From Atractiella rhizophila (taxonomy: Eukaryota): 64,000 bases of DNA. Position 1 is the stretch's first letter; each line of letters begins with the position of its first letter. The position numbers were made by a program, and so were the translations under genes. Under the pieces are notes generated by a model. That model was not told the origin of the DNA. It searched no databases and saw only the letters and a program-made list of their open reading frames with translations. This document shows positions 1 through 64,000 of the stretch, piece after piece. The DNA lies in the NCBI GenBank assembly GCA_021432655.1, contig MU271182.1:1-64000 (forward strand). Direction: 5' to 3'.

Positions 1-105
1 AGCTTGGAGCGGGAAAGCTTGGAGCGGGAAAGCTTGGAGCGGGAAAGCTTGGAGCGGGAAAGCTTGGAGCGGGAAAGCTTGGAGCGGGAAAGCTTGGAGC
101 GGGAA
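1..105 (+). repeat. Perfect 15-bp minisatellite (AGCTTGGAGCGGGAA) x7, running off the window start
   Basis: Seven exact copies read directly. One frame translates as (SLERE)n. Confidence 0.95.
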
Positions 106-2960
106 AAGGGAGGAATTGAGAAGTTTTCTGGCCAACATCCTAGCCTACCATAAGGAGCAGAAGGGGAGAGAATAGGGGATATTTCAAAGTATGGTTGAAA
201 GAGAGGATGAAGTGGGAGAGGTCAAGGAGGTAGAATGGTATATCCCAATGAAGGCTATGGAGTGGTTTGAGAGGTTGCTCCAGGGGACAATCACGTTCTG
301 TATACACTTCAACAACGAAGGAGGAAGATGAGGGTTCATGGACAAGTTGGTAGTCACCGGAAGAAGCGTGAAAATAGGTGAGGAGGCACTTGCACCACCA
401 AGAATGCAGCTGCAGCAAGGTCTTACGAGTATCAGGAATTGGAGGCACTGATAGACGAATACGGAAGCGAGGGACAGGGAACTCAAAAAGAGGGTTTCGC
501 TTGACCCATCAAACCCAGAATCCCAGCTGGTTCTGTAATACATCTCATATGATCTCCAAGTCAAGTCATGGTTCGTAGCCCTCCCAAACGATTACTAGAA
601 CAAACCTGTGCTAGCTCAGAAACTCAAGGATTCCTTCCTGCGAATATCCGAACCAACCTCATCGGCCTTATGACAGTTAGAGAAGTAGCGGATACGGTTG
701 CGAAGCTGTCGAAGGTGAGCCTGGGCCGGACCTAGGAAAGCAAGAAAGGAAAAAGAGGAGCGATTGAAAGAGAAGGGGGAGAGAGCATGGGAGAAGGAGG
801 AGATGTTCGTGATATGGAAAAGCAGTAAGATGTCATTTAAACCTTGAACGACACAGCAACCCTTCCAGCAACCCTTTATGCAGAACCGTCCGAACCCATT
901 ATTTCAAGAACGTCCCCTCACAACGCACCAAACAATCATTGAACCACAACTATCCTCGCCCCTAATTCCAACCAGAATCGAACACGAAGTGTGGAGAACC
1001 TACCTTTCGAAGGAGTGGGCGGCATACAATGCCATGTTCAAACGATTCATTGACAGGGGCATAGCAGCATGTCCCCTACATCCATTTCCCCTCTTACCGG
1101 GAACCCTTCCAGCCAACTCGAACAACTGCAACATTTACGGTATAGAATGAGGAGGTAGAAGCCACCGTTGTAATATGCCACCGGTCCCCAAATTGAAAAG
1201 CAATTTCGAAGGAGCTGCAGGAGCTGGAAGTTCTTCATGATTCAAGACGGCGAGTAGAGGTCGGTGGAATGGGAAGGGGACAAGGAGGCGGAGGATGAAG
1301 TGGCGGAAAGATGGGAGTGCACATTCATCGCACAAGAATCTCAAAGTCGAAAACGACGAAGAAAGGCAAGTACATACCCCCTGCAAACCGATGCAGTCCA
1401 CTCATCATCTTCCGTATCCAGCACCTAAGGCAAGGCTAGATGAGGTGGCAGGATGGTAAAACATTCTAGAGAAAAGGGAAATGTCTGCCGTTACTTCCAT
1501 CAAGAATAAAATCTCCTCGTTCATCAAATAGATGGGTCGTTCCTGCACTGGCCGAAGAAGTTAGTAGAGGGCTTAGAGAGAAGAGGGATAGAAAAATTCC
1601 TAGCGTTGGTCCCCTCTAGCGGCGCAGGTCTTGTCAACGTTTCAAATGGAATTTCAGCGGGCAACGACTGGGGGGGGAGGGTTCAGGCTCTTGCCTAAGC
1701 CTTGTAAGAGCACACCCTCCGAGACCACCACTCACCAGTACTGGTTGGAGAGAGCGCTGATGAACATAACACACTATCTCTCCCGTCAGATGAATTGGAC
1801 CGAGAGATATCACCACCTTATATCCCATCCGATACACAAACACTAACACCAAGACAAAAACTAAGTTCCTCATCAACAACAGTCACAGCCAATAGCGAGG
1901 CAACAACCAAAGCACATTCAACAACAGGCAAACCCAGCATAGGTACAGCAACAGAACGTACGGAAACAGTGCTAGTCACAGATACCCCTCTAGCTGCATT
2001 AGTCGACTCAGAATCAAGAATGGAATCAACGAAAGCCTACCGAAAATCAGAACAAGACAACAGGCGAGATTCCGTCAGCTACCACCGCTACCCCCTTCGC
2101 CATTGGCCGCATTAAACCGAGCAGTGCACGAGGACGAAGGAATACCAATCGTAACCGAAGAACAGAGACAGTTGGCACAAGGATATGAACTGCTGCGAAA
2201 GGCTCCTCGAGAGATGACAACGGAAGAACTGACAGAAGCACTAAAAAAGTGGACAAGAGGGAAGTTGTTTTGCATCACTATTGAAGTTGGAACAGCATAG
2301 ACAGGGCCGCTAGAAGGGTTCATATCAACATGTGTGATCATAGATGAGGGGCAACCAGAAATTTGATGAGCAAGGACTTTTATCTAAAGAACCAAAGACA
2401 CCTGCCCCCCCCCTCCTTCCATCAGACAGTGCGTTGATAATTGGGAATGAATCAGTAGCGCTATCAATTTGGCAGGATAACGACTCAATCAGCAGTTATC
2501 AGCGGCCCACAACTAGCCGAGACCCAGTTCGAGATCCTGAACGCAGGGCGAGCGTTTGATGTACTCCTCAGCAAAGGATGGAAAGAAGACATGGAAGCGA
2601 TTCACTTCTACAAATGGGACATCATATGCTTCATACCAACGGATGACAGGAAGACTTGGAAATGTTATAGGAACAAAAGGATTGGACCAACTCAACTACC
2701 TCGAAACCTCCCATCACACCCCCTCAACATCATCAAATTACTCACCTCCAGAACCATATTCTACTTTGACACCACCACCAACCATGACACCGATTTATCC
2801 TCACAATTCCAAATCATCGACAACTCTCGCGAAATAGATGAAGAAGTATTTGCGCTGGAGCAATACAAGAAAATCCTGGATCATCCTCTCTGTCCAGATT
2901 CCCGTTGGATCAAAGATACTAGTAGGGGACGAACTGAGTGCCGATTCGACGGGCAAGCTA

Positions 2961-3249
2961 AAGGGGAGGGAGTGGAGGCTAGCCCAGCCATCAAGAGAAC
3001 CAACTCCCTTTCCACCAGTCAAAGCACCACGCCCCTGTACTGTGCGTCCACAGTGGTACCGACAGTGTCCGAAGGGTTTTTTTCACCCTCAGCTATTGAC
3101 GTCATGTTCTTTTTGAACTTTCTGGACTACCGTGCTTACCAATGTTTGCCACTTACTGTAAAGGTATAAAAGCACTAGATTCTTTATTGTAATATTATGA
3201 ACTTGTAATTTCGTCAGGGCTGGCCAGGACTGGTGCTTAGCCCACTACA
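2961..3249 (+). mobile_element. Possible polypurine tract plus degenerate LTR at the end of a decayed retroelement-like region
   Basis: AAGGGGAGGGAG (2961-2972) is followed by TG, an internal TATAAAA and a CTACA end. The terminal inverted repeat is poor and no second LTR is seen. Confidence 0.25.
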
Positions 3250-4004
3250 CCATCTTCCCCTCACTCACAATATCCGGAGCATTGAACATGTCATGGGACA
3301 TTGCATTATTGCTGTGACATGATGTCCAGGACACCAGTTGCAGAAGCAGGCAGAGAAATCTCTGACTCCTTGATGGAAACTGAAGGTTTGAGGGACAAGT
3401 CATTTCAGGAAGCGTTATCTTGACCAAGCTGGGCAGCACTTGTTGAAAATGATGCTAAGGTGCAGGGATTGATTAAGTGCTTTAATGGAGACAACATTTT
3501 TGAGGGAGTGTTACATCCTGTTTTGTTCCTCACCTTGAAAGAAGGCACTCCAGACCACCTTCAGGACATTACTTGTCAATGTGCAAACTCTTATATCCAC
3601 CTCAATGGTGAACTATTCTTCATCCAGAAAGGAAGGGAATACTGCTGTGTCCCCAAGAAGAAGTGAAAAGCCTAGTCATAGCAACTCATGAGAAGCAATG
3701 ACATGGAGAGCAAGACCTAGGTAGGAACCATTGCACACTTCATACCCTCCCTCCAGGCCTCCACAAATGGCTTCCTTAAGAACAAAACACATATACCTTG
3801 CGTGCTGCCACAAGAATGCACCCCCAAGTGAAACAGATGCGAACAGCACCTGGGCATTTAGGATGGAGGACACCTCCCTCAATAGAGACCGCACAGGAAG
3901 CCATGGCTTCATGCCCACAGAGCTGGTACACGGCTGGAACCTGTCCACACGCCAATCACTGACAATGGAAGATGTTTGAGACCTAGTCACGAAAGAGAAA
4001 GGGG

Positions 4005-4345
4005 GGATACGTAATATCGGGACCCGCCGTACGATGGAGGATGAGAAGGTCCCCATACGTAGGAGTGGGTGAGCTCTCCTGGCATCTCCGATCCTGTTGA
4101 CGCTTTTTGGGGATAGGCTCCGTGTGCCTGCTTTGCTTGGATACAAGCTTCGCATTGGGAAGGTGAGCTCGTTTCCTCTACAGTCTACATTCATTCCTTC
4201 AACTAATCCCTTTTTGTGCAGTTCTTCTAATGTCTTTGGGTTGATGTGGCCGAACGCGCGGTGCCACTCGTCCCATGTTCGCGCTCGCTTCCCTTCTGCC
4301 GCCATCGCTTTCTCACCCCCCTTTCCATTGTTTCTAGTAAGCACA
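4005..4345 (-). mobile_element. Ty1/Copia fragment: GAG-pre-integrase and start of integrase, frameshifted
   Basis: WDEWHRAFGHINPKTLEELHKKGLVEG, then in a shifted frame QCEACIQAKQ...GELTHSYVWGP...GGSRYYVS (HHCC zinc motif and HSDVWGP-like motif). Confidence 0.8.
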
Positions 4346-4529
4346 AGTTTCCTCTTTTCTTTCCTTCTCCTAGCAGCTGATCACTCTTGTTGAACAGCTG
4401 CACCTTACCTCCTCCGAAGACGCCCTTGCCGCCAGCGTTGTCGAGTCGACTGATGGAGAGGAGGCTGTTGGGGGCTGAAGGGTACGATATCTACTTTCTT
4501 CCGTACCATGAGCTATAACTTTTGGTAAA

Positions 4530-5800
4530 GTGCATAGGCCGCTCTGTGATTTTGAGCCGTCCTAAGATGACATTCCAGGCTGGAGTAATTATTGTCACTT
4601 GTTTTTGCTACTCGGCAGACGAAATCGCAGTGCTTGCACTGGTAGTATTTGTCCCTTTCTGATGACCTCTCTTGATCTGTTTTGGTACCTCATCCTTGGA
4701 AATCTATTTGAAAAAGTAATGAACTGTGGCTCATTGTCGAGTGCCAGTTACTTGGAATACCTGGCAAGTAAGAATGGAAACCTGAGATGTAGTAGAGATA
4801 CACCTTTGAGCATTGAACATGCCTCTTATTAGGACCAAGGGCTGTCATTGTAGAGGTAGGTTGACCCTTCTATCACCATGGCTTGAGGACGAACCTGGAT
4901 GCGTTTCTTTGATTTCTTGAATATCTTCCCCAGCAGCATATCGGCTAGCTCCCAGTTCGATGCCTCCATTTCATCTTGCTCAACCTGTTCACAATCCTCT
5001 CCACTATCGCTTACTTCCATCTCATTCTTTTCTCCTGAAGACAGCGCAAAGAGCCCTCCATCGTCCCCCGCTTCATCCACCACAAGATCGGTGACAAGCA
5101 GTTGGTGGAAATGGACTGCTGCAACACACAACGAAGCTTTCTGAGCTTGCACAAGGTAGGACAGCACGTTGTATTTATTCTCAATTTCACATAAACCATC
5201 CCAGAGCAGTTTGAGGCTTTTAAGACCATGTCGAAAACCAGAATTAGACGAAGATTGGAGGCAGTATCCAGAGAATGCATGATGAAATGGGCAATCGTTA
5301 TCTTCTTCCTTGGAAGAGAGCTGTTTCTTAAGCTCCTCACACATCTTGTAGAGGCAAGAAGAAGTCTAAGCAACAGGTCAAAATTATAGAGGAAGGTGAG
5401 AGAAATAATGCACATAGTTTCTGTCCTGCCGCATGGTTGTGACCACACTCTTCAAGACTTGGAGCTCATCGTAGCTGGGAATGGCAGAGTTTCTGTAATG
5501 CAAATATGTACCTAATAAGAGTAATCCGGGCAGAGTGCAGAATGAAAGGTTTTACATCTCATGGTCACATTTTTTTCTTTCTCTCTTACTAATTGCCATT
5601 CCTTCTTCACTGTTCCTTTTTGCCATATCCACCAACTTGATTTGGCATGTTGTCTTTGATGGCACCATGCTGATGATGGAGAAGTAGTGCCTGTAATGCC
5701 CGTGATGCCTTTTACTGACACTTTGGGATCAACACTTTGAATGGAGCACTGGAGTGACTGAGGCGAGACTAGTCAGAGTTTCTGGTCTTACATTGGACAG
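4530..5800 (-). mobile_element. Degenerate hAT-family element: BED zinc finger plus upstream accessory ORF remnant
   Basis: 4530-4655 reads YYQCKHCDFVCRVAKTSDNNYSSLECHLRTAQNH (BED-type C2H2). 5190-5740 is clearly similar to 29500-30080, which lies upstream of a hAT transposase. Confidence 0.55.
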
Positions 5801-6049
5801 GCATCAAGCACATAAAGGAACTCTGACTTCGTGTTCTTGATGAGCCAGCCGACCTGGCCTGCTTGACTAAAAGATCCTACAATTGCACAGCTATAGAAAT
5901 CTGGAGCTACATTAGAAGACGTGTTGGCGTACGAAGACGGGAATACTCCTTCACGTCTGCCGCACGTCTTTCCGTCCCCTCAACAATATGTGCGGTTCGA
6001 GACATGTTGAGTGAACTCCACGGAGGCCAAAAAAGACAGGAACGAAGTA

Positions 6050-6640
6050 TGGGTTCAGGGGCCATTGCACCCCATTGTGCATCCCTATCTAGAGGTCAAG
6101 GGTAACAAGGAGGCAGATTCTCTGGCATGCAAAAGGACAAAGAGAAAGGATGCCGCTCCACCCTCCTCATTCCTGTTTAGTCCATCCTCTTTTGCACAAA
6201 CCATCCGTGCCTACTCTCTTCCTCAAACCAAACCACCTAATAACGTGGAGAAACATCATGCCAAAGCACGAGGAGAGCTACCTTCAGCCAAGACATATGC
6301 TATGCTTGCAGAACTCCAGAGAACAGTGGCTTCAATTGTGGTTCAACTCAGGTCAGGCCATGTGGGACTTGGAGAACTATCTGCATCACAAGATGGTGCA
6401 GGAATCCCCTGTTTATGAGTTTTGTCATTCTTGTGAAACGGTCAAACACTATCCTATCTGCTATCATGTATGAAGCACAAGCACCATCCTATCTGCCATC
6501 ATGCAGGAGGCACAAGCACCAGCGCGAAATGCTTATGAAGTTAGTGAAAGTCGGAATCCGTCTCACAACCAATGTATCCGTCCTCTCCAACCCCGACATG
6601 TTAACCCTCTCTGGAACTACATCAGAGCCACTAGAAGGTT
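6050..6640 (+). mobile_element. 3' remnant of a LINE (RNase H end and CCHC region, Tad1/I-like)
   Basis: VKGNKEADSLA (GNExADxLA-like), IVVQLRSGHVGL, and NYLHHKMVQESPVYEFCHSCETVKHY in shifted frames. Confidence 0.65.
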
Positions 6641-9391
6641 CACTCATCACACACGAGCAACTGAGAGGATTCTCTGTTACAAGAAGAAGAATGAAGCTCG
6701 ACAACACACTGCACGAACAGGGGTGGGCTAAGCCTCCAAACTACCTAAGTTACGAAGATAAGCCTCTCTGAAGACTTTCTTCCCTCCATTTATTCTTGAA
6801 ATTTGACCACGCTTTCATTAATCATGTACTTCTACACATTGGGACTTCTTTTCTTTCTTTCTGCTTTTAACATACAGCATGTCCTCACCTTCCCGTTGGC
6901 AGTCATTATCGCGCATCATGTCAACCCTTTCATGCTAAGGAGCTTTGACTCTCATCCAGCCATCAAAGACGCTAGAAAAACGAGTAGGACCCAATGGCCG
7001 ACAAAAGCTAGATCGGAAGGGGAGTAGAAGATGAAACAGGATTTAAAGGGGGAGTTCGGGGCAGCATAGGATCTACTACAATCATCAAGGGGGAGGAGGA
7101 GATATCCAGTTTAGATGTCGTTACAGAAACTAGGAGAAGAGCTTCGTGACCAATGGGCCGTAAAAAGCTCTGAAATATGACAACAACAACAACAACAAAG
7201 GAAGGCGTGTTGACTGTCATTGAATGAAAGGGGCTGGGAGGTTGGAGAAGACTGGAATACGGAGCACAGCTTCGTGAGACCCGCACTCTTCTGGGCATTC
7301 CAAGCCTTGCAGCTAGCGAGCAGTGTCCCGTCGTGTTTAAGCTTGAAGTTCTCCAACACATGAACAATTGCAATCTTCTTGCTCCCAGTGTGTCCTACAC
7401 AAAGAGCTTCCTTCATCAGATTGAAGGTTTCGGGAAGGGACACTCCTTCTTTCAGACCAGATTTGGAAGGCATTTCTGGGGTGGAGAATGGAAGAGAAAA
7501 GAGGTTGAGAGGACTTGAAGTACAAATGAAGAACAGAATGACCGTTGTGGACTATGACCACAAATTGTGCCGCCATGATTCCGGAAGTCAATCGCACATT
7601 TTTCGTGTATGTTTCGCGAACACAAGCGAACTCTGAAGCTGCTTCCTCAATCTCAAAATGAAACTCACTTGCAGAGCAGTGACAAGGCAGGACTGGCAAA
7701 CAGATTTTAGAGGACTCGAGTGGAGGGAGCAACACATATTATCATGGAGTGTTCACAGATAAATCACATAGTGGAAAACGTTTTCTTTCATCTATTCCGA
7801 CTTAAAACTACAAAGGAATATGAACAGGCAAATCACAGAGCACACCGAGACAGTTGCACGACTGAGAAATCCGCTTGGCCGCAATCGCAGGGAGGAGAGC
7901 TGTGTCCCATTGCTAGTGTTGGAAATGGGGAAGAGAGGTCGTGGGAAACGAAGTGAACCTGCTCCAACAGTGATTAATACAGGAGAAAGGGACGGAGACG
8001 GAACGGGACATTGAGAAACCATGTACAGATCTGTGAGAATCTCGCGACACCACATGATGTGCCCGTATCATGGTGCAACGGATCTGTTAGATACCTGTGG
8101 CGTTAAATTGAGCAGGGAGATGTCATGAACGCTGGAAAGATGAAGGAAAGGAGATGGGTGGAAATTGGTGCTATCATTCACACACACCTTTTTTCCACTC
8201 AATCGTACCCAAATGACAGAAAAAGTGGACACACTGTCTCCCCTCCCCTATAAACACTGAAAGTACTCCTAAGTAGTCCGGATGCCACGCACAAAGCTGC
8301 CATTCGTCATTTGGTGGGAAGCTGAAGGTTACAGCAGGTTAGGAGCGTTCGGAATGGGGATTTTGGTGCGAGGAATCATTTGGGGGGTCATACTAGAGCT
8401 GGGAATGATGCTACAAGCATCTTCAGCATGAAAAAGAGGGAAGAGGAGTGGGGCTGACCTGATTTTGGCGGTGATGACGGTGGAGGTGCCACTTGGCAAA
8501 TTTTTGGCGGAATGAAGTCATGCGAGGTGAGGAGAGTTGAGCTGAGTGTACGAGGGGAACTGGAGAGCAGTATGGCGTGTTTATCATTATCGAGGGTCAG
8601 AAAGAGGTCAAAGTTATTGTCTCTTCCTTCATGAATCATGATCAGCTCAGAAACAAGACCCAAGACACCAAAAAAAGGAGAACTCACCTGTTTAGAACTT
8701 CCCCAACCATTGCATCTCGATCACTGTCCTTGAATGTTGAAGACCTCCACTAGTAGTCCCTGAGAGTGGTTGTTTGTCGACATAGGGGTCCTACTAGTAA
8801 GTGCTACTCATGGGGACTGATGGCGCGCGACGTGCTCCTCTCCATCCCTGTCCTGGTGGCCGGAGTGCCGCGGAAGGCTGACTCTTGCTCTTCTCCTCCA
8901 GTAAGGTAGAGTAACAAAAGTTGGATGACACGATTATCGTGTTATAATCCCCCGTCAACCCGAGCGTTCTCCCAATGCCAGATTGATGCCCACAAAAACA
9001 GCCCGCTAGATCAGTGGTCTAGGCTAACATTAAATGCTACGTTGCTTTCCATTCCTCCAAACTTCTTGCCGGGGTGAGGAACGGCTGATCCTAGAGTTTC
9101 ACCTAATTTCCCTGTGGATTAAACAATTCTTCATAGTACAGCTGACGTGGGATTCAAGAATGAAAGTTCTTCAGGCCACTCCTGTCTGTTGTGGCGAAGT
9201 TTGGTCTTGTCGTATATATTCTGTGCGCGAAGCTGGGATCCTTCCTTAAGATACTCGTAGCCACTGTTTGCTGCTGTCATAAATTGTAAGAACAAAGGTG
9301 CTTACTTTTATCTGTTTACTTGGCTATTTGACTTCTAGTGTATGAAGTCTTGATGAGTTGCTGATAAGTTCGCATATTCCAGAAGCCAAGA

Positions 9392-9570
9392 ATGTCTGCG
9401 TTGCCAGAACCCAAATACAAGCCTCCTTTACGCAGAGGAGATGCATACACGGTCAGTGGTGGCTCTTGTCCCTTCTACCACCACTTATGTGTTGCAGAAT
9501 TGTCGAAAGAGAAAGATAGCTTGTGACGGCAACTGGTCGGGATGCAACCAGTGCCTCAAGAGCCAGCAAG
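9392..9570 (+). pseudogene. 5' fragment of a Zn(II)2Cys6 transcription factor
   Basis: ATG 9392, GT-AG intron 9452-9497, spliced MSALPEPKYKPPLRRGDAYTNCRKRKIACDGNWSGCNQCLKSQQ. The first Cys appears as Tyr and the sequence runs into the pogo element's 3' end. Confidence 0.65.
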
Positions 9571-9574
9571 TCCG

Positions 9575-11407
9575 AAAGTACAGTTGTAGTCCAATCATTT
9601 GCACCTACTACCACCTTCTCCGCTGGCAAAATAATCGCACAGCCTCTCCTCCACTTCCCTCGATATGCGGCCTCCATCTTCTCCTGCTTCTCCAGCCCCT
9701 CTTACTCCTTCCTATCCATTTTTGCTTGACCTTCTTCTACTGCCCTCACTTCAACTTCCTCCATCGCATCCAGTTGAGCTGCTTTAATAGCTCCAACACC
9801 TTTCTTTACAACCTTCCGGGTCTGGGTCGCCTTTGACTCAGTGTACGAGTTCTTCTATTGTTGGATTTCCTTCTTCTGTTGTATGACAAGTGCCTGAAGG
9901 CATTGATTAGATGCTTGTAGACCCTCGACAATCTTGATTGCTCGTCCTTCAATGGTTTGGAGATCAGCGGTGGAAGGTCGGTTGTTAAGAAGGAGAAGGT
10001 CCGCAGTTCGTCTTAAGGTATTAGGGGTGAGCTTATGGAAGGGATCAGTGAAGGCAGAAGAGAGTGTCATTGAGGGGGATGATCCAAGGTTGGCTGCTTC
10101 TTGTACAAGTCGATGAAGGGGTTCCAGACCATGGTTCGTACTGATGTCGACAGGCCAAATTCCGGAGACTTTGAATGCTTTGTTTATCTGATCTGGCATA
10201 TAAGTATTCTTGCTGGCTTCTCTAAAATAATATGAAAATCAATTCTTCTTTATGGCCCTCCTCTTCCTTAGCTCGTTGTCTAATGTCCGAGAATAAGACA
10301 GCTGCATAAAGCTGAAAATCACAACGTCTAGTGGGGAGGTGAGATGGCTAGTATAGGGATGAGAATGAAGGGAAGGATATAATGAGCAAGTGCGAATCGG
10401 AGGAAGGAGAAGGTGAGGTGAAAGCCATGACCATCCATCAAGAGAAGCTGCCATTCACGATCGGGGCGACGATTCTCCTCCACAAAGAAGGCTAGCCATT
10501 CATGGCCTAGTTCGTCGTCGGCCCAACCGCTCTCTGAATTGGCATAATGTGCTGTTTTGATTCTTCCCTACATCCAGCTCTTCATGACGTTCTTTCCAGC
10601 AAAAATAATAATGGGATTAGCCACTTTACCACTAGCATTGATACATTCAATTGACTGTCACCCACTCGTGGTTCCCATCTACAGTATTCTCCCCTTAGCC
10701 ATCAAACAAAGAGAAGCAGAAAACTCACCCCTTATAAATTGAGGATTCTTCACTTGATCCTTGCTTCTCACCACCACATGCTCCTTCTGAGAGACTTCAA
10801 GCATAAACCCCTTCCCATTAACACAATTCACTTGATCAGCATCCACAATCCCATATTCTTCCCAAGCCTTTCCCAGCTCCTCCCACCACTTCTCTAACTC
10901 TGGATACAAAATGTTGATACGTTCCTTCCCAATCCATCGGGCTACTTGATTGGCGAATTCTGGATGGCCTTTCATGAACCCCTCATACCACCCACAAATG
11001 CTGAGACCATCTGCTGATTCTTCTGGGTGGGTCTCTATGTAAAGCTCTTTCACAAAGTTGATGATGTACTGCTTCGTGACAGGGTAAAAGACCCGTTTGC
11101 AGAAGTTGCATATCTCAACAATTGCGTCCTCTTGAGCTGGTGTCAGCTTTTGCCGTGACTGCATGTCTTCGTCCTTCATTTGATGGCCCTGCAGTCGATT
11201 CACAAGGCTTTGGCAAGGAACGCTACATGTTCTCGCTATGGCAGTAACATCGATGGGAAACTGCTTTCCCTTGTTCTTGGCCTGTCTCTTGATGTAGGCA
11301 GGAGTGTCTTGAATGAGCTGTTGAGCATAGGTTTCAGATTTGTTGAGAGCTTCAGTCTTTACTTTTCGAGATTTGGAATGTTCTTGTTTTGGTCTGGTCA
11401 TAACCAA
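9575..11407 (-). mobile_element. pogo/Fot1 (Tc1-mariner superfamily) DDE_1 transposase, disrupted
   Basis: CENP-B/Tc5-type HTH region (QKLTPAQEDAIV...GWYEGFMKGHP), NCVNGKGFM, GWADDELG, DGHGFH, HTSHLTSPLDVVIF and FKVSGIWP, spread over several frames. Confidence 0.85.
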
Positions 11408-12199
11408 AGAGCTTGTTTTATGATGCTGAGGGTCTCCTGAGGGCTGAAGGAATGTTGGATGAGCTGTTGTGGTGGAGGAGGGACCAGTGATGCAATGCGC
11501 GTAAGTGTGCCACAGTCAGGTGAATCAAGGTTCACCATTGACCCTGCAGGCCAGGAATGGGAAACCACTACTTTTCGTATTGATTGCTCTCGTATTTGTT
11601 ACCCGATAAGCTATTCCACTTGACAATAACACCTAAACAATCGAGCTGAACATACGTTGTCACGGTTCCTTAATTTCACAAATCTCTTTGTAGCAAAAAA
11701 AACCAAAGTCGTCACTGTTGTCCTGTGGGGTCGTTACCTCTACATACCAACTATTAAATGGTTTAGCACGGCCGCCAGGAAAACATACAAATATATAAAA
11801 TCCCTGTAGCATCTGAGCCTTGCTTGTAAGTGTCTCAGCCAGTATGTACTCCTGTATCGGCATTCATATCTCAGGGTTAACGTGTTGTGCCCATGAAAAG
11901 TGGTGTCCGACACCTACAGAAGTTGCATGGATAGCGAGAATGTTGCGCGCACATCTTTGCATCCGCCGTGACATGTACTATCGCTCCTCCCCCTCCTGCT
12001 CCTAGTTATTTACTGTTGGAAGTGTTTGAGAGGAATATATCAAGAAGGGAGAAGCTACACTGTGAGCATTTCATCTTTGGTTTGCTTAGGAGTCCCACTT
12101 TGTTTGGACTCTGATGGTTCTGCCCTCTCCTGTTGATGTTGGTCCCATCTGCATCCCTAACCCAGTTTTCTCTTTTTCTCTGCAAATTTTCACCAAACT

Positions 12200-15150
12200 A
12201 TGGCGCAGATCTATTTTGAGCGAGCTGCCGAAGGTCGCCTTCGCAAATCCTTGGCGCCAACCAGTTTGCCCATTTGTCCAGGAGCCAGCAGCACCGAGGG
12301 TTCTGCGAAAGCGGCCGGCATCTTGTCCTTTTCAGATTCGGCACATGCCTCTCGATTTCTAAGGGGCTTGATGCCGGGGGTTAACTGCGAGAGACAGGTT
12401 GACAGATCGGTCCAACAAACCACAACCACAAATCCATCTGGCCCAGCTGAGCTTAGCTTCAGACTCAACATCATGCAAGTAGACGGGGAAGAAAACACTC
12501 TAACGCCTACCGTTATCGTGACCGCGCCCGACAGGACGCCTTCCCCCCCTCGAACCCCAAACAAGAGAACGGCAGACGATGCAGGATTTACCACAAACCA
12601 TGCAGGGTTCACGCCAAACAAGAAAGCTCCCTCTCTTTTCAACCGCGTAGCGCGATTTCAGCTGCTCAACAGTCGAATCGAATCCGAATCTCCCCTTGTC
12701 GAGGTCAAGGGCTTGCGTCCGAAAGTCGTCAACCCGAAATACAACGATCTATCTAAAAACAAAGCATTGAAGTTCAATCCTAACGATTGGAAGAGTGAAA
12801 CCACGCTGATACCATTTATGAAGCGCTTATTCAAGGTAAGCACGTTATCACGTTTTAACGCTTTGCGAGAATTGGGTACGACGAACTACTTCAGGTCGTT
12901 CTGCCGGAATCCGAATCCCGATACCGCAAAGTGGACGCGAGTCTCCACTTATCGGGCAACGTCACCCAGCGCGATTCTTTGAAGATGGACGCAATGATCA
13001 CTTCCTGCAAATTTGATGATGTTGTGACTGCATATTCTTGCGCGGTTTGCGGCATAGAAGTGAAGACGGGTGAGTCCTCTCAAGCCGCAGAGGGGAAGAG
13101 GCAACTGGGTCGCGGCGCTGTTTATACACTTGGGGCGATACCTCGCACATTTTTCTGGGGTCTCTTGGTCGATGGACCGCTCGAGAAAAAGAAGTTCTGC
13201 TGGAACTTTCACACCCGTGGACTGAGAAGCGGGTCGGAGATGCGGGAACTGAAAGAGAATTATGATGCGCTCCTCGCTGAATTGTCGACGCTCATCGTAG
13301 GAGACGAGAAGGAGACCGGCTTCCTCGATATTTTCGACCACGACGGCACAGTAATTTTTAGCTGGGACCTTGCCGTTCCTCTATCTCAGGATTCCCGCTC
13401 TCAAAATCGACCAGCAACTAACTCGCCGTTTCAAGATGCATCCTCCCCTAGCGATCTATCTCAGGTAACGCTGGCGGCGGACTCCTCCGGGAAGGACGCA
13501 CTCGTGACAGAATCTCCTCGCTCTCGCTATCCCGCTGCACAAGAATCCCCCTCTGACGGTCAAACTCTGGCTGAATCCTTCTCTAAAGTTTTACCGCCAT
13601 CTATCTCTTCTCCGCTTTCGGACCCTGCGTCTCCAGCGCAATCATCGACTAACTCTTCTACGCTTTCGGACTCACAATCGTCCTGTTCGCCGTGGCCAGG
13701 ATTCAAACTGGACCTTGCTGGACGCTTACAAGACTGCGAAGTTACGGGATCGGGCTTCATTTCCAACCTGGTGGCGGAAGGGCTGTTTCAGAAGTACTCC
13801 ATTACGGGTAGTGGAACGCAGGTCTGGGCGTGCAAGTTTGAGGGTGGGACGGGATACGGTGCCATCAAGCACGTATGGCTGGACCAAACGCTTCTGGAGA
13901 GGATGAAAGATCACGTAGAGAGTTTTAGCCGCTGGAGGGAGGAGCTGAGGAAGGGCAAGTTGCAGGAGTTCAATGGTCGCAAGCAAGTGTGGCAGTGGCT
14001 CGAACATGTTCCTCGTGTCCTGCTTTCATTCCCCGAGTATTCGACAAGCAAGATATTAGAAAAGTATGCGTCTTGGAACAAACAAAAAAACCCAAAGGTC
14101 GAGATGAAAGAGCTTATTCCCGTCTTAATCTACCACTCGACCATAGGCATTCCTCTTGGAGCAGCAAAAAATGCTGAAGAGGTTCTGGATACATTCATTG
14201 GTGTTCTCAGGCGTGAGTCTTATACCCCTCTCTACTGATCTCACTGTCTTACGAGTTGCGACAGAATTGGAGACTCTGAATAATCAAGACTTTGTCCATC
14301 GTGACGTTTCTTACGCGAATATATTTATGCGCCAGTTAATACCCGGGCAAGAAGACGAAACTGCGCCTACTGTTGGTTGGTTGAACGATTTTGATTTCTC
14401 TATCAACTTAGCCAGAACTCCTGTCAGAGCTCCAGAAGGTGGAGACAATCGCGAGAACAACGAGCATGCTCAGATCTCCGTCAGTGATATCTCAATTATA
14501 GTACGTCTTGTTGATGTCGCTTGCTCAAGGGAACGTTCCCATTCCTGTCTCGACGTGCTTTGCAGGCGGTCTTAAACCAGGAGGACAGCACCGTACCGCC
14601 GTACCGACAGACGATTATGGACGACGTGGAGTCGACTCTCTTCTGCCTTTACTCTTTCTTCACCGATTTTGTCCCTCAAGAGGCAGGAGAGACTGGGCCA
14701 TTCTACTTGCGGAGTTGGAGTGGCAAGAATGACACCTCGATGGGACAAGCTTCTGGGAAGCTTTGGGGAGACACCGACCCAACTTCCGTCCTTGGTGTCA
14801 AGCCTCTTCTTCTTGAAGGCCGCTCTCCACTTTCTCCTTGGTTCGGCGAAACCGATCGAGCTTTGAACTCGAAATTGTTGCTTCTACGCTCTGGCCAAGT
14901 AAAAGCGACATTCGACAGAAATGCTTCAAGACTGCTGGACACCAAAGACGAGAGTTGGAAATGGGATCAAGAGAAGGTATTATCGCTTCTTTGGGATGTC
15001 TCCAAACCGCTTCTGCTTTCTATCGAAGACGTAGAAACCTGTACCCCTACGTTTCCTGGAGGCGCTAATCAGAAGATAGCAGTTAGCAAGGTAGTGGATA
15101 GAATGATCAAGGCTTTGGAAGATGGAAAAGAGAGTTTGAAGAAACTGTAG
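12200..15150 (+). CDS. Fungal-specific protein kinase (FunK1 / Pkinase_fungal type), about 929 aa, 4 exons
   Basis: GT-AG introns 12836-12894, 14213-14264 and 14480-14529 join the ORFs in frame with no stop. Motifs AIKHVW, VHRDVSYANIF, GWLNDFDFS, GTFPFLS, QTIMDDVES. Confidence 0.85.
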
Positions 15151-15481
15151 ATGGTCCACGTTTGAATCCAACAATGGATGCTGAAGTTATTCATAAGACA
15201 CACGTGACTCGAGACCACCTGTAATGCTTTTGGCTCGTGGTGGTGGACAAGTTGTTATTGCAATTTGATCTTGAGGTGCAACCAATTTTTTGATTGCAAT
15301 ACATCAATTCCAGGACATTCACGGGGCCGGCTTAATGCTGGCAGATCCACTCATCCCGAAGAAAGAGTGCTGTGGTTGGTGACGTGCTGGTGAGGCTCTT
15401 TCGCTTTTCAGGCTTTATATACTTGTGGATACATTGTTCTAGAATGCTCAAGAAAAGTAAGATAAGAAAAGTGCGAGAACT

Positions 15482-15520
15482 GGCGGGGGGGGATGCCCGA
15501 GCGACGGGCCACACACTTGT
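15482..15520 (+). mobile_element. Isolated Helitron 3'-terminus-like motif
   Basis: GGCGGGGGGGGATGCCCGAGCGACGGGCCACACACTTG|T closely matches the Helitron end at 27301-27342 (GC hairpin followed by CTTG|T). Confidence 0.6.
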
Positions 15521-16189
15521 AACTGCGAACTTAGTGCCATTGGACGCTGCATCGAGTATAACGACCAAGGTATAAAGACCATGGAACTGTGGAGAGAAAT
15601 GTCAGGTCGCACGATCCTGGTCAGGTTCAGGATGTCAATTCATCCACCCGACTCCTTTGTGTCCACTCCCCAGAGCTCTATAAGCAGCTCGACTTGGCTC
15701 TTGCTATTCCCATCGTCGTCTCATTCATTCTCTGGAGGGATAGGACTCTTATCTTGGCTTTTGAAGCCCTTTTCTGCACCCGCACGTCCCTATGCGGTTA
15801 TTGTTAACATTGACAGTGATTAATAGCAAAAGCTTTATTGCCTCTTCCCTTTGACTGGTATGGTTTAGATTGGTATGCAATGATAATGGACCATTCACAC
15901 CGTTCAGAACGTCCGTCAACCACCCGTCTTGAACCGTCAACCGTTCCGTCAGGTCAAGACAGATGAGCATTGGTGACGGTGTGAGACGGGACGGGTTTTC
16001 CCGTCACGTCACCGTCCCAGGGTCAAGATTCGACGGATGAGACGGTGAGGAGCCCTCGTCAGGGCGACCAGTTTGTCCAATTTTTACCCTCCCTCGTGCT
16101 GTTGCAAAGGTTCGAAGTTGGGGGTGCTGCTTACTGATTAGCAAAGAAATTATAAAAACAGGCACCCACTTGGCGCGCTCGCAACGACA

Positions 16190-18284
16190 CGGTTGAGTTT
16201 AAGCAGTGCATCGAGCTTGTTCAAAGCCACATAAAGCACAAAGATGAACTGCTCCAAACGAGTAACGGCCTCAAAGCCACCGCGCCAACTTTTCATAGCA
16301 CAACTGCAGCAGAACGTCCGCCCAGGTTTCGGTTTCGGAGGACTTTTGTGCGGAGGACCACCATCCTTTGATTCCCCTGTGACGAACTCGATAAAGAAAG
16401 TGCGGACATGGGCGTAGGAGGGTTAACCTTCAGGAGGAGAAGGCGCATCTTTATCTTTGTGAGCGACTTTCCCACAAGGTGCACAGCGAAGGCAGTTGAA
16501 ATGCCAGCGCAAACTTGTTCCGAACCTCGCACATTCTTCCTCAACTGTGATCTTGCACCTCTCACAAAGATCTGTCATTGCTTCTCCATGTCCAACCAAC
16601 GTCCCCACAGCTCGACTTAAGATCCCGTAGCCGTAGGGCCGAACTTGCTTCGGGTATTCAGCTACCGCTCGCTGCCCATTTGGCAGCCCAATGGAGGTAT
16701 TCAGGACATCGGGGTCTCGCACTAAGCGTTCGATCTTTCCCAGGAATTGAACCTTAGTGTTCTTGTTCCCAACCTTGTCGAGCTTGAGAGCAGACGTCAA
16801 GCCTATGCGGATGAGGATTTTGAGATAGTGGGCGAGACCCTTGACGAGCGAGAACAGTTCTTGGGTTATGGCCATCTTTCGTGCCCCAGTTTCCTGGGTG
16901 TGAGACAGGAGAGAGAAGAAATTGTCGATTTTCTTGCAAAGCATTCGAGACGCACGATTTCTATGCAAACGTCAGGATCGCAATCAAAATGGAGTAGAGG
17001 ATGATGACTTGCCTTTGGCGTTCACGGCCCTAAACTGAAGACCGATATCGTCGAGGGTTGAGAAAAGAGTCTCGACATGCAGAACAAACTTCTGTGCCAT
17101 TCCCACTCCATCTAAATAATGACCATTGTTCACCCGCCTTAACATCTCAGAGATGCAAGCAGCGCTGGATTCTTCAAAAGTACATAAAACAGTCCAGATG
17201 CGGCAAACTTGCTCCTCCATCTGCTTCTGCTTATCCCTTAGCGACTGTGGTGTCTCCCGTTCTTCCTGAAGGATGTATCCTGGCACCTCAGGTCCGATCG
17301 ACTGTGACGTCTCCGCCGTAACCATACTCCCCAAACTACTTTCTACGTTGTTGTCCGCGATGCTCACTTCGTCCCTCGCCTCTCCTCTCTCTTTGATCGC
17401 AGGCGTCGAAGGTGTAGAGGGCGGAGGGGGATGAAGTTTGATATTCCAAAACTAATGGCGGATGTGTTTACGCCGCGGAAGTTAGAGGCGGAAACGCGAG
17501 GAGACGGACCTTGTGGATCATGTAACATTCTGGGTGCCAATACTCGTCCACACTGTTGCGATTGATCTCCACAAACTGTTTGAGAACAGCAGTCTTGCAT
17601 CCCGTACATTGCACGGCAAATCTGGTCGAGTAGTGAAAGTGGCAGTAGACAGCACCGTCGTGTTCGTAGTCAGAGTCTTGAGGTCCAAAAATGGTGGGAC
17701 AGATGGAGCAAGTGAAGTGTTCGACATGGAACTTCATATCTGCTCGGCGTACGAACATTGATCATTTGCACCTCAGCCATGCAAGAAACCCACCCAAAGT
17801 GATGATGTAACTGCCACGAAGGGCTCCGCCGCACTTCGCGCACAGGTGATTGAGCCTCCGAAAGTAGTCGGTCTCGCAGAGCGGGTATTGGATTCCGTCG
17901 GGCCCATCGATTGGAAAATAACTGCCAGCGACGCCTTTGTTGCAATCCTACACGGAGTAGAATCGTTCGTTCACCAATCTTCTACTGGCCCAAGCAAGAC
18001 AGATGACACACCTAACACCTAAAGCAGTCAAGATGATATCCAGTCCCTAATGCCCGTAGAAACTGTCCTTGCATCGGCAGCTCACATTTTGCACATATCC
18101 GAGTCGGCTGAGTAGATGTCGAGGTCGAAGGAGGAGGAGACCCTGTAGAGCCAGATGGCGTAGTCCTGTGTCGGAGGGGTGAGGGGTTCGGGTTGTGGAG
18201 ATTTGGTTGAGAGGGAGAGAGGATCCGGATCCTTGACGGCGTGGGATCGGTCCAAACGGTTTCGAGGAGACCAGTGATGGACAT
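16190..18284 (-). pseudogene. Truncated LIM-domain RhoGAP (Lrg1/Rga1-like): LIM domains present, RhoGAP domain absent
   Basis: CAKCELPMQGQFLRALGTGYHLDCFRC; FHVEHFTCSICPTIFGPQDS.YEHDGAVYCHFHYSTRFAVQCTGCKTAVLKQFVEINRN; RIWTVLCTFEESSAACISEML; ITQELFSLVKGLAHYLKILIRIGL. Similarity stops near 16190. Confidence 0.8.
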
Positions 18285-18333
18285 GTTTGGATAGATCCGG
18301 TGTATAGCTGAGGAAGGACTGAGCGCTTTCTAA

Positions 18334-18846
18334 TTAGAGAGGGTACTGTAACCATTCTCCCCCCGAATACCCAACGACCTTTTGCTCACAGTCCTCAGTC
18401 AATGCGCCACAATCGGATCCAAATTGCATGTCCTGGATGGATCTTTTTGTTGACATTGGAGGTGGAGTGAGGGAGGATCTGGAGTCTCGATACTGTGGAT
18501 TCGATTCGGATTGATCGGCTGGCGGTGTCCACTCAGCTGTATATCTGGTTTCCTCTGAGCCACTTAGCCCGATCCCTAGCTGCTCATCCTGAATTGACTC
18601 GCTCCTGCTAGAGCTCAGTTCCTCGTTAGATGGTCTAGTATCTTCCTCATTCCGCCAGCGACATTGCTCCATCTCTCGGATGCTACGAATGCAGTTAGCC
18701 AAGCCGCACTGGTCTTCCACAAGCAGATAAAGCTGCTTCGCCTCCTCAAACCGTTTTCGCGCCTCCCCGTTTTGCCCGCGGGCACACTGGATATGTCCGA
18801 TGCTATAAATGCAGTGCGCTAGGCCTTGCCGATCTTCCACCAGCAT
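18334..18846 (-). pseudogene. TPR-repeat fragment, resembling the C-terminus of fungal NLR-like TPR proteins
   Basis: Two units: QGLAHCIYSIGHIQ...GEARKRFEEAKQLY and CGLANCIRSI. No upstream NB domain is seen. Confidence 0.55.
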
Positions 18847-21800
18847 ACACGGCAGGTTGGGTACGGAATCCAGGGGAGCTCCGTCAGGACTGTGAAGTAG
18901 AGAGTCCCGGCGCAGCTCCGTTTGCGGTCTCTAGGGACTCGAAAACGAGTTCGATGTAGTTACTCCTATCATGCGTCCCTCCGGACGACTCCCTGGCGAC
19001 TCGTTTAATGAATCTAATTTGAATCCCTGGGGGATCGACTGGAGGCTGCTGATAGCAGCCGAAAAAAACGTGGTTTTCGGTTCTAAGCTGGCTGTTTTCA
19101 TGACCAGCGTCGGTCGGCGCATTTGCTGCTCCTCCTTCCTCTCCCCTCTACAGTTGGGTATACAATGAAGAAAGGTATTAAATTCGATTGAAATAGCAGG
19201 ATAGAGCAAAAAAAACGAAACAAAAGCATATGACTGACCGCACCATTAAAAAGAACATAACACCTTCTGCCTGCCGGGCCTCCGTCATCTGGCTCATGTC
19301 ACCTCCTCACTCCATTCCCATTCCCCTAGTAACCCTGCCCCCCTGCCTGTACCATGTTCCCAGCAGCAAGAATTTGAGGCAGGATTGCAGTGAAGTATGC
19401 GTGGAAGGCACGGTGAGATTCCGTCGTCTCGCTTTCTGGAGGACTGTTGTACAGATTGAGGTCTTCGGCATATACCTGGCTGGCTTTCCTATTCCCCAAA
19501 CACCAGTGTGAGCAGTTTAATACTGAGATGGGCCTTGGCGTACGTGAATCGTTCCGCATGTGAGAGCTTCGCCAAGGTAAGAAGCTCCTGATCCAGTGCA
19601 TCCCAGCATGAAAGGTTTTCTTCTTCATCATCTTCGTTCAATGCGTCTGCGTGCTCGGCGCGCTTCCGCTTCTTCGATGCTGGACCTGTCGTTGGCTTGA
19701 CTATAACTTTCTTCCCTTGACTTTCTAGTTCAAGGTCAAATTTGACAAACCGGCGCTAGGTTCTCGTTATCACTGACATTGGACGGGCAGACATAACTTA
19801 CAAGCATTGAGACAAGCATCATTTCCGACTCTGAGATGCGAGTGTTTGTGTAAGTTCCCAGCTTGAACCGATGTAAATAGTTGGTTAGGACTTGAATATG
19901 CTGCATCTCTTCGATAGAATCCTTGATCTGTTATCAAATGGTCAAAAAAGCCAGAAGTGAAGCGCAACCCACCTCTTTTTTGATGGCATTAAGCGCCTTT
20001 GTACAGCGGCGCTGTACATCTCTTCCGACTAATTTCATCACAATGGCATTGTCCTTGAGAATTGCCGGGATATGCTTGAAGGCAGGAGACTTAACCACAG
20101 CCTAATGTCAGTTCAGTAAGAAAATCAGCTGGAGGTAGACAAACTGGCTTGCCATGAGCTTCGAGTGAGCCGCTTTGAATGACACTGTACCTAGATTCAA
20201 GATGTATGCACGAGCCATGGCATAGAACTGTGACTACGCAGCGAAATGAGCAAGGTCTACGAAAGAAAAGAGGGGCATACTGAGAGATTATCAGACACTT
20301 TGTATCCACTAGTTTACATATCGACGACATCTTGAAGGAGGTTTCGTAACTCAATCAAAGTTACCCGGTTTGCCATCTCTCGCTCAACCGCATCAGCCTG
20401 ACCCACGCCAGCACAGCTCTTAAGTGTGGAGACTCTTTTTGCAAACTAATCCAGGCACCCCTTGCATTTTCTGGTTATGCAACGGGCCGTCTACCATTAA
20501 CAGACAGCCCTTGGTCCAACACCACCCGGTCTCAGTCCATCAAAAGAGCAACGCACCTCTGAAAACCTCTCAATACCACTGTAATCTGCTGTCCACACTG
20601 CCGGCTTGTTCACAATGAATTGCACGAGGTGTGATGGCAAAAGAGGCCCACTGGACAGTGAGGAAGATGGCAGCAGAGTAAATGATAATGGAAGGAAGGG
20701 AAGTGTAGGGGGAGAATTGGTCTGGTGGGAAGGGGCAGTTGCGGACACATCGTTTTGAGTGGGTGCGGTGAAGTCCAAACTGCTCACAGATTTGCCCAAA
20801 ACAAGGTCAAGCATTTACGCTCAAAGGAGAAAACATGTTGCTCACTCTCCAACCACAGATACAGTACACAAAACTGAGTCCAGAGATGGTGTGGGGCCAT
20901 TGTGAGAGAAGGACTTGGAGATGTGTTGCGTGAACCTGGAGAACTGCAAGGTGTTGTACGGAGTTGCTGTACACGCAAATTCTGGGAAGAGGGGAGAGAA
21001 CTTGGAGCAGCTGATTGTGGTAGATGTGGAGAGGTTGAGGTTCTGAAACAAACCCTGTTGATTGGAGATGCATTCAAGAAGGGATTGGCGATTGATGTAG
21101 TGTTGATACTTGATACTGCACAAGAATTAGAAAAGGATGCTGGTACGTGGTGTGTGGTGGGTGAATCATTGTCACCAAGAAGCCTGTGCAAAGTGCAAAG
21201 TCATCAATACCATCAATCAACGGACTGATCTTTGGACAAAACAGGATCACTGGTGAAGAACATTTATTAATACAAGAGATATCAAAAGGACAGTATTATG
21301 GCTTCCGGTGAGAGATCTTATTGCCAATGTTGTAATACTGAAAACACCATGCCTGAATTCATTTAAAGGGAGTCGCTTTAAATCGTTTGAGGAGATCTAT
21401 ACCCATTTCCAGTGGAAAGGCAACCGATTTCACTGTCATATTTGCCCAATAGCTTTTTCTAATAAAGAAAAACATCTCTGCTTACGGCATGCCAATTCAA
21501 ACCAGCACCGGAACAATGCTCATCTTATCTCTACTTCTGATGCTTCTGAGCCTGCCACAAACGCTTCTCCTTCAACTCTAAGACTTCAATTTGAGCCAAT
21601 ATATCATCCAAATCGCTTGTTTGCACAGCCAGCAAATCCTTATATGAAAAGCACGACGGGTTTGACCATGACTCACGCATGTACTTTTGAGCTCTTATAT
21701 CACCGTCCACAACAACCCTGTCAGAATTCTGAGCATACCAACAGAATACGTGTGTCGGCGCTACTCAAAGTAAGTTGATAGAACATAAAAGTTGTACTAT

Positions 21801-24373
21801 GGTTTAGTTGGTGTGTGGCAAAATTCAGGTTATGGATCATGTTTAGGTGAGTTCGATTCTCGGTGGGGTCACATTTTGTCACCCTGAAAAGTGCAGCGCT
21901 GTGAAGTGCCTGCATGCGATTTCTTCAGCGCTTTCTCTGATTTCTCGCATTGTGCGCCAAAAATCATTGTTTCCTAACTATGAGGGAAAGTGAGCAAATG
22001 TTCATGCAAGTGAAACAGTTCTTTCAACACAAATATGCTTCCTAACAATCTACTATAGTATCCCTGAGTCCTTTACCATCAAATCAAATCAAGTAAAAGG
22101 AGCATAGGTGTGTGTACTCTAGCTTATGTATTTTTCACTTACATCATTTTGCTATGTGCAGCAAGCTACACTCTCATGCCATGTGCAATTCAGAGAAATC
22201 AAACAAGAAATCGAGAGCGTCGATCCAAACGGCCCCAAAATCTGCAGCAGGAGGCACCACCACACCAAGGCCGACCTATAAGGGAGAGGCGACGCCCTGC
22301 ACGTTTTAATCCTACTCCACCAACTCCACCTCAGCATGAGACGAGACCAACTAGGGCTCCACATCACCGGCAACGTTGAAGCTCATCACTGTCTAGATCG
22401 TCACGACCAGCTCGACGACATCGGAGACAGCGTTCACCCTCCCCTGAGGAGGACAGTGAAGAAGAGGCTCAACAGCACCCATCCTCTCCTGATCCTGATG
22501 ATGGAGACAGCGATGAGGATAGGGCATTAGTCCTGTTGTTGCAAGGCGAACAAAGGCAACATCACTATCCCACATTCAACTACTCACCTGACATGGATCT
22601 TGAGGCACAGGCACACCACCTCTCTATGTGGGGATTACTTTGTACACATTGCAAAGCCTTTCATTGGATGGAAGAGAAGATCGTTAACAGCCCACAATAT
22701 AATCCAAAGTTTTCATTGTGCTGTCTACATGGCAAGGTGCTGCTACCTGATCCTCCACCTCCTCCTGAAGAGCTATGAAAGCTTTTTACATATCACAATA
22801 CAACAGGTAAGTATTTCTATTCAATTTATTGCATATACATATCTGAGAGGAACAATCATTATAGAGTCAAAGCAATTTCGAGAGCATATCAGGGTATTCA
22901 ACAATGCTTTTGCCTTTACATCCTTAGGTGTCCGCCAGGTATCAATTCCTGGATACGGTCCCTACTCCTTCAAAATTCAGGGAGAGCTGTACCACCTTAT
23001 TGGTACTCTTTTGCCACAACAAGAAGGGGGTGAAACATTTGCACAGGTCTACATTACAGATTCAGGTGTACAGATTGAACAAAGAGTTGGGAACTCTTCA
23101 GTCTCACTGAGTCGTGCTACGCTTGAAGAACTTCAGGCTATGCTCTTCCGTGTCAACCCATATCCGAGGATCTACAAATTTTCGAAAGAAAGAATGGAAC
23201 AGGATCCCACCACCACACTACACCTTCGCACAGTAGCTCCACAAGATAGGGACCCAAGACGCTACAACATTCCTGTAGCCAGCGAAGTTGCTGTGGTGAT
23301 GGTAGGAGATGGCAACAGAGAAGAATATGGAGTGGCCAGAGATATTATCATCCAGCTCAGGGCAACCACAACCGGTAGCAACTTACAGCGTGTCAATGAG
23401 CTCAACTCAAATTACCTTCGCCTTCGTTTTCCTCTTCTGTTTCCATATGGGGACCAAGGATGGCATCCACAGATTCCGTATCGAGACCTGCCTGCAGATC
23501 TTCCTCCTGGCGAGCAAGAGCACTTCAATGATGATGGCATGTGGGTTGGTAATTCCGGGGTTCGACAACGTGTCAGCCAAATGGAGTTCTATTCTTACAT
23601 GTTGCATCAACGAAGCGATATATTCTCACTACCTCTCTATGGTGGTCGGCTATTACAAGAATTAGTAGTTGACTCTTATGCACAAATTGAAGCATATCAT
23701 CTCCGCTACCTTCGGTTCAATCAGTCTATTCTTCGAGCTGAGGTATATCAAGGTCTTACAGATGCCCTTGCGGAAGGCTATCCTTTAGAAGATATAGGAA
23801 GGCGGACTATATTACCATCAAGTTTCACTGGCAGTCCACGTTCAATGAATCAGCTGTTCCAGGATGCGATGGGTATAGTTGGTGCCGTGGGACCCCCAAA
23901 TACCTTTACAACCTTCACTTGCAACCGAAACTGGGCAGAGATCACGGAAGCCCTCCTACCAGGACAAAAACCAGAGGATCGGCCAGATTTGGTTTCAAGG
24001 GTTTTTCGACTGAAGGCCCTGGAGTACATCAAGGATTTAGTGGTACGACAGATTTTTGGAAGGGTTATCGGATATGTCTGGGTCATTGAATTTCAGAAGA
24101 GAGGTCTACCACATGCGCACATCCTGTTGATTCTTCATCCTGAAGATCTTATCAGGGACGAGGCAGCCATCGATCAAGTAATTCAAGCAGAGCTGCCTGA
24201 TCCGGACAAGGACCCTGTATTGTTTGAAATAGTCACCAAACATATGCTACATGGTCCATGTGGTGAACATAATCCACATGCACCTTGCATGGTTGATGGA
24301 AAGTGTGGCAAAGGGTATCCCAAGCCTTTTGTCGAGGAAACAAGAATCAACGAAAATGGTTACCCTACCTATC

Positions 24374-25928
24374 TCGACTGCCTCTCCGCTAGTGAGTATT
24401 ACCGAAGTAGGGTGTCCTATTAAAGACGGAGCTGTATATCGGAAGGTACTAGTGAAACTCGGTTTTATGGTGTTTGACTGACTCGTAGACGTAACTCCCC
24501 TTAGAACTTGCGCATACTCGCCATGCTGGTGGAAGTTCGTGTTTATCGTCGTTAAGGTCTTCTCCGATGACGATCACGTTAGAAGAACCTACTAGAATGA
24601 GAACGGTCATATTCTAAGACTTGTTTTCAGAAAGGTCAAGGAGGTCCGGGTAGCTCTTTCTTCTCAGGGGGCCATGGTAAGGCGGTCCGAAGCTACTAAC
24701 ATAGTATACGCAACAGCAACTAGGAGTAAGTATTCTCCTTCTAGGGATAGTTCTGCAACGAGGTTGAGGTATTGCAACATGCGGTCGAGAAGAGGTTAAA
24801 TAGGAACAGAGAGGTGGGGTAGCACGTTTGGACACTCGTCCATTGCCGTTGGATATGAGGAGATCACAGAACGGATCTGGTACATCGTCTAGGAGATCGA
24901 GTTATTCCGTATTCAGAGCCTAGACCAGAAGTCTTCCGCATCGGTAAGTTATTTGACAAACGTCTTCTACACGTGTTAGAAGTAACTCGAATAGTAATCA
25001 CAGAAGCTTTGTCAACATTACCAAGCGAACGTTGAGGTTTCTGGTTTTACATCTGTTTTTTCTCTTGTTTTAACGATAGGAGCAAACTAACGTAAACGTA
25101 GAAGGTCTGTGTCTAGGGTAAGAAGCAGTGAAAGGTCATCTGGACTACGGTGTGTCCGACGAAACTTACAAAGCACTTGAACTCGTATTTAACATGCTTA
25201 TAGAAGTTTTCTAAATCCTGAACCCTGGAACACTTCTTCACCAGCTTCTATTTCTCGAGGGGAACACTACCACGTTATATTTATATAGGCTGGTTATCGT
25301 AGCGGAAAGAGTGCATAGAAGGTCGCGAAACTTGATGAGACGGTCTGGTTCACAGCTCCACGAACTCCTATCCAGGTATTAGCCCCTCTGGACCCCTCTC
25401 AGTGCCGTTTTAACCTTTTTAAGCGACTCGTAACAAAGGGGTTACAAAGAGGAACTTTCATATAGAAGTCCAACTAGCAGAAGACGTAATTTTTACTGGT
25501 AGACAACTAAACCTTCTACTTACGAGTCAGCTTAGTGTCAACCTCTCACTAGTACTTCGAACTTCACCTTTTAGGCGGTCGTGCGATTTTTAATATTGTG
25601 ATGAATTGACAGTTGAAATCCTCTTACCTGTTTTGCTTGGAAGGCTTCGTGGTTGTATGGTACGTAGATTTATGAGAAATTAGAGTAGGTGACCGAGAGA
25701 GCGAGGTGACCGTAGACTAAGATTCTGATTAACACGAGATAGACCGGGGAACATATGCATAAATTTCTGTATAAACTATCTCGCTTAACTCTATGTCTAG
25801 AGACACAACTACACTCGGTCTTTGAAGGAATCCTGGGTTTACCAATCTCCCGTGATGGGTAGCTAATAGTATATATTTAAGAACTGGGGTATAGTAGAAG
25901 GCTTTTTGGGCCGTCAACAATGCAGCAA
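24374..25928. other. Mirror-written segment 1 (reversed, not complemented) containing the middle of the Helitron ORF
   Basis: Read right-to-left it continues GYPTY into QRRNN...DNRWVVP...HINTEICISIRSIKYVFKYVYKG, then GGTGKT, AVASSGIAA, GGRTAH and ILWDEAIM. It ends in GTCAGCT, the 7 bases that follow the gap. Confidence 0.97.
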
Positions 25929-25953
25929 NNNNNNNNNNNNNNNNNNNNNNNNN
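25929..25953. other. Assembly gap, 25 N
   Basis: Run of exactly 25 N. Confidence 1.
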
Positions 25954-27486
25954 GTCAGCTGTGTGGATCGGTTTGGGGCAGGACCTTAAAAAGGATTCAA
26001 GACCATTTGGAGGAACACTTATGGTTTTCTGTGGTATGATACTTCCCTTTAAGTAGTTCTTTATTAACATACTGTTCACAGGAGATGGCAGACAGTGTTT
26101 TCCGGTAGTGCCAAATGGAAGCCCGAGCTCAGATTGTGGATGCCTGCATCATTAATTCTTACTTCTGGCCGAATGTTCAAGTCCTGCCTTTGAAAACCAA
26201 TATGCGCCTTCTTTGAGGCCAACAGGAAATGACACCAGCCGAATTTCAGCATACAACCAGATTTGCCCAGTGGCTCCTTGATGTTGGAAATGGTCTCACT
26301 GATAATCCGTCAGACAATGGATGTGGAGCCTTAACGATACCAGATGGATCTATTATTCCATCCCACGAAGGACTAGATGGTCTGTTGCGCTCAATTTACG
26401 GACAACTAGATTCTCTACGAAATATCCCTGCTCTGAGCTTCCTTCAAGAATACTTCCGGGTTCGCATGATTCTAGCAGCAAAGAATGTGGATGTGGATGG
26501 CATCAATGATCGCTTGATTCAGTGGCTCGAATCCACAGGAGATCGGGTATATTACAGTGCAGATCAAATTATAGATGACGAGGGAGATCTCAGAAATCGC
26601 TTCTCTGTTGAGTACCTGAATACCCTGGAGATCTCTGGATTCCCTTCACATCGTTTACACCTCAAGATCGGTGCACCCATCATTCTTCTGCGAAATCTCA
26701 ATCCATCTGCTGGCCTGTGCAATGGCACACACCTCATAGTCACTCAGCTTCTCCGGCGAGTCATCGAAGCAACCATCATTACAGGTGCACACAGTGGGCG
26801 AATCAGTTCTCATTCCTCGAATCGGCATTGACAGTGTAGTATCAAACCAGCTTCCTTTTCAATTCCGCCGCTTTCAATTCCCTGTGCGCTTAGCATTTGC
26901 CTTAACTCTGAATAAAGCGCAAGGACAATCTGTTGGACATGTGGGTTTGTACTTAGAGTCTTCTCCTTTCTCTCATGGGCAGCTTTATGTTGGTCTTTCA
27001 CGGGTTTCAAAACGCGAACAATTTACGAGTATTGGTCAAAACAAAGCAAGGAGAGGAAAACAAGCAAACAGATAATGTAGTTTACAAAGAAGTGTTACGA
27101 GTACTCAATCATTGATCATCTCTCAGCATGTTCCTAACAGTATAGTCAAAAGCTGAAGTGGTTCTCTGAGGTACGAGGAGACCACTCAGCTTTTCACTGT
27201 TTTTTAAAGACAGTAGAGTACATATGGTGAGTCTGTGCTCGCCGAAGGCGAGGCTCCACGCAGTGGCTGCCGGAGGCTGGGGTCCAAGGGCGAAGCCCCC
27301 GGCGGGGGGATGCCCGAGGGACGAGGGCACTGACACACTTGTCTGAATAATGCTGAATGCCAATCTCAGACACCATTTATTCTTGGACCAGATGACATTG
27401 ATTTTACGTTACCAACATCACATCACGCTTCTCTTCAAGCACGGCGAGTTTGGACAAATCCTCTCCCACCTTTATTACAGCAGCTG

Positions 27487-28432
27487 ATGCATGAGATGGT
27501 ATTTTCTGCATCGCTGCCAGAAGATAATCCTGGTTTTAGCAATGAGCATGATGGAGAAATGTGTACTCAGCAAGCATGGCAGGAACTTTGGGCAGAACAG
27601 ACTGAGGAAGAACGTGATCAAGCTTTTTTAGAGAAGATGCTTGGCCTGAAGGACCGCCTGATGAACCAGCTAGATCAGCCTGATATGGACTTGGAATCCT
27701 TTCTGACACAAACTTCGGCAAGTGATTGGTTTCCGTACAAGACTCTTGAGGAAGCTTTAGCTGATCTTCTATTGAATCTGCCTCGGCATCATATTTCAGA
27801 GACCCTACGGCAACTTCTGTGGTGGATTATTCCAGAGTTATGCTCTGCAAAAGGACTCCCGCCTCCAAAGCTTCCATCAAAGGCACGGTTGAACAAGTTG
27901 CACCAACAGTTTCAAGAGGAAAACATTGGTCCACAAACACTTCAGAATACAACCCATAAGAGTAACATCTATCACCTCAATGACATTGGCAAGATCATTT
28001 CACAGGAGGTCGCCAATCCACTTGTTCGGAAGCATCTTCATTTCAGAAGACAGCAGCAAAGCAGTTCAGGAGATGTGGCAGTCATCAAAGTGGGCACAAG
28101 AGCTTGATGCTCAATTTCTCTCGCCCTCTGTACATGTCAAGGGATCTTTATTCTTTGTCAACAAGGCTGTTCAGTTAGAGGATGGTCATTACTTCATGCC
28201 ATTCCGATGGTTCCTGCATGCTGAGTCAAGAAGTCTTTATGCTCGTGGATCTTACCTGCACGAGAATGGTCAACCTGGAGGATGGATCATTTCAGAAGAT
28301 GAAGAAGAATTGCCTGTCTCTATGTTTGAAGCCAATATCACTAGCATCTTATCAAGGTCGGCACTCATTCCCCCTTATATCTCACAATGTACTCGAGATG
28401 GCCAACTATGCTTGTTGGATTTTGCAGTCTAG
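27487..28432 (+). mobile_element. Fragment of an unclassified fungal transposase-like protein (possibly CMC/EnSpm-related), frameshifted
   Basis: WFPYKT..ALADLLLNLPR, EVANPLVRKHLHF, EMWQSSKW and FFVNKAVQLEDG.YF.PFRWF resemble a repeat-associated basidiomycete protein family. The superfamily assignment is uncertain. Confidence 0.45.
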
Positions 28433-28527
28433 TTTCGTGCCACTCAGTGGCAAAGTTCTTTAGTTTTCTGGAATGTTCTACTACTTTCTAGTTGCCACTG
28501 CTGTAAGCTATATAAACACATAGAATT

Positions 28528-30080
28528 CCATTTCTTCGATGGCGGTGGTGTTGTTCGATACGCCATCTCCCATAATACATCCTAGCTGTAAGCATTCATT
28601 GAGCTAATGTCCACTGTGTAAAAAATAGCTGTACAAACCTGCCAATTAATCCCATAGTTGTCAGCTGTCTTCCTAATTGCATTCGCAATGACATCACCAG
28701 TATACGCTCCTTCAATCTCTTGGAAGTCAATAAGAACTTCCTCCAGCACCCAGTCTTCGTTGATGAACGAAGCGATGATCGTGAAAAAGGCATAGCAGTT
28801 ATCGGAGGTCCACAGATCTTGAGTAAGGTGAATCTTTGTATTGAGGGCCTAGAAACTGCAATGAGCACCCAAGCAACACATATAGCTAAAGTATTACCTG
28901 AATGTGTTCTCCTAAACACTCCTTAGTATCCTTAGCCATTGACAACACCTTCCTCTTAATGGTTTCACAGCTTGGCAGTTTGAGACCTTTCTTCTCTTCT
29001 CAACTTCCATGACTGCTTGACACCTGCCACCGAATCATCCTCACCTGGGATAGAGCCATCCTGTGGAACTGGTATTGCTTGCTCCTTGGAGATTGGAAAT
29101 TTCCACTAAAGGTACAGAAGAAGGTCGAGGAATTCAATGGAGGTGACGGACGTGAAGGGCTGCTCGGTACTGACATTGTATTTGAGGAGGAGATCATCGA
29201 ATATCTGTTGATCAAATGCCTTCACAAAGTCATAAGTAGTAAAAGGGTTCTACAACAGCATTCACCTGCCTCTTATACTCGTCTGCCATCCGGTTCATCA
29301 GCTTGTCGATGGAGGAGGCTTGCAACTTCACTCTTTTCTTATCCGAATCTGTAATCTAGCAAAGAGCCATGATCAACAATGAAATGTGAAATCTTAAGGA
29401 GAAAATACGAACAGGAATATGCCCTCTAGCCTTATCCACGTCTTCTTGAGGTATATCAGTCTTGTTCTTGACAAGAAGAAGGAGCTTTTGATAGAGCCGT
29501 CCCAGAGAACTTTGAGGCTTTGGAGACCGTGTCGAAAACCAGAATTGGACGAAGACTGAGGATGGTATCCAGAGAATGAATGATGAAATGGGCAGTCATT
29601 GTCTTCATCCTTGCAGGAGAGCATTGCCTTGAGGTTCTCACATGTCTTTATAAAGCCAAGATATAGCCTAATACAGATATCAGTTTAAATTGAAGAGAGA
29701 GTGAGAGAGGAACAATGTACATAGTCCTTATCTTATCGTACAGTTGTGGGAGATGACATCAACACTTCCAGCTCCTCATAACCAGGAATAGTCAAGTCCC
29801 TGGTCCAAACAAAGTCAACACTGTACATCATGTTGAAAGATGAAAGGACTGGCATACACTTCTCGCTCCCGCTTCTTTCTTTCTGCCTCACTAAAAGCAG
29901 TCCCATCTTCATTATTCCTCTTCACCATATCCACCAGTTTGATTTGCCGAATTGACTTCGTTGATGTCATTGTGGTCAAGGAATAGCAATGCGTTGAGGG
30001 TTACGGCAGGAGGGCTGAATGCCTTTTATAGTCCTTTTGGTTGGGGTTTGGCGGTGGACACATTGATACCCAGTCATCTG
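28528..30080 (-). mobile_element. hAT transposase remnant with upstream accessory ORF remnant
   Basis: Not in the ORF track. KIHLTQDLWTSDNCYAFFTIIASFINEDWVLEEVLIDFQEIEGAYTGDVIA, an intron, then LGCIMGDGVSNN; upstream FDQQIFDDLLLKYNVSTEQPFTSV. Confidence 0.8.
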
Positions 30081-30857
30081 GTTGATACCAGCTTGCTTTG
30101 GGGTTGGAATATTCTCGAGCTGGGGTTACTGAGACAAACCGAAACATCAATTCGAGAGGAGGCATGGTCGCGACTGGCATCCGACTGTACAACAAGCATA
30201 AGCACGCATGGAGATGGGTCCATTTGGAGTGGACTACCGTACATCTTGTCGTCCATGCACAGGCATGGGCGGGTAGGAGCAGGTTGATTCTGGTTCAATG
30301 TAAGTCAAAATTGGTGGGTATCCCACACGGATGCCAAACCCGTATCGTACCGTTGTGCATCCCTAGCAGGGAGGGAGACGTGAAGTGGTGAGTAGCTATC
30401 ATCGAATCAGCCGACATGCTTAAACATTGACCAAGCCAATGTACGGTGTCCGTGAGGAGAAGGAGGGGGCAACAACTGGAAATCTAAGAAGGCCCACTTC
30501 AGCAGTGAGAAAGGTAGGAGGGAGAGCCATACGAATACTAGGTTTTACAACGGTGGAGAGGTGAAGTATTGATGGTAGTTTCTCAACATTTAGAAAAAAA
30601 GAGGTCATATTTCATAATCCTTTCCTTATATAATAAAGCACAACTGGATTTGGCCATGACTCATACATGCACTTTTGAGTTCTTATATCTCCACCCACAA
30701 TAACCCTTTGAAAATTCTGAGCATAAGCATACCATAAGAATATGTGTGACGGCGCCCTTCGAACCGTATACAGCAAAGCCCATTTGAAAGACGAAAAAAA
30801 GTGTTTTGGTGACTGAGTCAGGTGACTTCTGAGCACTTTGAGCAAAATTTGCGTTAC

Positions 30858-31450
30858 CTACTCAAAGTTAGGTAATAAGGCATCAAGTTTGTACTGTGGT
30901 GTAGTTGGTGTATTGTTGAGATTCAAGTCTTGAGTGATTGGGGTTGGTGTTGGTTCGATTCTCAGTCCTGTCATGTTTTGTCACCACCAGAACACATTGC
31001 GCACAAAGTGCGTGCATGCAATTTCTTATTCAGGGCTTTCTGAGATTTCTCATGTCATGGGCCAAAAAAACTGTTGTTTGCCAACTATGAGGGAAAGTGA
31101 GCAAGCATTCATGCAAGTGAAACGGTTTCTTTCACCACAAATATGCTTTCTAACAATCTACCATAGTATCTCTGAGCCCTCTACCATAAATCAAAGCAAG
31201 CAAGAAAAGCATAGGTGTATATACTCTGGCTTATATATTCTTCACTTATATCATTTTGTTATGTGCTGCAAGCTACACTCTCATGCCACATGCAATTCAG
31301 AGAAATCAAACAAGAAATCGAGAGCGCCGATCCAAACGGCCTCAATGTCTGCAGCAGGAGGCACACCAAGGTCAATCTATAAGAGAGAGGCGATGCCCTG
31401 CATGTTTTAATCCTACTCCACCTACTCCACCTCAACTTGAGACAAGATCA
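30858..31450 (+). repeat. Diverged second copy of the Helitron 5' region (paralogue of about 21760-22345)
   Basis: Long shared strings, e.g. ACTATGAGGGAAAGTGAGCAA and CAATTCAGAGAAATCAAACAAGAAATCGAGAGCG. Confidence 0.85.
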
Positions 31451-32491
31451 ACTGAGGCTAGGACTTGTCAGCCTGTAAGCGGCTAAGACATGCTTGTGCA
31501 ATCCAAAACTCCAAACTCAAGCGACGACCAAATCAGAGAACCCGCAGGTTCCGGCGGAATTTAGTGAGAAGGAAGCCTAACCGTTCACCCTTCCCTCATA
31601 CCTCATGGAGTTTCCCGTGGACCAATAGACAACCCGTACACCGTACGGGTCAGGTGGGTTGGCGGTGTTGAAGGTTTCCAAAACCGTGTGACAAGCCTAT
31701 TGGGACCCTTCGCCTTTACAAGGTACTTATCCCTAAGGATCACTTCTTGCTGTCGCATGATGAACACAGGCTGTTGGAGTGATTTAGCCATAGACTTGAA
31801 CTGGGGTTGTTCCGACTGATGAAATTTTGCTTTCCCAATACTGAACTAGAAACCGGCACAACTTTGTGAAGAGCATGGGGAAAAGATGTCCAGAGGAATT
31901 GGAAGTAAGGCACCCCATTAGATACTCTGAGTTACCATTCTCAGATAGTTCCCATTCACACCTTAACACTCCTGTCACAGTTCGAACATGGCGATGGTGA
32001 GAAGAAAAACAAGAACAAGAACGATCTGATCCACTGTCTACCTGAATTATACCCAATATGCAGCATGCGAACATCAAATGGTACAGGGCTGTTGAGCAAC
32101 ACCAGTGCCTTTCGGCATGTCAGGTGTTGCAGGCACGTTTGTGAATGCACCAAAGCCTTTTCAGTAAATATGCGTTGTGATGATGCTCAACAGAATGCAT
32201 TACAACAATAATTGGGACTTTTTATACCATCACACAGGTGGAGAACAAGAAAGGATGCAGAATGACCAGTGAGAGTATTCACCACAGCCAAATAAACAAA
32301 CAGTTTTGTGCGTTTCGGCAAGGTGTACACACTTCACCAGCCAGCTCACCTAATACCATATTACTGGGGGCAAGTTCGCAAATTGTCTGTCATCACAAAC
32401 AAAGAGGTGCTCTGGCACCTTGTTTCAGTTTTAACATGTATTGTGGGAGACAAGAGCGTATGGATGAAGGATTAAAGCACTGAGAACGCAC

Positions 32492-33202
32492 TCCGCCCAG
32501 TACTTTCGAACATCACTTTATCGTTCAATCCCAGTCGTAGTTCCGGCATACCCGATAGGTAGCACTTCATCTTGACCACACCGAAAATTTCTTAAGGAAC
32601 CACATTTCCCTCCATATTCACCTATTCAACGAGACCAAATCAACGCCGAACATAGTGGCCTCCTAGAGAGATGTGGTACGTATGTTGACACTTTCGATGA
32701 CATCCAAGAACACCTCGTTCTTCCGATGCCGAATGCCTTCACTTCTCCATGACACAGCATTCGTCGCGCTAACCGGCACCCGAACTAGTTGGATCTCGAG
32801 CTTGTGCGATTCCTGCGTAATGTATTCTTGCAGGATTTTGGACTCAGTGGTTTGAGGATAGCCGAAATCCATCATCTCGTCTAGTACTGAGTTCAGAAAT
32901 TTGTAAGTGGTAGGGTTCAGTACATGGCATGATGATCCACAACGATTCAGCATTTCATTCCCATTGTACTCAATCCATCTTCTGGAGAAAAGGCAAGATT
33001 CATGGTAAAGATTGTTATGCCTAATATACATGGAATTGATTCCTTCACTAGTAAAACAAGGCGTAACAAATTGACTCTCTTCTTCCATTTCCGAAAGCAG
33101 CGGAACAAATCGCCCGATGGCGGAAGGGGGAACGTAGTCTCGATAAGAACGCTGAATTAGCGACTTGCCCTTCAGGTCGGTGATCGCTATAAGGGATGCC
33201 AT
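32492..33202 (-). pseudogene. APM1: AP-1 adaptor medium (mu1) subunit fragment, internally deleted and 3'-truncated
   Basis: DLKGKSLIQRSYRD, YIRHNNLY, LDEMMDFGYPQTTESKILQEYITQESHKLE, NAVSWRSEGI..RKNEVFLDVIESVN and KMKCYLSGMPELRLGLNDKVMFE. The segment between NNLY and LDEMMD is missing and there is an in-frame stop. Confidence 0.85.
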
Positions 33203-33445
33203 GGCCAGGAGCTTTCAGGTAAGGTGCTGATGACGAGCTGAGTTGACAGGCGAGGGAGGCGGTCGTTCAGTATCTTTCTCTCGCCAAAAAGGATGCGATC
33301 TTTCGGCTCCGTCCATGCCTCATCAGCCTCGGCTTGGAGCCGGTTTAGAGCAGTTAGGAATTTGATATTGCCATCAATCCCCATAGTGATGTGCCAGCGT
33401 GCCCATGTTCAAAATATGGGATACGTCTTCATGCCCGTTCGAATA

Positions 33446-36400
33446 TTCGTTGTCCTGCATGTCACGGAATGAGAAGATCCACATCGCGTCCATGATATGC
33501 CTGTGGTTAAGGCGCCGTTATCAGCATTTTGAGCAAGGTTGTTAGCAACAAGATTTTTTTTAGAACTAGGTCTTTCTGCGATTGCCTAACTGGAGCGTTT
33601 CGGTTTACACCCTTCGTACACTATATTTCATCAACTATTTGACTATTCTCATTTCTGAAGCGAGAGCATTGCTGAGATTGCAAGATTGTACAACAGGAAA
33701 GAATGATTGTAGTGTTTTCTTACGTCTAGCAGCCACACAAAACAACCCACTGTTTACGAAAGTAATTCTCCCTAATTCTTCACAGGTACAAATATGTCAT
33801 TTCTTTTTTCGAATTTGGCTTTTGTACTGTTTGGGTAGTATGGGTTTGAGATCAAAGTCCTAAACAAGCCAAAACGAACGAAATCAATGTGATCAAAGCG
33901 TCACAGTAATGCTCGCTGGGAATACGGTCGGGGAACAGGAGCAACTGCTGGAGACAGATGTGGGGATTGGCATCAGGGTCGAGAGTGGAAGGGAAAGTGA
34001 AGCAGTACGATACCTATTACATGGCTTCTTCATGAGAATCAATCCAACGTCGCATCGTGAGAGAACACTTACCAGGAGAGGTTGAGCCATTTTTCGAATT
34101 AGTGAGGAAGAAGTTGAATGAGGCTCCATTGTCATACTCCCAAGACGCGAACGATTCGACATAATGATCCGCTTCTTCGATGAGAGTGAAAGTTCCGTTC
34201 CCACCTCGGGCATTCAAAGAGTCGACGGCGTTCCTCATGTCAGACTCGAGTGGTGAGGTTCCGTTGTCGAGACTACTAAGCACCGAAAACACAACCAGAA
34301 AAGAAGAACAGATCCAAGCAAAACCAGTGGACCTGGGTACCTTACAATGTCATGTGTAAGAAATGATTATTATGTATTACTAGGCATTAGTCCAGGATTC
34401 TGATAATGGTAATGCCATTACTTTGTACTGGAAAGTATGGGAGAAAACAGTGCCTTACATTACATTAAAAAAGCACTACATTACATTACATTCCAGTATC
34501 TGTAATAGAAATGTGCTCAGTGCTGGAGGGGACCACACGAAGGCGAAATTTAAAAGACGGGGGCGAGCAGCTGAACGAGGAGAAGTGTGCCATTATTGTG
34601 GTGTTCATGATTCATCCTGCCATCTCAGATGAGTGGCAATTATTTGTTCCAGAATATTCTCCATCATTCTCGCTTTTTGTTTTCTTACGTCCTTACTTTT
34701 TCTTGAAAGTTCTAGAATAACTGTCTCACAAGTATATAAAGACTGAGAAAAATAGCGAAATAATCATTGCAATTTCACAATACCAACAATTATGTAGTTC
34801 TTTGACGGCAGTCATCTCACAGATCGCAGCATGTTGCAAAGATGAAAGGTGAAGCCGGATCTGTAGGAACGTAGGAATGGCACAAAGATGCCGAAAGGGT
34901 TATGACATGGTTTTCTCTCCGGTGCAAACTCCGCACTGTACACTCTTGTACTTTCTACAGATTTATATCGCACTGGTCAATGACACAGTTTTCGATGCCA
35001 TTCACTCCGCAGCACCTGATAGTGAAACGCATGATCACGAAGTTTTGGTGATATCAAATTGAGTTGCCATATAAGAGACGAAATTCTGCCCCTTGTCTCT
35101 CTACCCAAGAATCGCTTATTATTTTTTTTCGTGGGATGGAACATTCTGCTAAACACACCAGAGTCCTCATATCAGCGGACCTCCTCCGCCGCAACACGCT
35201 CAGCAACAGGAACAACATGCACCATTGAGCGACGAGCACGATCCGAACGCTCCACGTCTGACCCTGCCTGATGGCAAGAAAATTTTCAACGAAGACGTGA
35301 AGAGCACTTGGTTCGGGTGCGTTTCCTAACTTCCCACATTCCGGCGCTCAGTGCAGCATTGATGTGAATTCTCTGCTACCAGAAAAGTTGATACGGAAGA
35401 ATGTGCCATGCTCGTCGCTGCATGCTGCTCACTTGGGAAAGCTCCCTTTGATGAACACAGCCGTGATTGAGTTTTTGATGAAGTTGGGAGACGCGAGGCA
35501 TCGCGTAACGAGTCCTGGTAATACTTGGGTGTTCGTCTTTTTCTCCCTCTCTTCTTCTAACATGTTCGACGTGACTCACTCTGCGAAAGGCTCAAAGGTC
35601 CTTCTGGTATTCTTGAATTTGAAGATGGAATTGCTTGGTTCGTTTCTTCTCTTTGCAACTGTCCTTGTGTCACTCACAATTCTCTGGGCATGAAAAGGTC
35701 AGAAAGCACCGAAATCACGTATCCGCTAATGTTAGCGCGCTGTTGTCAATCGTGGACATGCCTCTCTCAGACACCTTTCGTCAGGCGCCACCTCGAATTC
35801 AGAACGATGGACACGATCTATCACCTCATCACGTACCAATACGAACGCGACAACGTCGTTCCTCTCACCGATATTCATAAGGATCAGTGGATGATGAATG
35901 TCTGGCGTCAAGACCTCGGCGGCCATATGAGCATCATGAAGTCTTTCTACGGTGGACCACCGGTTACGAACGCCATTCGCAATTCGGCCGGAATGGATTG
36001 GAGGACTGGGGAAGCTGAAGAGCGGAGGAGAAGGCAGGCGGAGTATATGAATCAAGTCAAGAAGCCCGCTTTTCGAGTGCATGTTGCAAGAGCGGGCGTG
36101 AGATCAGACGGAGAGGAGATGATTGTGGATCTACATGAACAGCGTCCGAGAGTTTTCGAAGATCAGTCAACGCGATCGAGGAAGGATGGGCCTACCTCGA
36201 GAGGTTAGCATAAGAGTAAGGCGAGAGCTGTTGAGGATTGGCAGTCCGCTTATGAAGAGGTTCTGCCACATGCTTCTCGGGACCTTCAACGAAAAAACCG
36301 CCGGCGTTGATGACAGTCTTTTTGATGGACGGGAAGGAGGACGCAGGGGAGAGGCACGTGAAGGTTAGGGCCGATGGGAATGCGCGAGCGAACTGGGAAG

Positions 36401-37156
36401 TTGGGAGTACAGCGATCTTTGGCACGGAGAAGGGGTATAAACCTCAACTTCGTGGTCAAAAAGCTGGAGGGGACGCATATAAGGTGCCTCGCAATAAGGG
36501 AGAGCGAGCCCTCGCAGCAGAACGCGAGAGTGAGAGAGCTCGAATGCGAAGCATCCGTGGATCTCCATTCGCTCATCCTCAGCATCCAAGTCCTCCCATG
36601 GCCGCGAAGATGCCTATACATTCTCCTCCTGGCAGTTACGTCCATTGTCCGCCGCCTGGCCATCCCCTCTTCGTATATGGTTCTCCTTTTCCCCATAGGT
36701 TTTAGCTGACAAATTTTTGTGACATAGGTTCCTCCTGGATTCCCTGTTCCGTACGGACACCCTTCTCGAGCTTCGCATTCCAAAAGACAACGAAGTCTAG
36801 ACGGCCTAGAAGATGACGAAAGAGTTGTAATTGACATGGCCGTCGACGAGGAGGAGGACCAAAAACCCTTTTCGAAACGAGCTCGGGTGAGCAACACTCA
36901 ACAGGATCCCATCCCAATTCGCGACACTCCCGGTCCGTCAGCTCGTCCCTCAGCTTCCCATCGAATGGATGTAGACGAAGGACGTCACATCCCCCTCATC
37001 CCTTCAATGCGTACCAAATAGGGCATCCTGGTCATGGTCCGCCTCCCTTCATAGATGGACGCCGCTCGTCTGTGGTGCAACATCCTCACATGCCACATTT
37101 TCCTCTACCCATTGGACCTCACGATCAAGTCCTCTATGCCCGTGAGGGGCCACCGG
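33446..37156 (+). repeat. Duplicated block, copy A (copy B = mirror-read 43196 to 41420, then 46564-48492)
   Basis: 35227-37156 is nearly identical to 46564-48492 (a few SNPs, one 1-bp indel). 33446-35226 matches 41420-43196 read backwards and is more diverged below about 33900. Confidence 0.95.
35162..37156 (+). pseudogene. Divergent Gti1/Pac2 (WOPR) domain gene, copy A, frameshifted and cut by a LINE insertion
   Basis: Spliced: STWFG|KVDTEECAMLVA(frameshift)HAAHLGKLP...SPGNTWV|LKGPSGILEFEDGIAW|SES...FVRRHLEFRTMDTIYHLITYQ. TGA at 36253. The start codon was not located. Confidence 0.7.
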
Positions 37157-37230
37157 GGGGCGGTCGTAGTGCCTCCTCGTGGCGCCCCTGGATAACGTTA
37201 CTTCCTTCGGGATAACTAACTAAACTACGA
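37156..37230 (+). ncRNA. HDV-like (nested double pseudoknot) self-cleaving ribozyme at the LINE 5' end
   Basis: P1 GGGGGC/GCCCCT with G-U first pair; P2 TCGTAGT/ACTACGA; P3 GCC/GGC; L3 TCCTCGT; P1.1 CC/GG; P4 with a C-UUCG-G loop; J4/2 C37220-TAA. Confidence 0.85.
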
Positions 37231-40200
37231 TAACTTTCGCGCTGCACAGCGAAATAAATCAAGAGTGTAGTGGATTTGTTAGGCGCGCAGGATTCAGCCT
37301 CTAACAACAAGCAGCATGGGAACTTCGAGGGAATTGAGGATCTTTAGGCTCCCTAAAGATCTCGTGCGTAAAGATGGTATTGATGGAATTTGGAGGGCGC
37401 TGCAAGGGGCCCATTGCGAGGGAATAGTGCGTAAAATACGGTGGTCTAATAGACCAGATGGAGTAAATGCTACCGTCGAAGGTAGCAGTGGGGAGATCCG
37501 GAAGGCCCTGAAGCTATGGATTACAGCTCACCAAGCCCGTTCTAAATGGGTAGAGCCGAAACATAAGCGGAAGGTAACCAGACCGGATGTTCTTAAGCCC
37601 CTGAAGGAATTGAGGATTGCTACATGGAATGTGAATTCCTTATCCAATAAACGTTTAGAGGTAGTCGAGTACGTTCAAACGATGAAACTAGGAGTGGTGG
37701 CGCTGCAAGAAACCGCGATTGAAGTAGGAGGATGGCCACTGCGCCTCCCGGGGATGAACACATTCTCTAGCCCCTTGGAAGATGGTACTCCAGGGGCAAG
37801 GGGAGTCACCATATGCGTAAGCAAGAAACTCTCCAGTGTTCTAGTCGATAAATCCCCATATTGGGTATTGGTCAAAGTACATGGATTGGAGACCGGCCAT
37901 CCATGGTACTTTACCAGTGTATATGTGCCGCATGAGCCAGCGATGAAGAGACTGGCCTTGCAGGGAATTAAAGGCCGTATCAATCGGATCCTGAGACAAG
38001 ATCAGGAAGCTCGAATTATATTCATGGGGGATCTCAATTGCGGGGCCAGTAGGACAGCAACACTATTTAAAAGGACTAGTCGGATGAATAGGTTACTCTG
38101 CCGAGGATCAGATAAAACATACCACAGGGCAGCCAAGTGGACGACACTTGATCACATATTGGCATCAGAAGCAGCTTATAGGTTTTTGAGAAAGCCCAAG
38201 GTCAGAAGGGATATCCCTACATCTGACCATTTTCCAGTGGTATGTAAAGTTCGGATAGGTGAACCAATTATGGACCAACGATCAGCAGCAGGATCGGAAG
38301 AGAAGAAAGTATGGATACTTAAGGATCTGCCACAAAAGGCTAATGAGATCTTGTATCACCCGTTGTGGGAACTACCCACACCCTCCTCCTATGGGCCACT
38401 CAAGTGGGAAGAGGAGGTTGACAGACTAGAAAATCTCGCTAAGGGCTGGGACGACCTGTCGCACAAGATAGCGCAAGAAGCAGAGGTCGAGCGAGACCCC
38501 ATCCCCTTCGAAAAACGAAGGCCTAACAATAGTATTCGCCTGGCTATTAAGGCGAAAAGGACGGCATGGAAGAGGTACCTTGCCGGGGATGCTGACAATG
38601 TTGCAGAACTATGGGATGAGTACAAGCGGGTTAGAAGAGCCTCTACTCGAACCGTAGCAGAAGTCAGATCGGTAGAATGGGCAAAATATGTGCAACGCGG
38701 GATGGATTATGCACGCGTAGGACAAGCACGTAAATTCTTCCGATGGGTTAAGAACACATCTGGGTTTAAGAGTCGTCAACCAAGTGGGATAGCCCCACTA
38801 ATGGACAGTGAGGGTACCATGCGATATTCTTCGGAAGAGATAGCAAAGCTGTGGTTTGACCACGTAAGCAAGTTAATGAGTATCGGTAGTATCCCCAATA
38901 GCACGCCTGAAAAATGGCAAGCAGAAGGGGGTCTCCTAGATCAGGGGGACATGCAAACTGACCAGGACATTAGTTGGAGAGAGTTGCAATATACACTTCG
39001 GAAGATAAAAGCGGGTAAAGCGGCCGGAGCGCCGATGCTGCCCCCCGAATGGTATAAGGTGATGCTCGTTGACGCTGATGAAGACGGAGGGAGCCCTGAA
39101 ACGCCCTCCGCACCGATGCAGAAGTACTTCTACGAGGTGATCAGAACCATGTGGAGATTGTCCCGTGTCGCAAGACAATGGGATGTGGCCCTATTGGTGA
39201 TGATAGGAAAGAAAGGGGATCCTACTCAGTGTGACAATTACCGGGGTATAAGCCTCATACCTGTTATACTGAAAATCCTTACCCATATTATAGCCCGTCG
39301 AATCACCGACGGAGTAGAGTCGGATAATAGGTTAGCCGAAGAACAAGCTGGCTTCAGAAGAAGGGAGGAGTGCATGGGCCAAGTGGCAGCTCTCCTCGAA
39401 GTCTTGCAGCGCCGTCGCGATATTATAAAGGCGGGAACAGTTCTCCTATTCGTGGACTTCAAGAAGGCCTACGACCTGGTTGACCACGAGGCTCTATTCT
39501 ATAAGATGAAAAAGATGGGGGTTGGGGACAAAGCTTTGGCATTTATTCGTGATTTATACACAACTTCAAAGGTTAGGGTCATAACAGCAACTGAACTTAG
39601 CGAAGCCATAACACTCCTTAGAGGGTGCAGACAGGGGTGTCCTGGATCACCTCTGTTCTTTGACATCTTTATTAATGACTTAGCGATCAAGCTTCGTCAA
39701 TGTGGGGTAATGGTCCCTGGGTGCACAGATATTTTGGCAAGCTTATTGTTCGCTGACGACCTACTGTCCCTTGTGGATGGGCCTGATCAGTTACACAGGG
39801 CATGTGCGGTAATCACCGAGTGGGCTGATAAGTGGGGGATGAAAGTAGGGATACAGAAATGCGGGATCATGGTGACGTGTAGTAATGTGTTGGTAATGTG
39901 TTGCGAGACGAGGTCCTGGAGACACCGGGTGGATTCTCCATCCAGGGACAAAGGGTACCTATAGTAGAGGAATATGTGTACCTCGGTGTGCTCTTCAGGG
40001 ATCGTTCCTTGCCGAATGTGACCGAGCACGTGGAGGAACGGGTAAACCTCTATAATGAACGTCTGGGCTCCTTAGCACACATCACACGGTCAAAGACCAT
40101 TCCTGTCTGGACCCGAAGACATGTATTTAGAGTCGTATGCGAGCCAGTCCTGCGCTGGGGTGCGGAGGTTATGGGTCCTGCAAAGGACTCTGTAGCCAAA

Positions 40201-41394
40201 GCTGAAAAGGCTTGGATGAAGGGGGTGAAGGCCTTGGTAGGCTCAAATTCCACGAATTCAATCTTTGGACACCTAGCATTAAGAAGGGAGCTTGATCTGC
40301 CAAGCTTCCATGAGACGGTGATAATGTCCCGGCTTAGAGCGATTTATAAATACCCCACATTGAGAACGTGGATTGCGAAGCTTTTATCAGAAAGGGCATG
40401 ATCTAAACATCGGGGTTGGATTAAGGGTACAGAGTTGTGGTTGAGAACGTATCCGAAGGTGGACATTTGCATGGATACCGAGGCAGAAGCCAAGGAGAAA
40501 GTGCGCCAATATCTGAGGGAACGAGACGAAGGAGAGGTACAAGGAAGAGCTAAATCCTTCCTGTACTATGAAGCCGCCTGCTTCGAGGCCACAAGGAAAT
40601 ATCTAAAAATCGCAGTAGGGCATGCTCGGTGGTCGAAAGGGTTCAACTGGCTAGTGAGGGCGAGGGTGTCAGGTATTTGGACCGTAAAACGTGTCGCCGC
40701 AACACTCGGGTATGTGGACACCGATAAAGGCAGTAGGTGCCCTGCCTGTTCACGCGTCCTTAGGGACGACCGGGGGTTGGAGTTTGGGCACGTATTACTA
40801 GACTGTAGGGCTTATACAGATGAGAGAAATATCTTGGAACCAGTACTTACTGCCTTGCAGGACAAGGTGGGTTATGTGCTTCCACAACTATTTGTGGTGT
40901 TCTTGTTAGGAGGCAAGTTTGACGAACGTCATCGCACGAAGTGGAATGTGCCGGAGGGCGTGGACCCAGCAGCTTATCCATGGCCAGTGAAAGAGTGGAC
41001 TGGAGAGGATGAGCAGACTTTTAGGGGGACGGGAGCAAGTGTCTCTCTGTTAGTGGCGCAATTCCTTCAAGCTGCAATGCGGAAGCATATGGCAAAAGTA
41101 TGGGAAGGCGTTACCCCTAGTGGGAACTAAAGCGAATAGAGAAAGCGGAGCTTGTGAAGCAAGACTCCATATAGCCTAAGCTCACAAGGAGTATGGCAAT
41201 GGCAACAGCGTAAGCTAGCCGAGAGGTGAGTTTAGGGGGTAGGCATGTAGGGTAGGAATACCAACATGAATCCTCCACGAACTGGAGAGGGAAACCTCAA
41301 AGGGAAGGTTTTGAACTTCTCACCTCTATAAAAATTACAAGCGACTTTTGAAGTGTACTCTGAAAGAGGACGCTGGCACCCACAATGAGTTTCA
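37156..41394 (+). mobile_element. Non-LTR retrotransposon, single ORF (APE endonuclease, RT, CCHC), RTE-like architecture; ORF 37316-41130
   Basis: ATWNVNSL, LQET, MGDLN, LDHIL, SDHFPV; YRGISLI, QAGFR, DFKKAYD, GCRQGCPGSP, LFADD; CPAC...GHVLLDC. Lesions are an 11-bp tandem duplication (39882-39903) and a TGA at 40399. The 3' end is lost in the gap. Confidence 0.95.
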
Positions 41395-41419
41395 NNNNNN
41401 NNNNNNNNNNNNNNNNNNN
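41395..41419. other. Assembly gap, 25 N
   Basis: Run of exactly 25 N. Confidence 1.
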
Positions 41420-43484
41420 TTACCACGTACAACAAGGACAACGACTCGCACAACGCCGCCTCCTCCAGGCGACTATACTCCTGAGACCACACAAATCGTC
41501 TTACAAGGTAGGGTGCTTTTTTTTATTATTCGCTAAGAACCCATCTCTCTGTTCCCCGTCTTAAAGCAGAGAATATACCGTTGAGTTAAACTATAGTGGT
41601 TTTGAAGCACTAGTACGCAAAGTGATAGTCCACGACGCCTCACTTACCGTAGCTTTTGACACAGTAACTGGTCACGCTATATTTAGACATCTTTCATGTT
41701 CTCACATGTCACGCCTCAAACGTGGCCAGTCTTGGGAAAGCCGTAGAAACACGGCAAGGATGCACGGATGTCTAGGCCGAAGTGGAAGTAAAAGCGGTTG
41801 AGGCAGTACTAGACACTCTACTGACGGCAGTTTCTTGATGTATTAACAACCATAACACTTTAACGTTACTAATAAAGCGATAAAAAGAGTCAGAAATATA
41901 TGAACACTCTGTCAATAAGATCTTGAAAGTTCTTTTTCATTCCTGCATTCTTTTGTTTTCGCTCTTACTACCTCTTATAAGACCTTGTTTATTAACGGTG
42001 AGTAGGCTCTACCGTCCTACTTAGTACTTGTGGTGTTATTACCGTGTGAAGAGGAGCAAGTCGACGAGCGGGGGCAGAAAATTTAAAGCGGAAGCACACC
42101 AGGGGAGGTCGTGACTCGTGTAAGATAATGTCTATGACCATTACATTACATTACATCACGAAAAAATTACATTACATTCCGTGACAAAAGAGGGTATGAA
42201 AGGTCATGTTTCATTACCGTAATGGTAATAGTCTTAGGACCTGATTACGGATCATTATGTATTATTAGTAAAGAATGTGTACTGTGACATTCCATGGGTC
42301 CAGGTGACCAAAACGAACCTAGACAAGAAGAAAAGACCAACACAAAAGCCACGAATCATCAGAGCTGTTGCCTTGGAGTGGTGAGCTCAGACTGTACTCC
42401 TTGCGGCAGCTGAGAAACTTACGGGCTCCACCCTTGCCTTGAAAGTGAGAGTAGCTTCTTCGCCTAGTAATACAGCTTAGCAAGCGCAGAACCCTCATAC
42501 TGTTACCTCGGAGTAAGTTGAAGAAGGAGTTAAGCTTTTTACCGAGTTGGAGAGGACCATTCACAAGAGAGTGCTACGCTGCAACCTAACTAAGAGTACT
42601 TCTTCGGTACATTATCCATAGCATGATGAAGTGAAAGGGAAGGTGAGAGCTGGGACTACGGTTAGGGGTGTAGACAGAGGTCGTCAACGAGGACAAGGGG
42701 CTGGCATAAGGGTCGCTCAGTAATGACACTGCGAGACTATTGTAACTAATGTGATGGAAAACCGTGTAAATCCTGAGACTAGAGTTTGGGTATGATGGGT
42801 TTGATATGTTTTCGGTTTACGCTTTTTTCTTTACTGTATAAGGATGGACAGTTCTTAATCTGTGTTAATGAATGCATTTGTCACCGGACGAGACACACCG
42901 ACTATGTGGGTTCGTTTTGTGCTGTTAGTACGAAAGGACAACATGTCAGAACGTTCGAGTCGTTACGAGTTCGAAGTCTTTACTCTTATCAGTTTATCAA
43001 CGTTGTTTATGTTACATGCTTGCCCACGTTTGGCTTTGCGAGGTCAGTCCGTTAGCGTCTTTCTGGATCAAGATTTTTTTTAGTACAACGATTGTTTGAG
43101 CTCGTTTTACGCCTATTGTCGCGGAATTGGTGTGCGTATAGGTCACCTGTTGCTGAGTGCTAGGAGAGTAAGGCACTGTACAGTCCTGTTGCTTAATTTT
43201 GTTATCGATGTTACGGGATAACTGATCCTTCACCTCCTGACACGCTAAGCCACAGTTGTTGTTTCGCTTTCTTACGTTGGACCTTGTTCAGAGCGTGCAC
43301 GCAATTACAGCGTTTGCGGCGCGATACGGCTTTTATGCGTATGCAAGGGGCTGAAACTGGTCGGTGTTCCGAACTTTGATCTCTCACAAGAAAGCATATA
43401 AGTCTGCCGTTGCGGAAATATTTCCGGTAATCTCGAAGAGGAAGAAGTCTTGAGTTGGTTCAGGGGAAGTTGGAGAGTTCGTTC

Positions 43485-44296
43485 TACCGAGTTGGAGAGT
43501 GCCAAGGTGGCGTGGGGTAACCCGACAACGGAGTCATGTGGTTTGTGTCAGTTGGCTAGCGGTATTTCTAGTTTCTTGTACAAAATAGAAATAGCCCTCT
43601 AAGCAAGTGCTAATTCCTATAGCCTCTATTGTCGTAGCAGTTCCACCTACCTTTCACCTATAGAGAGGTGTCGTTCTTCTCACGCAAAGGCAGTGAAAAG
43701 TCCGCAACAAGAGTACCAATAACAGTGTAATAAAAAGCTGATTTCGAAACGCTCTACGGTTATGTCTACGACTTGAAAAGTGGTACTTCTTCTTCGAGAA
43801 CTCCTAGGTGGTTTGGATACTCGATCAACTGCGCAGGCTATTACAAGACCGACATGATTTTCCTTTCACCCCGTAGTCGCGCTTCTAGCTACAATGAAAG
43901 TTTCACGCGTAGAAGATAGTACAGGTTCGTCTATTACGTCCGACTATCAACCGAACGATCTTAAACCGACCTTTACCTCTCCTTCACCAGGAGTTTAACT
44001 TTCCGCTAACCAAACTGTCTTTCCGCCTCTAATGAACCCTGCTATTTGGCTAGCGGATATATAGTTCCTTGAAGAAGTTACCTTCTCCACGCCTAATAAG
44101 CAGGGAACAGGAGACGAGGAGAAATTAAACGACCGTATCTTAATTAACCACTGCGAGTCTGGATGCAACACGTCTAACGCGGCATACCATTCAAACGTAG
44201 AAGTGATTGCAGCAGTCGAGTATGCCTTTACGTCAACTACAGCGTGAGTAGTAACGCCGGACGCAACGAGAACTACTTTTTCTCTTACTCCTGATT
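43485..44296. CDS. LURP-one-related (tubby C-terminal-like) protein, 5 exons; read as the left-to-right complement (true minus strand)
   Basis: MAQPLTVPPHPIG...VLSLSGDSFTIKD...DGKWISLHSKK|TLRDANTDAELFTMKKKLL...|LKGDWFDRKAEI...|QTYVVQIAPY|VDVALIIAACVALDEKENED*. GT-AG introns 43681-43745, 43904-43960, 44088-44139, 44188-44234. A TATA-like element lies upstream. Confidence 0.88.
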
Positions 44297-45320
44297 CACG
44301 AGGGTTCGTTTAACAACACATTTTCCCAACATATGGCTAGCGAAACACTATAGGCTTGCCTTCAACTTTAGACGGTCAGTTACATTAAGTTAAATAATGT
44401 TGTTCAGAAAGACAATCAATGCTTGTACAACTCGAAGCTCCGAGCTCCTCTCGAGCTTAAGTAAGATTCGAGACAAGAGCGGGGGGATTCGGAACGGAAA
44501 CTAACAGTTCACTATATAATGCGTGTGTGTTGGGACATACTTGCTTAGAGAAAGTGTTTCCTGTAAACTCGGTCTCAGCAGTACTGGACTTCCAGGTAAA
44601 CTTTCGTGCACTCAGGTCGTGTAGAAGATGAGCGGTGATCGGCCTATCTAGTAACTGACTGTAGTAAAGTCCTACATGTGAACGGACACCTCCATGTCGT
44701 CTAGGTTTCTTCAGTGTTTAGCGGACGTGCCTGGGAGCTTGAAATAAATTCCAAGCTCCAACTGTCCTCTTCGAAGCTCTCCGTCGACGTCCCTCGACTT
44801 AAAGGGAGCAGCTGAATCGTTTCTGCAAGGTCAACTACCTTCCCATTAGCGTTGGCCTCAAAGCTTGGTGACTAACTCGACTAGAAGTCTGAAGTTCTCA
44901 GTTCAAGTTACTTTTACTGTGTCTGGATGGGTGCTTGTAAGTGTAAACGTAACTCAGGAACGCCTACTGTAGGAGCAGAGGAGAGTTGTTTTGGGTCCAG
45001 CTAGTAGGTTCTAAAGATTACTCTAGGGCATCGCCTTTGCTCTGAGGCTTTAAACCCCTATTACGAGAGCTTTTAACAAAATTTCCATGCATGGTAAGGA
45101 TGTAGTGCGAAAATGTCGAGATTTTGGAGATCTTTGATTGTAGTGGAGGCAGAACTTCGAGAAGCTTCGAACTTGTGCTTCTTGCATTGTTATTAGAGAA
45201 GAGCCGAGAGATAGGAGGTATTTTCGTCGGTGTTACAGATGTGATGAGTGGTAGTTGAGCGTGAGCTAAGGACGAAACAGAAGTCAACGGTTAGGTGTCT
45301 TGATGATGAGTCAGCTTGTT

Positions 45321-46106
45321 TACCTCGGTAGGACCCAGCCCATTCATCGATCAAGTAGACGGGCGTAACATGGGACTGAGATCCGGTCTGTTTAATGCTC
45401 GCTTTTGCTACGAAATCAGTATCAGCACGCAAGAAGCTAGAGTGTCTGTTCTACAGAGTAACTGAGAAACGTCTACCGGCGAAGAGTTCCAGAAAATCCG
45501 GCGGACTGCCTAACAGGAAGTCACCTGCTCTACTCTCGGTACCGAACCAGACCACTCTAAGACGAGTGAGCAATTCAACTGCGACTTTAACCGCTGTTAT
45601 CCACGACAAATACACATACAATAGAGAGTTGAGTTCAAAGAGAAGACTTTGTCTTCACCGTCAACCCTTGTCTTACTCCGCCTTAAAAGATCTACCCGCC
45701 TACCTGAGTTAACCGTCCAGAAGGGGGAAAAGAAAGTAAGCATGAGACTATTATCGAACCTTAGCATCCCGTAGATGTGTCGCAGTTCCGAGGAAATGAT
45801 AATCGTGACAACCAAGAGGTTTACAAAATAAACCCCTATAAGGAGAGTATGACTAAGCGACATCCGTAGTCGAAGAGGGCGACCTTCGGCCAAGTACTTC
45901 GTTGTTTAAGCCACGTGCTGTAGACTACCTGTATAAGATATAGAGCACCGTATATAAAGTTGAGCACTCGTAGAAAGGTCGGCACGAGGACGATGTCGCG
46001 ATTGGTCACTTATCCACTGTAAGGTTGCCGCGTCTCCCAACGCCTACTGGGCGAAGATCCAAGATAAGCACAGGGAGGGCCAAAGAAGTGGTGATCCCGC
46101 CAAATT
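45321..46106. CDS. Minimal Gti1/Pac2 (WOPR) domain protein, about 143 aa, 8 exons; read as the left-to-right complement (true minus strand)
   Basis: MEPSWVG|QITSENDALVIV|MAASQGLLGRL...WS|GAVYV|WEQNEAEFSRWADGLNW|ASTQRQGSFTIST|...FMKQQIRCTTSDGHILYLVAYISTR|...DDPLLGSIRVPPGFF. The model needs one GC-AG intron. Confidence 0.78.
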
Positions 46107-46324
46107 TAAACGTTCTTTCGCCGTTAAACCTGCTATCTGCATAGTTGCAACGTACTGACGTACCCTAAGTATTGTGACTTTTCAAGTATCCTAGTAGGCA
46201 GTAAAGAAAAGTAATACATTGGAGTAGCACGCGTCACGTGAAGTTTGAGGTTATAACAAAGTTACCAACAAAACGTTATGTTGTAAAGTCAAGTGAGATA
46301 TGTAGTGACGAAGAGATGCTGAAG

Positions 46325-46563
46325 AATTCGTAGATTTCAGAGGTTCCTACTGGGTCGGAGTAGCTATAGATCCTGCGCGGTTGAACGGAGTTAGACTGAG
46401 CAGCGTGGACCGTACCCACATAGAGCCTTTTACGGGTGGTGGCGAAGCGGATAGCGAAGTTTTAACAGGCAACGTTCTCGCTCCTATCAACCTGGACGTG
46501 GCCTCTCTGTCTACGGGTTGTCAGGTCCTTCTCACAGACCCCTTTCGCTATCCTATTAACCTT
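46325..46563. CDS. THR1: Homoserine kinase, C-terminal part; read right-to-left uncomplemented (true plus strand)
   Basis: LSPDTLPGLLGICLSGAGPTILALATDNFEAIG...SWRVLDIDEAGSSLETLDA*, containing the GHMP-kinase SGAGPT motif in the fungal Thr1 context. Confidence 0.9.
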
Positions 46564-49500
46564 GAGCGACGAGCACGATCCGAACGCTCCACGTCTGACC
46601 CTGCCTGATGGCAAGAAAATTTTCAACGAAGACGTGAAGAGCACTTGGTTCGGGTGCGTTTCCTAACTTCCCACATTCCGGCGCTCAGTGCAGCATTGAT
46701 GTGAATTCTCTGCTACCAGAAAAGTTGATACGGAAGAATGTGCCATGCTCGTCGCTGCATGCTGCTCACTTGGGAAAGCTCCCTTTGATGAACACAGCCG
46801 TGATTGAGTTTTTGATGAAGTTGGGAGACGCGAGGCATCGCGTAACGAGTCCTGGTAATACTTGGGTGTTCGTCTTTTTCTCCCTCTCTTCTTCTAACAT
46901 GTTCGACGTGACTCACTCTGCGAAAGGCTCAAAGGTCCTTCTGGTATTCTCGAATTTGACGATGGAATTGCTTGGTTCGTTTCTTCTCTTTGCAACTGTC
47001 CTTGGGTCACTCACAATTCTCTGGGCATGAAAAGGTCAGAAAGCACCGAAATCACGTATCCGCTAATGTTAGCGCGCTGTTGTCAATCGTGGACATGCCT
47101 CTCTCAGACACCTTTCGTCAGGCGCCACCTCGAATTCAGAACGATGGACACGATCTATCACCTCATCACGTACCAATACGAACGCGACAACGTCGTTCCT
47201 CTCACCGATATTCATAAGGATCAGTGGATGATGAATGTCTGGCGTCAAGACCTCGGCGGCCATATGAGCATCATGAAGTCTTTCTACGGTGGACCACCGG
47301 TTACGAACGCCATTCGCAATTCGGCCGGAATGGATTGGAGGACTGGGGAAGCTGAAGAGCGGAGGAGAAGGCAGGCGGAGTATATGAATCAAGTCAAGAA
47401 GCCTGCTTTTCGAGTGCATGTTGCAAGAGCGGGCGTGAGATCAGACGGAGAGGAGATGATTGTGGATCTACATGAACAGCGTCCGAGAGTTTTCGAGATC
47501 AGTCAACGCGATCGAGGAAGGATGGGCCCACCTCGAGAGGTCAGCATAAGAGTAAGGCGAGAGCTGTTGAGGATTGGCAGTCCGCTTATGAAGAGGTTCT
47601 GCCACATGCTTCTCGGGACCTTCAACGAAAAAACCGCCGGCGTTGATGACAGTCTTTTTGATGGACGGGAAGGAGGACGCAGGGGAGAGGCACGTGAAGG
47701 TTAGGGCCGATGGGAATGCGCGAGCGAACTGGGAAGTTGGGAGTACAGCGATCTTTGGCACGGAGAAGGGGTATAAACCTCAACTTCGTGGTCAAAAAGC
47801 TGGAGGGGACGCATATAAGGTGCCTCGCAATAAGGGAGAGCGAGCCCTCGCAGCAGAACGCGAGAGTGAGAGAGCTCGAATGCGAAGCATCCGTGGATCT
47901 CCATTCGCTCATCCTCAGCATCCAAGTCCTCCCATGGCCGCGAAGATGCCTATACATTCTCCTCCTGGCAGTTACGTCCATTGTCCGCCGCCTGGCCATC
48001 CCCTCTTCGTATATGGTTCTCCTTTTCCCCATAGGTTTTAGCTGACAAATTTTTGTGACATAGGTTCCTCCTGGATTCCCTGTTCCGTACGGACACCCTT
48101 CTCGAGCTTCGCATTCCAAAAGACAACGAAGTCTAGACGGCCTAGAAGATGACGAAAGAGTTGTAATTGACATGGCCGTCGACGAGGAGGAGGACCAAAA
48201 ACCCTTTTCGAAACGAGCTCGGGTGAGCAACACTCAACAGGATCCCATCCCAATTCGCGACACTCCCGGTCCGTCAGCTCGTCCCTCAGCTTCCCATCGA
48301 ATGGATGTAGACGAAGGACGTCACATCCCCCTCATCCCTTCAATGCGTACCAAATAGGGCATCCTGGTCATGGTCCGCCTCCCTTCATAGATGGACGCCG
48401 CTCGTCTGTGGTGCAACATCCTCACATGCCACATTTTCCTCTACCCATTGGACCTCACGATCAAGTCCTCTATACCCGTGAAGGGCCACCGGTGGGAACC
48501 CTTCCTCCTGGTACTCAAATTCCAATTCCTGGTCATCCAGTTGGTGGATTCATAGACCCACGCTTTCAAGAACCTAGGCTTGCGCCGAAGCCGACGAGAG
48601 GAAGAGGGAGGGGAAGGGGAAGGGGGCCTAGAAGAGGGAGAGGAGGGGGAAGAGAGACGAAGGAGCCTCGACCAGAAGGATCGGAAGAGGAACGGATTCC
48701 AACACCTCCTCTTCCTCGTCCTCCTACAATGCAGGAACGAGATCTCTTGATCCGAAACGAAGACAATACATTGGCAGATAACATAGTGATTAATCCTGCG
48801 ACGGAAGGAGAAGTAGACGAAGATAAATCTGCAGCTCCCCATCCACCTGCCGATCCAGCTCAGCAAATGTCGTCCTCGGTCGGATCGAGTGTGATGAGGC
48901 CCAGGAAAAGGCATCAGCGCCAGATGAGCCCAGGGCACATCAACAGACCCGATAATGTCTGGGTTGTCTTTCTGAAGCATTATCGAGTGGCTAGACAAGA
49001 GGCAAAGGCGATGGGGTTGATCAAATCTCAGCAAATAACGAAGGAAGCATCCAAGATCTGGAAGAAGATGACAGACGAAGATAGGGCACCGTAACACGAA
49101 ATTGCGGGGGAGCAGAAGAAGATCCACAAGATCAAGCACCCCGACTATCGCTTTCATCCTAGGAGGAGGGATCGTTGCGAGAAAGGAAACTTTTGTTGGG
49201 TTCGGCAACCATGGCCCCATACTCTCCTCATAATAGGGCAACATACATGCCTCATTATCCTCGCCCTCAACCTCCTCCTCACGCTGTTCTCCCTCAGCAT
49301 CATTCCCAATTGCGAGAGCCAAAATTTGAGTCCAACTTCGAAAAAGGTGATGCATCACCTGTGCGGGTCAAGAAATGTTTTATTTGCCCCGTGAGATAGT
49401 TCCACCTCAACAATTCTCTCCCCCACCGGTTCCAGACTCTCCCCCTTCTCAAACAGCCCCTCTTCATGAAGATCAAGTCACTTCTCTTGCTCTTGCTCCA

Positions 49501-50520
49501 GTTCGAGCATCTCCTGCAGCCCAACAGCCGTCTCTTCGAACGGAAGTACAAGCACAAACTCAATTATCTTCCCCTCCTCCCGCTCCAGGCCGAGACCCGT
49601 CCTCCGCTGCCTCTGTTTCTTCACCCCAAGCTTCAATGTCTCCCAAAAAAAGAAGCAACAACACCTAGGGAATCGGAGGGGCTACAATGAGTACGCTTTA
49701 TTCGTCCCTCTTCTATTTTAGGATGATTGAACTTTCCAATCGTCCAGGTGCCCCTGCCTTGTATCCCCATCCACCTTCTGGGTATACGGTGGCTATTAAT
49801 CCATCGGGCGGTGACACGGAAGGTCAACGGGTGCTTTGTATCAGTTGTCGCCAGGCCGCTCAGCAACGGGATAACCTTTGCATCGACTTGTTGTATGCCT
49901 GCTCCTCGAGCTTCAAATCATTCCTTCTAACCAGTTTTGTGCATTATTAGCCTTATCCCAAAACTCCCTCGGCCGCCAATCCTTTTTCGCTCCACCTACT
50001 GCATCCCGAGCGGATGACTTCTCCCACTCCTCTAAACAGAAGCCTACATCTCCTCAACAGATTCTTCCCAAAGCGGAAGTTACATCTAAACCTTCCGCAG
50101 CGCTCGACACGAAGACCGCTCAACCAGCTCAGAGGCAGAAACGTCCATACACTCGTCGACAGCCTGGAGACCCACCGCGGAAGCGAGAAAGACTACCAAC
50201 GCATCCACGACCAAAAGCACAGGTACAAAACATGTCGACGATACAACTTCCTGGAGGCTCTAACAACGGTCCATCAGCTCCTCCTCCTACTGCTTTCAAT
50301 TCCAGTTCCAATGATCCTGGTGCAGAAGACAACGTAGTGGTTGAACCTGCGAAAATGGTGGAGGAAAAGAAGAAGGAGAAACAGAAAGAACTTGACAAAC
50401 CTGAAGAGTATTTTTTTCGAAGATGAAATTTCATTCAATGGAAAAAGTGGGGATGAGAAGGGAGCTCGAGCTCCGAACGAGGATAAAGATGAGCTCGATG
50501 AGGATGCTACGAAGGTTGAG
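46564..50520 (+). pseudogene. Copy B: divergent WOPR domain, Pro-rich linker and MATA/SOX-type HMG box; disabled; 3' end approximate
   Basis: Same WOPR exons as copy A. HMG box at about 48937-49165: HINRPDNVWVVFLKHYR...ITKEASKIWKKMTDEDRAP*HEIAGEQKKIHKIKHPDYRFHPRR. TAA at 49092, TGA at 47589, plus frameshifts. Confidence 0.72.
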
Positions 50521-50649
50521 TGATTTGTTCTCTCTATTTATTTCGATCCTCCCGTGTTCAATCACAGAATTCATGGCTGATGTGCCTTGTGCCTTGCCGC
50601 TGTAGAATGTATGCTTATGAATCATGAATTGCAAAGAATCCGTCTCATT

Positions 50650-51950
50650 CAAAGCAAGGGAATCAAGGAACCAAGGTATCTGGAGACTAATGAGTTAAGC
50701 ATCGGATGATGATCCTGGCTCAGTTCTGGAAGCCACATGCCAGTTTCATGCAGAAACAGCCTTCGCTTCTTCGCTTCGTTCAAGAGCTGTAAAAAGTTCT
50801 CCGCGAACTTTTGCGCGTCTCCCGGAAACCTCTCAAATACATAAAGTGGCTGTCCCATCAGGATATCAGGACATCAGCATGAAAGAAAGCATGTAAAAAG
50901 GGAATACTGGCTTCTTGTCCACAACAACGAAAGGACGGGTATCGAAAAACCACCTCTTTGTATAGGTAGGGTTTGGCGAGCCAGCATTGAACCTTCCATG
51001 TATGTCAATGACCTCTCTGTGGCACAATATGCACCATATGTCCTGTAGTACTTGCCCAGGAAGGGGGCAGTTACAACGTAAGCGAATCTGTGGGTTCCAC
51101 CATGCACAATCTTCAGCCTGTATGAAAATGGACTCAGTCCTTTGTCAGTCAGGAGTCAGTACAATGAAGACAGATTCATGTTCGTCCTTCATAAAGCCAA
51201 TGTTGTCCTAAGCCAGTGCTTGAACTGCCATACCATGATAGAGGTCGTTGTACCTGTAGCCACTCTTCAGCTTCTCGATCAGGTACTCCATTTTTGCCTG
51301 AGTCTCCTCCAGCTTCCTCCCAAAGTATCCCATTATCTCAGCAGTCTGTGATGCCCGGAACAATGGTTTGATTCTATGGAGGGGTTTGCAGAAGAGAAAC
51401 CTCTTCTCAGTCTTCCTCTTATCTGGTGTCAAATGTCCTGGGATTGCAGAGCGCCCAAATGAAAGCGCATAGTGTGCTCTATCGTAGGGTACAATCTGTC
51501 CATTGATCTTGCGAGAGTGCGGGCATCTGCAGCAGTTTGTGAGCTCATCAAGTCCATTCATTCTATGGAGAGATGAGTCTTACCGCTCTAGCCCCTCATA
51601 CTTCCCAAGATAGGAGCTGCAAGAAGCTCCACACATTGGCAACCACTCTCCTTTCAACCCACTCAGTTCAGCGACCAACTTCTTTGCTTCTGGGAGGGTA
51701 TGCATTTCATGATTGCGAGAAATCCAATTCTGATAGTGACCCTGATAGCTTGCTTCCATGTCGTTGTTTCGATGCCAGACTCGGAACTCATCCAATGTAA
51801 GCTACTGTTTGTCGTCAAGCTCAGGAATATTGTCCTGATAAGTTGGAGGAAGAGCCGGAAGGTGATCAGAGCCGTCATTGAAGAGTGGCATGAGGATATT
51901 GCGGACCTCACTGCAATCCAAGGTCCAGGCATTAGCGCATTCTTTTTTAC
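50650..51950 (-). mobile_element. CACTA/EnSpm (Tnp2-like) transposase remnant
   Basis: AKKLVAELSGL...PMCGASCSSYLGKYEGL..CRCP, PLHRIKPLFR and YNDLYHG resemble the N-terminal part of fungal EnSpm-type transposases. Fragmented. Confidence 0.55.
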
Positions 51951-52211
51951 TTAGAATTTTAGTACGTATGACAATGGTGTAGCATGTGTGAGCTCCACGG
52001 CTCCAGCGGGCAAGCGGTGTTGTCTTGTAGTATGCCTCCTCATCCTCTTCAGGGCCAGACCCAGCAAGCCTCACATCCTCTCCCCTCAGCTCCCACAACA
52101 ACTCCACCATCCCCCATTTGTACATCACTTTCATCTTGAAGATTGGTTCCTCCATCCACCATCTCTACGTCGCGTTCAGCCTCAGGTTGAAGATTTAGTC
52201 CCCGATGAGAG

Positions 52212-52620
52212 GTGGATCATTTGAAGCTGGCCCTCGACAAGGCCAAGAAGTTGCTTCTCCCTGTGAACTCAATGTTGAAACATCATGCAGAAAGCAGGAC
52301 GATAACGCCTTCCAAAGCTGGTGCTGATTCTTCAGCAGACGATTGGATCAAGAAGCCTGTCAAACCGTACCGGCCCATCATCAGCAAGGATATCACCCTC
52401 TCAGGGTTTCAGAAGGATGAGGCCATGTCGTTCTTCCATCCAAGTGTCGAGGCAGCTCAAAAGAAGCTGCTTAGGTACTATGACGAAATGCGGAAGCAGA
52501 GGAACTACATTCTTTCTACTGGTTGGCCACATTCTTGATCTCTGCAAGGAGCCCTGCTCATGATATCCCAGCCTATCATCCTGGGCACCGTCTTGACTTC
52601 TTCCACGACAATTATAGTGA
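52212..52620 (+). mobile_element. Possible hAT transposase C-terminal remnant
   Basis: AAQKKLLRYYDEM...NYILST, a likely intron, then AYHPGHRLDFF (KLxxYY...HP pattern). Confidence 0.4.
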
Positions 52621-52714
52621 ATCAGCCTTCAGCATGCTGAGGGGATCTTGATGAATGAACTCCAGCGTGTTGCCTCTAAAGCCACATCTGCAAATCCCCC
52701 CCTCACGTCTGCCT

Positions 52715-53225
52715 TAGAGATGTCAACGAGTATGGTACTCGTGGGTACTTGTGCCACAGGTATCCGTGCACAACAAGTTACAAATCAGCTGAAGAGGGGA
52801 AATTTTCATCAGGGGTACCCATTCATGTTCCCTGCTACGTACCTAAGAGTACTCATGAACATATGTCCTGAAATGGCAGGTACCTGTGGGGTACTTGTTT
52901 GAAAGAGTTAAAGAGAGTTTTATATTAATTTTTGATCTTAGTCACATTCAAAATGGCTCTATCTGACTCTGAGGTACAAGTAATAGTGGTGTTTAAGCCA
53001 TAAGCAATGTATAATAAGTCATCTATGTAAACTAATGTGCCTAAACTGTAAAATTATGTGGATGAGTAGAGTCTAAGTTAATACAAGGGTACCCATGAGT
53101 AGTACTCATGAGTACAAGGGTACCTGTGTCAAAGGTCACAACAAGTTACAAATCAGGCTTTAAGCTGATCGATACTCGTGAGTAAGGGTACCTGTACTTA
53201 CGAGTCCTACTCGTTGGCATCTCTA
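52715..53225. mobile_element. Non-autonomous TIR element (MITE-like, hAT-type ends), 511 bp
   Basis: TIRs TAGAGATGTCAACGAGTA / TACTCGTTGGCATCTCTA (17 of 18 match), with internal GGGTACCC and TACTC subterminal repeats. No 8-bp TSD is evident. Confidence 0.8.
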
Positions 53226-53304
53226 CCAGAAAGCAATATGTATTTGAAGACCTTTACTGGTATGTATTTTGGTTTACCTTGACCCTCTATCCTGACATAC
53301 AATC

Positions 53305-55550
53305 AGGTCTTTCGTTAGCCTCGATGCAACCCTCAAGATGGCCAAGAAGGCAAATGTTTACACTACTGTGAAGGAGGCTGGTGGTCGTCAAAAAGTACAA
53401 GTTACAAATATTTTTCGTGGAGGATTATTAACGACAGTAAATGAGGACCGGGAACTTGTGGGATACATAAGTCATAAGGTTGTTTTCATCTGTGAATTCA
53501 AAGTCTAATAGTAACAATCCAGGAATTTCTTGTTGGAAACTCACTTGAGATGGATCCACCACTTCAAGATTTTACTCAACGTGCAGGCTACTTGGAGTCC
53601 ATTTTGAAGGTAACGGGCAGGCATGTGTTGACCTCTGCTGTTGACATAGGAACAGTGTCCTTCTCTATGTGCCCGAACTCTGGATTGGCCAGGATTTAGC
53701 TCATCTCAAAATGCGTGTCTTTGAAACAATTCCTCATATAAATCTGGCATGAGCAGGTTTTGTTGTATCATTTTGAGAGGCAATCTGGAAGAACAAGGCA
53801 GACTTGTAAGATGGAGTTGCTGAGTATTATTCAGTCGAAGAAGGTTTGGAGCAGCTAACAAAAGTTGAAGACAAGTTCAAGAAGATGCCTGATCTTTGGA
53901 ACAAGTGCTGCACCACACTCAAGCTTCAAAATGGTCACATTGCGAAGGGATGCCTTATTCCAAAGCATCAGCAACTGCTGTTTACGACATCAAATAATGA
54001 AAACTGGCATAATGCAGCTGGCGAGCCATTTTGTGGATCAGCTTCTTCTCTTACAAGTGTTCTGAGTGTCCTTCCTGATATCTTCTTACGCAAAAACCTC
54101 CTTATCAAAATTAAGGACCGCTCTCAGCCAGCTGACTCATCATCTTGAGCATTTCGGAAGAAGGTTATTGAGGCTGGTACCCACCACATCTTTCTTGTGG
54201 ATCGGAATCATCGCCTGGAAGAAATCTTATACTCTTCAAGCCAGCCTAAACTGCTGGCTGCCTTTTCGAAGCATGAGTTTAGATTGGTTAAGCATGAAAG
54301 CAGTATGTTTTCTGTACTTGCTACTGGGAGTAGTACATTTATTGATATTCCATGAGTTTGGATTTATGGGACTTGACCTAGATCGCTATAAAGCGAAGCG
54401 AAAGGAGCTCCTCCAAACTCTCAAACCAGATGATATCGAATGCCCTGAAGTAATTGTTATGGCTGTCATGAATGGAATGGTTGTTATGAATGGTGAGCTT
54501 CCTGTGGACTCTGATGTTGAAATGGAGGTGTTTCTGAAGGCTGTAGGTCTTCTCTTGCACAGTCTTCTCAACATAAGAATATATTTGTATTGAGCTGTTA
54601 TAGAAACCCGAAACACTCATTTACAATGTTCTGCAATCAGTTCATCTCGCTTGCCAGAAAAGCATATGGCAACCCACTTGGATAGTGAGGATGATGCTAC
54701 TGTAACGCTCACCATCTCCTCCAAATGCCCTCATCTAAATCAAGAACTTTTGGAGCCAGATATCAAGCAGCCTTCGATACCTTGTATTTGGAACTTCACA
54801 AAATCGAACCAGTTCACATCTTCCACAAATATTGATGTGGAAGTACAACCACCGCCAGTTCCTCTGCCCATAAATGTCTCCTAATCTCGAACATCACAGA
54901 CCTTTACTTCAGCAACAGGCACATTGTTTGCAGCTTATCAGGAGAAGAGAACAATTCAAATATACTCTGATGCCTTCTGGAAACTTGCGGCCTGCCAACT
55001 CCAGTTCAAAGCTATTTCTTCGACGACAGAGAAGCAGCCGAAGTTGTTTGCCGAGAACTATAATAACCCCCAGCTTATTTTGAACTGTGTGTATCACAAT
55101 GCAGACAAGGGTGTTCCGGACGACAAAATCATTCATGACGGTTTGCTGCTCAAAAATGGTTTATAGGCAATCGAGAAGGAGGGTGCTAGTCACATTCAGA
55201 GAATAGCCAGAGGAGACTGTGAGTTTGAACACTTTTATTGACAAGAAAAGGAATTTACTAACAACTAACAATGTATTGAACGGGGATCAAACCATTCTGG
55301 AAACTACCAACGACACTCCCTCCACCAGTGAAAGTGACATACACGATGCCAACAAAGAACAACACCCTTGGAGCTGTAAAGACTTGTGGTCGATGCAAGA
55401 ATCAAAAGGATGGGTATGGTGAGAAGAATACAAACAATCACATGCGTGACATCTATGACGACAACTTTCTGCATTGGTCCAAGGATCTGTACCCACTGCC
55501 GAAGACCAACTTACGCCATATCCCACTCTGCAAGAATATGTTGGGGAAGT
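53305..55550 (+). mobile_element. Degenerate transposase-like gene, unclassified
   Basis: FVSLDATLKMAKKA...GGLLTTVNEDRE, GQDLAHLKMR and a C-terminal KTCGRCK. Many stops and frameshifts. Confidence 0.3.
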
Positions 55551-55924
55551 GAAGCATAGATGAATGTGGTAAAGAAGTTTTTCACAGATATCAACGATAG
55601 GAAGTACCTCAATCAGTGGAGATGATCAACATGCAAGTTTTTATGGCAATGACATGGGTAGAGGAAAAGATGGACTGGGTTTTGATAAAAAAAAGGTTGC
55701 ATATTGAAGCAGGGAAGAGAAAGTAGTGGTTCACTTAGTAAGTAGTCAGATGCAAATGGGTATCTTTTGTGATTTTCAGTCTGGGACATAGAATACACCA
55801 ACCTCCACTTTTGAATTTTTTATAGAGAGGCATCAACTATTATAAAATAAAGGCAAATTTTGAACTTTTATTTGATCAATTACAACTGTAGTTGCAAGAG
55901 AACTGAATGTACTGTTGTGCAGTC

Positions 55925-56640
55925 GGACGATGTAAATAATGCAAGTTGATGCTCTGCTTTGTTAACATCCCCTCAATGCTAATAATCCTTCTACGTCGTG
56001 TTAGCTAGCTCTCAGACCTTGCATTTGACATAATCAGGCCTGAGATACAATGGATAATGATGAAGCAATGGGGAATTGCATGTTTTGATATATATGCGGT
56101 GTGTATTTTGTCCTCCGCTTTTTTGAATATTTGCTCATTCTCAATACACATTAGACATCATTGAAGCTACAACACGGGCCTCCGATTAGCGCTGCTTACC
56201 TCTAAAATATGATGAATAATGGCGAAGCAAATGGGGGATTGCATTTTTTGCTATACAAAAGGTGTATATTTTTTCCTCTACTGTTTTGATATTAACTCAT
56301 TCTTACTACAAATTCTACATCGTTGTAGCTGGCTCTCAGGCCTTGTGTTCGCACTACTCACTCATGAAATGTAATGGATAATGATGAGGTAATAGCAAAT
56401 TGTATTTTTGATTTATGAAGGTGGGTATTTTTTGCTCCGCTTTTTAATGTTCCCTCATCATTATTACATGTTATATAGGGCAACAACAGCATCACATACG
56501 TTATGTTCAAGCTACTTGACTGGAAACACATTGGTTATTGATGTCGGAAGGTGGGATTTTTGTATTTTTGATTTATAAAGGTGAGTATTTTTTGCTCCAC
56601 TTTTTAACGTTCACTCATCGTTATTCCATGTCTGAAGGTA
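55925..56640. repeat. Degenerate tandem array of about 160-bp AT-rich units (4-5 copies)
   Basis: Recurring TGGATAATGATGA...TTGCATTTTTG...GGTG.GTATTTTT.CTCC.CTTTTT near 56050, 56212, 56375 and 56560. Confidence 0.75.
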
Positions 56641-57289
56641 TGATTACATTTCAAGTTTCCATGTACCTATATCTTTTATTTTATTTTATTGTGGCTTCAG
56701 AGATAGACATATTCCATTTCATAGACACTGGATCAGTCTAAATTGTATTCAAGATGAATCATTAATCATTACTACATTTTTGCACACTTTTGTTTGCAGC
56801 CCAATGTGGCGCAAATCTCCGCGAAATTGAGCGCAAAACCCTCGGGGCGACCAGTTTGCCAAAGATTTCCAGAATGACAATTCCGCCCAACTTTCTCAAC
56901 GGTGAACGTGAATGTGAGACACTTACATTTTGCTTGCAAGTCAGGAAATTCTAACATTTTCCGCCCCAGCTCTTGAGCGAATTTTGGGTTCTGTTGTCTG
57001 TTTGCTTTAGTGCGCAAAATTGTGGAAATTGTTGGGAAACGTCGTGATTTGCTGCAAAATAAGGCAAAGCGGGGAGAAACAGGAATGCACTTTGACAGGG
57101 ATCTGCAGGTGAGTATGAGACAGCAGAGAGGAGAGACAGGGAATCAAAAGCTTTTTTGTGTGTGATTGGCTCACAAGAGTTTTGGTACCCGGCCATCAAA
57201 AGTTATGGATCAGTGAAAGAGACGAGACAGTTAGATTGAGCTAAGTTCAAGACTCTTGCTGCCTGACTCCAATCATCAATAAAGATCTA

Positions 57290-57710
57290 TCTTGCAGGAA
57301 CATATCTTTCTACCACCTATCTCCATCAACACCTTCGCAAGATACTCCTTTTGATGATGGAAACTACGGTCAAACAACATCTTAATCCAGATGATCTTCA
57401 AAATGTGCCAAAAGCAACATGATTACTTGCACAGCTTGTGGATATTTCACAGATGGAAGAAGCACTATGTGAATCCCCTTTAGTCAATGAAGAATGGAAA
57501 GCTTGGGAAGTGATTGGGAAAAAGTTGGAACAGTACTATGAAGCTTTCACAGACATCAACCTCAGCCTCGTTAAACAAGCAATCAGGTTGTCTAACTTTG
57601 CTCACCTCTGTACCTTCCTTGCCAATAAACACAGAAATGACCCCAACTACCATTTCTACATTATCAGGCTTGGAACAGATGCCTTGGAGAAGCTTTTCGG
57701 CATCCTCTTC
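57290..57710 (+). mobile_element. Transposase-like remnant, possibly P-element/THAP9-related
   Basis: LNPDDLQNVPKA, LSLVKQAIRLSNFAH and FYIIRLGTDALEKLFG (similar to the DxLExxFG motif). Stops present. Confidence 0.4.
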
Positions 57711-60369
57711 TATTCCGTTAGATTTCTTTTTATGCTCCCATTGCAAGCTTGTTCTTTTTTGGGTGGGATAACTGAACATCCTGGAAAGATGCAGGTTGAA
57801 GGAGATCGACAGCATTCTTCAAGGGTGCTGTTGAAAGTAGCAAAGAGGTATCAACAAGTGTTGAGTTGGTTGAAAGCTGCAGGTCCACGTCACTGTCCAA
57901 GTCTGGATGCATGGTTCCGTCGTCAAATATTTCTGAATCATTAACTCGCCTTGAAGACAAGCTGCAAGCAAGAGATTGAGGGAATCCTAAGGTGTGTGCT
58001 GCTTCCAGACCATAGTCAGCATTACTTACAAATTGGACATAAGACTTACAGATCCATCGAAATCCACCAGCATGCAAGTAAGTTGTAACCACCACCTGTT
58101 CCGATCTTGACCATGAATAATAGGAAAGTCAATTGGAGCAAAAAGATGAAATACTGGATTGATTACAAATGGCACACAAGAATAAGTATCTTCAGGAGAT
58201 TGAGAAGGAATAATGGGAACATTAAAATTAACTGTAAATGTAAAAGGTAGAAACTCTGATAACCACAACTTTATGGCTTGAACAGAATCTTTGACATATG
58301 CATCAGATGGAGGTGATACCCATTGAATAGTACGATGAACAGTTGAGATGCTAATATGAATCTAATGCAAATTATTCAACTGCTGATTGACTGGAAATGA
58401 TAAAAATGTACATGCACCACTTTTTAATAGATTGTAATAATAATCAGAAAGAGACCAAGAACATCCCCAGCCAAAATGAAAAGGATCAGAGATATGGGTC
58501 CACAAAGAACATGAAGCAATAAACAATGTGCTACAGCATGATTTCGGTGAAGAAAGCTCCTTGAGAAAGCTTCTATCAGAAAATCAAGGTCTGCATCCGA
58601 ATACCACTCTCTCCCAAGAGTCCTGCAGAGTTGAAGAGTATTGAATAAATGGTTGATCAGCTTGAAAGCAAGCCAGTCTCGTTTCCAGGCAGTGGATCGG
58701 AGTATTCAGTCAAGTACTTCTTTTTCTTGCCGATCTAATTCCTCATCGCTGTACAATCTTTCTCAACGTCTTGTAAACCTAAAGGTAACCACCAGAGTGT
58801 TGCCATCGTCGCCAGATGTCAAGAATCCAAACTGTAAAGTGGATAGGAGAGCACTGTGCACTAACCGACATTGCTCCGTCCAAAGAAGAATGCAGGGCCT
58901 CCCACTGCAACTAGTCCCACAAACCACCATCATTGGCAGGGATATTGTGAAAGAAATGTTGTAAATATCATTATGCCTGGCAGGGACAAGGTTAGAAGGC
59001 GTTGATTGGTAGATTAACTTGACACTAGATCTCCGAGGAAACGATAGATTGTGAAATTGTTGGATTATCAATGTTGGCAGAGGCATTAAGCTCTCAATTT
59101 GATCCACAGTTGTATAGAGAAATTTGTGTTTGACTGCGGGGCACTTTTTTTCTGGCAAATCTTTCCAACTATGCCCCTTCCCAACCTAACAGGAGCATAG
59201 GCCGAAGGTATTGGCTCATCATTCCAGAGCCAGGAGATGATCAGAATGCTATTTAATGTCTTAGGAACAAATCAATGTATGTATTACCCTGGCCAAATCA
59301 AGCAGTAGATATGATAACAGTGAGATGGATTGTGGCTGTAAGGGAGGGATAACTGAGAGGCTATCTCTATAGATGAGTAAGATGGAATGAGAATGTATGA
59401 AAGAGTCTAACAAGAGAGAGCTCATTTTTTGTTCAGCGGTTTTCTAAATGATTTTCTTTGCCAGCCAGAAACAGATTATGATCTTTGTATGACTTAGGCA
59501 TGATGCTGAGTCTGGTGGAAACTTGATGACATACTTCATTTGGACAATCCGAGTCGGATCTTGTAAGAAAAGGCCATTTGAATATATTCGCATCTTTGAT
59601 GCAACATCTGAACTCCATTTTGGACTCAAAACAACCTATGTTCCATGGAATTTTGACTCAGATTGGACACTCAGAGCTGAGCTCTGACCAGATATTCCAA
59701 GGTGCCAGTTATTCGTCGGTAAACCTGATGTGAAAGTTAAGTGGTGGTCTTTAGGTTAAAAATGAAATTTTGCTTGCGTGGGGTGATCAATTTGCCAACG
59801 AAGCCCTGCTCTGAACTTCTTTCTGTTCAAGGAAGTCCCTCTCATTGTTCCGGTCAAGGGTGGACCAAACCTTCCGAGAGAGGAACCAATAAAAAACGCT
59901 TGTCAGAAAACATAAACTATTCAGTACCAAATACAAAGAAAGGGCATAACATGACTGAGGGAAGTGAAGACTGGTCCAGCCTTAAACGATGGCACATTCA
60001 CATGTTTAGCCTACAAACTGACTACATTGACTGACTTGTAGACCGATAGTTACAGTTCAAAATTCATCCTTCCATCTCGCTTGAGTGGTAATTGTTCTTG
60101 AACTAACATTGTATTATCGATCATTATTTATCCTGATTGTTTACTTGCTCCTTTTTCTTGTGTTTCGCTTTGTTACCGCTTTACTCTTTCAAATCCCTCA
60201 TAAGTATACAAAGTGTGTAAATTGTAGAGAAATATTATTCACATCTTACAAAGTGACAGGCTAGAATACAACTCAGGACCAGAGCATTTTAAAACTCCAT
60301 TGTGCCTTGTAGGTATCAAAAGATCCTCTTAACTGCTTTTCAGAGTTGAGGTAAGGGATTCTCTGCAAA

Positions 60370-60910
60370 TTAAGCCACTTGGCTGATGGCTAAGGCAAGG
60401 TCCGGCCGTGTCGCTATCACAAGATACAGGAGGAAGCGGACTAGTTCCCTGTAACAGCTGTTCCAGGATCTACATTTCTGCTTTCCCCTTCGTTCATAGC
60501 CGGTTCTAACTTCCCTCCAAGCTCGAATGGCGTTGCAGCAGCCTTTCAGTTTTCCATTTTGAACTTCTCCAGCAGGCTCTCCATACAAGCTTGTTGATCA
60601 ATGGAGATTCTATTGTTAGACTGGGTTATGCAGATACCTAAGAACTGGTGAGCTCTTCCTTCATCCTTGAGTCTGTCATGCTTCCGAAGCTCTTTGTTCA
60701 TAGCAGCTGCTTCCTTATCATCCTCAGCCATGGTGAGGATGTTGTCAAATATAGATCCCTATGAGTGCGCATTTTCCTGTTTTCCGATTTCCTCTCATAG
60801 AAATTATGGCATCTGACCTGCTTTGTATGGACACTTAACTTCTCAGTTTCTCATCGGTGTCTCCATTCCAAACTCGCCCACTCTATTGGAGGCCATAGAC
60901 ACCTTCATTG
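60370..60910 (-). mobile_element. Ty1/Copia reverse transcriptase remnant
   Basis: YGLQ*SGRVWN, HQFLGICITQ...ISIDQQAC..SLLEKFKM and YRELV..LLYLVIATRPDLALAISQVA. Confidence 0.8.
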
Positions 60911-60950
60911 CTCTTATCACTCAATTGGGGCCTTCTTAGCCAGGAAGAGG

Positions 60951-61196
60951 TGTCAGGTCTCGCTTTTGGAGCATGGCTCATGTTCTGGAATATGTGGCAA
61001 ATGGTCTACAAGGTTCTATCAGGCAGGTAGCAAATAGAGTTAACGCTGCAATATGCTGGAACATTCTGGAACATGTGGCTGTCTATGTATAAATACCCTG
61101 CCAATAGAGTGAGATATCCAGATTGGTTCTCTTAGGATATACACTCTACTTGGCATCCTCCCTATTAGATAGCTGTATAGAGTGTGAGCCCTAACA
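60951..61196 (+). mobile_element. LTR (246 bp) preceded by a polypurine tract
   Basis: AGGAAGAGG then TGTCAGG...CCTAACA (6 of 7 inverted match), with an internal TATAAATA. Confidence 0.65.
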
Positions 61197-61712
61197 ATGA
61201 AGTGCACATGGTCAAGAATGGCTTTACAATGCGATCTCTATTTGTCTACATCCTACTATTCGGTGTTGCTAAGAAACCCAGAAGATTATGGGACAGCCAT
61301 CTTCCAGTCTTCTGCTTCTTTGCTCAACAAAGGCATGGAGGGGGCCACAAAGACAGGGACGTTAGTCTGAGAAAACTATGTGGAGGAAGCACCAGGAGGA
61401 GCAGGAGGACGCAGATGGGTATGAGGCAGGGAAGGCTGTGATGCGATGCCTCGAAGATGACTTAATCGTGGAGCAGACTTTGCCACATCACATCATCTTC
61501 TGTAGTGTGTAGTGGCAGAAGATAAGGACCAAATCACCTGATGCTTGGCATTTGCCTTTGTCCTCATCTCATCTGATATATCTGAGCCATATTTACGACG
61601 CTCAGCATCAATGTTTTTGCAGTCCCACAGATGGTTCGCCATCTCTTTAGCTCTTGCTAAAGTAGTGAGTCCAAATCCCAGTCCCACCTCCTCCACCGTT
61701 TTATTACGGTAT

Positions 61713-61874
61713 TAGAGATGCCAACGAGTAGGACTCACAAGTACGGGTACCCTTACTCACGAGTATCGATCAGCTTAAAGCCTGATTTGTAACTTGTTGT
61801 GACCTTTGACACAGGTACCCTTGTACTCATGAGTACTACTCACGGGTACCCTTGTATTAACTTAGACTCTACTC
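61713..61874 (-). repeat. One-ended copy of the 52715-53225 element
   Basis: Near-exact reverse complement of about 53064-53225, starting TAGAGATGCCAACGAGTA. Confidence 0.9.
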
Positions 61875-62064
61875 CTCCTTCCTCAGAGAAAGGAGAAGGT
61901 TAGACTAGCACTGATGATTCTGGTCTTGGGGACAGCCAATTGACGTCTCACCAGGCCGCTCCTTCTCTCCAGCGTCTACTGATCCGTCCCGCTTACGCAT
62001 CTTTCAACACAACACACAAAAATCTCTAGCTGCTTTCCACTCGCTTCTTTCCACCGCCCACGCC

Positions 62065-64000
62065 ATGTTCGATATTTTACTTCTTCAGGAACCATATGTT
62101 ACTCCAGGCCCCTCTCTTCCTTTTTTACCCAGGCTGGCGCCGTTTCTCCACTTCGCCGTCCGCTCGCTCTGCCATTTTGATCAACTCCGAAACAATCCAC
62201 AGCTCTTCTATCTCCCAAATCATTTCTCCTATTCCCGAAATTTCTGCCGTTAAAATTTCATGCCCGCCGTACACCCTCGTTTTGTTTAACGTTTATAACG
62301 CCACCGACATCATGTCCGACATTTTAAAGGTCCTGTTTGACCTGATCCACCGACTTTTGATCGAGTTTAATTCTGACGATAACTTTTTACTTTACGTTGG
62401 AGGCGATTTTAATTTGCACCACGACCTTTGGAACCAAGAAGGATATTTCAGATGGGACCCGAAGGCGGAAGAATTGCTAACAAGTCTAACCGAGGTGGGG
62501 GTTGGTCCTCAGGTCGGAACAAGGAGTGGTCACCTGGGCAGCAAGGGAGTCTCAAAAGGTCATCGACCTCGTGTTTGTTAACGCTGCGGCAGATGATCTA
62601 GTAGAGCGATGCATAACCTCCCATGCCCCAGAGTTGAACCACGGTTCTGACCACTTCCCATACTCACGGCTTTCAATCTGGAGAAGACTGATCCACCAGA
62701 CTTGGAAAGATTCAATCTCGCCAAGGCAGATTGGGATAAGATGAGAGAGGATGTTGAAGCTCGTTTGAACGGTTATCCCTTTGACCGAGAGACTCCTTTG
62801 AACCGTGAAGAGTACGTAGAACTTGCAGTTGAGTATCTCACTTCGTCCATCCATTCGGCGCTGGAGGTGTCCACAAAGAAAGTGAAGAATTCTAAGTTTT
62901 CTAAGGGGTGGTGGGACGAGGATCTCACGGAGCTCTGTGCGAAAGCCAGCAGGCAAAGAAATAGATTCCAGAAGACAAAAAGTGCAGCGGACTATGCATT
63001 GTGGCATAGATCTCTTCAGGCTTTCCGTCATGCGGTTAAAGTGCGTAAGCGCTCATACTGGAACAATTTCTTAGCCAGCTTGGATGAACAGTCGCTCTGG
63101 ACTGCTTCGTCGCATGCCAAGCATGAGAGCCGAGAGAGACAGATCCCGCCCCTACAGAATCCTGATGGCTCCCTCACTTTCGAAAACGAGGGAAAGGCGA
63201 GGATGTTTCACGAAACCTTCAGCGCTTCCCACCCCAAACCCATGTTGAATGACTTATAACAGGAGAGAGCAGCTAGAGATGACTGGATCGACTTCGGTGA
63301 AATCGAAATCCAGGATTTGAATCGGTACATCGAGAATTTGAAAAGGAAGTCAGCCCTAAGGAACGATGGAATTTCAAACTGGGTCCTCAAAGAACTTTGG
63401 TCTAATATCAGGGAAGTCCTTTTCCACATCATTACTTCGTGTTATTCTATGTGTTATTATCCACAAACGTGGAAGTGTTTCTCTACGGCGATATTAAAGA
63501 AGCCCAAGAAACCGGACTATTCTGTTTCAAAGGCCTATCGCCCGATTGCTCTGTTGAAGTGCCTCGCTACAATTTCGATGGAGTTCTAGCCGCGAAACTC
63601 GCCTTTTTCTCCGAGAAGCACCTCCTCCTTCCTGACCAACACGTCGGAGGTCGTTCGGGCCGTAGGACGACGGGATGCTCACCTTTCGGTTGTAGAATTT
63701 ATTATGGAGGGGTGGAGGAAGGGACAAGTGACGGCCGCAGCGTTTCTCGACGTGAAAGGTGCCTTTCCCTCCATCATTCACTGCAGACTAGTCGACAACC
63801 TCCGGAAAGCGAAAGTGGGCCCCCACTTCTACAAGCTGGCTTCGTCTTGGCTGGAGGGCAGATCCACATCCTACTCTTTTGATGGCTTCAATTCGGCTCA
63901 ACTACCCATCGAAACCGGCCTGGTCCAAGGCTCCCCTCTCTCCCCAATCCTCTACCTTTTCTACAACGCCTCCCTGCTCCACATAGCCTCCCATCGGGAC
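62065..64000 (+). mobile_element. Tad1-like LINE ORF2 (endonuclease and RT), frameshifted, continuing past the window
   Basis: DILLLQEPY, GGDFNLHH.LW, IDLVF, GSDHFP, KKPKKPDYS..KAYRPIALL, FLDVKGAFP and GLVQGSPLSPILYLFYNA. Confidence 0.92.

What the first reader, a model, noticed from the sequence alone, without database searches (positions are those of the whole stretch)
37156..37230. HDV-like self-cleaving ribozyme forms the exact 5' end of a fungal single-ORF LINE
Seen: every HDV-fold element is present in order. P1 37156-61/37184-89 (G-U at position 1, 6 bp), P2 37164-70/37224-30 (7 perfect pairs), P3 GCC/GGC around L3 UCCUCGU (HDV genomic L3 is UCCUCGCU), P1.1 CC/GG, P4 capped by cUUCGg, and a C-U-A-A J4/2 that places C37220 at the catalytic C75 position. 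Independently, comparison with the uninterrupted paralogue (CCACCGG|TGGG near 48492) puts the insertion junction at 37155-37157, the predicted cleavage site. Established: HDV-like ribozymes process the 5' ends of R2, RTE and L1Tc retrotransposons. Inference: this element cuts itself out of host read-through transcripts and needs no promoter of its own. The class is known; this instance and its 6-bp P1 may not be described.
Basis: partly seen in the sequence, partly recalled or inferred. Interest (0 to 1): 0.85.

Follow-up and report, generated by a model that had tools for sequence, protein, structure and literature searches.

The report
HDV-type ribozyme heading a LINE retrotransposon
The first 75 bases of a jumping gene (a LINE) inserted in a host gene can fold into the shape of the hepatitis-delta self-cutting RNA, which most likely trims the element's RNA to its exact start; this trick is already known in animal and trypanosome LINEs and is here seen in what is probably a fungus.

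Summary
All 25 proposed base pairs (P1, P2, P3, P1.1, P4) exist at 37156-37230, with zero-length P2/P3 and P3/P1 connectors and a C-U-A-A directly before the 3' strand of P2.

My own descriptor finds this one site in the window on both strands. A strict version hits 1 of 220 shuffled windows.

The predicted cut site, 5' of G37156, coincides with the LINE's 5' junction. That junction is defined by an uninterrupted copy of the host sequence and by two further genomic contexts in public read contigs that join at 37154 and 37156.

Downstream lies one APE+RT reading frame of about 1270 codons, broken by one frameshift and one stop.

No Rfam HDV model matches. No close relative's DNA could be fetched, so there is no covariation evidence. 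Cleavage itself is untested.

The 6-bp P1 is not new: R2 ribozymes have 6 or 7 bp (PMC3774820). HDV-class ribozymes are already known in fungi (PMC5640933).

Verdict: a very probable new member of a known kind, of moderate interest. "Fungal" and "needs no promoter" remain unproven.

The parts
37156..37230 (+). Candidate HDV-like self-cleaving ribozyme; predicted cut 5' of G37156
   Evidence: 25 of 25 pairs verified. It is the only descriptor hit in the window.
37156..37161 (+). P1 5' strand (GGGGGC); pairs with 37184-37189, G37156.U37189 at the cut site
37164..37170 (+). P2 5' strand; pairs with 37224-37230 (7 Watson-Crick pairs); J1/2 = GG at 37162-63
37171..37183 (+). P3 (GCC/GGC) closing L3 UCCUCGU; C37175 and C37176 form P1.1 with G37191 and G37190
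37197..37216 (+). P4 hairpin: 4 bp, a 2-nt bulge, 3 bp, UUCG loop
   Evidence: -4.0 kcal/mol on its own
37217..37223 (+). J4/2 UAACUAA; C37220 is the candidate catalytic cytosine, followed by U-A-A abutting P2. The direct repeat UAAC-UAAC allows a second P4 register that would pair C37220
   Evidence: the alternative register is my reading of the sequence
37231..37315 (+). Rest of the 5' UTR; there is no ATG between 37156 and the start codon at 37316
37316..41130 (+). Single LINE reading frame (AP endonuclease, reverse transcriptase, C-terminal Cys/His motif), about 1270 codons. It is broken by a frameshift near 39892-39898 and an in-frame stop at 40399-40401
   Evidence: Pfam PF03372 and PF00078. 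ORFs. tblastn with relative P0004 covers 37331-39892 and 39898-41103. Invariant C, C, H, C columns in alignment A1.
41131..41395 (+). LINE 3' untranslated part up to the assembly gap. The last ~170 nt are about 3 times deeper in read contigs than the interior; the true 3' end is not resolved
41396..41420 (.). Assembly gap (25 N)
35221..37155 (+). Host gene segment upstream of the insertion (repeat arm 1), with a 55-nt GT..AG intron at 36673-36727
46559..48496 (+). Repeat arm 2. It carries the uninterrupted target site (about 48491-48493) and continues in frame into an HMG-box coding region

Best explanation
Positions 37156-37230 encode a canonical HDV-type (nested double-pseudoknot) self-cleaving ribozyme. 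It forms the first 75 nt of a single-ORF APE/RT LINE.

Proposed mechanism:
1. The element is transcribed from upstream, here from the HMG-box host gene in which it sits in sense orientation, or from an upstream element copy. This step is inferred.
2. The RNA folds and cuts itself 5' of G37156, with C37220 acting as the general acid. This leaves a 5'-OH on G37156. This step is inferred from the architecture.
3. [quoted passage not shown] Shown: three contexts share the end within 2 nt.

This particular copy is probably dead or mis-assembled in its coding part. Its ribozyme sequence shows no defect in any pairing.
For: 1. Complete architecture. 25 of 25 pairs are present, with zero-length P2/P3, P3/P1 and P1/P1.1 connectors, G.U at the cut site, L3 starting with U, the CC of L3 pairing with the GG after P1, and C-N-A-A abutting P2. 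This matches the general description in PMC4908430 (passages) and PMC3774820 (section 16: P1 6-7 bp, P2 at least 5 bp, P4 variable).

2. Specificity. It is the only descriptor hit in 64 kb on both strands. The strict descriptor hits 1 of 220 shuffles, and the descriptor with P2 of 7 bp or more hits 14 of 200.

3. The cut site equals the element's 5' end.
- The empty-site comparison places the junction at 37155-37157.
- In contigs of public DNA runs of the same organism, a different 28-nt flank joins at 37156 (run X2).
- A contig of run X1 runs from the LINE 3' region (41334), through 29 other letters, into 37154.
- Contigs of X2 and X3 carry the empty site (tables 5 and 7).

4. Context.
- An APE+RT ORF starts 85 nt after the ribozyme, with no upstream ATG.
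- The element is in sense orientation in a host exon whose upstream intron is spliced in contigs of run X3.
- One low-depth X3 contig bridges the host/LINE junction (37108-37623). This is a weak hint of co-transcription.

5. Precedent. HDV-like ribozymes cut at the 5' end of R4, Dong, baggins, RTE and L1Tc (PMC3774820 passages; PMC6765202 passages).
Against: - No Rfam HDV-type family matches at gathering score or at E up to 10 on 301 nt.
- There is no covariation evidence. DNA of the nearest relatives (36-42% protein identity) could not be fetched.
- The 103 loci that were fetched hold only relatives of 33% identity or less. No convincing HDV-like motif lies upstream of their ORFs.
- The loose descriptor alone hits 87 of 200 shuffled windows.
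- Three extra bases separate P4 from C37220, and J1.1/4 is 5 nt, against 0-2 nt in R2.
- The UAAC-UAAC repeat allows a P4 register that pairs C37220.
- The nested MFE fold is a competing structure of -20.6 kcal/mol. It uses the P1 5' strand and the P2 3' strand differently.
- The host flank AGGGGC (37145-50) can compete for the P1 3' strand (alignment).
- No RNA run is on record, so no 5' end could be mapped.
Confidence: 0.8

Rival explanations
1. The 5' leader is a conserved structured RNA descended from, or resembling, an HDV-like ribozyme, but its present role is not self-cleavage. It could be an internal promoter, a translation-initiation element or a binding site for the LINE protein. The shared 5' end would then be set by transcription initiation.
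For: - In L1Tc the same first 77 nt are both an internal promoter and a ribozyme (abstract of PMC3383444 in the listing).
- HDV-like ribozymes of retrotransposons are reported to promote translation, and the R2 protein binds its 5' pseudoknot (PMC6765202 passages).
- J4/2 carries 3 extra bases, and an alternative register pairs C37220 (and the sequence).
- No Rfam match.
Against: Every feature needed for catalysis is present in canonical spacing: G.U at the cut site, the L3 U...G and CC, P1.1, and C-N-A-A next to P2. There is no reason for a non-catalytic element to keep a free C exactly 4 nt before P2. A promoter role and a ribozyme role also do not exclude each other.
Confidence: 0.12
2. Chance resemblance: a GC-rich LINE 5' end that happens to satisfy an HDV-like descriptor.
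For: The loose descriptor hits 87 of 200 shuffled windows. No Rfam match. No covariation data.
Against: - The strict descriptor hits 1 of 220 shuffles anywhere in 128 kb of searched strand.
- The hit begins within 1 nt of an independently defined 5' junction, on the sense strand. From the rates I estimate about 2e-6 to 1e-5 by chance.
- P4 has a UUCG tetraloop, and the connectors are of zero length.
Confidence: 0.05
3. The junction is not a true LINE 5' end but a rearrangement or assembly artefact. The region has a 1.94-kb duplication and an N gap, so the coincidence with the cut site would be meaningless.
For: - The insert is flanked by a 1.94-kb direct repeat and contains a 25-N gap.
- The expected 3' junction with the host sequence is absent from the window (the downstream host sequence occurs only once, at 48495).
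- The near-identical host flank has about the same depth as the LINE interior in run X1, 147.8 against 158.6-169.6. This argues against a true duplication.
Against: Read contigs independent of the scaffold show the same 5' boundary in two other contexts (37154 and 37156), and they show the empty site. The artefact, if any, concerns the 3' side and the second repeat arm, not the 5' junction.
Confidence: 0.03

Closest known systems
HDV-like ribozymes at the 5' ends of non-LTR retrotransposons: R2, R4/Dong, baggins, RTE, L1Tc. Sources: Eickbush and Eickbush (PMC3774820, passages and section 16 read); Sanchez-Luque et al. (PMC3185411, passages read). Ruminski et al. 2011 is not held and is cited only through PMC6765202.
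   Same: A nested double pseudoknot lies at the very 5' end of the element, with the cut at or next to the 5' junction. The element sits in a transcribed host context. P1 is 6-7 bp, P2 at least 5 bp, and P4 is variable. One read contig suggests a head-to-tail arrangement; L1Tc is described as forming tandem repeats.
   Different: The host is probably a fungus rather than an animal or a trypanosomatid. The LINE is a single-ORF APE element whose nearest relatives are unnamed environmental sequences. It is not site-specific like R2. J1.1/4 is 5 nt, and 3 extra bases precede the catalytic C. Activity is untested.
HDV-class ribozymes of fungi: 230 'variant' representatives in 26 species and 11 earlier canonical ones (Li and Breaker 2017, PMC5640933; passages and Table S1 read; the .sto alignments were unreadable here).
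   Same: An HDV-class fold in a (probable) fungal genome. That paper notes 'widely variable gene associations', which is what a mobile element would give.
   Different: This one is of the canonical type: G.U rather than C-G at the cut site, no extra base between P2 and P3, and an ordinary P4 hairpin instead of a loop E. That paper does not mention transposons (0 occurrences of 'transpos'). Here the link to a LINE 5' end is explicit.
Genomic and antigenomic ribozymes of hepatitis delta virus
   Same: The same five helices in the same order, a G.U cut-site pair, a 3-bp GC-rich P3, a pyrimidine-rich L3 of 7-8 nt, a 2-bp P1.1, and C-N-A-A before P2.
   Different: P1 is 6 bp rather than 7, P4 is shorter, and the setting is cellular and retrotransposon-borne. 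No tool-held HDV sequence was compared, and the Rfam HDV model does not match.

Membership tests
HDV-like self-cleaving ribozymes | Five paired regions P1, P2, P3, P1.1 and P4 in the order that gives a nested double pseudoknot | tested here: met
   25 of 25 pairs are standard pairs in the required order.
HDV-like self-cleaving ribozymes | Cut site at the first base of P1, with a purine-pyrimidine (usually G.U) first pair | tested here: met
   G37156.U37189. Only the sequence feature was tested, not cleavage.
HDV-like self-cleaving ribozymes | Zero-length or near-zero connectors P2/P3 and P3/P1; P3 of 3 bp; L3 supplies the two bases of P1.1 | tested here: met
   37170/37171 and 37183/37184 are adjacent. 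C37175 and C37176 pair with G37191 and G37190.
HDV-like self-cleaving ribozymes | Unpaired catalytic C in J4/2, followed by N-A-A next to the 3' strand of P2 | tested here: met
   C37220-U-A-A, then A37224. Deviations: 3 extra bases between P4 and the C, and an alternative P4 register that can pair it.
HDV-like self-cleaving ribozymes | Match to a curated covariance model (Rfam HDV, CPEB3, drz families) | tested here: not met
   No hit at gathering score and no HDV-type hit at E up to 10. These models cannot encode the pseudoknots, and the class is poorly conserved in sequence, so this is a weak negative.
HDV-like self-cleaving ribozymes | Pairings kept by compensatory changes in homologues | tested here: inconclusive
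   No DNA of close relatives could be obtained. In 103 loci of distant relatives (33% identity or less) nothing convincing was found.
HDV-like self-cleaving ribozymes | Mg2+-dependent self-cleavage giving a 2',3'-cyclic phosphate and a 5'-OH, lost on mutating the catalytic C | not testable with these tools
   Needs a bench assay.
Ribozyme-terminated non-LTR retrotransposons (R2/RTE/baggins/L1Tc type) | The ribozyme lies at the exact 5' end of the element | tested here: met
   The empty-site comparison places the junction at 37155-37157. Two other contexts join at 37154 and 37156.
Ribozyme-terminated non-LTR retrotransposons (R2/RTE/baggins/L1Tc type) | The element encodes a LINE-type reverse transcriptase with an endonuclease | tested here: met
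   PF03372 (3.6e-11) and PF00078 (4.5e-32) in one ORF. The nearest solved structure is LINE-1 ORF2p, E 3.7e-21.
Ribozyme-terminated non-LTR retrotransposons (R2/RTE/baggins/L1Tc type) | Transcribed as part of a longer host or upstream-element transcript and released by cleavage | tested here: inconclusive
   The element is in sense orientation in a spliced host gene, and one low-depth contig of run X3 bridges the junction. Contigs cannot show RNA ends, and the kind of run X3 is not on record.
Fungal 'variant' HDV ribozymes (Li and Breaker 2017) | C-G pair at the cut site, a loop E in P4, and an extra base between P2 and P3 | tested here: not met
   G.U at the cut site, a plain P4 hairpin, and no base between P2 and P3 (against the passages). 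It is of the canonical type, not this variant.

The most novel reading that the evidence does not exclude
This element is the first recognised representative of a large, unnamed clade of single-ORF APE LINEs. The clade has 899 representative proteins at E up to 1e-30, mostly on 4-5 kb environmental contigs. Its members would use a canonical HDV-type ribozyme as their 5' terminus.

The 'orphan' HDV-class ribozymes reported in fungal genomes with 'widely variable gene associations' (11 canonical, 230 variant) would in fact be the 5' ends of such retrotransposons. This would give fungal HDV ribozymes a biological role and a means of spread.
Probability: 0.25. Interest if true: 0.55.

Novelty: new member of a known kind. 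Interest (0 to 1): 0.36.

Why it matters
If it cleaves, this ribozyme extends the known way of defining a LINE RNA 5' end (a self-cutting HDV-type RNA instead of, or beside, a promoter) to a lineage where the link has not been stated in the papers I could search.

It also offers a simple explanation for the scattered HDV-class ribozymes already catalogued in fungi. The mechanism itself is not new.

In practice the motif marks full-length copies of this LINE family and their exact 5' ends.

Tried and rejected
- Whole-genome copy search: no genome is held for this window.
- Earlier findings of this scan: nothing on this genome or sequence. The 'HDV ribozyme' notes concern phages and do not bear on this.
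- RNA evidence: no RNA holder is listed for the stretch. Only Logan contigs could be laid, and these cannot show RNA ends.
- Rfam on five relatives' loci (L081, L001, L003, L008, L009): no ribozyme family at E up to 1.
- Descriptor scan of the 80 metagenome loci: 2 hits in 279,806 nt on both strands. Both lie inside coding regions (L043, L044), at about the chance rate.
- Relaxed descriptor on the first 1500 nt of 3 of the 103 loci (L081, L001, L003): 0, 1 and 0 hits. The one hit is inside the ORF.
- Own covariance model R1 (P1+P3+P4 nested) over the window and 99 of the 103 loci; L100-L103 were left out because of the 100-source limit. It found only the self-match and a 12.8-bit, E 0.38 hit in L002 that lacks P3 and L3.
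- Viral contigs: no relative found.
- Reading the ribozyme through the N-terminal extension of relative P0001: the best local match (8 residues, E 1.8) is not significant. Rejected.
- L081, the best distant relative with 5' sequence, starts with a 55-nt k-mer overlap to its own ORF end and shows no HDV-like fold upstream.
- Taxonomy from the protein atlas: uninformative.
- Pfam on 17 ORFs of the 5.1 kb between the gap and repeat arm 2: nothing.
- Papers not held: Webb 2009, Ruminski 2011, Webb and Luptak 2011, Jimenez 2015. What they say about fungal examples could not be checked.
- The Stockholm alignments of PMC5640933 could not be read, so no direct comparison with published fungal HDV ribozymes was possible.
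- Literature searches for an HDV-type ribozyme tied to a fungal LINE found none.

Full report
**What is at 37156-37230**

A script check found 25 of 25 pairs to be standard pairs.
- P1: 37156-61 with 37184-89, G.U first and then five Watson-Crick pairs.
- P2: 37164-70 with 37224-30, seven Watson-Crick pairs. An eighth G.U pair is possible.
- P3: GCC/GGC.
- L3: UCCUCGU.
- P1.1: C37175 and C37176 with G37191 and G37190.
- P4: four pairs, a two-base bulge, three pairs and a UUCG loop.

P2 runs straight into P3, P3 into the 3' strand of P1, and that strand into P1.1. C37220-U-A-A directly precedes the 3' strand of P2. This is the architecture described for the HDV family: cleavage at the first base of P1, with a core built from L3 and J4/2 (PMC4908430 passages). 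For the R2 ribozymes, P1 is 6 or 7 bp, P2 at least 5 bp and P4 is variable (PMC3774820 section 16).

Three deviations stand out.
- Three bases (UAA) lie between P4 and the candidate catalytic C.
- J1.1/4 is five bases, against 0-2 in R2.
- The tandem UAAC-UAAC allows a second P4 register that would pair C37220.

The nested part P1+P3+P4 evaluates to -17.6 kcal/mol. The pseudoknot-blind MFE fold (-20.6 kcal/mol; z-score 0.28) is a competing structure that uses the P1 5' strand and the P2 3' strand differently.

**Is it more than chance?**

I wrote a descriptor with these requirements:
- P1 of 6-7 bp starting with G;
- J1/2 of 0-6 nt;
- P2 of 5-8 bp;
- P3 of 3 bp;
- L3 of 6-9 nt;
- a two-pair Watson-Crick P1.1;
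- C-N-A-A before the 3' strand of P2.

It finds this locus and no other on either strand of the window. I then scanned block-wise dinucleotide shuffles of the window.

| Descriptor | Shuffles with at least one hit | Mean hits per shuffle |
|---|---|---|
| Loose | 87 of 200 | 0.565 |
| P2 of 7 bp or more | 14 of 200 | 0.075 |
| G.U first pair and U...G in L3 | 9 of 220 | 0.041 |
| As above, with P2 of 7 bp or more | 1 of 220 | 0.0045 |

The fold alone is therefore suggestive only. The position decides it. At the rates, I estimate a random hit landing on the three positions allowed by the junction, on the sense strand, at about 2e-6 to 1e-5.

**The 5' junction**

35221-37160 and 46559-48496 are 99.4% identical over 1940 nt, with nine mismatches and two gaps. 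Identity is unbroken to 37156 and fails at 37157. The second arm continues in frame into an HMG-box coding region. The insertion therefore begins at 37155-37157, inside a coding exon and in the sense orientation.

Independent support comes from Logan contigs of public runs laid on 36000-41390.
- A contig of run X2 matches from 37156 onward behind 28 unrelated letters.
- A contig of run X1 runs from the LINE 3' region (41334), through 29 other letters, into 37154.
- Contigs of X2 and X3 carry the empty site.

Three contexts thus share one 5' end within two bases. This is what a fixed RNA 5' terminus predicts. It does not by itself separate a ribozyme cut from a transcription start.

**The element**

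The ORF 37316-39964 carries Exo_endo_phos (3.6e-11) and RVT_1 (4.5e-32). tblastn with relative P0004 continues it through 39898-41103. It is therefore one frame of about 1270 codons, with one frameshift near 39892-39898 and one in-frame stop at 40399-40401.

Read contigs differ from the window by 2-nt and 11-nt deletions at 39735 and 39882. Part of the damage may therefore be an assembly matter.

There is no ATG between 37156 and 37316 and no room for an ORF1. The 3' end is not resolved. An assembly gap sits at 41396-41420. The expected downstream host sequence is found only once in the window, at 48495. The last 170 nt before the gap are about three times deeper in reads than the interior.

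**Relatives**

- The word-indexed search gave 3 proteins at E up to 1e-10 among the 8000 candidates scored.
- The exhaustive search gave 65,674 proteins at E up to 0.001 and 899 at E up to 1e-30. The nearest has 41% identity at 9.8e-210. The ten I looked up (P0001, P0004-P0012) are unnamed or labelled 'exonuclease III' by their sources, are 1134-1305 aa long, and lie on contigs of 4.1-5.4 kb.
- Their DNA could not be reached.
- Collection scans returned only relatives of 33% identity or less: 80 metagenome loci, none in viral contigs, and 23 loci in contaminated prokaryotic MAGs.
- None showed a convincing HDV-like motif upstream of its ORF. This was tested by the descriptor, by Rfam on five of the loci and by my own covariance model over the window and 99 of the 103 loci.
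- Given the distance, and with many contigs lacking 5' ends, this absence says little. It does mean there is no covariation evidence.

**Negative database result**

No Rfam family reaches gathering score anywhere in the window. No HDV-type family appears at E up to 10 on 37050-37350. The only hit there, mir-1281 at 22.8 bits, merely shows that the host flank AGGGGC can pair with the P1 3' strand.

**Literature**

- HDV-like ribozymes at the 5' ends of R2, L1Tc, baggins and RTE, and their role in release from co-transcripts, are established (PMC6765202 passages; PMC3774820 passages).
- A 6-bp P1 is ordinary.
- The L1Tc paper mentions an unpublished HDV-compatible fold in a Penicillium chrysogenum sequence (PMC3185411 passage).
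- Li and Breaker found 230 variant HDV ribozymes in 26 fungal species. They state that only 11 canonical fungal examples were known before and note 'widely variable gene associations'. The paper has no occurrence of 'transpos' (PMC5640933 passages and Table S1).
- My searches found no paper that ties an HDV-type ribozyme to a fungal LINE.
- Webb 2009, Ruminski 2011 and Webb and Luptak 2011 are not held and may contain such a case. The unreadable .sto supplements may as well.

**Organism**

'Fungal' could not be verified. No genome is held, and the atlas taxa were uninformative. A 55-nt GT..AG intron with CTGAC 20 nt before the AG, a Helitron and compact genes are compatible with a fungus; that such introns are typical of fungi is my recollection. 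Two identical 151-nt contigs in a rhizosphere metagenome are a small share and no evidence of habitat.

**Verdict**

This is most likely (0.8) a genuine canonical HDV-type ribozyme that defines the 5' end of this LINE family. Co-transcription with the host gene and independence from a promoter are inferred, not shown. It is a new member of a known kind. Its main added value would be to link fungal HDV-class ribozymes to retrotransposons.

Noticed in passing
window 35221-37160 and 46559-48496: A 1.94-kb direct repeat (99.4% identical) flanks a 9.4-kb insert made of the LINE, a 25-N gap and 5.1 kb without any Pfam domain. Arm 1 is continuous with the 5' part of the host gene and arm 2 with its 3' part. 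In run X1 the near-identical flank has about the same depth as the LINE interior (147.8 against 158.6-169.6). The repeat may therefore be two alleles scaffolded in tandem rather than a real duplication.
   Followed up: partly
window 41220-41395: The last ~170 nt before the gap are about 3 times deeper in read contigs than the LINE interior. Two related contigs join at 41266 and 41270 with their own upstream sequence. This may be a 3' tail shared with truncated or non-autonomous copies. One X1 contig joins 41334, through 29 letters, to the LINE 5' end (head-to-tail?).
   Followed up: partly
window 37329: Contigs of X1 and X2 match up to 37329, just after the start codon, and then diverge. Depth over 37260-37439 is higher than further in. 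The ribozyme plus 5' UTR may therefore also head a second, different element.
   Followed up: no
window 37145-37150: The host flank AGGGGC can pair with the P1 3' strand GCCCCU (alignment of the mir-1281 chance hit). At this insertion site it could compete with the true P1 or shift the cut upstream, as described for R2 with 28S sequence.
   Followed up: no
window 62030-64000: A second APE/RT LINE on the + strand, running off the window end (Exo_endo_phos_2 at 62030-62578, RVT_1 at 63590-64000). It is not detectably related to the first by tblastn at E up to 1e-3, and no HDV-like descriptor hit lies upstream of it.
   Followed up: partly
window 22531-24420 and 26217-26828: Helitron: a Helitron_like_N domain (4.8e-55) followed by a Pif1 2B helicase domain (5.2e-24).
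   Followed up: no
window 53060-53225 and 61713-61878: A 166-nt inverted repeat, 97% identical, with 8.5 kb between the arms. The right arm lies just upstream of the second LINE.
   Followed up: no
window 21904-22355 and 31006-31457: A 461-nt direct repeat at 85% identity on either side of the Helitron region. A shorter pair lies at 21637-21737 and 30623-30725.
   Followed up: no
L081 1-55 and 4308-4362: This contig is filed under a Gemmatimonadaceae MAG but is a eukaryote-type LINE: a 1287-aa ORF with a poly(A) run near 4640. It is contamination of the bin. Its first 55 nt repeat its own ORF end, which is a k-mer overlap.
   Followed up: partly
window 1-106: A short tandem array with a 15-nt period at the very start of the window (self-matches at offsets of 15, 30, 45 and 60).
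   Followed up: no

What the first reader, a model, noticed from the sequence alone, without database searches (positions are those of the whole stretch)
41420..46563. 5.1-kb mirror-written segment hides three real genes from all six-frame annotation
Seen: the segment is ORF-poor in six frames, but it is the reverse (not reverse-complement) of normal DNA. It mirrors 33446-35226 and rejoins 46564 seamlessly. Un-mirrored, it contains the THR1 3' end, a WOPR gene and a LURP-one-related gene with canonical introns. Established: 5'->3' templated synthesis does not produce kilobase mirror copies. Inference: a gap-filling or scaffolding orientation bug. Both mirror segments abut 25-N gaps, a placeholder size associated with long-read gap fillers such as PBJelly. 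Other gaps in this assembly may hide genes the same way.
Basis: partly seen in the sequence, partly recalled or inferred. Interest (0 to 1): 0.75.

Follow-up and report, generated by a model that had tools for sequence, protein, structure and literature searches.

The report
Backwards-written assembly block, genes duplicated elsewhere
A 5.1-kb stretch of this fungal genome record was written back to front beside an assembly gap, which is a data error rather than biology, and the three ordinary genes inside it are also present, readable, elsewhere in the same assembly.

Summary
The mirror is real and is an assembly artefact. 41420-43195 is the reverse (not reverse complement) of 33445-35226 at 94.4%, and the reversed block joins 46564 seamlessly. 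Public contigs reaching 46562 continue leftward in the un-mirrored sequence. Turned round, the block holds the last 78 codons of THR1, a small WOPR-like gene and an intact LURP-one-related (LOR) gene. They are not lost: all three lie in normal orientation on C355 (10 substitutions in about 3.37 kb), THR1 and the WOPR-like gene also on C57, and a public protein matches the LOR model at 195 of 196 residues. The block is an allelic overfill beside a LINE presence/absence site. The fault is systematic: 7 mirror-like segments in 55 sampled tiles, about 3.7% of bases (bootstrap 1.0-7.5%), beside 5 of 7 25-N gaps but also beside larger gaps. Each gap-extension piece is reversed in place. PBJelly is plausible but unproven. 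This scan already found the same fault on other DNA of this genome. Useful for quality control; no new biology.

The parts
41420..46563 (.). Mirror-written block (reverse, not reverse complement, of the true sequence): a leftward extension of the contig that starts at about 46564
41395..41419 (.). 25-N gap; the left flank does not join the un-mirrored start
46325..46561 (.). Last 78 codons and stop of homoserine kinase THR1 (read high to low without complementing); full copies on C355 and C57
   Evidence: PF00288 and weak PF08544 on the C355 copy; 1 and 3 mismatches in 244 bases
45321..46014 (.). Small multi-exon WOPR (Gti1/Pac2)-like gene on the complement strand, about 116-134 aa depending on the splice model; identical on C355, 5 of 696 mismatches on C57
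   Evidence: tblastn of a script-built model against PF09729-called loci, E 1e-11, 34% over 77 aa
43485..44296 (.). LURP-one-related (LOR) gene on the complement strand, 5 exons, 4 GT-AG introns of 47-65 bases, 196 aa, intact
   Evidence: PF04525 66.6 bits, cut-off 24.5, on P0001; 195 of 196 identical to P0001
41420..43195 (.). Part that mirrors 33445-35226; about 88% alike in the first 550 bases (a dispersed repeat), about 99% in most of the rest
41420..41510 (.). 5' end of the first coding exon of a fourth gene, probably the HMG-box gene running to about 49.3 kb, cut by the 46563/46564 junction; this allele and copy 1 carry a 1-base deletion relative to C355 and C176
   Evidence: intron-skipping contigs of X3; PF00505 24.6 bits, under the 25.4 cut-off; that these exons form one gene is inferred
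46562..48496 (+). Normal-orientation duplicate of 35225-37160 (99.5%); the allele without the LINE
33445..37160 (+). Copy 1 of the same locus, the allele that carries the LINE
37161..41334 (+). Non-LTR retrotransposon (endonuclease plus reverse transcriptase) inserted at the site equal to 48480-48496, probably with a 17-base target-site duplication
   Evidence: (joints 48496->37200 in X1 and X3; 41334->48483 in one X2 contig with only 21 letters on the short side)
24374..25928 (.). Second mirror block: the middle of a Helitron; un-mirrored it joins 24373 on the left and overlaps 25954 by 7 bases on the right
   Evidence: 7 of 7 Helitron copies align across the left join only when un-mirrored; as written all stop at 200 bases
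25929..25953 (.). 25-N gap right of the second mirror block

Best explanation
The block is an output error of a gap-filling step. The tool extended contig ends into scaffold gaps. When writing the scaffold it put each extension piece in the right place but applied only half of the reverse-complement operation (complement without reversal of a minus-strand piece, or reversal without complement; the two cannot be told apart). Shown: pieces are reversed one by one, in place, on either side of a gap. Here the extension ran 5.1 kb leftward from the contig at 46564 through sequence allelic to 33445-35226 and to C355/C57, could not meet the left contig, which ends in a LINE of the other allele, and the overfilled gap was left as 25 N. 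Inferred: the two-step history, heterozygosity as the cause of the overfill, and the identity of the tool.
For: Reversed block matches C355 over 3470 bases at 98.8% and C57 over 2080 bases at 99.2%; as written it matches none of the loci fetched by then and only itself in the genome search. Contigs that reach 46562 continue with un-mirrored letters: 3 contigs in X1, 2 in X3, consensus 29 of 30 identical. Second block re-joins on both sides. At C203 both flanks of a 1600-N gap are separately reversed and each re-joins its own flank; at C187 a left extension is reversed and about 354 bases remain unfilled against 396 N. Sample of 55 tiles: 7 mirror-like segments, 6 within 150 bases of a gap; 5 of 7 25-N gaps against 1 of 23 other gaps, Fisher p 0.0008. 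PBJelly defines gaps as 25 or more N and describes overfilled gaps (PMC3504050, passages); overfilling duplicates genes (PMC9635638, passages).
Against: The loose-end contigs could come from copy 1 or another allele, so they show that the un-mirrored join exists, not which scaffold position it belongs to; X1 and X2 are one sample and may be the source sample. Only contigs, no raw reads, were available. The un-mirrored THR1-to-LOR part is 99.7% identical to C355 with no indel, cleaner than the 88-96% reported for PBJelly fills (PMC8848313, passages), so raw-read PBJelly fits this block poorly; the Helitron block does look noisier (97.6%, 11 gap openings, against a 100% flank). No passage read says that overfilled gaps are written as 25 N (recalled only). 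3 of 7 sampled segments rest on composition alone.
Confidence: 0.96

Rival explanations
1. The mirror is real DNA made by a non-canonical copying process, as claimed for 'swinger' (A<->T + C<->G) sequences.
For: The transformation is formally the same as the one described for the 16S gene of the Kamimuria wangi mitogenome record (PMC4942731, passages). The mirror is not identical to copy 1 (94.4%).
Against: Contigs at the junction carry the un-mirrored letters. Mirrors start at contig ends beside N gaps. The reading frames inside are undecayed. The 5.6% difference sits mostly in a dispersed repeat. No known polymerase makes a parallel-strand copy (established knowledge, recalled).
Confidence: 0.005
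2. Same artefact, but made by another step than PBJelly-type long-read filling: a custom script, a contig-merging or short-read gap closer, or a later format conversion.
For: Indel-free 99.7% identity to C355. Mirrors also beside gaps of 396, 456 and 1600 N. No published account of such a PBJelly fault.
Against: Extensions of 3-7 kb, one- and two-sided, with shrunken or 25-N residual gaps match the flank-extension and overfill behaviour in PMC3504050. Error-corrected long reads would explain the accuracy.
Confidence: 0.35
3. The un-mirrored block is a true second locus (segmental duplication), so the mirror hides additional gene copies and not just alleles.
For: The un-mirrored block differs from both C355 (10 substitutions) and C57, and switches from C355-like to copy-1-like sequence near 43195. 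The downstream region is only 88-92% identical to C355.
Against: Contig joints place the LINE at 48480-48496, which makes copy 1 plus LINE and copy 2 two states of one site. C57 ends inside the block, as the adjoining contig of the same locus would. A switch at a repeat is what a mixed-haplotype consensus gives.
Confidence: 0.12

Closest known systems
Overfilled gaps and false duplications from long-read gap filling (PBJelly; PMC3504050, PMC9635638, PMC8848313; passages read)
   Same: Flank extensions that do not meet, residual or placeholder N gap, allelic sequence duplicated.
   Different: The passages read do not describe reversal without complement; the tool used for this assembly is not known to me.
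'Swinger' A<->T + C<->G segment in the Kamimuria wangi mitogenome record (as cited in PMC4942731; passages read)
   Same: Same letter transformation with sharp switches inside an otherwise normal record.
   Different: Claimed there as biology; here sequencing contigs show the un-mirrored join and the blocks are tied to assembly gaps.
Earlier findings of this scan in the same genome (e1-7588550, e1-7572163, e1-7574419, e1-7588955, e1-7574415)
   Same: 1.5-2.2 kb blocks written backwards beside gaps and holding ordinary genes.
THR1 homoserine kinase (TIGR00191, PF00288), WOPR/Gti1-Pac2 (PF09729), LURP-one-related (PF04525)
   Same: Ordinary members or relatives, with normal-orientation copies in the assembly.
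   Different: The WOPR-like gene is short and divergent (34% to the closest called locus) and was not among the 25 PF09729 genome matches.

Membership tests
Assembly artefact (half-applied reverse complement) | Reversed letters match normal DNA; letters as written match nothing normal | tested here: met
Assembly artefact (half-applied reverse complement) | Sequencing data carry the un-mirrored join | tested here: met
   loose ends at 46562 in X1 and X3; contigs only, allele of origin unknown
Assembly artefact (half-applied reverse complement) | Recurs at assembly gaps | tested here: met
   6 of 7 sampled segments within 150 bases of a gap
PBJelly overfilled gap | Flank extension that fails to close, gap of 25 N or more | tested here: met
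   (7-base overlap at the first gap)
PBJelly overfilled gap | Long-read consensus error profile in the fill | tested here: inconclusive
   indel-free in THR1-LOR, indel-richer in the Helitron block
PBJelly overfilled gap | The assembly was processed with PBJelly and the code has this fault | not testable with these tools
   no pipeline record, no source code
True inversion (reverse complement) | Segment equals the reverse complement of its homologue | tested here: not met
   it equals the plain reverse
Swinger DNA | Molecules exist with the transformed letters contiguous to normal DNA | tested here: not met
   contigs at the junction go on un-mirrored; contigs cannot exclude rare molecules
LURP-one-related (PF04525) | Pfam score over the curated cut-off | tested here: met
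   on P0001, which differs from the un-mirrored model at 1 of 196 residues
WOPR / Gti1-Pac2 (PF09729) | Pfam score over the cut-off for the spliced protein | not tested
   only single frames were scanned (no hit); likeness shown indirectly, E 1e-11 to Pfam-called loci
Homoserine kinase THR1 (TIGR00191) | Full-length match over the cut-off | tested here: not met
   the block has only 78 C-terminal codons; the full genes on C355 and C57 pass (193.9 and 192.5 bits, cut-off 168.25)

The most novel reading that the evidence does not exclude
An undescribed orientation fault in a widely used gap-filling tool has silently written a few percent of this and many other public draft assemblies backwards, so that genes with no readable second copy are missing from annotation and some published 'swinger' or mirror-DNA claims have the same origin. 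Shown here for one assembly only; spread to other assemblies is untested.
Probability: 0.3. Interest if true: 0.45.

Novelty: not a real feature. Interest (0 to 1): 0.14.

Why it matters
No new biology. It matters for data quality: scaling the sample, roughly 0.5-3.8 Mb of a 51-Mb public assembly may be unreadable to six-frame tools and read mappers, and the blocks can be found cheaply by a strand-direction score and repaired by reversing them in place. At this locus the cost is small because readable copies exist; elsewhere in the genome earlier notes report whole genes inside such blocks. If the fault lies in a common tool it would affect other assemblies.

Tried and rejected
1) Lack of cover: depth was 0 in 8 of 8 bins from 42310 to 46397 in 4 of 4 contig sets, and 18.3 in one run (X2) in bin 41799-42309, unexplained; contigs show presence, not absence, so this is not counted as evidence. 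2) No RNA holder listed; expression of the three genes was not tested. 3) PF04525 genome search found 0 matches because the exons are short, although the gene is on C355; single-frame Pfam scans of 13 frames across the LOR/WOPR region also gave no hit. 4) An intron-motif count as a second test of direction was dropped: the 200-kb control showed it follows composition (805 as written, 1094 reversed), so it is not independent of the Markov score. 5) Stop-free-run counts separate the two readings weakly (3 against 5 runs) because the genes are intron-rich. 6) 41335-41394 does not join the un-mirrored start in either direction; two other LINE-like copies share it. 7) Literature: no account of this fault in the listings (4 papers; 20 of 77 listed; 0 papers); the library lacks most subscription papers and all software issue trackers, and supplements were not read, so absence from print is not shown. 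PMC6240028 (passages) only gives 25 as PBJelly's minimum gap setting. One search listed one unrelated paper, not read. 8) A word search of earlier findings with 'PBJelly' returned nothing.

Full report
Observation. A word comparison of the window with itself under four transformations found one long plain-reverse match. blastn of the reversed window places it at 43195->41420 against 33445->35226, 94.4% over 1795 columns; 35225-37160 is also repeated directly at 46562-48496, 99.5%. Reversing 41420-46563 and appending 46564 onward gives one 3729-column alignment to 33445-37160. A 4th-order Markov score of forward against reversed reading is negative in 10 of 10 bins inside the block and in 3 of 3 bins at 24501-26000, against 4 of the other 115 bins. 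The only two N runs in the window are 25 long and touch these two blocks.

Genes. The window is G000:C3:1-64000. The reversed block matches C355 over its first 3470 bases at 98.8% and the end of C57 over 2080 bases at 99.2%; as written it matches none of the loci fetched by then and only itself in the genome. These are the only two normal copies found. Between 46563 and about 43200 there are 10 substitutions and no indel against C355. THR1: the block holds the last 78 codons; full genes on C355 and C57 pass the TIGR00191 cut-off. WOPR-like gene, 45321-46014 on the complement strand: 0 of 696 mismatches to C355, 5 to C57; a script-built model hits PF09729-called loci at E 1e-11, but 18 splice models stay open at the 3' end and the spliced protein was not scanned against Pfam. 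LOR, 43485-44296: five exons, four GT-AG introns, 196 aa; public protein P0001, labelled Atractiella rhizophila by its source, differs at 1 residue and scores 66.6 bits on PF04525. So the genes are real but not hidden; at most a second LOR allele (3 base differences) is readable only in the mirror, since C57 ends before it. The junction also cuts the first exon of a fourth, probably HMG-box, gene.

Sequencing data. Four public contig sets were laid on 37200-52500; X1 and X2 are one sample and may be the source sample. Loose ends before 46562 (3 contigs in X1, 2 in X3) match the un-mirrored end at 29 of 30 letters; 58 further loose ends were not shown. They may derive from copy 1 or another allele, but they show which join exists in DNA. 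Joints 48496->37200 (X1, X3) and 41334->48483 (one X2 contig, short side 21 letters, with a poly-A run) place the LINE at 48480-48496 with a probable 17-base target-site duplication. Copy 1 plus LINE and copy 2 are then two alleles of one site laid in tandem (inferred).

Second block. 24374-25928 reversed continues the Helitron frame 22531-24373 (PF14214) and overlaps the PIF1-bearing contig at 25954 by 7 bases. Seven of 7 Helitron copies tested align across the left join only when un-mirrored; as written all stop at the 200-base flank.

Extent. The mirrored Helitron used as a query found mirrored pieces on C215 and C203, both beside gaps. On C203 both flanks of a 1600-N gap are reversed separately and each re-joins its own flank; on C187 a left extension is reversed beside a 396-N gap. 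In 55 tiles chosen by contig rank before viewing (499,872 non-N bases; hand-spaced, not a random draw) there were 7 mirror-like segments, about 3.7% of bases, tile bootstrap 1.0-7.5%; 6 lay within 150 bases of a gap and the seventh about 300-500 bases from one; 5 of 7 25-N gaps and 1 of 23 other gaps (some cut by tile edges) had one, Fisher p 0.0008. Four of the 7 also matched normal DNA when reversed (one over only 98 bases); three rest on composition. Outside called segments 26 of 938 bins were negative. 200 kb of gap-free C3 and C4 gave only two marginal scores at a lower threshold. A 25-N gap on C355 had no mirror.

Mechanism. Shown: extension pieces are in the right place and order but each is reversed without complement, on either side of a gap. 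Inferred: a gap filler applied half of the reverse-complement step to flank extensions of gaps it could not close. PBJelly defines gaps as 25 or more N and flags overfilled gaps (PMC3504050, passages); overfilling duplicates genes (PMC9635638, passages). That overfilled gaps are written as 25 N is my recollection only. The indel-free accuracy of the main block is higher than benchmark PBJelly fills (PMC8848313, passages), so the tool stays open.

Comparison and verdict. The same letter transformation has been claimed as biology ('swinger' DNA, PMC4942731, passages); here the gap linkage and contig joins argue against that. Five of the 8 earlier notes listed for this genome report the same fault on other contigs (not re-checked). 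Searches for a published account found none, within a limited library. Verdict: a confirmed, systematic assembly artefact holding ordinary, duplicated genes; low biological interest, modest value for quality control.

Noticed in passing
window 37161-41334 and 48480-48496: LINE presence/absence polymorphism inside a spliced, probably HMG-box gene; both alleles are in the scaffold in tandem. The copy-1 allele also has a 1-base deletion shortly after the start codon relative to C355 and C176.
   Followed up: partly
window 22531-27346: Helitron (PF14214 plus PIF1 2B domain) with near-identical copies at C3:228988 and C71:94498; 40 matches among 40 scored of 67 candidates, so a recently active family is likely.
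   Followed up: partly
G000: 25 PF09729 (WOPR) matches, many short and clustered (C4, C83, C197, C12, C498), a large expansion for a fungus; alleles may inflate the count, and the gene studied here was not among them.
   Followed up: no
window 32455-34250: Dispersed repeat of about 1.8 kb, 87-94% alike on C230, C187, C161 and C203; the un-mirrored block switches from C355-like to copy-1-like sequence inside it.
   Followed up: partly
C355 against C57 and window 46564-51120: Allelic divergence is patchy: about 0.8% around THR1 but 8-12% in the adjoining downstream region, as in a hybrid or strongly heterozygous dikaryon.
   Followed up: no
window 1-106: Perfect 15-base tandem repeat, about 7 copies, at the contig start.
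   Followed up: no
window 53060-53225 and 61713-61878: 166-base inverted repeat pair at 97%, 8.5 kb apart, possibly terminal repeats of a DNA transposon.
   Followed up: no
L096 2877-9785 (C365), L111 744-3541 (C1000), L092 6713-9442 (C294), L100 2243-5283 (C465): Further mirror blocks of 2.7-6.9 kb beside 25-N gaps; gene content not examined. In L096 and L111 the reversed block is 85-86% alike to neighbouring normal DNA, again an overfill.
   Followed up: partly
window 21637-22358 and 30623-31459; 5196-5644 and 29497-29946; 55989-56631: Older local duplications at 70-80% identity, including a degenerate repeat of about 162-base period.
   Followed up: no
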